From NCBI GenBank assembly GCA_015680685.1, contig MNCI01002465.1, forward strand, positions 113,268-177,267: a stretch of DNA of 64,000 nt, read 5' to 3'. The stretch comes from Gnetum montanum (Eukaryota; Plantae; Gnetophyta). This document shows, piece after piece, positions 1 to 64,000 of the stretch. How positions within the stretch are numbered: position 1 is the first letter of the stretch; each line of letters begins with the position of its first letter. Below the pieces are notes generated by a model. That model was given only the letters and a program-made list of their open reading frames with translations, searched no databases and was not told the origin of the DNA. A program made the position numbers and the translations under genes.

Positions 1-57
1 CAAATGTGGCCTAATGTCATTGTAATACGGTGTTCACCCTTGTTGTCATGAACACCA

Positions 58-325
58 NNNNNNNNNNNNNNNNNNNNNNNNNNNNNNNNNNNNNNNNNNN
101 NNNNNNNNNNNNNNNNNNNNNNNNNNNNNNNNNNNNNNNNNNNNNNNNNNNNNNNNNNNNNNNNNNNNNNNNNNNNNNNNNNNNNNNNNNNNNNNNNNNN
201 NNNNNNNNNNNNNNNNNNNNNNNNNNNNNNNNNNNNNNNNNNNNNNNNNNNNNNNNNNNNNNNNNNNNNNNNNNNNNNNNNNNNNNNNNNNNNNNNNNNN
301 NNNNNNNNNNNNNNNNNNNNNNNNN
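58..325. other. Assembly gap (N run)
   Basis: 268 consecutive N. Confidence 0.99.
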
Positions 326-992
326 GCTAGTCAAGGAATCGGCTGCTTGTCGCAACGCATGAGTACGACTTGTTTACGAGCACTGGCTACTTGGTAATCT
401 AGTAGCGTATTCCAGGATTCTGCTCTTGGTAATCCCAGTGGTAGTCCAATGTATACGGCTAGTCAAGGAATCGGCTACTCATTGCTAGGCTAGAACGTGT
501 GATAAGTACGACTTAGTTACGAGCACCCACGGGTGTGTACGGCTAGCTAAGGAATCAGCTGCTTATCACACTTAGACTAAATAGGTGCCTCAGTATGACC
601 ACTTCGAGCACTTGCGTTACGTGTGGTGATCCCAGTAATGATTAGCGTTTGGTAAGCCACAGTTGCATAGTTCAGGGTGTGTCCGGTAAGTGGGAACAGA
701 TGCTGACGCTAGTTAATTTAGACTTAGGACATTAGTTAGAGTTAGTTAGTTTCTCAACCCTTTCCCCTGATAGCATATAAGATAAACCGAAAAACACCAA
801 AAAAAAATCACATACCTCAGACTTGCTTAACCATACACCGTGACACTTACAAGAAAGCCTGGGAAGACAACGAACGATTAACCCCAAGTGTTTCTTGTGG
901 TGTTAAGGCATTTAGTCTACGGAGTTCGACCGGATCGTGCGTGCATGCTCGTATTCGTATGGTTGAGTGTAGGGGTACCTCGCCACTCATCA
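326..992 (+). mobile_element. 3' portion of an Athila-like Ty3/gypsy LTR (element C), relatively young, with internally repeated modules
   Basis: Ends GTATGGTTGAGTGTAGGGGTACCTCGCCACTCATCA (992), matching the LTR ends of element A (16041-16077, 28420-28455). No PBS follows, so it is a 3' or solo LTR. It retains many CpGs, unlike its neighbours. Confidence 0.8.
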
Positions 993-993
993 A

Positions 994-1035
994 AAATACA
1001 ATGGACCTATTGAGAAATACAATGGACCTATTGAG
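994..1035 (+). repeat. Perfect 21-bp tandem duplication spanning the host/LTR-B junction
   Basis: AAATACAATGGACCTATTGAG at 994-1014 and 1015-1035. Confidence 0.95.
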
Positions 1036-1891
1036 AAAGTCAAAATTTCATCTATTGTGATATCGTATCTACAATATCATAGCAATGGTGTTGTAAACCA
1101 TGCTACATCATCATTGATATAATGTCTTAGGATGCATGTAGCGCTATAAATATTGACACTTGGATGCACAATCAACATCTCAAGTCTATGGAAAGTTCTT
1201 AAAGTTTGTTTTCTTAGTTAGCAAATGCTTGTAGTGTGATGTTTATTAGTTGAATGAAATCTTTATTCAAGTGAATTATACTTGGACGTAATTCATGATG
1301 ACATTAAAGATCAAAATTGCTTTTCGTCATTGTAGCATCCACTTAGTTCTATTTTTTTACTTAGCATAATTTTATTATTTTCTTAGCTTAATCATTTATA
1401 TTTTCCACGAACTTTATTTTACTTGCTAATTAGTAAAGTGGAATGAGTATGATTGTTTTTGAGCATTAAAGTGTAATCATTTGGTAATGCAGTAGCAGTT
1501 TCACTTGATTTTCTTAGTATTGACTTCACTTGGTAATCCTAATAATAGTTAGATACGTCCATGGCATGTCTGGTAAACCAGGAATGAATGCTCATTGCTA
1601 TAGGATAGAATATATTTACATTATTTTCATTAATTATAGTTAGTATTTAACTTCATTTTTGTTATGTTTACTCTTAGGAGTCAAATGAGCTATACATCAC
1701 TTAATATACGCCTTACTATGAGATAAACCATACACTTAGAATTCACTAACTCAAGGTGAGAAGACAATGGTCATGAGATTAACATCAATTACTAGCATAA
1801 TAACATTGTCCATCTTTAGATTATGATCTGGTCACTTGCAAACACTTGTGACTTGTATGGTAGAATGTTGGGATTGCTCTAGTACTCATCA
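1032..1891 (+). repeat. 5' LTR of element B
   Basis: Aligns by eye along its length with 30831-31684; TG...CA termini; TATA (CTATAAAT) at 1144. Confidence 0.9.
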
Positions 1892-2847
1892 TTGACACTG
1901 CTACTGCAGATGTATTAATGTGTGCTAAGTAATTGATCTTACAAAGTTCATTGATTAAGAACTGTAAAGTTAACATTCATATCTTTAAGTAATCCTAGTA
2001 ACACACACACTTCACCAAGCATCACATGTATACAATGGCTTCGACACTTAAGAAAAAACTATCACCTACTAAAGAGCTACAAAGGGATTATGATAGAATA
2101 AATGACAATGAAGACTGGAGTATGCTTATGCAAACAATAATCTCATATGCTAATAATGATTTGCCTATGGAAGCAACAATCTCATATGCTCATAATGATT
2201 CTTATTACCTCGATTTTACATTCATATTTTACCAAGATGGGTAGTTGAGGTGGAGAGACCTATAGGGAAACATTTTTTTTCCTTGAGAGTGTTCAACACT
2301 CACCTTGCTTCAAGTAGCTTTAAGAGGAATGAATCAGAGCCATGCGTAAGAAGGATACCATGTGACCAAACACATGACAAGACCCTATTAATCCATAGAA
2401 GCATAAGTGCTAAGAGGCCTTGCTATGGAAATAAAAAACAAGCATAACAAGAGGAATCATGTTAGTGATTGTGTTATCCTTGAAGAACTTGATGGTGATG
2501 CATTTGTAGTAGAGAAACTCCATCATGATCATGAATTCCATTTCCAAATGCCTATTATTTGTTTAGAAGAACTTGTCAAGGTGAAACTACATTCATCCCT
2601 CATAGAAACACCAAGAAAAAAGCAAAGAACTTTACGTACAAGTAGCACTCAAGGCCTAGAGTTTCTGCTGGGTCACAAGGAGATGAATACTAGAGTTAGA
2701 GAAGGAGAACTAGTCGGCATTCTTCTCCAATTTCTTTGTCTTCCTCCTTACAATTGTCCATGGACTCTAATAGAAGGGAAAAGAGGTATAAAAATCATGA
2801 CAAGGAGAGATGTTGGGCTCATAATAGATGTGATTATCATCCAAGAT

Positions 2848-5800
2848 TGTTGACCTTTTGGTATGTCAAATCCTTAAGAAAAATGAAGAACAATGATGCT
2901 TGTGTGATTATTGTGTTTATAAAATAAGAACATGGAGACCACAAGGAGAACCTAAGAAAGGTCATAAATAAAGAGATGTCAAAGTAAAGATCACAAGAAC
3001 CTTCCAGATAAGATTGAAGACTCAAGAGATGAGAGCTATAATGAGATGTCAAAGTGAGGTTTATAAGGACTTAAGAGAGAGCAAGGACAAAGATGAAGCC
3101 TACAACAAAATGAAAAAGTTCCCAAGATCAAGGATGAACCATATCAACAAAAGTAAGCCTCTAGAAGAAAAGCCCAATATCTGAGAAGACATTTATAGAA
3201 AGTAGAAGACATCTTGGTTGAGACATAGATGAAGTAGAGAAGATGTTTAGCAAAAATCATAGATGTCTACTATCCAGAGAAGACATCTACATGTAGAAAT
3301 CTCCTTTGTGAGATATATGTCTATGTAGAATGTAGGTCTAATGTAGAGCGATGTCCTAATCTCGAAGAAGATGTCTCTAGAGACCATTAGATAGCCATTG
3401 CATGAATTCTGAGGTGATTTTGAAATGTGCAAGTGTTGAATGTAAGCAAGTGTTAACATTACATAATCATTGTGCATATTATTTTATTGTATTTATGTGC
3501 TTCAATGTACTATCTTTTGTACTATTTTAAGAGATCAATTTTTTTGTTTCTCAAAGTGCAAGGAATAGTAAATTAGTTACATCCTTTCTATGTAATTCTT
3601 GTTTCTCTTTTGTCCCCTGCAGGGTTGATGTACTTCTTGCAAGAAGGCATTGTCCTTGAGCTTGGTGAGATCTTGCAGGATTAAGTGTTGGTGTAGTGCC
3701 ATAACACTCTAGAGTGGAGCTCAAGTTGTAAAGATTGTGGGATATTGGAAACCACATTCTAAGCTTATCAAGACCTTGTAGGGTTAATTGGATTTGTGGT
3801 TTTGAATAACTTTGGAGTAGAGCTTAGAGCTATACAGGGTGTGATACCCTTCAAATCATATTTTAATAGGAATAAAGTTTGAAGGTGTGCAAGTGATCTA
3901 CCATCCAAGTGTGGACTACCCATGTTGGGGAACCATGTTAAAATTGGTTGTGATATTTATGCCTTAAAATTTTCATTTGGGAAACTTTTTCACCCCTGCC
4001 TTTCTAAGTTCAATAATCCTCAAGTGGTATCAAAGCTTGGTACTCTTGCTACCAATTCTACATCATCTTCAAGACTGAACAATGGAGCAAGCCTTGTACA
4101 CAAAGCCACCCATGTTTGATGGATTTTACTTCACCTATTGGAAAGTGAGGATGTAGGGCTTCTTCAAATTTATGGAATTTGAAGTTTGGGAATCCTTTCT
4201 TGAAGGCTACACATCGCTTGTCGACAACACAACAAGAGCCATTGGGCCTTGTAACAAATGGAATCAAGAAGAAAAAGATAAGTTCATGTTTAATTCTAAA
4301 GGAAAAAATTATTTATATTATGCTTTGAATAAATTAGTATTGAATTGAGTAACAAGATGTAAAATGCACAAAGAAATTTGACAAACTTTAGAGGCTAATT
4401 ATGAAGGAATGTCTATAGTAAAGCAATCTAAATTGTTAGTTTTGCAAAGTGAGTATGATAAGCTCAAGATGAGAGAAGAAGAGAAAATAAAAGAATATTT
4501 TTCTAGAGAAAATGGTCTTGTTGTGGCCATTGGAGGGACTGGTAAAGATTTGTCAAAAAGCGATGTCATTATAAAAATGATTAGGATGCTACAACCATAA
4601 TTTAGCCCAAAGCTGACTATAATGGAAGAAATTAGAGATTTTTAACTTTGAAAGTTAAAGAACTTAAAAATACTCTCATTGCTTATGAAATGAATATCAT
4701 AAGCAAAGGAGCCATTCAAGAGAGGAAACTCATTGCCCTTAAGTCAGTCATTAGGAAAAAGGAACCTAATGAGCAAGATGTGAGTAGTGAGGAGGAGATA
4801 GCTCTTCTCTCTAGAGGGTTGTAAAGACTCATGGAAAAAAGGGACAAATGATTTAATCAACAAAGAGGTAAGGAAAGTAAAAATTTTTATAATGTAGATT
4901 TTTCCTTTATAGAATTTTGGGTATGTGATGGAAGAGGCCATTTGGCCTCCGAATGTCCTAATAATAATAGTAGATGGTAATGAAAGGATAGCAATGATGA
5001 GGAGTTGAAAAAGACCAACTTCTATACAAGTTGAGATGATGATGAGCAAAGTGAAGAAGAAGTTGACAACTCTATCAAAAATTCTCATCTTGTATGTATG
5101 GCTCTTACAAATGAAAACTCATAATATGTTGCTGAACCAAGTTGTAAGTATGATGAAAGGTATAGTGAATTACAAGAAGAAATTCTTGTTATGCATTACT
5201 TACTTAGAAAGGCAAAGAAATTCTTAAATACAAAGCTTAATATAATTCACATCAAATTAAAAGGAGAGATCTTAGACATAAAAGTTGAGATTCATTAGCT
5301 AACCCCCTTAATTAAGGGTTGCAGAAGCCTTCAAGAAAGAAAGACATGTGAGTAGCCTAAGAATGAAGATTTAGAGAAAGTCTCACAAGAAGATTCTTGC
5401 TGAAAGGAAAGCATAACTAGGTTTGATAACCTCATTAATAAGGAGAATACTTTACTTATTAGTAAAAATTGTGGTAGTAATCAAAATTTTGATTATTCTC
5501 ACGGTGATAAAAATAAGATTAATGCTTGGTCTTGTCCAAATGTTTATGGTAAGGATTTTTTGGAAATAGTAGTTGAAAATAAAAAGAAGTAGAGAATTGA
5601 AAATTTTCTCAAAGAGACAGATGATGGAATAGGTGATCAAAGATTCATTCATAAAGAACATGAAAAAATGGAATCATCATGAAAAAGATCTAATGAAAGA
5701 GAACGAACAGGTAAAGAGGTACTTCATGATAGAGGACCTCATCTCAAACTTCATTAATCTTCTTCCTTTCTATTGTAAACAAGGTAAGTTTCTATCTCCT

Positions 5801-8800
5801 TGCTAAATTTTATAAATCCAAAATTATTTTTGATATGGGCTTTCTTTATTTGTTGGATGCTAATCGTAGATTAGCACTTTTTAGAAATGATTTTGTAGGG
5901 TTTTGTTGAATTAATTGATTATGGTATTTTCTTTTGCATGGTGTAATTGGATTTATAAAAGTTTATGGTATGACACTTGTAATGAATTAATTGATTTCTT
6001 ATCTTGCTATTTAAAAGCATAAAACCCTTGCATGTATTTCTTAGCCTAAAAACCATTTGATGAACTATTATTTGTTTCAAAGCTTATTTCCTTTGGATTT
6101 TTTTTTTAAAATCATCTTTTGAATTCTTAGCTAGAATACTTGTTTTTAGTGACTAAAAAAACTCACATGAAATTCATGAACTAAAGGATTCATGTTGAAT
6201 CTTCATTATATATCTTATGAGAATGATTTTGTGTTTACAAAATTCAATCTCTTTTAGAATATGTTTTGGTGCCTTTGATGAACTTCATAAATCATCTGAG
6301 AAAAGGAGCTTTTCAGGAGAAATTATCATGTATGTATGATTTTTATGTCTATTTTCTTGTGATGACTTTTGAGGATTTCCATGTATTTTACCAAGTTTTG
6401 AGAGTGTTTTAGACTTGTTTTTACATATCTAATGGGAGACCTTAGTATCCATACTTGATCTTAGAATTTCTATACAACTTGGAGATCCTAAAAGACTCAA
6501 AAAAAGTATACCACTATCTCTGTAATAGATGCATTATGATCAAAGAAACTAGAAAGAATTACAATAGATGTTTCAAAAGATGGATCATATGTGCAGGGGG
6601 GAAATTAGTTTATGGGAAGTCTTGAATGATTTTATCAAAGACATGATATTATAATTACAAGCTCCCAGTCTATTGCACCTTTATGAATTTAATGTAGGTA
6701 AGAGCATATTCATTTGAATGTATATTTTTTGTACCTAAGGCCCTTCTTGCTATTATAAGTTGAGAAATAGTCAATGGTAAGTGCTCATGATCTCCTTTGC
6801 TAAGAAATGGTAAGGAATGAGTATATGTATATATATGTTGGTCTTAACATGATTGTCAATTTGTGAACTAGGGTTTTGGATAATAAGTTGTGTGGTTGTG
6901 TTTGATTCTTTGATATATTGAACTTGATTAATTGTGGTGTTTTTGTCTTAAAAGATGAATATGCATGTTTTTACTTTATAATGACTATTCCTTATCCATT
7001 TATTGTTGCCTTAAAAGAAGGTGTATTGGTGTGGTGAGCATGGAAATTTGTTAAAGTCCTATGATATGTTTGTTACTAATGGTTTATTGGTTTTGAAGGC
7101 AAGTTATAAGATCCTAAATGGCCAATCTTTGGACTTCTACAGTTGGTTTTTAATTCTCTTGAAAAGCTTGGTTATGCTTCATAAATAAAGGGTATCTCTT
7201 TATAGAAATCATTTTAATTCTAAGATTTCTGGATGTGATAGATATTTATTTGCTGTTGTTTGCTTAATTAAAAGAGATCATTGGTTGTCATATAAATGAG
7301 TGATCTTTTGATATAAGTAGATATCTTGCTTTTTCTTAAAAGTTCAATTTGCATGTTTTACTTGCCTTATGCTTTATCATTTTATTTGAAAAGGAGGAGA
7401 ACATTGGATAAAACTTGAGTATTGATCATGAATTTTTGACATTAAGACAAGTTCTATGATCTTCAATGATACATTTTCATCTCTTGATTTCAACTATAAG
7501 AATTGTACCTCATTATTTCTAACATTCTTATATGAACCACTAAGGGGTAGTAGTTATTTGGATTGATTCATCCTATTCTATCTATGCTTAGTAATGTGTA
7601 CTTTTTAATTTCTTATTCTTTCTTTCCAACCTATTTTACTTTTATTTTTTCTCTAGTTCATACACATTTCTTATGATCATTTGTAACTCCATCTTCACTG
7701 CTTTTTCATGATGTCCAAAAAAGAGGAGAGTTAGGTTGATCTGAAATTATTAAAATTGTATTATGATATGAGTGACCAATGTTATAAGTAGAATTGAGAA
7801 TATAAGCCTTAATGCTTTTTGGAAACTACTAACACAATTTCTTAAGTTTTGAACATCACCAAAAAGGGGAAGATTGTGGAACTTTTGGTATGTCAAAACC
7901 TTAAGAAAAAATGGAGAACAAGGATGTTTGTGTGATTTTTATGTTTATAGGACAAGAACATTGAGACCACAAGGAGAGCTTAAGAAATTTCATAAGCAAA
8001 GGGATGTCAAAGTAGAGATCACAAGAACTTGCCAGAAAAGTTTAAAGACTCAAGAGATGAGAGCTATAATGAGATGTCAAAGTAAAGTCTACAAGGACTT
8101 AAGAGGGAGCAAGGAAAAAGATGAAGCCTATAGAAAAATGAAGAAGTTTCCAAGATTAGGGATGAGTCATATCAATGAAAGGAAGCCTTGGAAAGAAAAG
8201 CCTAACATCTAAGAAGACATCTATAGGAAGCATAAGATATCTTGGTTGAGACACAGATGAAGTAAAGAAGATATCTAGCAAACATAGTAGATGTCTACTG
8301 TCTAGGTAAGACATCTACATGTAGACATCTCCTTTGTGAGAAAGACTTCTATACAGAATGTAGGTCTAATGTAGAGAGACATCCTAATCTTGAAGAAGAA
8401 GTCTTTAGTGATTGTTAGATAGTAGTTGTACAAATTCTAAGATGATTTTGGAAACATTAAGGCTATAAGAAGACTTCAACTCTCTTGGGAAATGTGCAAG
8501 TATTGAATGCAAGCAAGTGTTAACATCAAGCAATCATTGTGCATGTTATTCTATTGTATTTGTGTGCCTCATTGTATTATCTTTTGTACTATTGTAAGAG
8601 ATCAATTGTGTTATGTATTAAATTGCAAGTATTGGAAAATTAGTTGCATCCTTTCCTTGTAATTCTTATTTATTTTTTGTTCCCTACAAGGTTGATGTAC
8701 TTTTTATGAGAAGGTATCATCCTTAGGATCTTGCAGGATTGAGTGTTGTTATAGTGCCACAACACTTTAGAGTGAAGCTCAAGTTGTAAAGGTTGTGGGA

Positions 8801-9078
8801 TCCTAGAAACTACATTCTAAGCTTGTTAGGACCTTGTAGGGTTAAGTGGATTCATGAAATTCAATCACTTCAAAGTGGAGCTTAGAGCTATATATGATGT
8901 GGTACCCTTCAAACCACATTTTAAGAGGAATAAAGCTTAGAGGTGTACAAGCGATCTACCTTATGAGTGTGGAGGACCCAAGTTGGGGAACCATGTTAAA
9001 ATTGGTTGTGATCTTTGTGGCTGAAAATTTTAATTTGGGAAACTTATTCATCCCCCCTTCTAAGTTCAATGATCCTCA
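2848..9078 (+). mobile_element. Non-autonomous gag-only Ty1/copia element (D), Sirevirus/SIRE-like LTRs (TR-GAG-type organisation)
   Basis: LTRs 2848-4022 and 7875-9078. Perfect TSD AAGAT (2843-2847/9079-9083). Met PBS TGGTATCAAAGC 4025-4036. PPT AAAAAGGGGAAGAT 7861-7874. C-rich tract near the LTR 3' end. Copia gag relic present; no PR/INT/RT/RH seen in 5800-7870. Confidence 0.9.
4055..5790 (+). pseudogene. Degenerate copia gag (PPMFDG..F.YWK N-terminus, UBN2-like region, zinc knuckle) of element D
   Basis: KPPMFDGFYFTYWKVRM at ~4103-4153; VKQSKLLVLQSEYDKLKMREEEKIKEYFSR (ORF 4409-4600); CDGRGHLASECP at ~4924-4959. Many stops and frameshifts. Confidence 0.8.
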
Positions 9079-12000
9079 AAGATAACTTGATGAAGAAAAT
9101 GAAGAGCATGAACCATGAAGGAACAAGGATAGATATGTAGAGAGAGAGATATGAGTATCAAAGAGGAAATCACTACAATTAAGCATATGAACTGTACAAT
9201 CATGAAGAACCCTTGTTGGCTACTCACAACTTGATCCATATAAGGAAAGCAGTGTACATTCTAACTAGGAATATGAGAGATAGTTGCATAAAGTGACTTT
9301 ATATGAATAATATTCCTAAGTTTGAAGGTGGATATCAGACTGATCTACAACATCACCTTTAAACATTTCATGATGCTTGAATCTTATAAAATATTGAAAG
9401 TGAATAGCAAAAACTTAAGCTATTTCCTTGGACACTCATCAAAGAGGCAGAAAGTTGGTATAGGTCATTAGAACCTTAATCAATCAAAAGGTAGAGTACC
9501 ATGCTTGAAATTTTTAATGATAAATACCAAACTGGTCTTGCATGTCCAACCTTAGGAAGTAGATCGAGGGCTAGAAGGAAGGGATCCATGAATCCCTTGA
9601 TGTGACAATAGATAGATACAACTCTCTTATAAAAAGGTGCCAAAGCCATAAATTTTCTCAAAGGAAGTAGCCTAGACATATCGTTGATGGGCTACGGAAT
9701 AAAACCAGAAAACTCCTTGGGGTTTATGCCCAAGGTAGACTATCTGAAATGACCATCCATTAAATTCAAAGACTAATTGACCAAGTGGCCAAGGGAGAGG
9801 GTGGCCAAGTATAATAAAGATTCATTTATTTGGAAAAGAGATGTAAGAGTATGTGATAAGCATGAAGAAGAAACCTTAAAGGAGGTCATACAAAAAGAGA
9901 CTCTACCAATCCAAAAGTTTGTTAATGACATAGCCACCAAGGTGGAAAATATGTGGGATTTGGTGGACGAGAAATTCACTACAACCTTGAAAATCATAGT
10001 AGAAAGAACTAAACAAGCATTTAGTAATGGCAATAAGTAAAAGAAAAAAAAGAGTATACAGACAAAAAGGAAAAGTTGCTTTAGTGGTAGAATGTTCTGA
10101 TACAAGCTTAGACGATGAGAAAGGATGTATAGTGTGCTAGTATGAAAATCTTAAGGGGTGTTGTTCTATAATGGTACATTTACAAGAAACAGGGGCATAT
10201 GCACTTAAGGTAACTATTGATAGACCTTCCAACTCGCCTACTATCCATTTTGATAATTGCTTTTTGATGAATCTTGGGTTAAGTGCATATGCCCCTATTT
10301 CTTATAAATGTAACAACTATCATATTAACCTAGACCATTACACATTGGATTAAGGTAGGAGCACTTTCTTAGAAATGAATAGACTTAAGAAGTTCCTTGG
10401 TATACCTTCAAATCACAAGTCATAAACTATGCATGGCTCTACTTGATTCTAGGTTAGGGGTGAATCTAATATCACAAGATATGTGTAAGGCCTAAAATAT
10501 TTCACCATTAAAGAAAAGTAATATTTAATTAAAGCTTGTAGACCAATTGATCATAGTACCAATAGGACAAGCAGATGATGTGATCACTATTATTAGTGGT
10601 TGGTCCAAAAATGTAGGACAAGTGAAGAGTATGTATTGACTTCTGATTGTTGAACTTTGCAATGTTCAAGGATCATTTTTCTTTGTCATTTGTTGACCAA
10701 GTCTTAGATACCAATGAAGGACATAAGTACTATAGTTTTCTAAATGAGTATAGAAGATATAACTAGATTTTCATTGCACCTAAGGATCAAGAAAAGACAA
10801 TGTTCATGAGTCTGTGGGGAACATTCACATATAAGAAAATGCCTTTTGGTCTTTGTAATGAGCATGCTACCTTTCATAGAATAGTTCTTAGGACCATAAA
10901 AAAAAAGGCAATGGTGTTGAAATATTTATGAATGATTTTTTAACATATGGGTTCGATTTCAAATAGGCACTAGACTATCTAGATAAGGTACTGAAAAGAT
11001 GCATAAAACAAACCTAAAGTTAAATTGATAGAAGAGCTATCTAATGGTCCTAACTGAGATCATGCTAGGACAAAGAATTTCACAAAAAGGGATAGAGGTA
11101 GATCTTGAAAAGATCAGAGTCATACATAACATCATCCAAAGGCCAAAAACCATTAAAGATGTTCAATCATTTTTAGGCCACATAAGGTACTACAAAAGAT
11201 TTATAGAAAATTTCTCAAAAATTACAAAACCATTGGTAGAGCTAACAAAGAAGGATGTACCATTCCAGTGGACTGAATCATGTGAAAAGAAGTTTGAGAC
11301 CCTAAAATAGAAGATCATTGAAACACCAATCCTTTGAGCTTTGGATTGATCTAAGACTTTTCATATCATGATCAATACTTCAAATTAGGCATTGGATGTA
11401 GTGCTAACATAGTTGGATGGCCAGAAAAGGCCATACTATGTACATTGTACCAATAGAAGCATCATTAGAACACAACTCATTTACACCATCACAAAAAAGG
11501 ATCTTAGGATAGTGGTGTATGCACTAGAAAAATTCAAACACTATATGCTTACGTATCTAATATATGTCCACACTGATCATAGTGTAATATGATTCTTAAT
11601 GAACAAACCAGTGGTAAGTTCTAGGGTGATTAGATGGATTTTTATTCTATAGGAATTCGACATAACCATGATTAATAATAAGGGTACAAAGTATGTAGTA
11701 GTTGATCACTCATCGAGGTTGAGATGGGAATCACAAGACTAAGAAGAACCATTGTCAGACAAGTCTCCTAATGAAAACATATTTACTAAGATAATAATAG
11801 TTATTGACTTAATAGAAAAGTCATGGACTACTAATTACATGACTTATTTAATCACACAAGGGCTTCTTGTTGAGTGGGCTACAAAATATAAAGAATAATT
11901 CCTCCATAAGGTTAAGAGATACATGGAGATAAATAGGAATCTTTACAAGATTTGTGCAAATGGATTAGTATGATGGTGTGTACTGGAATATAATCAACAA

Positions 12001-13100
12001 AGAATTGTACATGATGGACATGAAGGTCCACGTGAAGACCATTATGCAGGATGTAGGATAACACTAAAATTGATGATGGTAGGCTAATTCTGACCTATCT
12101 TCTTCTAGGATGTGCACAACTTCATCAAAAAGTATTATGAAGGATGCCAAAGAGATGGAGGAACAACAACAAAAAACGAAGGACCATAATAATGGATATA
12201 GCCATTGGAACCATTTAATATCTAGGGACTTGACTTCATGGGATCCGTCACACCAAAGTTGAATGGAAAGGCTTACATAATAGTGACCATTGATTATTAC
12301 ACAAAGTGGGTAGAAGTAGTTGTAGTTAAAAATTATATAGCTAAAAGAGCTGCCAAATTCTTCCAAAAACATGTGGTGAATCAATTTGAAGTACCAAGAA
12401 TGTTGATTTTAGATAATGAGACTCAGTTTACTGGTGCTACTAAAGTGGTGCTACTTTTAAGAAGCTCATGCAATAGCTTGGGGTGAACCATAAATTGACC
12501 ACACCATATCATCCCCAAGCCAATAATCAAGTAGAAGTAACGAACCATAAAATTACTAGAATATTAACTAGAACAGTTAGTAGATTTAGAAAGGATTGGA
12601 GCACCAAGTTAAATGATGCTCTATGGGCTTACAGAACTACATGGAAATTACCCATTGGATATTCACCATATGAGCTAGTTTACGGTAAATTACCAATGTT
12701 CCCAATCCAGGTAGAGCTTAATAGTCTAGCTACTACTAGCCAACTTGACCTAAACCTAAGCTTAGCCTAGAAAGAATGACTAATGAACCTTAATTTATTA
12801 GAAGCAAATGGGCTAGTAGTACTTATAAGCAATGAGATCCATGAGAAATACTCCAAGCATAGGCACGATGCACACATATGATAAGTATTAATACAACCAA
12901 GTGATAAGATCCTACACTACAATCTCAATCATGTCCAACAAAAGGCTAAATTCCCAATGATTTTGAAGGGATCATACATCATTTGGGTGACTTATTTATC
13001 TGGTTTCATGCACATTCATCATCCATATAGCTCAAAAAATATTTTCCTAATAAACATCCAACAAGTCAAACCTTACCATGAATATCCCAACTTTGTTAAG
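9079..13100 (+). pseudogene. Degenerate, internally deleted gag-pol of element B
   Basis: Gag (KLFPWTLIKEAESWY ~9415-9460); protease ALLDSRLGVNLI ~10435-10470; jump to RT (VCIDF, KDHFSLSFVDQVLD, TFTYKKMPFGLCN); RNase H; integrase (ORFs 12238-12486, 12483-12770 with TPYHPQANNQVEVTN). Many stops. Confidence 0.9.
10175..10312. repeat. 34-bp inverted repeat (fold-back duplication of gag sequence)
   Basis: TACATTTACAAGAAACAGGGGCATATGCACTTAA 10175-10208 versus its reverse complement at 10279-10312 (2 mismatches). Confidence 0.9.
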
Positions 13101-13939
13101 GATTCTACCCAGGCTCTACAAATGTCCTCTACCTATTCATTTTTCTGGTTGATTGATCCTGATCATAGTTATGGGGGTGTCCACCGTGACATGTAGGTGC
13201 CTATTGAATTTTTCATTTTCTTATTAAATTTTCCTATTTTCTTAATATCTCTTCCTATTCTTTTATATTTTCTGATCTCTTAATAATTTCTTAATTCTTT
13301 GATAGTTTTTCATTCTCATTATATTTTCAATTCTTGATAACTTTTATCATCTTTCGTACTCTGTCATCATTTCACTTATACTTACTTTTGTTAATCACCA
13401 ATAAAATACATCGAATAAGGTAAGATGTAGTACCAATAAGGTGAATATTTCTTTATATTCTCAAATCACAAGGGATTGATTGTCCATAGAGTGAGACCAT
13501 GACATCCATCCATCCATTCCAATAATAAGAGGTTCTTATCATGGCCATAATGATATTCTTCTAATAATAAAAATAAGAATAAACCTATGATCATTATGTC
13601 TAGATAGAAAAGTGAAGAACCAAGTGGGAATGACAAGGGTGTAAAAAAACTTGTGGATTCTCTTAGAGTACTATTGTGAGTTCTATCTTGTTGCTAAGGA
13701 TGTATTATATCCTTGTAGATCTAACAAAAAATGAGAGTAAGAGTACAATAAGTGCTACCTTACTATGTCAATAGAAAGGCATGTTACCCATGCTTAAAGT
13801 TAGTCCTTTGGTATGATTGACATAGTTAAAAATAAACTACCTACATAGAATAAATTTTTGGGGGTTCCACTAGAAAGACATGTTATCCATGCCTGAAGGT
13901 AGGTAGCTTCTTAGGAATCTCAAAAATAAAAAGTGGAAT

Positions 13940-14641
13940 TAATAAAATCCTTTCTTGAACAACATACCAAGTGCTAATAGTCCTTGCAATAGTGATAGTC
14001 GTATGGTTATGAATCCTAGGGATGAAGCAATGCAATGTTACTTGAAAGTGGTTTGGACTTGGTTTAAATCTTGGAAAGGAGGACTAATGATTACTTTAAC
14101 CATAGATTACATACAAGAATTCATTATTCCTATGGTAAGATGCCTCATGTTCCAATTTCAACAATCCCTCCTACAGTCCGTCTCATGTTACTGTATATTT
14201 AATCATAGCCTTGTGTTTTTATATAATATAGTGATATTTTCCCAATCTAGTGATAGCAACATGTGTGTTTTTTTGGATAGGTATGTCTTACATTCAACTC
14301 CTTGAGTACCTACTGATACTTTTAAGCATGGTTATACAAGGGTACTATGGGTTGAAGCCTGCTTTAGGAAGGACCCACTTGTATAACTCTTGTATTTCAT
14401 ACTTGGCCAACAATTCCATGTCATCTCATGAATTTTAAGACAATCAAGACTCAACATATACTTCCCATATCATATAATAATCTATCTATACATTTGAAAT
14501 TCTTAATCCATCTCCTATCCATTCAATAAAATTTCATTGTCTAATATTCCTTCTTTATGAACTTTGAATGCCAAATTCTTGAAAATAGTACATCATTAAT
14601 TACCCAAGACCCTTTGGACAAGCTTCATATCTTCAAAACAT
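13940..14641 (-). pseudogene. Degenerate antisense ORF of element B (~230 codons, unknown function)
   Basis: Blocks QEFGI...IEW, QELYKWVLPKAGFNP*YPCI (14392-14333) and NHFQVTLH lie in one minus frame and match the minus frame of element A with synonymous third-position differences. Many in-frame stops. Confidence 0.6.
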
Positions 14642-15192
14642 TCCAATTAACTCATTTATTTCCAGAAAATTTAATGAAAATTTAAAATTTTACATGGTGA
14701 CATCATAGCTACAATGTTGTAGTCCCTATGATGTTGCATCTACGATGTTGTGCATATAAAAATAGTATATATACATGAAGGAGTTAGTGAAATTTTTCTT
14801 TCCTCTCATTTGTATCAAGAGAAGTTTTTATGATTTTTCCTATGAGCTCTTACACACTAACTTCCCAAAGCCATAACTTCACCCCCATAGCTTTGATTCT
14901 CAAGATTCTTAAATCCTATTGATCTTAGAGCACTCAACTTAGTCATTGGGAGGTGGGGGATGGGGTCGATTGTGCACTACATTGACATTAAAAATTTGAG
15001 TGAAAATGTTTCTAACACTAGGAAGATAGTATAAGGGTAAGTATAAAAAAAATAAAGATATCATATGAACTGATCAATCTTAGGCCAAATAACTTATTGA
15101 ATTCTTCTAATGGAAAATTCTAATCATTTTTAGGCATCCTAAACAAAGAAATAACCATTGTGGAAGGTCATAGTGATTAGGGATATAACACT

Positions 15193-16077
15193 TGATGAAG
15201 AGTCTTCAGTCGACTGTGTCAATGAGATGCTATCAACATGACCCCATTGACAAGATTCCATGGATGTAGGGTTTTCCACATTGATGTGTACCCGTTGACA
15301 TGGTACCCTAGTGGGTCTATAAATATGACATCCTAGCTGTGTTAATGGGGAGTTAGAATTTTAGTTGGTAGTAGAATTTCTGTAATTTGTTTTTGTAAGA
15401 GATAGAATAATTTTCTAAGTGCTCATAGTAGGAGTCAAGGAATGTATAGATGTTTATTTGAGCACTATTGTACTTGAGCACCACAGTGTATGTGGCAATA
15501 AAGGCAAGCTTTTTGATAAACCTTGTAGCACTTGGACAAGCTTAATGATTTATTTATGAATTTATTATTTTTCATTAATTTAGTAATTAATTAAGCTAAG
15601 ATGATTAAGATTTTAGGTAATTAATTAAGCTAAATAGACTACCATACATAAGTATGACCACTTCAAGCATACATATAACACTTGGTAATCCTAGTAGCAC
15701 TTAATGGTTGGTCACCTAGTAGTGTTATATGTGTTTAGGATGCGTATAGAAAGTGGGATCAGATGCTTATGTTAGGATAGTTATTAATTAGTAATTAAAT
15801 TAGTTAAACTAGTTAATTAATTTATTCTCAATCTATTACCAACCTTAGGGGATCAAAATATAAAATAAGAAAAATCATGTGTCTCAATTACACTTAACCA
15901 TACAACTAAGCCTCATAAGTGTAGTTGGGAAAACAACAATCATTTCAAGATTAGATTCACCTTCTAGATTGAATCCTATGTATGAGAATAGTATGAATCC
16001 ATGGAATTTTACTAGATCACATGTGAAAACCTTAGTGATTTGTATGGTTGGGTGTAGGGGTACCTCATTTCTCATTA
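15193..16077 (+). repeat. 5' LTR of element A
   Basis: Aligns with 27567-28455; CTATAAAT at ~15317. Confidence 0.9.
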
Positions 16078-16236
16078 TTGGTGCTGTTGCTAGGGATTCT
16101 TAGCTAATACCATGTGTTATCAATCTAGGATTAGTGAAAATTACTCAACATCATTGAAATGAACCCAAAAAAGTTAAATCATCACAATTAATCAAAACTA
16201 TACTACAGGCATACTGAGAAATCATTTTTAACAAAA

Positions 16237-19200
16237 ATGTCTTCTTCTTCTCATAAGAGAGATGATTCTATGTCAACAATACCACAAGAATGCAAAGGAA
16301 TATACACTCATCTTGATGAGTTTGTACCTAATTTCACTTACATCCTCAAATAGGATGAACACATGTAGTGGTGAGACATGGAGGGGAATGTTGTATTACC
16401 ACTTGATTAATCTATTCCATAGATGTTGCTTAAAACTCTTATAATGTTGGGTATTGAGGAGCTTCATGAAGAGTATGTTGTAGAAGATCATGACTTTTAG
16501 GACTACCATCCCATTGAGACACAACACAAATGAGATCGGCAATAGAAAAAGTGCCACAAAGCCATGAAGGGAAAATGGTTCACTAATTCCTTATTCTTGG
16601 TATATCAAAAGGATGATGAGAAACCTCTTTCTAAGGGTTCTTAACATAAAGAATCTCCACCTTTTGACTCTGGTGAAGGATAGTTGAATCCAAACGCTAA
16701 ATTAGGAATCAACAATATGGGTTCTAGTAATAATGAGTTCCATGATTATGATAGCTCTAAGAAAGGGAGTCGAAGAAAGAACTTGGACAAGCACAGTGAT
16801 GATAACTCTAAGGATTGTGGAAATGAAAAATAGAGAGGTAGTGGTAGATACCATGGTGGTGGTAGTGCTTCTCTCTCTTCACCCACTTCATTTAGATCAA
16901 CTTCCTCCTCTAAATTTGAAAAGAACTATAGGTGGCAAGATAACAATGATAATCATAGAGAGCACTATGAATGAAGGGATGATAGAGGACATCATAGGCA
17001 TCATTAAGAGCATGATGATGAACCTCTACTGGCCACTCAAAATATGCCTAACATCACTAAGGCTATTAAAATTCGTACCAGGCATGTGAAAGATAGTCGA
17101 ATTAAGCAGCTAGACATGAATAATATCCCCAAATTTGAGGTGGATATAACTTAGGTCCTTAAATGCATCTGAAAGCCTTTCATAATGCTTGTGCCTTATA
17201 AAATATTGAAAATTATTGACAAAAGCTCAAGCCATTCCCTAGAAAACTCATTAAGGAAGCTAAAAGTTGCTACTAGTCTCTAGAACTAGAGTCAATTCAT
17301 TAATGGAGTATAATGTTATAACTATTTAATGACAAGTATTAGAAATGGTTCAAAGTGTCAAACCTGCGAAGGAAAATCTAGGGATGGAAGCAGGAAATAC
17401 ATGAAATCTTGGATGCCACCATGGATAGATATTATTCATTATTACACCAATGCCCTAGCCATGGTTACTCTCAAAGGGAACAAATTTTTCACATAATAGA
17501 TGGGATTTGCTTAGAAACAAGAAGGATTCTTGGGGTCTATGCCCAAGGAATACTATCAAAATTAAGAGTTCATCAGATACAAAGGTTGATTAAATAGGTA
17601 GTAGAAAAAAGGGAGAATTGAGGAAATGCAAAAGTGTAGAAGAATATAACATGGATCCTTCCATTAGAAATAAGGAGGACTACTTTTGTGACAGTGAGGA
17701 GGAATCACCTCTTGATGAGGTAGTGCAAGGAAAGACCTTACTAATCCAAAAATATATATTTGAAATTTCAAATAAGATAGATAAAATGTGGGATTCATTG
17801 AATGAAAAATTCCAAACTACTCTAAAAATCATAGAGGAATCAAGAGAGTAAGGTAGTGATCATGACCATAGGAAGCATAAAGAAGCTAAACATGCCTACC
17901 AAAGGGATAAGGGCAAAGTTGCTGAAGTAGAAGAAGTTGTGGAGATTGAATTAGATAATGATGGTGGATGTGACATTTGCCATTATGAACATCCTAAGGG
18001 ATGTTTTCCTATTGTGTCATACTTATAGGAATCTAGGGTGTATGCTTTGAATCCATGACTAAAAAAAGGGCAAACACCCAGAAGATTACCTTATCCTCAA
18101 GGAAATTCCAGGTAGTTCCACTAGCAAAAACCTTATTAACCAAGTGGAACTCCATCACAACCATATAAGCAGTATCAATAGTGTCATCAACCAAAGTTGT
18201 GGGGGATGCTACCACCATGATAGCAGCACCCTTACATGTAGCCAGATCTATATGGGTATTATGTTTGGCAACCTCTGTTTCCACATGACTCTTCTAGTTA
18301 CATTTCTCATTTCTAGCATCACTACCACCCTCTTGAATATCACCAAACTCATTCTCCAAATCATAGGGAAGATTCCATATTCCATCCATACCCTTCTCAT
18401 GTGACTACACCTGTTCCTCCACCCTCAGCACAACTATTGCCTGCTCCATCCATACAGGGTGAGCTTCCATCTCAACTACAACAATGTAATACTACAAGGA
18501 TCATTAATCTACATCCTATTAATCAACTGAGTGGTTCAAATCCTACATCTCACTAACAACCATTCTTCTGACCTAATAGCTCTCCTAAGCCCTCAAAAAC
18601 TCATGCAGCTGGCCATCCCACTCCTTCCTCATCCTCTACAAATCATAAAATCAAGAGCCCTTCAAACCAAATTCCTTTCAAGATCCACACTATTATGTTA
18701 ACTCATGATGTATCTAACTAGATCTAGATTGGAAACCTTCCCAAGAAATTAGCCAATCCTGGAAGTCCTCTTATCTATTTGTAGATTTCTACGAATGAAT
18801 CATGCAAAGCTCTTCTGGATTTAGGTTCTTGTGTTAATTTGATTTCCCATGAGATTTATATTACCTAGAACCTACTACTTCTCAAGAAGAGAAATATCAT
18901 ATTATAATTGACAAATGAGTCCATCACTGTTCTATTAGGACTAGTAGAAGATATTGTGACCACGATCTATGGGTGATCTTCTTCTCCCGATTTCCTAGTA
19001 ATCAAAGTTAAGAACTACAAGGGGGATTTTCCAATCATTATGGGAAGGGCATTACTAAGTACTATTGATGCAAGAATGGACATAAAATATCTTTCCCTAG
19101 AAATTTCTAAGGAAAATGTATTTAGAAATATTAAGAAGAAATGAGTTCCATGCATCGCGTATAGTGGTACAAGGTGCAATTGCATGTAGCAACTTTTGTT

Positions 19201-22200
19201 TGTGAAAAGAACATCTATTTTTGCATGTAGGAAATGTGAAAATAAGGTAGATCTTCAAAGGTACCTATACATACTAGTCACAAAACAAGAGGACACCTAG
19301 TGGTTGACAGTTGATTCTGAGAGTATCACAATTTACATGGAATTGACTAAGAGCCTCACATGCACCTATGTCGTAGGCATGGATGAACTAGAGCAAGTTC
19401 ATTACCAACTCTCTAATGATAAAAGTATTGATACCTATTAGGAAGAGTTGGAAATTCCTAAAAATGTTAAACAAGAATCCCTAGAGTTGAAAACTTTGGC
19501 TATTGCCTTGGAATATGCATTTCTAAAAAATGGAAAGTTGGTTATAATCAATGCTAAACGTGCTCCTGAACAAAAAGAGATATTGTTGAAAGTGATTAAT
19601 AAATGGCTAATGGTATTTTCTTAGCCATATCTTGAACTCACTAGGATTTATCCACGAATATGCTAGCATTATATCTATATTGATCTGTCAATGAAGCTAA
19701 GAAGGCAACCACAGTGGTAGTTGAACCCCAAATTAAAAAAAATTGTTAAGGAGGAGATAGAACAACTCCTCAAGATGGGGTTCATCTATACTATTATAGA
19801 TAGTGAGTGGATCAACCCACTCATGATTATGCCAAAGAAAGATGGCAAGTGGTAGGTTTGTATTGATTTTAGGTTATTTTACATAGCAACATTCAAAGAC
19901 CATTTTCCATTGTCATTTGGTAATCAAGTGTTGGACACCATTTCTGGACATTGCTATTATAGCTTTCTGGATGGTTATAGTGGCTATAACCAAATTCAGA
20001 TTGCACCAAAGGATTAGGCAAAAAATACATTCACAAGTCCTTGGGGGACTTTTGCATATTAGAAGATGGCTTTTGGTCTATGAAATTTTCCTTCCAAATT
20101 CCAACACTTGGTCTTGAACATCTTTTAGTAGCAAATTGGTAGTGGGATGGAAGTCTTCATGGATGACTTTTCCACTTATGGTGCTACATTCAAGAAAGCC
20201 TTGAATTACCTTGAGCAAGTATAAGAAAGATGCATGGAGACAAACCTATGGTTCAATTAGCAAAAGAGCCATCTAATGGTCCATGAGGGCATAGCCTTGG
20301 GGCATAGAATCTTACAAGTAGGGATCAAGATAGACCTTGAAAAGATAAGGGTCATCCAAGGAATAACCCATCAATTGAAAATAATTAAAGATGTCTAATC
20401 ATTCCTTGGGCACACTAGTTACTACCAACAATTCATAAAGAATTTCTCTAAGATTACAAAAATGTTGGTCGAGCTAACAAAGAAAGATGTTCCATTTGTT
20501 TGGCCTAAGAAATGTGAAAATGCATTCCAACAATTGAAGGAGAGACTCATAGAAACTCTAATTCTGTGAGCATAGACTAGTTTAGGCCGTTTCATATCAT
20601 GACGGATGCATCAAATTATGCCTTGGGAGCAGTGTTGACACATATGGATGATCAAAAATGTCCATATTACATCCATTATACAAGCTGAAGCATTGTAGGT
20701 GCATAGATCATTTACATCACAATAGAGAAAGAACTGATTATAATGGTGTATGCTTTGAAACATTTTAAGCACTATGTTCTTGGGTACAAAGTGTTTGTAC
20801 ACACTAATCATAGTTCCATTTTCTTCTTGATGAATAAGCTAATGGTGAGCCCCCGACTCATATGATGGTTGCTGATTTTATAGGAATTCAATATTACAAT
20901 GGTAGATCAAAAAGAGACTAAGAATGTGGTCATTGACCATCTCGCTTGGTTAAGATGGAATAACAAAGAGGAGGAGAGCCTACTCTTTGATTAATTTTCT
21001 GATGAACTCCTCTTTACTAAAGTAATTAATGACCAAGTGCCCATAGAACCAAAATGGTATGATGGCATCCTCACTGACCTTCTTACTCTAGATGTGTCAT
21101 AATATCTAGACCATAGGAATAAATAATATTTTCTTCATCAAGCCAAGTGTTTAATGGAAATCAATAGACACCTTTATAGGGTGTGCGTCAATGGCTTGGT
21201 TTGTTGGTGTGTCCCTGATATTGATCAACTGTGCATTTTCCAAGATGCTCATGAGGGCCCTTGTAGAGGCTACTATGCCAAAAGACATACAACCATTAAA
21301 ATCCTAATGGAATGGTATTATTGGCCAACAATCTTTAGGGATGCCCACTAATTTATTTTATCTTTTGAATGTTGTCCAAGAGATGGTGGGATGACTGCAT
21401 GAATGGAGGAACCTCAATAGTTGATCCAACCATTAGAATCCTTTGACATATTGGGCATAGACTTCATGGGTTCCATCACACCCATGTCCAATGAAAAGGC
21501 ATATATTATCATTGCCATTGACTACTGTACTACATGAGTAGAAGTAGCAACTATCATTCACTATACATCATTCATTACTACTCAATTTTTTCAACAACAT
21601 ATTGTAAACAGGTTTGGGATGCCACATGTACTAATTTTTACAATAGAACCCATTTCATAGGCATCACTTTTCATAAGGTCATGTAATGATTGGAGGTTAA
21701 ACATATATTAACAACACCTTACCACCCCCAAGCCAATGATCAAGAAAAGGTCACTAACAAGGAGATTATAAAAATCTTAATAAGAATTATTAGCAAATAT
21801 AGGATAGATTGGAGCATAAAACTCAATGATGTCCTCTGGGCCTACTACTCAATATGGAAACTCCCTATAGGCTACTCTCCTTATGAGCTAGTGTACTGGA
21901 ATCTACTAACACTTTTTATTCAATTCATACTTTGTACACTTTCAACAGCCTATGACCTAGATCTTGACCTAAGTCTAGTATGAAAAGAACACTTGATCAA
22001 CCTTAACATGCTAGATAAAAACTGATTAGTGGCCTTATCCTTGAATGAAGTGCATATGACATTCAGTAAGGAATGATATGACCTAAAAATAAGAAAATTC
22101 AAATTTCAACCTGGAGATAAGGTCCTCTACTAGAACCCCACACATGTTTCACAATGAAAAAAATTTCAAACATTGTGGGAGGGGCCTTATATAATTGATG

Positions 22201-22310
22201 AAACTTTTCCTTCTAAGGCCATGTTAATTTACAAACTTAAGAGCCCAAGAAAAAAATAGTTGATTAACATTCAACAAATAAAACCTTTCCATGAGCTCAA
22301 GCAAGCTAGT
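16237..22310 (+). pseudogene. Degenerate gag-PR-RT-RNaseH-INT of element A
   Basis: Protease KALLDLGSCVNLI ~18807-18845; RT PKKDGKW*VCIDFR, KDHFPLSF, SFLDGYSGYNQIQIAP, EVFMDDFS (~20150-20172); integrase HEGPCRGYY, TTPYHPQANDQEKVTNKEI (ORF 21690-21983). Gypsy domain order. Confidence 0.92.
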
Positions 22311-23224
22311 GTAATGAATGTCTCATTGGATGAACAACCACATTCAATCTTTCAGATCTCCTCCTTCCAACTCAATCGTGGGGGAGATGGCCATCCATGC
22401 TAACCATTTACATGGCTCAAATTTCTATTTTTTTGTTTTATACATTTCTTTTTATACTTTGTTTATTTTACACCTTTTTATTTTATACTTTTTTTCCCTA
22501 TTTTACATCATTTTTGTTTTACACCATCATTTGTACATTTGATTTTTCTTGAATATTTAACACTTTCTTGTATAATATCCTTTATTTTGGGTGTGATTTT
22601 CTAAAATTTTGGCTAATAAAGTGCTTTGTGCCAATAGGACACATTGGTGCTATAGCTATTATTAATGGTGGTTTGTACTTATTGTCTTTGATTGCTAATC
22701 TCTCATTTCTATTTTTGAGTATTGGTACTAATAACTAAGATATGGTTTATTTTTCATGGAATAGGTAGTGATTCCAAGACATCCATTAATCAATAAACTC
22801 TATGGTTCTTCTTGTTTTGGAAGTACGAGATGCCTTTTCATTAAGTAAAATTTTAATTTACTTGTAACCTTGGTAGTTTCTAGACTTGGAAAGGATTCAA
22901 GAGTTTGAATAGGATGTGACTCTAAGGGGACTCAAGACTCTTTGTACCCTTCTACTTACTTGGGTGCATAAGTGTTTTCATGGATTTCTTACCATTCCAT
23001 GTCGACCAATAATACGAAGTTGAATAATTCCTTGCATGGTGTGGTTCCCATCTAAAAAACAAAAATGAAAAAAATGATAAAAAATGATGAAAAAATATGA
23101 TGGGAATTCAAAGCACATCCCTTAGATAAAATAATAGGCTACAAGCACTGGTTATGGGACTAGAAAGACATGTTATTCATGCTTAAAGGTCCCCTATAAC
23201 TAAGGTCCTTTCTCACTTCTTACT

Positions 23225-23877
23225 TCTTTTTTCTTCTCTATAAGGAATGGTGTCTGATTTGTGGAAGCATTCTTGTGTCTCAAGGGGATGGATCAGTCTT
23301 AGAGTGGTGATGCAAAGTCACTGAACATGGTTGGTTTTGGTCTAGACTATGGAAGGATCTTATGAAGTTATTTAACCAAAAACTCCACTAGGGACTTCAT
23401 GTGACCTTAATTAGGAACTTCATCCCACTTTCTCTCTTATTCATCTATGCTTTCCATGACTTACCTCATTGTTGGTGTCCATATCCTTGTTTCATGTCTT
23501 GGTTTGATGTGCCTAAATTCTTAGGTAGATTCTTTTGAGTTTTGATTGTTAACTTTCATATCCATTAATAGCCCATGGGGTTCACGAACTTCTTAGGTTG
23601 AGTTTATGCAAGGGAAAAAAGGGAATGTGCCTACTATGGGGAGGCTCCACTTGCATATCTCTTGGGTGGGCTAGTTAAGTACCTCATCCTTAAAAATTCC
23701 CATAATCCAAACCTTTATGCACCACATTTGATGCATCCAATTGGGTGCTCCTTAGGGTAATTTCTTTGATGAACACATTCTCCATTCAATTTTTCAATTT
23801 TTGAGCTTTCAATGATCCTCTTTGATGATTCCATCAAGTTCTTGTCTTTTCTGGAACTTCATGGATCCCAATTTCAT
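23225..23877 (-). pseudogene. Degenerate antisense ORF of element A (homologue of 13940-14641)
   Basis: Minus frame from ATG 23877 reads MKLGSMKFQKRQELDGII...IEW...QEICKWSLPIVGTFPFFPCI (23664-23605); a VTLH block follows after small frameshifts. Confidence 0.6.
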
Positions 23878-24367
23878 CAGAAAATTTTGTGTATTTTATG
23901 AGAAATTTAAGTTAAAAATTTTTGCTTACACCCTTCGTAAATGGGTATTCATTGATGGACCCTCTACATATATGAGACCCTGTATATGAGACCTTGTTGA
24001 AATATCACAAAAATAGTCTATATATATGTGTCCACACTGAATTTTTCACATTTCCTTTCAAACGGCAGAGGATTTTTTGCAGTTTCCAAAGCCTAGAGCC
24101 TTTTAGAAGTCACATCTTCCTAACCATTTGTTCAAATCACTTTATTCTTTAACCTTGTAGCTACTGGAGGTAAGCTCTTAGTTGTAGGGGTTATAAACCT
24201 AAAATTTTTGATAAAAAAAGTTTTCCAATTATTCTAACTCTCACAAAGGTTTAACAAAGAAACCAATATTAAAACATCAAATTACAAAAGTTAGACTCTT
24301 TCAACTAGCTCAAGTAATGCTTTGAACTTAAAAATTAATAACATAATAATAAAATAACCAATCTACC

Positions 24368-27330
24368 ATGGTCCAACCTTAGCCTAAGTGTAACTAACTA
24401 ACAAGATGAGGTATCAAAACATTATAAGTTACACATTATATATACTAATCCTTGGATGTGTTATGACCACAGATGGAACCAAAGGAGAAGCATGCATAGG
24501 AGGGATGACCGTCACAACCACAAGACAAATGATCACAAATAAGAAGGGGCCAAGAATAGGCCTAAGAAGAACAAGCAATAAATTATGCTACAAAACCTCT
24601 TAGGGAGGAGCCAAAAGTGGAATCTGTCCATCTGATTCTAGAATAAGCAATAGTGACAAAGCAATCCCACCGAGATGGGGCATCAGCCCCATAAGAAAAC
24701 CTTAAGGTGACCTTGAGAAAAGCCTGTATTAAGTAGATCAAATCAAATGAGGTTTAGGAAATGGTGCTCCAAGAATTGAATTTTGGCTTTTTCTTGGAGT
24801 GAGCACCTTAAGAAGTACAAGATCAACTGAAGACCTCTCCCATGTGGTCCATCATTACTTCCAATAGGGAGTGGTACATGGGAGAGACATTCTTATTCTA
24901 GAATAATAGGTAGGTCAGTTCAATAGTCAAGATTAAGGAAATTTCAGTGTCCTACTCGATGCAGACCATTTAAGAGGCACTTGGGTTACTAGAAATTAGG
25001 GTGAATCTCACTAAGATTACAATATAGGTAGACCCCAGCATCAAGAAAGAATTCTTGCAACGATGTTATGATGTCAACTGTAAGGAGTATGGTGCACTTA
25101 CACTGATGGAGAGAATCTACTATAAGATTACAACCTTTCACCTCAATCCAATAGTTAGGCCAAGTAGGATCACTACCTTCTCCACCTATTTGTGTATTGC
25201 TCTAAGCAATAGATTTCCTATCAACCTTCCACAGCTAATATATCTTGAGATACAAAATCACTTCAAGGAGAATGAACGTGGAAGGAAGGCATTTGCCTTT
25301 CCATGCCTCATCAAAAAACTAGGTTGGAGGGGAGGGATAATCCACTATAAAAATGATGATTTCCAATGTGCTCCATTTGCTAATTGGATAGAGATGATGA
25401 AGGATAAAGTCCCTACAAAATTCATCTAAGAAGAGGAGTAGCAACCACCACCCCCAGCACCCACTTAGCAAATAGTTCCAAATATGATTGTAACTTCTCA
25501 ATGATTTCATGAATTCTAAGAATGGCTCTTGAGTGAGCAAGAGTAACAAGTAGGAATAAGTGGTGGCAAACCATCTATGTACCAGCCAATGATGAGTTAC
25601 TTGAATGAAGTGGCTTGAATAGTTAGCCAAATGGAGGGAGGTGGACTAATCTTTTCAACAAAGAAATGTAGTTGCCTACAAGATTGAATTCTAGCATCTA
25701 AGAGGTAATAGTATCTCTCTTGCAATAGTAGTAATTTCCAAAAATCTCTAGGAATACTACTACTTTTTTAGTACATTTGGAAGAGGATGAGGGAGCAACA
25801 ATTTTCATGATGCAGCACCTAGGGTAGGAGACAATAGTGGAGATGGTTGCTAATAGAATTGTTGAAACTCTAAATGAACCTTTGGTGTCTATACCAAAGG
25901 TCTTTGCACTTAAATATGTGCAAATATTTGTAGGGATAGGAAGTGAGAAGTTGAGTGTACCAAAACATGAACAATTTTTGGACCGACTATTGGTAACAGG
26001 GTAACCGATTCTAAATATTTTCAACCTTCTAGATAACATAACTATAACCTAGTTAGAACTACTAGAAGCAAGGGGTAAGAACATCAATTTTGAGGGGCAC
26101 CTTGATGTAGCCAAAGTGCTAAATGAACACTTGGTTGTAGAGGTTGTTGAACTAAGAGCCTATATTGCTGACCTTGCATTTCTCAACCTAGCATTGACAA
26201 AGGATAAAGCTCTTGAACAACTTCACACAAGATTGAAAGGGGTTGAGGGTGTGATGGAGATGGTGGTATTTTATCAATCCTTGGCAAAGGTCACTTAGCA
26301 TAAAATTTAGAAGACCTTGGATCAGACTTGCCAAGAGAATGTAGAATTGACCATAGAGAATCATCACCTATGAAATGTTAATGCAAAAAAGTAATAAATG
26401 GAAGATTTCATCGATCAACAATAGGAGTAGCCAGCCATAGTGAACACTGAGCTAAGGAGATTGGTAGCAGAAAACAAAAGCCTCTTCATTGAGGAGGTCC
26501 GTGCTCTCTGCCAAAAAATTACAATCAAAGTAGCCGCTTGGAAATTAGAGGCTCTCAAATTTGAGAGAGTCAAAAATCACTACAAAGAGCAAGTTAGTCT
26601 ACATAAAGAAGTTAATGAAAAGCACATCTAGTTGGTGAAGGCAAAAGTAAATGTGATTCACCAAAAAGGAAGAGAGATATGGCAACCTATCATTAATGGG
26701 ATAGATTCCTACAACAAAGTAGAGATCCACATGAAGGATTTGTAGATTGAAAACATGATAGAATACATGAAGCTCACCAATCTCTGATATGAAAATCTAG
26801 CTATGTTAACTATTGAATGGTAGTAGTTTGAATTGGAGAAATAAATGGCTAGCTCATACTTATTGTACAAGGTAGAGTTCAAGCTCTAGAAGGATACCAA
26901 GTAGAATCTTGCAGTGGAAAATGTGGAACTTGAGATTCTCAAGGTAAAGTTCATTGATCAAAGATCAACTACAAAGAACTTGTCCAAAAGGATGAATGAC
27001 TACCATGAGTGTAGAATGCACTTAGAGTGTTCAAAATCAAATGCAAGAAATTCACTACTTGGTAGGTTAATGTTAAGGAGTTATTCCTAGTAATGCCCTG
27101 TCCATGGGATATCCCCATTCTTGCCCACATTGATGATGCCACATAGATTGTGAATGATCTCTGGAGGAAGGAGGAGAAGATGAAGGCATTTTTGGATGCC
27201 TTTCACCTTCCATTAGAAGTGGTAGTTACAATAATATAGTAATAACCACCTTAACAACCATGTGCACCCTAAGCAGGGGAAGGTCCTTCGAAACCTCAAG
27301 AATCTCCATCAACTAGGACCATCTGATCTT
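24368..27330 (+). pseudogene. Additional sense ORF (env-like position) of element A, with a long charged, putatively coiled-coil C-terminus
   Basis: ORF pieces 25055-25429 (PINLPQLIYLEIQ...FAFPCLIKKL), 26116-26298 and 26440-26631. Homologous to 28606-30655 of element B (LEIQ..F.E...G....FPCLI.KL; PCPW). Confidence 0.7.
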
Positions 27331-27566
27331 TTCAACAATCTTCATGCCATCAGAGAATCTATTTTCCAATTTTATTCAATCATTTTCTGATGTTCAATTT
27401 CATTTCATGAACACCACAATTTTGTAATCAATGTTGATCTATACACCTAGGCACTTAGTTTTGTTTTGTTATGTTAGTTTTTTTGTGTCATGTGTTGGTC
27501 AATAATCCCATACCTACTTAATTTTGTAAGGAACTAGAGGACAACTATCATTTAGTCATGGGGGTA

Positions 27567-28455
27567 TGATGAAGATTTTTTGGTCAACTATGTTAATAAG
27601 ATGCTATTTATGTGACCCCATCGAGGGGATCCCATTGACGTAAGGTTTCTCACGTTGACGTGTACCCATCGACATGGCACCCTAGTAGGTCTATAAATAC
27701 AACACCCCAGCCATGTTAATGGGGAATTAGAATTTTAGTTGCTAGTAGAAATCTTGTAGTTTGTTTCCATAAGAGATATAATAATTTTCTAAGTGCCCAT
27801 AGCAAGAGTCAAGGAGTGTATGAATCTTTATTTGAGAACTATTGTACCTAAGCACTGCAGTGTGTGTGGTAATAAAGATAAGCTTTGTAATAAACCTTGA
27901 AGCACTTGGACTAGCTTAATGATTTATTTATGTATTTATTATTTTTCATTAATTAAGTGATTAATTAAGCTAATATGATTAAGAATTTAAGTAATTAATT
28001 AAGCTAAATAGACTAGCATACATAAGTACAACCACTTCGAGCATATGTATAACATTTGGTAATCCTAGTAACGCTTAACACTTGGTCACCCAATAGTGTT
28101 GTACATGTTTAGGATGTGTATGGAAAGTGGGACTAGATGCTTATGTTAGGATAGTTAGTTGTTAGTTAGAAATTAAATTAGTTAAACTAGTAAATTAATT
28201 TATTCTCAATCTATTACCAACCTTAGGTGATCAAAATATGAAATAATAAAAATCATGTGTCTCAATTACCCTTAACCATATAATTGAGCCTCACAAGTGT
28301 AGTTGGAGAAACAATAATCATTCCATGATTAGATTTACATTCTACATTGAATCGTATTCATGAGAACACTAGGAATCCATGGAATTCAACTAGATCATTT
28401 GTAAATCGCTTAATGGTTTGTATAGCTGGGTGTAGGGGTGCCTTGTTGCTCATCA
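27567..28455 (+). repeat. 3' LTR of element A
   Basis: Follows the PPT; aligns with 15193-16077. Confidence 0.9.
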
Positions 28456-28605
28456 ACACCTAAGGGATTTTATTTTTTGAAAGTTTTCTAACTTTGCAAT
28501 CATAATAAGAAGAGGACTTGATCTAACTAAGGGTATGAGAAAAATATAGAATTATTAAGAAATGATTTCAGAACTTTAATAATTTCAAACCCTTATTGAT
28601 TGTAA

Positions 28606-30655
28606 ATGGTTCCAAAGAGACCAATAGTTGAAGGAACTTTCCAAAATGGAAGCAAGAGACCAAGAGGCCATGGGAGAGACCAAGTGGAAGAATGAACTCC
28701 CCAAGTAGAACATTTAGAGTAGGAGGCCTAATCATACAACATCCATTAACAAACTCCTACCATCAAGCACTTAGCCCAAGGAGAGGTAGAATTCTACTAG
28801 GACTTAAACAAGGACAATGCCTCACACTATCTCTAGAATGCCTCTAGGCCATACAAGAAAAATCCATCATGTCCATGGTCATTGCTGAACTAAACTTTGG
28901 TTCTTTCATGGATTTTGCTATAGAACTAGTGAATATGCAACTCCAAGCATCTCTTTTATGGCCTACATTATCCAAAAATGGTGAATGATATATAAGAAAA
29001 ACCTACCAATTTTGACAAAACAAATAGGTCAATGCAATAGTGAAAATTGAAGGAGTCTTTGTGCCATACTCAGTAGAGGAAATCGTAAAGGTCTTTAACA
29101 TTCCAAATGAAGGAGCAAATGTGACACATATTTCAATAATATTAGACACTAATGCTAAGAGGCTATGGTTGCAAAGGGTATATGGAAAAGAAGACAGACT
29201 ATAGTGAGCTTATAGATGAAGAAAAAATATACTTCAAGATTAGAACCTATCACCTATTTCCAAAAAAATGGCTTAATAGGATATCCACATATGTGGTAAG
29301 AGAAAGTGCAATCCTAATGAGAAAATTTAATGCTAACATCACCCATCTATTCTTTCTTGAGATCCAAAGATAGTTTGAAGAGAAGAAGGTAGGAAAACTA
29401 ATGCTTCCATTTCCTTGCCTTATTAGGAAGTTGTGCCACAAAGGGAAAGTTGGTCATGGTAGAAACTGGAGTTGAACATGCAAAAAATGAAGTGCAGTGA
29501 CTACAAGCAGGGTTGATGAATTTGAAAGATGAAAATAAAGACCTTATGTATTTCATAGTGCTCGATCAACTAGAACAATTCAAAATTGATTATGTGATAC
29601 AATTTAGTATCCACAATATGTAGATGGAAAGGGAGAAGGAGAAGGTAGTGTGGGATGCATCTGTGGTAGAAGCACAAATGTATGTACATGCCCAAGCACT
29701 CATAACCTTATAGGAGGAGAAAAAACAATTACCTATTGAAAATACTTGGTTGAAAAACATAGAAAAGTAGAAAAATATTCTTGAAGAGAGCATCCAATAG
29801 CTCAAAGAACAAATTGTCTAAGTCAACTAAGACATGAGTTACTTGACCAGAGAAAACTAAAACCTATCAATAGAAGAAGTTCATGCTATTTCTCAGAAAT
29901 TAGTGCATGGTAGGATGAGGCCAAGAAACATGAGTGGATCAAACAACATTTTAGTGGCTAGGTTGGCATGTACAAAAAGATAAATGAAAAAGAAATCTAG
30001 ATGGTGAAGGCCAGAATTAATTCCCTCTTTGCTTAAAATTCAGATTGGCAACCCATCTTGGATAGCCTTGCCCATGTCCACTAGGCCAAAGTGAAAACAA
30101 AGACTTGCACATAGAGGACCTTACAAAATACATGGGGTTAGTGAATCTCTGATACCATAACTTAGCAATGTTAATAGCTATCAAGCTAAGAAATGAGCTA
30201 AAGCAATAGGTAGTGGCAATTTATGCTATGTATGAAAAAGAGTTTATTGATAGAAAGGATGCATTACAAAAGTTACATGTGTCAAACTTTGAACTAGAAA
30301 TTGCCAAAGCCAACTACCACAGGCAAAAAGATGTAGCAACAAACCTGGTACATCACATGTCAAATTATCAAGAACTTAGAAAGACAACTAGAGCATTTGA
30401 AGAGGAGAGATGATAATTTGTAGCCTGGTACATAAAAGATAACAAAATGTTTCTGCAACTTCCATGTCCATGGAATGTACCTACTACATCCAAAATTACA
30501 TAATAAGTGTGGATTATAGATTACCTGAGGCTAGAAGAGAAGAAACTATAGGTGCTCTTAAATAGATATCAATTTCATAAGCTCGATGACAAGGGTAGGA
30601 AGCCAATGGAAAAACTCCATAGCCTAGAACATGAACTACATCATGCTACTTTAAA
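28606..30655 (+). pseudogene. Additional sense ORF (env-like position) of element B
   Basis: ORF pieces 29152-29373 and 30213-30413; shares motifs with A's ORF at 24368-27330. Confidence 0.7.
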
Positions 30656-30830
30656 TTTTATTTTTTTGTCATGTAACTATGTCATTTTTTAAAACCACTA
30701 TTGTGGCCTTCTAAGTCATGTAAATAGTTAGTAAGTCATATCAAGTCCAATCTACCTCCTAATTTTGTAAAGGTTTTCATCATCAATTTGTTTTAACTTA
30801 AGTATGAGTTTCCAGTTCGTCATGGGGGTA

Positions 30831-31684
30831 TCATAAAGTTAAATTTTCATTTGTTGAAATAGTAATGATGTCATAACCCATGCTATGTCATCATTGATAC
30901 TATGTCTTGAGATGCATGCACTCCTATAAATATTGACATTTGAATGCATGATCAACAATTTTTTATTCTAAGTATTAGGAAAATTCTTGTAGTTTATTTT
31001 CGTAGTTAGTGATAGAGTGAATGCCCATAGAGATGTTTAGTAGTTGAATGAAATATTTATTTGAGTGAATTGTACTTAGATGCAATTCATGATGGTAATA
31101 AAGATTAAGATTTCTTTCCATCATTGCAACATCGACTTAGTTCTTTGTTTACTTAGCATAATTTCTTTGTTTTCTTTACTTAATCATTTATATTTTCCAA
31201 GCACTTTATTTTACGTTTGAGTTAGTAAACTAGAACGAGTACGATTGGTTTTGAGAATTAAAGTGTAATCATTTGGTAATGCAGTAGTGGTTTCACTTGA
31301 TTCGCCTAGTAGTGAATTCACTTGGTAATCCTAGTAACGATTACATGAGTCCAAGGCATGTTTAGTAAACTAGTAACCAATGCTCATCACTATAGGCTAG
31401 AATACATTTACATTATTATTATTACTTAGACTTAGCATTTAACTTCATTTCTATTATGTTTATGGTTAGGAGTAAAATGAGCTATACAACATCACTTAAC
31501 ATATGCCTCACTGCGAGTTGAGCCATACATAGACTTTACTAACTGAAGGTGAGAAAACAATGATCATGAGCTTAACATCAACTACTAGCATAATAACATT
31601 ATCCATCCATGGATTACAATATGGATTCTTGTGAAAACTTGTGACTTATATGGTAGAGTGTTGGAATTGCTCCACTGCTCATCA
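30831..31684 (+). repeat. 3' LTR of element B
   Basis: Follows the PPT; aligns with 1032-1891. Confidence 0.9.
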
Positions 31685-34247
31685 CCTACCCATTGAAGCC
31701 ATAAAATCAAACAAAGGGGGAGAGTTCATAAATCAAGAATTCAAGTATTTTTGTACACAATAAGGAATTTTCAATTACACCACATGTGAATATAGTTCAA
31801 AATCAAAGGACATGATTGAAAGAAGGAACAAAACCTTACAAGACATGGTGAGGTATGTTCTTAAAAATGCTTAAATCTCTGACAACCTTTGAAGCATGAT
31901 CATGAGTGTAGCAACCTATATCACAAAATAGGATAATCAGCAACAAATACAAAGACAAGTTCCCATATACACATTTCTCTAATAAAATTTCAAATATAAA
32001 GCACATAAGAACATTTGGATGTCATTTTTATATTACGACTTTAAAATAATTCATAGATAAACTGGATATTGAAAGAAAGAAATGCATTTTTCTAGTTTAT
32101 GACACTAAAATAAGCGGATATACTTGTTGTGAATCTATAGAGAAAAAAAATAATATTTTCCTAGAGACATATTCATGGAAGATATATTTGGTATGATATA
32201 TTTCTAGATCTCAAATAAAAGAATAGAAGCTCAAAATGATTCCAAACTATGGGTACAATCAGATCATCCTTAAGAATAAACATTGAATAACATTTTTAGA
32301 AGAAGGCCAATAAGATCAAACACCATCAACAACATTACATACTTAGCCCTTTTTCTTAAACAAAAAAATGTAGAAAAAGCTTTGAAAATAAAAACATGGA
32401 AAGAAGCCATGAATAAAGTATATAAAGATATCATGAAAAAAACATAATTAGTTGATAAACCAAAAGAAAAAAATGATAATTGATTACAAGTGACTATACA
32501 AACTAAATTTAATGAAAAATGAAAAGTCATCAAACACAAAGTAAAATTATATGCAAGAGAGTTCAAATAAATGAAACACATAGACTATAAAAAAATTTTC
32601 GCTCCAAGTTTAATATTTAAAACCATTAAACTCATTCTCTCAATTGCTATCCATCATAATATCAAACTATGTTAGATGGATGTAAACTTAGCCTTCATTG
32701 ATGCAACAGGAATGAAAAAGTGTATGTTTGTCAATCATAAGGATACACCAACAAAGGTAAGGAAGATAAAGTTTACAAGCTAAGAAAGCCCTATATGGAC
32801 TAAAAAAAGCTCTAAGAGCTTGCTTCAATAGAATTAATGACTACCTACTAAAGAAAGGATACTCATCATACATATTTGAATCAACCTTGTATTATAAACA
32901 TGATACCAAGGATTTCATAATAATCTTTCTCTATATATATGATCTCATTTTTATAGTAATTAATGATAAACTAATAGAACACTTCAAGAAAAACATGAAG
33001 GATGAATTTGAAATGAAAGACCTAGGGGAACTAAATTATTTTCTTAAAATACAAGTTGATCAAGAAAAGGAGGGAATCAAAGTTTTCAAAATAAAATATG
33101 CAACAACCATCTTAGAAAAGTACAAAATTAGCAAGGAAAACACTAGTAAAACACCTCTTCCTCATAACATAAACTTAAGGACTAAACATAACATAATCCT
33201 TGTCAATGCCATCTTGTATAGAAGCATAATTTAAGTACTTAGGTTTCTTTGTTACATAAGACTAGATGTAGAATTTTCCACCTCTCTTTTATCAAGATTT
33301 AAGCAAGAGCGTAAACAATCTTATTTTAATTCTCTCAACCATGTATTAAGATATTTGAAAGACACAATAGACCATTGAATCATCTATACAAAAGGGGATG
33401 GAAACCTCATGCTTACTTAGACATTGATTGGAGAGGAGATCACAATGATAGAAAGTCTACATTAGGATCCATAATTTGTCACGGAAATAATGCAATATAT
33501 TAGAAATAAAAAAGCAAACTTTCATTAGTATTTCAACTTGTGAAGAATAATTTATTACCATGATAGAATGTACTTAACTCATCTTATGGTTAAAAAATTT
33601 CATGAATCATATTTTTTTTCAAATAGATATCTTCCCATTAACTTGTGTTATGACAATACTTCAGCCATAAAAACTTTATATGAACATGTGCTACATCAAA
33701 AAGTAAAGTATATTCATATAAAATATTATTTTATCAAGCAATAAGTAAAGGATGATAATATCAAACCATTTCACGTTAATACTAATGAACAACTAGCAAA
33801 CTTAGTTACCAAACCTCATCTTTAGTATAGTCATGAGCACCTTAGCTATAATATAGGCATCAAGAAGATAATAAGGAAAAAGAATAATGCATTACACACT
33901 ACAGGAGGGACTGTTATCATTAGTGTCTAATGAATCCACCTACAAAAGGATAAATAATTAAAAGTGAAAGTATTTTTTACTTATTTTATTAAGTTGGTGG
34001 ATGGATGTAAAATTTTTTCCCCAACTCACCTTTATTTTGCATAAATTACTTTACTTTCATAATAAGTAGTGACTTCTCAAGTTTTCCTAGAATTGAATCA
34101 ATCATTTCCTATAAATTGAAAAGCCATAGAAGAATGTAATGATAAGTTTTTTAGTAATAAAGTCATTGTAATGAATTTCCTCCTAACATTTCTCAACTTT
34201 TCCAACTATTTTTATGACATCAAGATCTTGTTTTCATACCATTAACA
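31685..34247 (+). mobile_element. 3' half of an old Ty1/copia element (host of B): integrase-RT-RNase H and 3' LTR
   Basis: Frame reads (KNTMDL)PIEAIKSNKGGEFINQEF...IERRNKTLQDMVR across the B insertion. RT (MDVNLAF; DEFEMKDLGELNYFL in ORF 32887-33234); RNase H (DHNDRKSTLG). PPT AGGAGGGAC then TGTTATC at 33912. LTR end uncertain (34188 or 34247). Confidence 0.8.
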
Positions 34248-34574
34248 ATAAATATTTTCATAATTTTTTTTGTAGTATTATTTCTTCTTTCAATCTAGAC
34301 ATTTCCTCTATTCCTCATTAAGGTTTAACAAGTTTTGCAAATCTTTAACTTCTCTCATCCATAATTCAAAATCATTTTTTTTCAAGAATTTTTCATTAAC
34401 GTCTTCCAATTTAAAAACTCTAAGGTCTTTTACAAGTTTCATTTGATTTTCCATTGATATTAAGAAAGAATCATTAAGTTCTTCATTCTAGATGTCAAAG
34501 CATTCCAAGGTAAATCCATGCACACAAGTCTTATAAAAAATTTATCATTAAAATTCAAGATATTAGTAAAATTT

Positions 34575-35045
34575 ACTTTCACCATGGCTTGTGGTGTGGT
34601 TTGGTCATGATATTGTAGGCTTCCTAAATCACAAGATCACCGTGATTCATTGTACTTTAGTTTTCTAGACTTCACAAATCATGAATTATGATTCACTTAT
34701 GATTAAGTATCATGACTTCATCATGACTCATGGTAAACGTATGGTGTAAACCATGACTCATGATTAACTTGTGGTTATATCAAAATAGCAACTATGACTT
34801 GTGGTTACCTTGTAGATCAAAATTTAAAATAAGGTAAGATCACCATGACTCATTGTGTGCTTATGGTCTACTAGCATGACTTTTGGTATTCAATAATTCA
34901 AAGTTCTTATCATTTCTCATCACCATGATTCATGGTCCACTTAGAAATTAAATCAATCTATTTACACCATTACTATGACTTGTGTTATAATACCAAGACT
35001 CATGGTATTACAAATCATGACTCTTGGTCAACTTATGATTGACAA
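34575..35045. repeat. Dispersed array (~12 copies) of a quasi-palindromic motif CCATGACTCATGG, probably CpG-decayed CCACGACTCGTGG
   Basis: Examples: TCATGACTCATGG 34721-34733, CCATGACTCATGA 34751-34763, CCATGACTCATTG 34843-34855, CCATGATTCATGG 34923-34935. Confidence 0.7.
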
Positions 35046-35199
35046 AAATTTATTCCAAACCTTTCACACTTATTTCATTATAAGTTCTTTTGTACTTTAA
35101 TTTTTACCTTTAGACTTAATAATCTATTAAACTAAGGTTGTAAATCCCCACTTAAAGAAAGAGTAGAGCATACATTTTATATTTTCTCTAATTTTATTA

Positions 35200-35354
35200 T
35201 TATCTCAAAAAAATTTGACTATAAGTTTACCCCAACATAATACATTAGAAGAACTATAGAGGAATATAAAAATGCCTCAAATATGACTTGAACTTGAAAC
35301 CTCTTACCTACAAATCCTTGTTAAACAATGAGCTAACCACTTGAGCCACCTTTC
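35200..35354 (-). mobile_element. Degenerate tRNA-derived SINE
   Basis: Minus-strand A box TGGCTCAAGTGG (35348-35337) and B box GTTCAAGTC (35293-35285) at tRNA-like spacing; 3' end uncertain. Confidence 0.55.
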
Positions 35355-36166
35355 AAAAATTAATTTTTTAATATAAACATCATACTATTGATAAGCTAGG
35401 AGACTAAGCATAGCATGGTAGGATACTTTGTCTTGATATACTTCCTACTATTATTTTCTAAGACAAATGACAAGAAGATTTATGATAGGTTTTCTTTCTA
35501 ATCTCCAAGGGGAGAGAATCCCAACGCCATTTGCAACCAACTAAAAAGACCTAGACATTTCTATAGGGCATTGACACCAAAAATCATAAAATAATTATGT
35601 GCAACATTATAAAGTTTACTTAAAATACAGGGTATGCATATCTACGAAAGTAGAAGAACACATAATTTATGGGCACCTCATCAACTCATCTCACAAGGAG
35701 TTACAAGTGTTGAATGTTTTCATTATGCATCCATGAATGTTTTCCCACAAGTTAAAGTTGGTAAATGCTTTTAAGATACATTTATAAGGAGAGTTTAGGT
35801 ACTTTTCATAAAAAGTGTGAGCATTTTGGTTGACCCAAATATTCTGAGAGACCTTTACCCATAATGAAATCTCATGCAAGTGATTATGAATGATGGCCTC
35901 TCTATAATCATTGCATAACATTGATCCCATAGGATTCCCATCCACATGCACACAAATTGACTTGTAGCCTTTGTAAACAAACATTCCTTGAAAAAGTGCA
36001 TTTTAGTTTTAATATTCTTATAGGAAAGGATGCATTAGAAGGCCATGGGGAAACCCCATCGTTGGTTTTTTCCTTGAGTGAGCACTACATAATGAGCCAA
36101 CAACCAAGCAAAAAGCATCATTTTTGGTTGAAAATGAAACCTTAAAATAAGGTCCCATCCCTTCAC

Positions 36167-36340
36167 TTTTTTTAGGGGGGAGGGAAGGGGGTGGGTGAGG
36201 AAGTGTTGGAACCCAAAATAAGTGAAATATAGATACACCCCAAAATTTATAGAAGTTTATCAGTTAGTGCGACCAAATAGAATCAAACTCGTGACTTGGG
36301 GTTACTAGGTCAAGACCCATACCACTAGGCTAATACCTCA
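36167..36340 (-). mobile_element. Degenerate tRNA-derived SINE
   Basis: Minus-strand A box TAGCCTAGTGG (36332-36322), B box GAGTTTGATTC (36290-36280), A-tail at 36173-36167. Confidence 0.6.
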
Positions 36341-36832
36341 TGTTTCCATCCCATAACTTTGGAAAATAATTCATTAGAAAAATATTAGATCCATTGTCTA
36401 TGGTTTATCAAAGCAAAATGCAACATATCTTCATGGGCTAAACAAAGTTGGGGGGATATATGTCCTTTAAGAATGTTAAAAATTCTATTGAATTGACCAT
36501 GTCTATTATCATCAAGAAAGACCAAATATTCATTTTTAAAGGTTATAACAGGTTTTTTATTTTTGGTTGAGAGACCAACTACCACTTGGCTAGACTTTAT
36601 CACAAAAAATAAATAATTATAGTCATAATTCTATGCAAGAGATGAAATTTTTCATGAGAATTATTATGAATATATAATGTTTAAGGCAATTAGTAATAAA
36701 AAATTTAAGGTTGTGGTGGGATGCTCTTGTTTAGTAGGTTACATATGCCTTACTATGATGTGGGGCTTACACTATTAGCCCCTATGTATATTTGCTAAAA
36801 TGGAATTATTTAACATTAGCTTTGGTTTTTCT

Positions 36833-38805
36833 TATCATCATCATCATCCTAGCCTTGTTCTAATAAAATAAGGTAAGCTAAATAAGTTATTTTTTGTTAT
36901 TCAACTCTATGAAGAGCTAGATCTTTGTTTATTTATAGTTTCTTCAAATCATCTTTGATCAATGTTTCCATGTCTTCTTTGATTTTCCTTTCAGTTGCTT
37001 TGCTGGAATAGTGATGTAGTAATCTTTGTTTATAGGCTCATTTATTAATCTTCTTTGCATATTTCTAAACCATCTAAGCCATTATTCTTGTAGTTTATCT
37101 AGAATAAAACACACTCCAAGTATTCCTTGTTGGCCTTTTGGCATGTCAAAACCTTAAGAAAAATGGGGAACAAAGGATGTTTGTTGTGGATGTTGTATTT
37201 ACAAGACAAGAATAAGAACTTCACATCATGGATAAGGACTCAAGAAAGCATGGCTATCAAAGTAAAATACTTCATAGGAAAAATGAGAGCATGAAAAAGT
37301 ATGAAGAATACAAGCTAAATGAAGATGCTCTAGAAATTGAGAGGAAGTTGAATCAATAAGAGAAAGCCTAAGAAACCAGAGCTTAAAAGTTGAGAAGACA
37401 TCTCCAAGGAACATAAGACTTCTTGACTAAGAGGAAGTCAATCACAGGAAGACATCTTCCAAAAATAGAAGATGTCTCCTTTGGAAAGAAGATGTCTCCC
37501 TAGAGACATCTCATTCTAAAAGGAGACATCTCCCCCAAAGTTGAAGTTGAATATAGATAGACATTCCAATCTTGGAGGAGATGTCTACACTAGCTTTTGG
37601 ATAGTTGTTGCACAAATTCTAAGGTATTTTAGAAAACTTCGATGCTATAATAAAACTTCAAAATATTTAGTATTATGAAAAATAATTATTAAAATAAAAT
37701 CTATCATTGTCTATATTATGTTGTCATACTTGTGTACTTAAATTGTCACATCATTTGTTAGGTTGTTTATGGAACTATGCTTCATTATACAAGAAATTTG
37801 CAAATTGATTTACACTCTCTACTTGTAGTTCTTTTTCTTTTCTTGTTGCCCTAAAGGGTTGATATGCTTGTTGTGAGAAGGCATCCTTTTAGAGCTTGTC
37901 TAGATCTTATGGAATTGAGTTTTTTTGCTATGTCAAAATATTCCAGAGAAGAGCTCTATTTTGTATAGGTTGTGGGATCCTTTAAACCACTCTTAAGCTT
38001 GTTAGGACCTTGCAGGGTTGAGAGTTGTTGTAGTGATGAAAATCTCTTTAGTAGAGCTCAAACTTTGTAATGCTTGGATTATGCTCTAAACCACATTTTG
38101 AAAGAAACAAAGTCCAAAGGTGTGCAAGGAATTTAGCCTCTAAGTGTGGACTACCCAATTTGGGGAACAACATAATTCTTGTGTGTTGTGTAATAGGTGT
38201 TGCTTGCAATTCAGGGAACTTATTCATCATCCCTTCTAAGTTCTCAGTCCTCATTCATCTAATATCTCTATTATTTAGTTTATCTCTTCTAGTAACTTTC
38301 AACATCTAGTGAAGTATTCACATTTCTTCCATACTAATTTGTTATTCATGCATCTTTTGTACTACCCAACATTTAGCATCATATAAGATAGCAAGCCTAA
38401 TGAATGTTTGGTAAAATTTTATCTTCAATTTTATTGGTATTCATTAACACATAAAAAGAAGTGTCTCCATTTTGACCATCCTTGCTCAATTTTATTTCTT
38501 ATATATTTATCAATTTCACCATCTAATTGGAGGACTGATCCTAGGTAGTGGAATTATTTATAGTGAGGGACCTTTGGCCTTGAATTAGCACTTCAATCTC
38601 ATCATAATTTATGCTAGTATCAAAATTGCATTCCATATATTTTATCTTACTTCTACTATTTGTTAAGCCTTTTGATTCTAGAGCATGTTTCCACTTCTCC
38701 ATTTTAGAAGTAATATTTTCTCAAGCAATATCCACCAACACAATATCATCTGCAAATAGCATACACCAAGGAATTTTATCTTATATTTTCTTTGTTAATT
38801 CATTC
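36833..38805 (-). mobile_element. 5'-truncated RTE-clade LINE fragment, interrupted by a solo LTR
   Basis: Minus-strand IPWCMLFADDIVLVD (~38773-38730) and FHYLGSVLQLDGEID (~38555-38510); (GAT)n tail at 36834-36848, the tandem-repeat tail type seen in RTE elements. Confidence 0.85.
37128..38253 (+). mobile_element. Solo LTR related to the D/F Sirevirus-like LTRs
   Basis: Starts TGTTGGCCTTTTGGCATGTCAAAACCTTAAGAAAAATG, ends CCCTTCTAAGTTCTCAGTCCTCA. TSD TTCCT/TTCAT. No PBS or PPT adjacent. Confidence 0.88.
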
Positions 38806-40269
38806 CTTGGTTTTGATTTTTTTCCAATGTGAAAATCAATTCATAGTGAATTAATTCAAAGATTTCATTAATTTGAAAAAAAAATCACCTTAGCTAAATA
38901 ACAAATATATTTTATAAAAAAATATATAGTTAGATTTTTCATTTATTTTTTTACTAATGAAAGTGGCCTAAGTAATTACCTTATTATCTCGTAAGGATTT
39001 GCAGACAACATATTGCTAGTTTTTTTTGGTGTTCTAACCACCTAATTGAGGCATTGTTATATTGTGCTTAAGTTCTTTTAAATATTAGGTATATGTCTTA
39101 GGGTGTACTTGTGATCTAATTATTTTAGATTTCAATATATTATGTAGTTTTCAATATAATACATTGTTCTTTTTAATAATTTTTTTCCAAATTTCGTTAT
39201 ATATATAGTATTAAATTTAGTTTTAAAAAATAAGAGCCCATATTCAAAGCAAGTACTATTTAGGTTGTGGTAGTATGCTACCTTACGACCGAGTCACATG
39301 GCATGGTTTTTTTCTACTGTTATGGCTCAGCATGGTCATCTCACACAAGACATCATACATCAATAGATATACCATGGTTAAAAGCATTCTTTTTTGGATG
39401 TTAATTTAATTGAATTATGGACTATAACTATGCTATAATGGAAAAAGGTGGCAAACTACCATGTGATTTTTTTTATTTTTACTTATTATCAAGTGATGCA
39501 AAACTTGTGGAAGTATCATTGCAGAATTCATATAAGAAGAAATGTTGTGATTTCTATAAGAAGCAATTGTATATTTTAAGCACTATGTTTAACATGTACT
39601 TTTGTTTTTTTTTAAGTTTTAAAATTTTAGGTGCTAAATATCTTCACATTTTTTATTTTCATCTAATGAAATTATAGAGTAAGTCACCGTTCACCATATC
39701 AAAGTTCAGTGATTTCAAAATCGAAAACATGAAAACATCTAAACTTTTTGAAGGTAAGGCTAGCTTGGGAGAAAAGCAAAGGACTTCCAATAATCCATAA
39801 ATAGGAATTGAAAATCAAAATTGATAACTAAGTTCTGGTACAAAGCATAACATTTTGAAGATTTTTAGGATAGATGCTTTGTATTTTGCAAATGGTTCTA
39901 AAGTAAATATATCTTTAAACCATAAATATTTAGAAAATCTTGTGTCTAGAAAAACATGTTATATACCACTAAATTTTATTTTGGCCAATGTAAATAGTCA
40001 TATTCCCAAATATTCATGCATGGTTATAAAAAGCATTTGGAATGAAGGGAAAAAATGAGGGCCTCAAGGAAAATTTTAGCATTGAAAATATTTATGCATA
40101 TATTTTGGGTGTTTAGGAAACTCAATAATAGTTAAAGATCAATTCACTTCTATTTCTATTCATTTCCTAGAAGAAAAATTGAAGCTTTAATTTTCATATG
40201 ATGATATAGGTTCCTTATGTTTTTTTATGGAAAGTTATTAATTACAAAATAGATGCAAAATTGCAAGAA

Positions 40270-41050
40270 AGAGATTGGAGATGATTAAAAACTAAAGTGA
40301 CTATTCTTATTTCAAAATTCAAAGAGACATATATTAAAAAGGCCAGTTATGGATTTGTGTTGCAAAAACACTAGGAAGAAGTTACAAAAGAAATAAATGA
40401 AACATGTCATGTAAACTTAATAGGAACTCAATGTAAAGACAAATGGCATCATTTAGGAAAAAAAACACAAGGAAAAAATCTACAATTACAAATAAGAAGC
40501 AAATATTTTGCATGGAAATATTTTCAGGATATTCATTTGATTCTTAGGACATAATAAAAAATAAATGGTCTCTCATTAGGATTCAATGGAAAATGGAAAA
40601 TGAATGTAGAGTTAGAGAACATATCATAGAAATTGAAGAAGAACCTATAGTAGAAATAGAATACCTGGATAAATGCAAAAAGGCATATGAACAAGTCCCT
40701 TTTTCATGAAATAAAATTAAATTCAAAAAGGATGGAGTTGAGGGACAATGCATTAAAAAGGAAAGAAAAATTAAAGGATTAGAATATGCTATTAGAAGCA
40801 GTGTTAAACATTTGACAAATATTATAAAGAAGGTAAATGAAAATAGAATTAATTTTAAAAGGGTAAAGATACATCATTTGGAAAATATGACAAAACTATT
40901 AGTTGAGAAGCAAGGTATTTCATATTTTTATTATGTAGTAATGTTAATTTAACTTATTTTAATAAAAAGAGGTCTATTTAAGTATTTTTATTTATTTCTT
41001 AGCCCTTAATTTGTACTTATAGGTTGATTAAGTCTATGAAGCAAGATGGG
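40270..41050 (+). pseudogene. Myb/SANT-like (trihelix) DNA-binding ORF of a PIF/Harbinger transposon, degenerate
   Basis: Translates to W...KVTILISKFKE...GFVLQKH*EEVTKEINETCHVNLIGTQCKDKWHHL, the W..L..W..QC.DKW..L pattern. Possible intron 40915-41022. Confidence 0.65.
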
Positions 41051-41452
41051 AGAATGTTTTTTTCATTGTAAACATCTATTTTTGCAATTTTATTTGATTT
41101 TAATTGTCAAATCTAAGACATTATAAAGTTGAAGCTAGAACATATCTTTTGTAGTGCTTTGAGTTTTGTTTATTTTCTCTTTAAAGCCAAGTTAGGAAAT
41201 TATAAACTTTAAGCCAAAAAAAACATGTGTCTATCATGGTTATTCATTATTTAAAACCAAATCCAAGACCTTTTACTTTTGAAGCTATTTGAACTATATC
41301 ATGAAATACCTTGTAAGTTACTTCCATATCTTTTCCTCACATAAGTAGTAATAATAGCATGGTGACATTCATATTGTAAATCACTTCCATGTTTATTTTT
41401 ACTTTTTATTTTTATGTTAGTGTATTGGAATAGGAAAAGGAGGACCACTTGG

Positions 41453-44400
41453 TGTAACATGTGTTTATGTGTTGACATGGCCTCCATATCTGTTGATGCT
41501 TATACGCATTGGCATAACATGTTTTTATAGTGGCATTGGGGTGGCATCCACATCTAGATGGGGTTTTGGGTCTCTTAGTTTTCAAATTTTCTCTCATAGT
41601 AACCAATTCCATGGCCTATAAATTTGTTGTTGATGGGAGAACAAAGGCACCACAAATCATAGCAGGATTGTAGTTAAGGTCCCTTTCATAGATGCTTGGA
41701 GGTTGCATACACCATTGTTGCAGAGCATGTATGTGAAAGAAGAATATAAATAAGATTAATCGAAGGCATCAATGGCTAGAGGTTAGTTCCATTTCTTCTA
41801 CATTCTACACTTTAATTACTTATGCAATTTGGTTTTTTCTACATAATTATTTTCTTATATTTGGTATCAGAGCATTAGATCCCTATCTTGATGCATTTTG
41901 ATGATGGTGTAATTGTCTGTATTGACTGGAATCTAGTTATTGAGTTTGAATTAAATTGAATTTTGGATTTGTCATCCACTTCACTAGCACATGGGATATT
42001 TAAGTATGTTATGTTGCCCATGAGCATTTAATGTTGAATGGCCTGTGTTGTTGTACCCATTGCCTGTATTGCTATGCTTGTTGCCCAGTTTACTGTGTTA
42101 TTAGAACCATCAAGATTACTGTGTTTACTCCATAGGATACAATAGGTTTGTTTTTTCCTATAATTTTAAGAATTCAGTCATGACCATCATGTTTCAATGA
42201 GTCAATGAAGGATATTTTACTGCCAGTTTAGTTACTTAAAAGCATGTGGATTATGTTTTATGACTTAACTGTAAAAATATACATAATGGTCATGGAAAAT
42301 TATTGTGTAACTATGTAACATGTATCAATCTATGATCATCAGTGTTTTTATTTTAAAAAAAATGACAGGGTTTTAACCTAGTGTTTCCTTTTCCCACCCA
42401 TCACAATCCAAAGGTATCATGACTATAAAGTATTATAAGTCAAAGGATAACTTTGCTAATGTCCTAAGAAAGTTGGTTATATGCATTTTTGATAAAATTA
42501 TGTTTATACCATGTTAAATTTGGTAATTTATCAATTTTATGCATATTTTGTATATGTATGCATCATTATAACTAGTGATCTATATAATTTTGTATAATTA
42601 GAGAGTAGCCACAACATCTTTAATTATGCAAAATTATGTACTAAGAGCTTTTGGATCACATATGGTACACAACATTAAAAATTGTGATTAATCATATGTA
42701 ATATGATAAATTTTATTCCACAAGAATTTTTATTGTATTTAATATGATTAATTAGGATGATATGTTAAATTATTTTTCTTAATTTGCCCACAGGGATTAA
42801 AAAAAGGAATATAATTTAATAGTTTCATCATAAGGACATATAAATTTTTTTAAATTAAAATTTAGCCCACAGGCAATTTTATGTCATTTCATTCATATTT
42901 TTTAGGTTTTACATTGATAAACATGTCTTATGGTATTTAACCTCAAATTTAGTGACATAAGCATGCTTGATTATGTAGATGTACAACCTATAAGCTACTT
43001 TGATTTTAAATGTGACATTCCTAAATTAAAGGGTGATAATTATAAGGTGTGGAAGGAGAAAATTCTTCTTCATTTAGGCTAGATGGACATGGATTATGCT
43101 ATCCATAAGGATGAACCACCTTCCATCATAGCAATCAACCATCTGGATGATATTGGTAATTATGAAAAATGGGAACAATCTAATTGCCTCTGTGTCATGT
43201 TCATAAAAACTAAGATCTCAGTTGGTATGCGTGGTTCACTGGTACATTTTGACAATGTGTGTACTTTGTTAAAGGCCATCGATAAAAAATTTGAGTCATT
43301 AGACAAGGTGTCGGCCAACACCTTGATAATGAAGTTCTCATCCATGAAGCTCACTAAAACTTGTGGTGTGCATGAGCACATCATGCAAATGAGGGATATA
43401 GTGGCTCAACTCAAAACACTTGAGGTTGAGATGTTAGAATCTTTTGTTTGTGCACTACATCTTAAACATGCTCCCATTATAATATGGACCCTTTAATATT
43501 TCTTATAATACACATAAAGACAAATGGTCAATCAATGAACTAATGACCATGTGTGTGCAAGAAGAGGGGAGACTTTCTATGGAAGTGAAAGAGAGTGTGC
43601 AACTCGCTACACAAGGAAAGAATAAAGAACAAGGCCAAGGCAAGAGGAAGGTCAGCTTGCTTGCACAAGCTGATATTAAGAAGTAATCTAGTTGTTTTTT
43701 CTACAAAAAGAAAGGGAATATAAAGAAGGATTATTCTAAATATCAGAAATGGCTTGAAAAGAAAGGTACTGAACTCTCACTTGTATGTTTTAAATCTAAT
43801 ATGGTTGATGTTGGCCATGACACATGGTGGATTGATTTTGGTTCTACAATCCATGTTACCAATTCCTTGGAGGGGGTGAAAAACATAAGGAAGCTAATGG
43901 AAAGTGAGTCATGCATCTATTCGGGTAATAAGATGTGCTCACATGTGGAGGCATTTGGAACATGCAAATTAGTTTTAAGTAGTGATTTTGTTTTAGAGTT
44001 GGAAAAGACATTTTATATTCCCATTTTTTCAAGGAATTTAATTTATGTTTCAAGGCTTGTATCATTGGGATTTTCCTTTAATTTTTAAGATACTATATTC
44101 AGTTTATATTATAGATTTGAACTTATTGGAAATGGTACATTGATAGATGGTTTTTTCAAATTTAGTTTATAAAATGAAACTTCTTATACTTCTATGCATG
44201 TTCATGCTAGCATTAAGAGATGTGTTATGAATGAAAAATCCTCTATGTTGTGGCATCATAGATTAGGACATATCTCTATTAAGAGAATAAAGAGATTAGT
44301 AAATTATGGAGTAATTAGTACTCTATATTTTATTGACTTTGACACTTGTGTGGACTGCATAAATGGAAAGTAGATCAATATGTCAAAGAAAGATGCCAAG

Positions 44401-47400
44401 AGGAGTTCAGACATATTAGAGATAATACATATAGATATTTGTAGTCTAGATATGGATGCATATGGTCAAAGGTATTTCATTACCTTTATTGATTATTATT
44501 CACAATATATATATATATACCTACTTCATAACAAGAGTGAAGCTTTAGATGCCTTTAAGGTGTTTAAGGCTGAAGTAGAGAAACAATGCAGTAAGCAAAT
44601 AAAGATAGTGAGATTTGATAGAGGTGGTGAATACTATGGTAGATATACTGATGATGGACAAGCACCTAGTCCATTTGCTAAGTTTCTTCAAGAACATGGG
44701 ATTGTTGCCCAGTACACTATGCCTGGTTCCCCAGATCAGAATGGTGTGGCAGAAAGAAGAAAGCAAACATTATTGGACATAGTGCAGAGTATGCTTAGCA
44801 GCTCCAAGCTTACTAAGTCCTTGTGGATAGAAGCTCTTAAGATGGCCATGTATATATTAAACCAGGCTTCAACCAAGGATGTCTCAAAGATACCATTTGA
44901 ATTATGGAAATTTTGGAAATCGAGTTTGTGACATATACACATTTGGGGATGCTCCTCTAAAGTAAGAGTCTATAATCCACAAGAAAAAAGGCTAGACCCA
45001 AGGACCATAAGTGGGTATTTTGTTGGATATGCTAAATAGTCTAAGGGATAAAAATTTTATTATCCATCTTATACTGCTAGGTTTGTGGAATCAAGGAATT
45101 CTCAACCCACTATTTCAAATGATAGGTTGATTGTTGTGCACAATATGCCTAGAGAAAAAATGTGTAATGAACAAAAACTAGTCATTGAAGTTTCACAAAC
45201 CACTGATTAAGAAGTAGTAGATCTAGCTGAACAATAGATACTAGAACCTATTGAATAGCCTGTTGAACATCATGATCCTCAAGAGAATGATGAACCAACA
45301 TTAAGAAGATCTATTAGAGTAAGACGATCAATGATTCCTAGTGACTATATGGTGTATCTATAGGAGTCTGACTACAACATAGGAGCTGAAAATGATCCTG
45401 AAATGTTTTCACAAGCCATGACTTGTAAGGAATCTAACTTGTGGCATGATGCCATGAAAGATGAGATGAACTCTATGTCATCTAATGGAGTTTGGGATCT
45501 TGTCAAGTTGCTTGATGATGTAAAAGCCATTGGATGCAAATGGGTCTTTAAGACTAAGAAAGACTGATTGGGAAACATTGAAAGATATAAGGCCAGACTT
45601 GTCGCTAAAGGGTTCACTTAGAAAGAGGGAATAGATTACAAGGAGACCTTTTCTCCTATATCTAAGAAGGACTCCCTTCATGTTATCATGGCATTGGTTG
45701 CCCATTTTGATCTTGAATTACATCAAATGGATGTGAAAACAACATTCCTTAATGGTGATCTAGAGGAAGAGGTTTATATGAAACAACGTAAAGGATTTTC
45801 CCCTAGTGATGGTGAGCAATTGGTATGCAAGCTCAAGAAATCCATATATGGATTGAAATAGGCCTTCCATCAATGGTACTTAAAATTCCATGATATCATC
45901 ACATCATTTATTTTTGAAGAAAACATCATGGACCAATGTATATACCAAACGGATAGTGGGAGCAAAATCTATTTCCTCATTCTATATGTGGTGGTATCCT
46001 TCTTGCAACCAATAATAGTGGATATCTATACAAGTTGAAACATTTTCTATCTAAGAATTTCAAGATGAAGGATCTAGGTGAGGCATCTTATGTCATTGGC
46101 ATTCAAATCCATAAGGATAGATCTAGATGTATTCTAGGATTGTCATAGGAAACCTATATCAATAAAGTTTTAGAGAGGTTTTAGATGAAAGATTGTTCAC
46201 CAAGTATAGCACCCATTGTGAAGGATGATAGGTTCAATTTGAACCAATGCCCTAGGAATGATTTAGAGAAGAGTAAAATGAGAAATATTCTATATGCTTC
46301 AACTATTGGAAGCCTTATGTATACTCAGGTTTGTACAAGACCTAACATAGCATTTGCTGTGAGAATGTTGGGCAGATATTAGAGTAATCCAACTATTGAC
46401 CACTAGAGGGCTACAAAGAAAGTGATGAGGTACCTTCAAGGTACAAAAGAAAACATGATCATGTATAAATGAACTGACTCCTTGGAGTTGATTAGCTACT
46501 CCAATTCAGACTTTGCTGGTTGTGTTGATTCACAGAAATCCACATCTAGTTATGTTTTTATGCTAGCTAGAGGAGCTATATCATTGAGGAGTGGAAAGAA
46601 AACTTCGGTTGCTACTTCCACCATGGAGGTAGATTTTTTTTCTTATTTTGAGGCTACTTCACATGGTGTAAGGCTAAATAGTTTCATAACAGGGCTTAGA
46701 ATTGTGGATTCTATATCTAGGCCATTAAGAATGTTTTGTGATAATTCAGTTGTTGTCTTTATGGCTAAGAATAATAAGAGTGGCAATCAAAGTAAACACA
46801 TTGACATAAAATACTTAGCCATAAGGGAATGCATTAAAGAAAACAAAGTGATCATTGCACATATAAGCACTAAATTAATGATAACTGATCCTTTGACAAA
46901 AGGAATGCCACCGAAGTCATTTAAGGATCATGTATTTTGAATGGGACTTGTTTCCATAATGTAATTTTTTGTACGTACAACTTATAGTCTTAATGAAACT
47001 CTTATTCAGTTGTATTATTTTCTCATATGGTTTGTGCATATAGTTATTAGAGAAAATACACATACAACAGGGCCTTTAATGAACATTGGGTTTATTCATA
47101 AAGTTATGTTACCATATAAGGATTTACATTTGAGAGATAATGCATTATGATACATGGAAGATAATACTCACATTAAGAGAAAATATTGCCATGATTCATG
47201 CATGTATTTCTTGAACTCTAGACTTGATTAAATATGTAGACCAAGTGGGAGATTGTAACACAAGTTTATGCATTGAGGTGACCTTCATATCCGTTGATGC
47301 TTATACGTGTTGGCATAATGCATTTTTGTGTGGCATTGGGGTGGTGTCCACATCCGGATGGGGTTTTGGATCCCTTATTTTTCAAATTTTCTCTCATGGT

Positions 47401-47660
47401 AATTGATTTTGTGGCCTATAAATTCATTCTTGATGGGAGAACAAAGGCACCTCGAATCACAGCAAGATTGCAGTTCAGGTCCCTTTCACAGATGCTTGGA
47501 GGTTGCATACACCATCGTTGTAGAGTGCTGATGTGAAAGAAGAATTTGAAAAATATTAATCGAAGGCATCAATGGCTAGAGGTTAATTCCATTGCTTTCA
47601 AATTTTGTACTTTAATTACTTGTGCAATCTGGTTTTTTTTTTCACAATTATTTTCTTACA
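41453..47660 (+). mobile_element. Full-length degenerate Ty1/copia retrotransposon (element E; TAR-like lineage tentative)
   Basis: 407-bp LTRs 41453-41859 and 47254-47660. TSD CTTGG/CTTCG. Met PBS TGGTATCAGAGC 41862-41873. PPT AAGTGGGAGAT. Long 5' leader. Confidence 0.93.
42979..46963 (+). pseudogene. Degenerate gag-PR-INT-RT-RNase H polyprotein of element E
   Basis: ORFs 43083-43496 (gag), 43801-44088 (WWIDFGSTIHV protease), 44380-44931 (integrase, DRGGEY, QNGVAERR), RT (HQMDVKTTFLNG), 46482-46940 (RNase H, SKHIDIKY). Interrupted by stops. Confidence 0.93.
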
Positions 47661-48951
47661 CTTCGAGGATGATACAGTATTCATTTTCAAGTTGTAAGAC
47701 CTAGGTTTGAGCCTAGGAAGAGCACTTAAAATAGATTAGGCTATTGTTTATCCACTACCCTCCCAGGACCTTACTTTATCAAGATGACCATTGAGACTCT
47801 AGGTGATGATCTTTTGTGTTGGAACTGAAACTAAAAGACTACATGTACCCTTAAGACATAATGAACATAAAACTTTCATTGAATTGAAACAAAACACACC
47901 ATATCATACCTACTGAAATCAAACCTTTGATTTGCAAATCATAAGGTGTAGATTGTAACATAGAATATTATAAAAGTAAGCAAAATGTCTTGAAATATGG
48001 AATGTCTTCAGCTTAAAAACTACTTAATTCTTTTGTGATATTTAATAATCCTATAGTAAATAATGCTACATTACTAATTACATAAAAATGAGACTTAAAT
48101 CTCTTTCCAAATTAAATGACTATTAACAACCAAAATAATGGATCGTGAACATTTACAAATTTTCTTGTAGCATAAGAAATTAGAATGTATTTATTTATGG
48201 AAACATTTATTTGTGATTTGTCTCAACTACCATTCTCATCTTTAGTTCCTCATAATTGGGTCATGTAACCATAACCAATTCTATTTTGGATTCAAAAAGT
48301 TTAATCATTTTTTTTTACAATTTTGCTGTCATACACAGTAAGGGTCTTACAATCAAACACTTTCTCTATGTCAAAAATGACATGATAACTATCAACCTTG
48401 TGCCTATAATAGTACAACTTTTTGTTTTTCATATTAAAGTTCATGATCTCCATAGTGCTACTCACTTGGAAATCATGCTATATAATGTCTTACAATCAAG
48501 ATATCTTGCATGAATCATAAACACACTAATATGGAGCCTTCAAGTATTCCAATTCAAACAAAACAAAAAGAAAAAAGAAATGAAGGTAATAGAGAACTAT
48601 GTGCAATGTGTTTATATAATAATTTTAATAAGATAATAATTCCAAAGAGAATTATATAATGTGTTTGTACAAGAATTTTAATATGATAATAATTCCAAAC
48701 TATCTGGAGAGAAGGTCTTAAATCTTCTGAAATATAACTCATTAGCTCCAAGTGCAAAAGAGAAGCCTATGGAATTTCCAAACATACATATTTTATTAAT
48801 AATAATGGATTTACAAGTATGCTTCGAGACTTAATAAATTGATTAAGAAATTACTTCTTCTTCCACATATTTTTATAAAATTAGGATTATCTATGTTGTT
48901 ATAGCTTTATTATTTACTATTACTTAACAATAGCTTTCTTGATTTTTGTAT

Positions 48952-51900
48952 TATTACAAAATATTGTGTAGGGAAAAATCTAAGATTGAAGAATTGTACC
49001 ACATAGAAAAATGTTGAGAACAATAATAAAACATTGAAGAAACAAAATGTAAGAAAAATAAGAGGCATAAAGATTTTTCATCATTTGGAAAAGCGTGTAT
49101 GTCCATGGTAATGGAGGATTTTCATTAGCAAAAGCAAGAGAATGATACAAAATTTATTACTCTGTAATACAACAAGAATATACCTATATACATGAGCCCC
49201 CTCTTACAATCACAAGTGCTTGTCTACGGTTCATTGAACTTGGTCATTATCTACAATGACCTAAGATATTTTAAATACATTAGTGAAATCATTTCTCACA
49301 ATGACCTTAGACAATTTAATTAGTGAAAAATTGTCTCATGCTAATTTTGACTCACATTATTATAGTCTTCACCTTAAGCCAAAATTGATCCTTGTATCTC
49401 CTTCATCAAATCCTTCAATCAACTATTTAGATGCAAAGATGCAAGAAGTTCAAGTACTACTTGAACTTCTCTTTTAGAAGGACTTTGTTAACATATTTTC
49501 TAGATTTACAAAAGTATAAATCTTTTACAAATCAACATTCCTTTTCTCCACTTGTTGTCTACCATCCATCTACTCTAGCTCCTAATTCTTCATAACTAAA
49601 GACAAAATAATTCTAGTTAAAGCTAACTTGGCTACTAGTGCAAAAACATCAAAGAAGTCTTCACCTAACTTTTGAAGGTATCCTTTTCCCACCAAACTTG
49701 CCTTGAAAATTTTGATCATTCATATTGCAACATGCTTAACCTTAAATAACCACATCTAATCAATTTCTTATTACTCCTTGAGTAGCTACACTAGCCTTAA
49801 AGTCTTATTCTTCAAGAGATATTGCATCTCTCCTTTCATGGATGCTTACCATTGTTTCCTTTATTTACTCTTCAATGCTTCCTAGTAAGCCATTGGCTCC
49901 TCTATATCTACAACCAAATCAAGAAAGGAAAAATCATCATGAAATCTTCTTGTTGGAATGCTCTTGATTATCCTTGAAGTATTCTAAGCTCTACTTGAAT
50001 TTGGGTCCCTTTAGGTACTTCCACTTAAGTCTCTTCTCTAATTTCTTAATTGCTATCACTTTTAGGTTATTGAAACTCCATAGAAATTTCCTTCTAAGAA
50101 TAATCATTTATAGATTCTTTCTATGCATTCTTTTATTAAAAAGAAGATTCATCAAAGACTATATCCTTACGAATGAAAATATTTTTGGAGATAGGATCCC
50201 ATAACTTATATTCCTTAGTGACCTTTACATATTTAAGAAAGATGCATTTCTTGGACTTAGGATCTAACATGATTCTCTAAAGTCTTGAAATGTGTACATA
50301 CATTGTGTAGCAAGAAGTTTTGATCTAATCATATCTCCCTAGTAATCCACTCCATATCTCCTTTGACATCTTGCCATCTATTGCAAGAGAAGAAGTCCTA
50401 TTTACTAAATAACATGTTGTATTTATCATGTTCATCCAAAATGACTTGTCCATCCCTAAAACGTTATCATACTCCTAAAATGTTTTGGAAGTGTAAGATT
50501 CATCTTCTTTGCAATATCATTCTACTATGGAGTGCTAAGAACTATCAAATGCTTTCCAATTCTTTTGGATTTGCAGTATACCTTGAACTTCTTTGAGATA
50601 TAGTCATTTATACAATCTATCATTAGGCACTTAATCTTCCTACTAGTACTCCTTTACATAAAGCTTTAAGCCTTTCAAAAGCTTTATATTTTTCTTTTAA
50701 AGAAAAAATCCATATCTTTTTTGATTTGTCATTAATGAAGGTAATGAAATGCCTTGTGTCTCCCAAAGATTCTTAAGGAAGCCAACCTCAAACTTCACTA
50801 TGCACAAGATCTAGAATGTCTCTACCTTTGGTTATACTACTTGCGAACTTAACTTTGCATTATGTTCTCTAAACACAATCTTCATAGAAGTCTTATTCAA
50901 TTTTATGCAGTCCTAGAAGCAAACTCATTTAAAGTAGATTCTACAACCTAAGGTCATTAATATGACTAGGTCACTTGTGCCATAACATAAATGTAGATAT
51001 ATCCCCAATTTCAACCTATGCTTCTCCAACCACTATTCCTCTAAGTAGCTAGTAGAGATTTCCTTACTTCTTGTTCTTTATCATCATAAGAAATTCTTTG
51101 GTGATCTTTAGTTAGTCATTTTTACCTATGAACTTGTAGGGAAGACCATCCAAAGCTCTAAGAGAAATGAAATTTCTCCTTATCTTTGATGCATGCTTCA
51201 CATCTATGATAGTTCTTACAAGCCCGTCATGTGTCTTGATTTGAACAATGCCAACACCAATAATTCTAGCCTCATTATCAATTGCCATTATAATTTGTCT
51301 CTCATTAGTTTCCTAATATGTTTAGAACTAAGATTTATTAGGAGTGATGTGCCATGAAGCCCTTGAATCAATGATTTAAGAACCACTATTAGAAATCCTT
51401 AAAGTTGTAAGAATATTTTTTTCCCATTTTCTGAAGCATCCTACATTATAGTGTTTCATTTTGAGAAGATGAGTTATATACATAATTTTTTTCCCTTTTT
51501 AATTTGCATGTATTTTTTGACATTACACTTGAAATAGTCCTTCTTATGATAGTAAAATCATTCTTTTTTCTTTTTCTTTTCTTTTCCAGATTTTAAGTTT
51601 GATCCAGAAGATCCTTAATCAAATCCACTTTTCATCATGCATTCTCTAATTACCAAGCCTTCTTTGGATGTTTTTGCATATAACGTCTTCATCTTTTCTT
51701 TTGAAAAAACTAAAGCTACAATCACCATCTCCATCTCTATGGTATTCCTTTTATAAAGCAACATCGTTGCAAGAGGTTTGTATGATTGCAGGAGAGATTT
51801 TAGTAGAATAAGAGCTTGATCTTATTCCCCAACCTACATCTCAATACTAGATAGTTGGTATATAAGCTTATTGAGAGCATTCAAGTGATTCACAATAGAT

Positions 51901-52650
51901 GTTACTTTCTTCACCTACTTCAGATATAGCTTATTTGTAAGAGATTTGGTCATATATAAATCCTCCAACTTGCTCCATAATGTAGTAGCTGAATTAATCT
52001 TTTCAACATTGAACAAGACTTGATTTATAATACTCAAGCAAATGGTGCTTTGATCTCTCAAATCCAAATCCTTCTAACCTTGATCTTCCATAGCCCAGAG
52101 TTGTTCTTACCATTCTCTACCTTGAACTTTACATTTGAGACCCTAGAGGCCATTCTTTTGCAACTATCTTCCATTGCCTACTTTGATACCAATTATTATA
52201 AAATATTGCATGAGGAAAAATCCAAGATCAATAGCTGAACCTTGTAGAAAAATGTCAAGAACAAAAATGAAATATTGAAGAAACAAAATGTAGGAAAAAT
52301 TAGAGACATAGAGGTTTTTTGTGGTTTGAAAAAGTGCCTATGTCCATGGTAATGAAAGATTCTTATTTGCAAAGACAAGAAAGAATGATACAAATTGCCT
52401 TACTCTATAATATAGTAACAACACACCTATATAAATGAGCCATCTCTTACAATGACAAGTAGTTGTCTAATGTTTATTGAACTTTTTCATTGCCCACAAT
52501 AACTTTAGACTTTTTATATACATTAATAAAATAATTTCTTACAATAACGTAAGACCTTTTAAATACTAGTAAAATTATTTCTCACAATGATATGAGACTT
52601 TTTAATTAGTGAAAGATTACCTCATGCTAATTTTAGCTCACACTATTACA
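48952..52650 (-). mobile_element. Internally deleted Ty1/copia element (G; Tork/Tnt1-like)
   Basis: LTRs 52194-52650 (5') and 48952-49364 (3'). TSD TGTAT/TGCAT. PBS TGGTATCAAAG at 52191-52181. Gag, IIDSRASWHITP protease, integrase and the RT start (ARLVGKGY) are joined directly to the RNase H C-terminus near 49560. Confidence 0.88.
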
Positions 52651-53049
52651 TGCATGATGTAAAAGATACAAGCTGAATGTGAGTGGTGCATTTGATGGTC
52701 TCAATATCATGCCCAACACACATTAAAATTCTCTTTACAAGGAACATCAAAGCAAAGATCATTTCCATTAGTGCTTATTGAGCATTCAAGTAATTGGTAT
52801 TTCTTTAAGGACAAAGTGTCTTCACTTGGTAATCTAAAATTAACTTTGATGAGATTGAATATGCCACAAATAACTTTTTAGAGAAGAATTTACTTGGAAA
52901 AAATGATTTCACTAGTGTTTATACAAAAATAAACTATATGTTCAGACTAATAAAGAATTATATCATATGTATTTCTACAAAAATATTTTTTAAAAAACTA
53001 GTCTTTATAAAAATATAGATATAATAAATCTATTGTCATGATAAGAGTG

Positions 53050-54340
53050 TTATTTCATTACTTCATTCTCTTAACAAATCACAATGTTTTTTCTATTCTT
53101 CAAATAAAATGGTTCATTGATCTTTTCTAGCTTCTCAACCTTCATAATGGCTTGATAAAGAAGAGACTGAATTAGAATGCACATGTGAAAATATAATGGA
53201 TTCCATTGTTTAATGCATCTAAATGAAATTATGTAAAACACAACAAGCAACTACAACCTATGGAGCTCTTTATCAACTTTACTTTTAAATATAATAAAAT
53301 TCTCTATCTTTGTTTTAACAAACCAAATGTATTTTCTATTTTAGTCCTTCCTCTAGGCATTTACTTATTGAAGATAATATGATCTTTTGAACTTGGATTT
53401 TAAAATGGCTTTAATATCATAGTTAAATGTGGATAAGCAAAATCTCTAATTAAATGAGGATAAACAATATTTTCTCCAATATGAAAAATTGGTAACAACA
53501 AAATTTCTCTTTTCAACATTCTACTTTAAGTAATGAATCATTCCAATGCTTTGCATCATGTGCATCTCCAAAAGCATCTATACAAACATCCCAAAACTTC
53601 TGTTGAGCATCACATACTATATGAAGAAGAATGCTATAAAAATTGTCTATACATGTAATTAGTTGAATTATATTGGGTACCTTAGACATAACCCATTTTG
53701 ATATGGGTACCATTAGTTGCTCCACAAATACTAGGAAGCAATGTTAAAGATTGAAATTCATGTAAAATTCTTTGAAGCCTTGTACTTGAAGGAATGCTAA
53801 TATATAATTCTTGTAGATGTGTTTAAATAATGTCTACAATTATAGTTGTGTACTTTTTAATTCTTTTTTTTCCAATATAGTATAATTCTAAAACTGTAAG
53901 AATTGAAGTTCCATGGCCAAACCTATGTAAAACTACACATAATGCTTTTTCAAGTTGAATAGGATCTCAAACATGCCCCACTATTGTGCTTGATGGTAAA
54001 TGTGCCTAGATCTTTTCTAGCAATAATTGATATGAAGAGTATGACATTTTGTAATATTCTGTGTATAAATGATCCAAATATATTTGATCTAGTGACCATA
54101 TTTCACTTTAAGTTCTAAAATTTTGTTTTCCTTAGAAACCTCCACCATTCCCTATTTCAGACATCATAGATTGAAGCTATTTCAATTAAATTCTACATCA
54201 TGTTGTGTATCATTTGAAGCATGTAACCTATTTTTGGAAAAGATAAAATATGACTAAAAATTTCCATCTAAATTATCCCTAGTGTATGATTCTTTTTCAA
54301 TTAATTTATTACTTGTGTAGTTGGAGATCTAACAAAAATG
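53050..54340 (-). pseudogene. PIF/Harbinger DDE transposase, degenerate
   Basis: LPSICGATNGTHI (GAIDGTHI motif), VCDAQQKFWDVCIDAFGDAHDAKHW, HLIRDFAYP, KIENTFGLLKQR*RIL, VVACCVLHNF. Confidence 0.88.
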
Positions 54341-55662
54341 TTCTACACTTGCATATAGGTGTCAAAAGAAAATATATAATATGGGGCAACATACCTACAT
54401 TCATACAAATAATTCCAAATATATAAAGAAAAAAGCTATCTTTAAAATAATTTTGAAATTATAGTAAAAAATAGTCTAAGGCATAGACTCTTACAACACT
54501 TCCTATATCCGTGTTGTTATATTAGCCCATAGGTAAAGAAAGGATTTTCTGTTGCAAAAAGTTGAATAGGAGTTCCTAAACTTAATCAATAACATGAATT
54601 CTCTACAAAAGAATAAAACAAAAGTTAATAACATCTGTTCATTGAAGGATATGGTGCATAGAATGTTAATGTAAGGAAATAAGAATATTCTACTCTGTCA
54701 CTATGATTAACATTTTTATGGTAATTTCAATGGCCATTCGTTGTTTTTTAAATGTTGCTGTATTGTTTTGTTGTAACTTTTTATCTAGAAATCAAAGCAG
54801 TGAGATGGAGATTTTGAGTACCTGTCAAACTTGTACATAAACTATGGTACCTTATCCCAATATGCTTAGAGATTGCCACAAATTCTGTAACATATTTTAG
54901 CAAATCAGGGCACTAGGGAACAGAATAATATCTATGAAACAATTTAGAAATCGTCATGTTGCAATGTACCAATTAATATTTGAAAATGAAGATTCCATTA
55001 TACAAGAATGAGTATTCTTAGTTCTTAGTTACAAAAAATTTAACATAACAAAAATTTTAATACGATAACAAAAAGACGTCATTTTCGACCACAAAAGTTC
55101 CAACGATGATAGCTGTAACAGTTTTAACAACGATGCTTTCAGAATGAAGAATTGCTGCCTTTTTTTTAGCAAGGATGCCCAACATGGGTAGCTGTTCCTC
55201 TCTTCTGGTGTCATAGCGGTGCTACGGGTCGTCTCTTCCGCGCTAAAAGTAGGAATGATAACACAAGGTTTAAAAATGAAGAGAACATTAACCGTAAAAT
55301 TAAAAATTAGATTGGAGGGTGGTTTAAATGCAATATTTTAAATTGAAAGAAAAGCACCTATGGTGAAGTTTAGTATGTGATCAGCAAGGGATGTCATGGG
55401 GTTCGTGGTGGAGATGGTAGTATTACGTTACGTGTGCGCAATAACTTCGAGCGTAGCATTTTATTTTGTATCGGAGTGTATAATTATGTTGAGTCTGTTT
55501 CTCGTTTTTTAATCGGGTTGGAAGGGTGCACAAGTCAGCAATGCCTTTCACCCTTTAGAGAACATATAAAATGTGTTGACACGTTAAAATTTTTCAGCGT
55601 GCTCGTGAACTTCTTCCCTCTTTTAAAGCCGAAGACGTGCACAAATTGTAAACTAGTTTACA

Positions 55663-55716
55663 ATGGTCTTTTACCACGGTAGTTTGGGATGGTCTTTTAC
55701 CACGGTAGTTTGGGAT
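55663..55716 (+). repeat. Perfect 26-bp tandem duplication
   Basis: ATGGTCTTTTACCACGGTAGTTTGGG twice (55663-55688, 55689-55714). Confidence 0.95.
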
Positions 55717-57159
55717 TGTTAGGTGATAGATGCAAGACGTTACCATAGTGAAGAATTTTTAACTTACATAAATACCTTGAAAAATACAACGTCATTGCCC
55801 ACAAGACTAGCAAAAACATCTAACCTGTTTTAATATTGGAAATAAAGGAGAAAAAGCTTTATTTAATGACTTAGGTAGCGCATTGCCTTCCAGAAGAAAT
55901 CGAGGGCCCAGTCACATGGCATGGGTTATAATAATGGTGAAAAAAGTGCCATGACGTCCACCATGGTTACAATGTTTCGTACATTTTAAAATAGGAAAAA
56001 AGGAATAAAGGGGAGAAAGTGAAAATTACAGGGGAAAGTGTATTCGCTGTACCTTAACTATCAAGCATGTTTATTGTGCCGGCTAATGCATTTTAGACGA
56101 ACATTATCAATCATATCTAAAAAATGAACATTATTAACCATATCTAGGTCCCTTGCATGTTATGGATATTTGTTTGAAAAAAATAAAATTGGAATGGTTT
56201 CTATCTCAAATAAGCTACAAAAATGGTTGCTTAAATGATTTGGACATGTGCAAAGCAAATCAAACAATGAGCTTATAAATAAACGTTACAACATCACTGT
56301 TCCATGAAAATTGAAAATCATTGAAAAAAAGATCAAAGAAATGGAAAAAAACAATCTTCATAGAATGATAATGAAGAAAAAGATATTATTCACAGCAAAG
56401 CAAATAGAATAGTGGTAAGCATTGGTAAGCATTTTGAGAGAATGAAAGGTTCAAGTTTCTTTTGTGCTTTTTAACTATTGATACGAAGATATACTTAGAA
56501 TTTTTGAGAATCAATGATGCATCCATATAACATGGCACCATACGTGAGCATACATGGTAATTAAAGCACAGTGAAGACACCTCCAAGTTCCAACCAGCAG
56601 GTAACGTGAAATTGAAAAGTACAGAAACAGGGTTCGTGTAGAACAGAGTCGTTTTTTAATTTTGTTTTTGGCAACCGAGCAGTCCGGAAAAGGGCCATGA
56701 ACGTGCACGCGTGTGGCGATCAGTGTTAAATACAGAATCTGCAGATTCCGTGTTGTTTTCTCCTCCTTGCGTTGCGTTGCTGCTAAGTGGAAGGAACTTC
56801 GGCATCTCTTTAAATAGCTAGTCTATCCCAATGCCAACCCAGGAAATAAAATAGATTACTGTGTTCCTTTTTTGGCCTCAGGACTGGACCCAACTCGTGT
56901 GCAGGCAACGGAAAGAAGACAACATTTGTGAAAACAAACAAAAATTTGGTGAATAGTTTTCATGCCGAATTCTGCCTGAAATATGAAATCAATTTCTTAG
57001 TCAATACTGAAAACACGTGCTTGCATTTCTACATGGACATGCGGAAAGATTGCATCCGTCTGGAAGAAAAAAAAAAGCAAGGAGCATATGCATCTCTATA
57101 CATTTATGTCCATTACATCGTCTTTGTATCTCCTCACTGACTCCATCAGGCCCAGTGCT

Positions 57160-59299
57160 ATGGAGTTTCTTTTTTCTGATAAAGTGGTTGCAATTGCTGC
57201 TGTGGCTTTGCTAATTATCCGTGTGTTGTATAGAAGATTTACAGGAGTTGGGTCTCATGATTTGCCTCCTGGGCCTGTGGGTTTCCCCATTCCGCGAAAT
57301 CTGCTTCAGTTGGGAGGTTTCTGTCATCTCACTCTGAAGAAACTGGCGGACAAGTACGGGGACATCCTATATCTAAGATTAGGCTCTGTTCCCACAGTAG
57401 TTGTATCCTCGTATGACAAAGCAATACTATTTCTCAGAACCCACGATACTGTGTTTGCCAGCAGACCTGTAACTATTGCGGGAGATATTCTATTTGAGAG
57501 GAAGGCAGTGCTGGTGTCTCCGTATGGGGATTTATGGCGTCATATGCGCAAGCTCTTCGTCACAGAAATGCTTTCTCCCAGGAAGGTCGGAGCTCTCAAG
57601 CCCGTTCGTTACGAGCAGGTTTGGATTTCAATTTGTTAAAAGACTGAGAAGTGAACATGCATGTTATTACTGCACTGGCATGTAAATTTTTCACTTCTAA
57701 ATCGTGCTGTTTTTAGAGTTACATTTAAAATACCGGTTTCAGTCAGGCGTTTAAAAAGTCGGACAATATATCGGTTCGGGATCACAATAATTGGTGAACT
57801 TGGAGAATTCATATTTAAAAGTCTGAAAAATCATACTTAACACTATTGATTAAAGTCACGCTGACGCATGAGTCCGCAAAAATTCTAATCCGGTCACTGA
57901 TTGTTGAACCTATTATCTATACCCTGATTGAAAAACTATGGGTTTAACAACCTTGCTGCACATTATCATTCTGTGGATGCTCAGTCGATATTGTTTAAAG
58001 TTTAAATCTCCTAATTTGTAATTTTGTATTTACCTAAGGATTAAACTTCTTTGACTAAGTACAGACCAGAGGAATGTCGTCTACATTTCAGTCCAATGGA
58101 ATTTCTTACTTTGACAGTCGACTGGATAATTTCGTAATTCATTAGTACTGATATTTGAAACAAGTTGGAGCGTTGGTTTCGGATTATGGGAGGCCAGCAA
58201 CCAGGGCGCACAGGCGGTGAATATGTCCGTGGCATCCAAGGACATTATTTCGAAGGTGGCCCTGCAATTAGCGGATGGCTCCACTCTGGTTTTCAGAAAG
58301 TATCTTCATCAAGCTGGGAGCGTTCTGGGCAGCTTTAGTATTGGAGATTTCATCCCGTTTTCGAGCATCTTTGATCTGCAAGGTATTGCCAGGAAAGCGT
58401 ACGATGTCAGAAAACAGCTCGATTACGTTTTTGAGAAAGTAATTGAAGATCATAGTAGCAGTCCTGTGCTTGCTGCTGATGCTAATCACGTCAAAGACTT
58501 TGTGGATGCGATGCTTAACGTGCATAATCGAGATCCCATTAACATCACTATGCAAAACGTCATTTCCATGATAATGGTAACATTCTCCCTGACTGCTTGG
58601 TTTCGTCGCCTTCTATCCTCTGTGCATTGAAAATGAAATCACAATTTCCCATCTTAAGAAAGATCATTCATGTAACAGAGCACTTGTTTTAACTGCAGGA
58701 CATGTATGGGGCAGCGACGGAGACAACGTCAAGGCCGCTGGAGTGGGCAGTGAAGGAAGTGGCAACAAATCCAAAAATAATGTCGAAGCTGCAGCGAGAA
58801 AACGACACAGCAGTGGCCGAGCATGGCGGAAACTGGACGAAAATTCGGCACAGAAAATGAAATATCTGAATTGCGTGATCAAGGAAACGCTGCGGCTGCA
58901 TCCGCCGCTTTTATTCTGATTCCCGCACGAATCGACGCACGTCGTCAAAGTGGACGGATTCCACGTACCTGCGAAAACGCAGGTGATATTCAATTTTTTG
59001 GGCATTGGAACGGATCCAAGGGTTTGGGAAAACGCAGATAAGTTCGATCCAGACAGATCATGGCGGGTGAGTCCACGGATTTATGGGCGCTGAGCTCAGA
59101 TCATAAAATGCTTCCGTTCAGTGCCGGCAGGCGAGGTTGCCCTGGCGCTGTCATGGCTGGGCCACTGCTGAGGATGTGCTTGGCTGCTCTGTTTTTCGCT
59201 TTTGATTGGACGCTGCCGCATGGTGAGTCACTGGGCACTGATTTCATGCTGGTTCCTTGCCTTAAGCATGTTTCTTGTCTGGCTCTCATTCACGAATGA
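57160..59299 (+). pseudogene. Cytochrome P450 pseudogene, CYP71 clan (A-type); exons 57160-57618, ~58164-58576, 58699-59299
   Basis: TM anchor, LPPGP hinge, WRHMRK, I-helix AATETT, KETLRLHPP, FDPDR, heme PFSAGRRGCPG; conserved phase-0 intron 58577-58698 (GT..AG). Lesions: damaged exon-2 acceptor/frameshift ~58163-58180, frameshift ~58830, TGA 58917-58919, frameshift ~59058. Confidence 0.9.
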
Positions 59300-59851
59300 A
59301 CCAGAGTATCTCACCTTCCAAATATGGAATGCTCTAGCCCGTATGTGGTTAGGTTCATATTCAAAATATTTGGGGTGGTAATATATCTGCCCAAGTTCCA
59401 GATTACCAGATTATCTCTTCTCCAGCTTTCTTCTTCCAGCTTTTGTTCATTTTCTTTTGGCACTTTGCACTAGTGCGCACTCTATTCACATGCACTCTAT
59501 GTTGCTGATCCGGCTATTGTAATCGCTGCGTTAGGTTAAATAAAGGTACAGACAACCCAGCTGGCGGTGATGAAGATATTGGTATAATAAAATTTTACTT
59601 TTGACGTTAGGAATGGTGTTCTGCGGTTCTATCGGCAGGGTCGACAGCAGCCCCAGGAAACATACTTTGAAATATCGGTTCTATTAGAAAACTTCATTTG
59701 ATCTGGTCATAACCTTCGATGTTAAGTAGATTACTAAGAACACTTATGTATATTATTAGGTTCAAGAAATATTAAAAATATTATAATACATATGATACAA
59801 TAAAACCTATGTTATCATTACTACAAATAAAGAAATATTTATAATTTTATG

Positions 59852-62800
59852 TGAGGATTGTTGAACTTGGAAGAGAGGGATGAATAAGTTCTCCAATTTT
59901 CAATTCTTTGACACAATAGTACACCAATTTTAACGTGGTTCTCCAACCTGGGTAGTTCACACTCAGAGGGTAGTTCGCAAGCACACATCCAAATTTTGTT
60001 TCTTCCAAATTGTCGTTTGAAGGCTCCACACCCTATAAAGTCTTTAAGCCCCACTCTAGAGTGTTGTGCCGCAACAACAACCACTCAATCCCACAAGGTC
60101 CTATCAGGCTTGGAATGTGGTTTTCAGGCTTCCACAAACTTTACAATCTTAAGCTCTACTGTGGAGTATTGTGTTGCAACACCAAACACTCAATCTCACA
60201 GGATTTCGACAATCTCAACTAAGATATCTTTCCACAAGAAGCACATCAACCCGGTAGGGCAACAAAAGAGAACAATGATTACAAGGGATAAATGCAGCTT
60301 GGTTTGTTGATCCTTGTACTTGAGGTACATCACACTTTGCAATGAACAAAGATGATACAATGAAGAGTAATAGAGATCACAATGATTAACCAAATGATTG
60401 TACAATGATTATACATACGCTTGCTCATTTCCCAATGCAGATGATGTCTTCTTATAGCTACCATGTTTCTAAATCAATCTTGGAACTTGTGCAATAGCTA
60501 GGCAACAATCACTAATGGTCATGGAAAACATCGGTGCTAGAGTCTTATATGAATCCATGACCTTCTTTTGTGCTTGAGACGTCTTTTTAAATTTTCCTTC
60601 TATTTTGGGAAGACATTTTTGTCTGGGAAAGACGTCTTTCTCAAATTTCCATTCTAGGAAGACATCTTTGTTTGATAGAAGATGTCTTTTTGAATATGCC
60701 CTATACTCTGTAAAGATGTCTTTCTTTGGTAAAGACATCTTTGCCTGAGGAAAGACGTCTATTGTTTCTTGAATACATCTTTGTCTAAGTTCATTCCAAT
60801 TTTGCCAAGATGTCTACTATTTCCTAGAGATGGCTTTCTTCAACTTTCTTTGTCCTTTGAATTCTTCGTTCCTTATTCATGTTCATCAAACTTCCACAAT
60901 CTTTCTTATCTTGATCCAAGTACTTGGCCTGCAAGTATAACAATCATAGACACACACAAAAGAAACCTATGTTCTCCATTTTTCTTAAGGTTTGACATAC
61001 CAAAAGATCAACAATCTCCCCCTTTTTGGTAATGTCCAAAACATAAGAAAATGGGTTAGTAATACACGATAATATAAACACTTTTTCTCCTCCTTTTTGG
61101 ACATAACCAAAAAGGTGAGGCAAGCTCCCCCTAAATAGATGCATAAAGAAATGTTTTTAGTGTTTTGGTTTTCTTGTTTTTGTGTTGAATAAGGATAGAA
61201 AGAATGAAAAGATTTATATGATAGGACAAGGTCCTATTTTCATATCTTTACATAGATATGTTAGCTGATGTTCATCTAGAGGTTTGGTGAAGGCATCAAT
61301 TAGTTGATTCTCGGTTCAAATAAATTCTAGCCTTACATGACCATGTTGTGTATGTTGTTGTATAAAGTGATGGAAAATCTCAATATTTTTGGTATGAGAA
61401 TGTTGGATAGGATTCTTTGTCATGTTAATGGTGCTCTTTTTATCATAGTAAATAGGAGTTGAGTCTGCGTTCACCCCTAAATCTTTGAGAGTTTTTTTCA
61501 TCCAAAGTAATTGAGCACAAGAACTATTGGCAGAGATATATTTAGCGTCTGCTATTGAGAGAGCTATAGAGGTTTGCTTCTTAGTTAACCAAGAGACAAG
61601 ACTTCTTCCTAAGAAGAAATAGTTACCACTTATGCTATGGTGATCCTTAGAAAAACCTGCCCAATCTACATCACAATAACCGACAAGATCAAAGAAGGAA
61701 TCATTTGGATACGAAAGGCCCTAGTTAGCTGTACCTTTTAAGTAGTGAAAGATATGTTTAACAGCATGGTAATGAGAATCGTTTGGGGTTAACTAATATC
61801 TAGCACACAATGCTACACTTAAAGCTATATCTGGTTGACTTATAGTTAGATAAAGAATACTACCAATCATACCTCTATAAAGGCTGGGATCAACTACCTT
61901 ACCTTGATTGTCCTTAACAAGTTTAGAATTTGCAGCCATTGGAGTACCTTTAACTTTAACATCAGCCAAGACATATTTGAGTAGAAGATATTTTACATAT
62001 TTGGTTTGACATAAGAAGGTTCCATCAGTTGTTTGATAGGTTTAAAACCCAAGAAAGTTCTTGAGTTCTCCTATCATGCTCATTTCAAATTCAGAATGCA
62101 TTAGATTAGAAAATTTTTTGCAAAGAATTTCATTAGTGGCACTAAAAATAATATCATCAACATAGATTTAAACAATCAAAAGATCTTTACCTTATTTTTT
62201 GAGAAATAATGTAACATCAGCTTTACCTCTTTCAAATCCATTCGATGTGAGGTGTTGAGAAAGCCTTTCATACCAAGCTCTTAGAGATTGTTTAAGATCA
62301 TAGAGAGCTTTCTTTAGCTTGTATCCATGATCAGTCTTGATGGAATCAACAAATCCTTCAAGTTGTTCAATGTAAACTTCTTCTTGTATGGTTTCATTTA
62401 AGAAGGAACTTTTGACATCCATTTGATAGAGCTTGATGTTGTTAATAATAGCATAGGCAAGAAGAAGTCTAATAAATTCTAGCCTAGTAATAGGAGCAAA
62501 AGTTTCATAAAAATCTATTCCTTCTTGTTGGTTATATCCTTTGGCAACCAATCTAGCCTTGTTTTTAATAATGTTTCCATTATCATCAGTTTTGCTCCTA
62601 AAGACCCATTTTGTTTCTATAATAGGTTTATCGGTGGGCCTAGGTGTTAATTCCTATACGTCATTTCTAGCAAATTGAATAAGTTTGTCATGCATAGCAG
62701 AAGTCCATCATTCCTCTTTTTCTACTTCCTTTAAGGTTTTGGGTTCAAGTTTGAAGAGATATGTGGAAAAGGCAAATATCTCTTTGTTTTGGCTTTTACT

Positions 62801-64000
62801 ACAAACCATTTTGAACTTCTACAATTACATAATTAAGAGAGTGAGTTTTGCTAAGTTTGGGAATTTTTGGTAGAGTGAGGGATATCACTTGATCATCATC
62901 ATTTTCTTCCTCTTCATGATCACTAATAGATTCTAAATTTTTGTCATCTTGTGCTAAAGTTGGATTAGATAATTTTTGAATGGGAATAGTTTCATCATCA
63001 AGTTGTCGGCAAGCAATGTCATAATCATCTATTTTGACATTTATGGTTTCCTCCACCATATTTTTTCTTTTATTAAACATCCTATATGCCATATTAACTA
63101 AAGAATATTCTAAGAAAATTTCTTCATTGGTTTTTACATAAAATTTCCTCAAGTTACCTTTATTATTCAAAATATAGCATTTTGAGCCAAAAACATGAAA
63201 ATAAGCTATTGAAGCTTTTTTGCCATTCCATAATTCATAAGGAGTTTTAGGAATAAAATCTTATTACCAAAAGTCTATTGGACACGTAACAAGTGGTGTT
63301 GATGGATTCGGCTCAGAAGTGATGGGGAAGGCTTCAATCATTTAACATCATTCTCCCCATCTCATTCAAGATTATGTTCTTCCATTTAGCTACATCATTA
63401 TGTTGAGGAGTTCTTGCAGTAGAGAATTGATGTAGAATGCCATTCATTTGATAGAACTATTTAAATTTTGCATTTTTGAACTCACCTTCATTATCTCTTT
63501 TGATAACTTTATTATCATATCCTTTTTCTTTCTGGATTTGATTTCTAATTCTCAAAAAATGATCAAACACCTCATCTTTGTGATACAAAAAGGCAAGCCA
63601 AGTAAAGTAAGAATAATCATCAACAATGCTTAAATAATATATTTTATTTCCTAATCTAAGAGTTTAAATTGGACCAATGACATCCATATGAAGTAGATCT
63701 AAAGGATGAGTAGTAGAAATACAATTTTTCTTACCAAATCTTACTCTTGTTTGTTTTCCTTTTTGATAGGCTTTCCATGTATTTAAGTTGAAATCTTTAA
63801 GATTAGGGAGACCATGAACCATTTCTTTAGATACCAAGGTTTGAATAATTTCCTTATGTGGCCCAACTTCCTATGCCAAAGACATGTATCATCTGCACAA
63901 CATACTAAACACTTGTATTCAAGGTTAGCAGAATTTCCAAAAATAGTGGTCTACATATTTCCTTTCCTAGATCCTTTAGTCACAACATTTCAAGTAGATA
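59852..64000 (-). mobile_element. 3' part of a pol-bearing Sirevirus/SIRE-like Ty1/copia element (F); continues beyond the window
   Basis: 3' LTR 59852-61013, similar to the D LTRs. PPT AAAAAGGGGGAGAT 61027-61014 plus upstream purine tracts. RNase H (KNPIQHSHTKNIEI), RT (VAKGYNQQEGIDFYETFAP, YQMDVKSSFLN) and integrase on the minus strand, with stops. Confidence 0.92.

What the first reader, a model, noticed from the sequence alone, without database searches (positions are those of the whole stretch)
326..706. Covarying multi-helix structural module shared by the LTRs of three Athila-like families and multiplied in LTR C
Seen in sequence: the layout P1-(C/T)GA-P2-CGA-P3[insert]-P3'-GTMCGGY-P2'-GAAYNR-P1' recurs with different stem sequences that still pair. 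C copy 1 (359-482): ATGAGTA/TACTCAT, CTTGTTTA/TAGTCAAG. C copy 2 (497-571): GTGTGATAAGTA/TGCTTATCACAC, CTTAGTTA/TAGCTAAG, GCACC/GGTGT. C copy 3 (590-706): TCAGTAT/ATGCTGA, CCACTT/AAGTGG, GCACTT/GGGTGT. A fourth copy's 3' half emerges from the N gap at 326. LTR A (15647-15771 and 28021-28146): CATAAGTAT/ATGCTTATG, CCACTT/AAGTGG and a 12-bp ACATATAACACT/AGTGTTATATGT stem. LTR B (1442-1596 and ~31234-31388): AATGAGTAT/ATGCTCATT, TTG(G)TTT/AAACCAG. The variable insert usually carries one or two TGGTAATCCYAG motifs. Loops are conserved while stems are replaced, and the rest of these LTRs barely aligns. Inference: a selected RNA fold downstream of the LTR TATA box, which could be a packaging/dimerisation signal, a TAR-like protein-binding site, a translation element or an unclassified ribozyme. 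I do not recognise it as a described family.
Basis: partly seen in the sequence, partly recalled or inferred. Interest (0 to 1): 0.85.

Follow-up and report, generated by a model that had tools for sequence, protein, structure and literature searches.

The report
Twin-loop RNA module in Athila LTRs
Three related families of a plant jumping gene carry, in the same part of their terminal repeats, a motif whose stems change in matched pairs while two look-alike loops stay the same, and it likely folds in the element's RNA as an uncatalogued docking site for the element's own packaging protein rather than as a ribozyme.

Summary
Seven full copies and one half copy of a three-stem, two-internal-loop motif lie on the sense strand of Athila-type LTRs A, B and C. 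They sit about 300 nt after the TATA box (A, B) and about 300 nt before the LTR end. A post hoc descriptor finds 6 of 7 copies against 0.007 hits per shuffled window. 91% of stem cells pair. Public reads of family C add 11 short third-stem variants, all paired, including compensatory swaps. New points: the two internal loops resemble each other, the apical part is exchangeable (a tetraloop or two hairpin motifs), and the module lies downstream of a conserved AATAAA, so probably in U5. There is no Rfam match, no known ribozyme core and no sign of cleavage in RNA reads. An efficiently self-cutting tandem array could not be copied through RNA. Best reading (about 40%): a Gag-docking packaging or dimerisation element. 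A Rev/Rex-like response element is next (about 20%). Limits: only about four independent stem types, many swaps are transitions that methylation decay can mimic, and function is untested.

The parts
326..352 (+). C0: 3' half of a module emerging from the N gap (58-325)
   Evidence: sequence
359..482 (+). C1: long module (P1 7 bp, P2 8 bp with one mismatch, P3, two TGGTAAT hairpin motifs at 392 and 427)
497..571 (+). C2: minimal module (P1 12 bp, P2 8 bp, P3 5 bp, 4-nt loop); folding z -4.05, pair probabilities 0.96 or more
590..706 (+). C3: long module, same P2 as family A; motifs at 624 and 650
326..992 (+). 3' part of LTR C (ends TCATCA at 992). No PBS follows in this copy; family reads continue into the Athila PBS
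820..970 (+). predicted terminal U5 domain of LTR C, closed by a long-range stem whose arms are also present in A and partly in B
   Evidence: no covariation seen
1037..1891 (+). 5' LTR of element B (start approximate); TATA 1144, ATTAAA 1303, decayed PBS-like stretch after 1891
1442..1596 (+). B1 module
15193..16077 (+). 5' LTR of element A; TATA 15317, AATAAA 15497; PBS-like stretch from 16079; 5-bp target duplication with 1 mismatch (15188-15192 / 28456-28460)
15646..15772 (+). A1 module with a 12-bp P3 extension
17235..17504 (+). decayed gag remnant of A (PF03732, E 1.7e-4, below the curated cut-off)
19724..20530 (+). decayed reverse transcriptase of A, 43-55% identical to the 120 listed PF00078 proteins; named hits mostly from flowering plants
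24923..25321 (+). decayed extra ORF of A between pol and the 3' LTR (PF20167, E 8e-7, below the cut-off)
27567..28455 (+). 3' LTR of element A
28020..28147 (+). A2 module
29200..29445 (+). decayed extra ORF assigned to B by position (PF20167, E 1.5e-3, below the cut-off)
30828..31684 (+). 3' LTR of element B (start approximate); TATA 30924, AATAAA 31097
31234..31388 (+). B2 module (most decayed; missed by the descriptor, found by the model that was trained on it)

Best explanation
The module is a covarying three-stem motif with two look-alike internal loops in Athila-type LTRs, predicted to fold in the 5' leader (likely U5) of the element's genomic RNA and likely to dock the element's Gag protein for packaging and dimerisation. 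Shown: the layout, the covariation, the fixed position, the Athila context and the tandem copies in family C. Inferred: transcription starts near the TATA box and the 3' end forms about 25-30 nt after the conserved AATAAA, so the module is carried once, at the 5' end of the RNA. Each loop (CGA opposite G-W-N-(U)-CGG-N) likely forms a 2-bp CG/CG mini-helix flanked by bulges, exposing purines for a protein. The apical cap is exchangeable. Family C multiplied the unit, which would add binding sites and help it compete for Gag.
For: Covariation and loop conservation. All 14 CGA strands of the 7 copies are CGA or one CpG-decay step from it (sequence). Read joints of family C give 16 displayed short-P3 rows (7 of 8 rows; 9 of 12 shown, 56 not shown). 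These are 11 distinct variants, all pairing at five positions, with two-sided changes at stem positions 3, 4 and 5 once window copy C2 is included. Conserved G-U pairs (P1 in 6 of 7, first pair of P3 in 6-7 of 7) favour the sense RNA. Position is fixed: 298-329 nt after TATA and 137-149 nt after the poly(A)-like signal in A and B, and about 285-310 nt before the LTR end in A, B and C3. The module is absent from the window's other LTR families, two of which show a Met-type PBS, and from one more distant element (L127). Retroviral nucleocapsid binding to exposed guanines in asymmetric loops is established knowledge, recalled.
Against: No binding, probing or mutant data. TSS and poly(A) site are not mapped. 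Retroviral packaging cores mostly lie 3' of the PBS (recalled). Folding z-scores are strong only for C2 (-4.05); the other six are -0.4 to -1.8 on +, and A1 folds better on the minus strand (-3.36 vs -1.82). With flanks, P1/P2 dominate the ensemble in only 3 of 6 copies tested. Many two-sided changes are G-C/A-U transitions that methylation decay could mimic. The apical loop varies (GACG, UACG, GAAA and others), so GACG-type kissing is not required. RNA reads map about equally in both directions in the oligo-dT run, so sense transcription of the module is not shown.
Confidence: 0.4

Rival explanations
1. A Rev/Rex-like response element: the twin loops would bind the protein of the extra ORF that these elements carry after pol, which would export or stabilise the unspliced RNA.
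For: Both A and B keep a decayed PF20167-like extra ORF; B's begins with a basic stretch. The worm LTR element Cer1 needs its own protein CERV for genomic RNA export (abstract of PMC10309623). Export of plant LTR-element RNA has not been studied directly (passage of PMC12786077). Short CG helices between bulges resemble arginine-rich-peptide sites (recalled; one search did not confirm the wording).
Against: No evidence that PF20167 proteins bind RNA. The review passages read describe these sense ORFs as env-like, with unclear role (PMC7264820). Whether family C encodes such a protein is unknown.
Confidence: 0.2
2. A translation element: the module would help ribosomes reach gag across a long leader (IRES-like or shunt-like).
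For: In A about 1.8 kb with 56 ATG triplets separates the promoter region from the gag remnant (decay inflates the count). The optional apical hairpins resemble modular leader domains.
Against: The module is more than 1.3 kb upstream of gag. Splicing could remove the problem. Tandem multiplication is not expected of an IRES core. One search listed no such element for Athila.
Confidence: 0.12
3. A 3'-end control element: a host protein bound about 140 nt downstream of the AATAAA would suppress cleavage at the 5' LTR or promote it at the 3' LTR.
For: Constant spacing from the poly(A)-like signal in A and B (137-149 nt).
Against: Identical LTRs need an asymmetric cue that a module present in both cannot give alone. 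One search listed no poly(A) site.
Confidence: 0.1
4. An unclassified self-cleaving ribozyme, as in retrozyme LTRs.
For: Conserved loops with replaceable stems. Very small internal-loop ribozymes exist (PMC11620745, passages). LTR hammerheads exist in plant retrozymes (PMC11722881, passages).
Against: No Rfam match over the module even at E up to 10. No hammerhead or hairpin core, no conserved CA in the long loop strand, no conserved loop for a pseudoknot. No place with many RNA ends. Two adapter-like loose ends in one run fall at non-equivalent places. Cleavage in both LTRs would drop the inner copies of an array from the template, yet the array is widespread.
Confidence: 0.07
5. A DNA-level feature (factor-binding repeats or single-stranded DNA hairpins in reverse transcription), or pairing partly produced by mutation bias.
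For: CpG-rich repeated palindromic boxes occur in Sirevirus LTRs (PMC2829016, passages). Transitions dominate LTR divergence (97 vs 37 and 88 vs 58). CpG observed/expected is 0.89 in LTR C vs 0.22 in the window.
Against: Sirevirus boxes lie upstream of the TATA box. Whole P2 stems are replaced: C3/A arms pair 6 of 6 with their own partners, and their 5' arm pairs only 1-3 of 6 Watson-Crick with others' 3' arms. P1 position 5 takes C-G, G-C and A-U. G-U pairs are conserved on one strand.
Confidence: 0.06

Closest known systems
Retroviral packaging/dimerisation stem-loops (gammaretroviral GACG hairpins; Ty1 5' domain)
   Same: Structured 5'-proximal RNA of an LTR element in repeated units. GACG is one of the caps on the short variants (GACG role from passages of PMC516450).
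   Different: Lies inside the LTR, upstream of the PBS. The apical loop is not conserved; the conserved part is a pair of internal loops. No palindromic kissing loop.
LTR-borne response elements (HTLV Rex response element, HIV TAR; CERV-dependent export in Cer1)
   Same: Structured RNA downstream of the LTR promoter, in an element with an extra ORF of unknown role.
   Different: No cognate protein shown. It lies past the putative poly(A) signal. It is tandemly multiplied. No sequence match was tested; the Rex and TAR details are recalled.
Retrozymes (plant LTR elements with type III hammerheads)
   Same: Conserved RNA motif in both LTRs of a plant Ty3-type element while surrounding sequence diverges.
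   Different: No hammerhead core, Asp/Asn-type rather than Met PBS, coding elements of about 13 kb, no sign of cleavage or circles.
Twister-sister-like (lantern) ribozymes
   Same: Stems joined by conserved internal loops.
   Different: Their loop strands are 5 and 6 nt with a conserved CA at the cut (PMC11620745 passages). Here they are 3 and 7-8 nt with no conserved CA.
Sirevirus repeated motifs (CGG-CCG palindromes)
   Same: CpG-rich motif multiplied in a plant LTR.
   Different: Copia lineage, upstream of TATA, sequence palindromes read as DNA boxes. Here the motif is downstream of TATA with covarying stems.

Membership tests
Athila LTR retrotransposons (host elements) | PBS TGGCGCCGTTGCC after the 5' LTR | tested here: met
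   decayed form after A1; intact in loose ends of family C reads at 992 (395 reads in X24); definition from passages of 10.64898/2026.03.20.713144; B's is heavily decayed
Athila LTR retrotransposons (host elements) | RT placed in the Athila clade by phylogeny | tested here: inconclusive
   43-55% identity to plant PF00078 proteins, none labelled Athila; no tree built; RT motifs recognised as Athila-type from recall
Athila LTR retrotransposons (host elements) | extra sense ORF between pol and the 3' LTR | tested here: met
   PF20167 remnants in A and B, below the curated cut-off
Any Rfam 15 family | score at the gathering threshold | tested here: not met
   0 hits in the window; 3 weak hits at E 1-10 in 326-1900, none on a module
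Hammerhead ribozyme / retrozyme | CUGANGA and GAAA core at a three-way junction | tested here: not met
   0 of 7 copies, either strand, with 60-nt flanks (motif recalled)
Hairpin ribozyme | loop B strands and loop A on separate docking arms | tested here: not met
   GAAACA in 0 of 7; one stray match to the other strand near A2; the two loops are coaxial; motifs recalled
Twister ribozyme | two pseudoknots from terminal loop L4 | tested here: not met
   the minimal copy and the read variants have only a variable tetraloop; feature from PMC6154101 passages; no Rfam hit
Twister-sister-like ribozyme | 5x6 internal loop with conserved CA | tested here: not met
   loops are 3x7-8 with no conserved CA
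Self-cleaving ribozyme of any class | site-specific cleavage in vitro | not testable with these tools
   fragmented RNA reads listed no common end, which is weak
Kink-turn | tandem G-A pairs with a 3-nt bulge on the strand carrying C-stem, bulge, GA | tested here: not met
   GA faces GA next to P2 but the extra bases lie on the other strand (sequence; definition recalled)
Gammaretroviral GACG kissing hairpins | conserved GACG tetraloop | tested here: not met
   GACG in 3 of 11 distinct read variants; GAAA has the highest depth among the rows shown; long copies have no tetraloop there
Retroviral-type packaging signal | specific Gag binding and RNA encapsidation | not testable with these tools
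   needs binding or packaging assays

The most novel reading that the evidence does not exclude
The twin-loop module is the RNA half of a Rev/Rex-like system in plants. The protein of Athila's extra ORF binds it in the LTR leader to export or protect the genomic RNA, and families tune their output by multiplying the module. This would give the first function for that ORF and the first element-encoded RNA export switch in a plant retrotransposon.
Probability: 0.18. Interest if true: 0.85.

Novelty: new variant of a known kind. Interest (0 to 1): 0.58.

Why it matters
Athila elements are widespread across plants, yet the passages read here describe no direct study of how plant LTR-element RNA is exported and no direct evidence on how packaging substrates are made beyond BARE (PMC12786077). 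A 75-nt minimal copy (497-571) that is predicted to fold cleanly gives a ready substrate for probing and binding tests. A module that is conserved across families, has an exchangeable cap and changes in copy number is a handle on how related elements compete for shared proteins. It could also help to recognise solo LTRs of this lineage.

Tried and rejected
No whole genome is held, so copies could not be harvested. Pattern scans for more copies: viral contigs gave 0, 1, 5 and 0 loci; metagenome contigs gave 0 and 120 (the scan stopped after 23 of 64 parts). None of the 125 matches of the 3' pattern had a 5' half with a pairing P2, and the descriptor found none in 127 loci. RT-based locus searches: none in viral contigs; one plant-like contaminant locus in a prokaryote assembly (L127), an intact element with another PBS and 41% RT identity, without a model hit. 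Plasmid records gave nothing relevant. No listed RNA run holds the window itself, which says nothing about expression. Adapter-like loose ends before 481 (137 reads) and 663 (68 reads) appear in the displayed rows for one run only (324 rows not shown). I rejected them as cleavage sites because they are not equivalent places in the module and the reference there matches the end of the adapter (adapter identity recalled), which points to mispriming. The joint from 482 back to 359 is explained by tandem copies, not circles. One cross-pairing table had two arms offset by one base and was redone. Earlier-findings look-ups by sequence and by place were empty. Nine literature searches listed no paper describing this motif. 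The library lacks most subscription papers, and no supplements were read.

Full report
Observation. The layout is P1, loop 1, P2, loop 2, P3 and a variable cap. There are seven full copies (C1-C3, A1, A2, B1, B2) and a 3' half at 326-352. A descriptor allowing CpG decay found 6 of 7 copies, all on the + strand, against a mean of 0.007 hits in 150 shuffled windows (written post hoc). A covariance model trained on the seven found them at 56-125 bits and nothing else above 14.1 bits. On the alignment, 91.3% of 127 cells pair and 7 of 20 pairs change on both sides; 0 of 500 shuffles reached the covariation score. The tool warns that related sequences and a structure drawn from them inflate these controls. 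RNAalifold gave the same helices, with P3 slid by two bases and a two-pair CG/CG helix inside each loop.

How independent is the covariation? C3 and family A share P2, and LTR pairs are copies, so about four stem types remain. Own arms pair 6-8 positions. The C3/A 5' arm gives only 1-3 Watson-Crick pairs with the other families' 3' arms, but C1, C2 and B cross-pair fairly well, as they differ largely by transitions. Transitions dominate decay here, so G-C to A-U swaps are weak evidence. Stronger are the replaced P2 and P1 position 5, which takes C-G, G-C and A-U. Extra evidence came from public reads of family C. Joints in RNA reads (7 of 8 rows) and DNA contigs (9 of the 12 rows shown, 56 hidden) replace the long cap by a five-pair stem and a tetraloop. 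All 16 rows (11 distinct variants) pair at all five positions when read against the window's flanks, with two-sided changes at positions 3, 4 and 5 once window copy C2 is included. Caps include GACG, UACG and GAAA. At several places where the window's copies depart from the pattern, most family reads carry the pattern's letter. Against: folding z-scores are strong only for C2, A1 folds better on the minus strand, and P1/P2 dominate the ensemble in 3 of 6 copies tested. Old, decayed copies would be expected to fold poorly (A1/A2 85% and B1/B2 80% identical).

Anatomy not noted before. The two internal loops resemble each other: CGA opposite GAA(U)CGG(C/A) in loop 1 and GU(A/C)CGGN in loop 2. 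All 14 CGA strands are CGA or one CpG-decay step away. Each of the six long copies has exactly two TGGTNAY-type motifs in its cap (12 in 881 bases against 16 in 127,464 outside); these show no covariation, so their hairpin is only predicted. A TAGGMTA-like word follows P1 closely in 5 of 7 copies by the search (A2's was cut by the boundary). Joints that skip or repeat whole units suggest that module number varies within family C, though mapping among similar copies can mimic this.

Context. Element A is full length (15193-28455) with a near-perfect target duplication, a decayed Asp/Asn-type PBS, and gag, RT and extra-ORF remnants. B spans about 1037-31684 with A and a Met-primed element nested inside. 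C is a lone LTR end here, but its family's reads run into TGGCGCCGTTGCC, the Athila junction described in 10.64898/2026.03.20.713144 (passages). 46,687-68,994 contigs per run mapped to 326-1000 in four DNA runs with four organism labels from two studies, so the family is abundant; depth is not copy number. The module lies 298-329 nt after the TATA box and 137-149 nt after an A(A/T)TAAA conserved in A and B, and about 285-310 nt before the LTR end. That suggests U5, an inference, since the RNA ends are unmapped (PMC3601003, passages, treats AATAAA as the LTR poly(A) signal in other lineages and does not mention Athila). The window's other LTR families lack the module, as does one distant intact element (L127). 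RNA runs gave 279-1,838 reads on 326-1950 per roughly 13 million records, in both directions in the oligo-dT run, so sense transcription is not shown.

Mechanism. A motif whose stems are free but whose twin asymmetric loops are fixed, whose cap is optional, and which is multiplied in tandem behaves like a protein docking unit. I put Gag-mediated packaging or dimerisation first (0.40): the position would mark the 5' end of the genomic RNA, extra copies would add nucleation sites, and related families need a conserved reader. A Rev/Rex-like element for the extra-ORF protein is second (0.20), with Cer1 CERV as precedent (PMC10309623, abstract) and plant export unstudied (PMC12786077, passages); PMC7264820 (passages) leaves the role of such ORFs open. 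Translation (0.12), 3'-end control (0.10), ribozyme (0.07) and DNA-level or mutational origin (0.06) follow. The ribozyme reading fails every family test: no Rfam match, no hammerhead or hairpin core, no twister pseudoknot loop (PMC6154101, passages), no twister-sister-like loop (PMC11620745, passages), and no common RNA end. Logic also argues against it: cutting in both LTRs would remove inner array copies from the template, unlike single-ribozyme retrozymes (PMC11722881, passages). A slow or regulated cut is not excluded.

Comparison and novelty. It works like the structured 5' elements of retroviruses and Ty1, but is not a member of any named family. GACG caps recall gammaretroviral hairpins (PMC516450, passages) but are not conserved. 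Sirevirus repeated motifs are a precedent for multiplied LTR motifs but lie upstream of TATA (PMC2829016, passages). Nine searches (listings only) showed no description of this motif; the library is incomplete and I read no supplements. Collection scans found no copy outside this host group, but those collections hold little plant DNA, so the range is unknown. Verdict: a real, apparently uncatalogued structured RNA module of Athila-type LTRs, a new variant of a known kind, function untested; interest 0.58.

Noticed in passing
window 820-970, 15885-16060, 28263-28440: A second predicted long-range stem (arms around CCATACA and TGTATGG) closes a domain just before the LTR end in C and A, with both arms partly kept in B. 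The arms are conserved in sequence, so there is no covariation; folding z -0.8 to -2.0.
   Followed up: partly
L127 5511-5547 and 17629-17665: An intact element with another PBS has, about 200 nt after its TATA box, a half look-alike (AGTACGA, short stem, GA, TGCT) whose loop differs between its two LTRs. Chance about 0.9% per LTR with a relaxed post hoc pattern; no second loop and no model hit.
   Followed up: partly
L127 (contig CAVWCQ010000010.1): A young plant-like LTR retrotransposon (LTRs 91-99% identical, 2,444-aa open frame) sits in a 79-kb contig of a bacterial MAG, probably a mis-binned eukaryotic contig.
   Followed up: partly
window 1247-1272 and 15430-15462: A hairpin-like block upstream of the poly(A)-like signal is shared by LTRs A and B.
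   Followed up: no
window 2843-9079, 37127-38253, 59852-61061, 41453-47658: Other LTR families without the module; a Met-type PBS follows 4023 and 41857.
   Followed up: partly
window 326-992: LTR C keeps CpG (observed/expected 0.89 vs 0.22 for the window), so it is younger or less decayed than A and B.
   Followed up: no
NZ_CP087956.1 (hit H1): A 5.3-kb record filed as a Wolbachia plasmid encodes a Ty3-type RT and RNase H, possibly a host retrotransposon circle.
   Followed up: no
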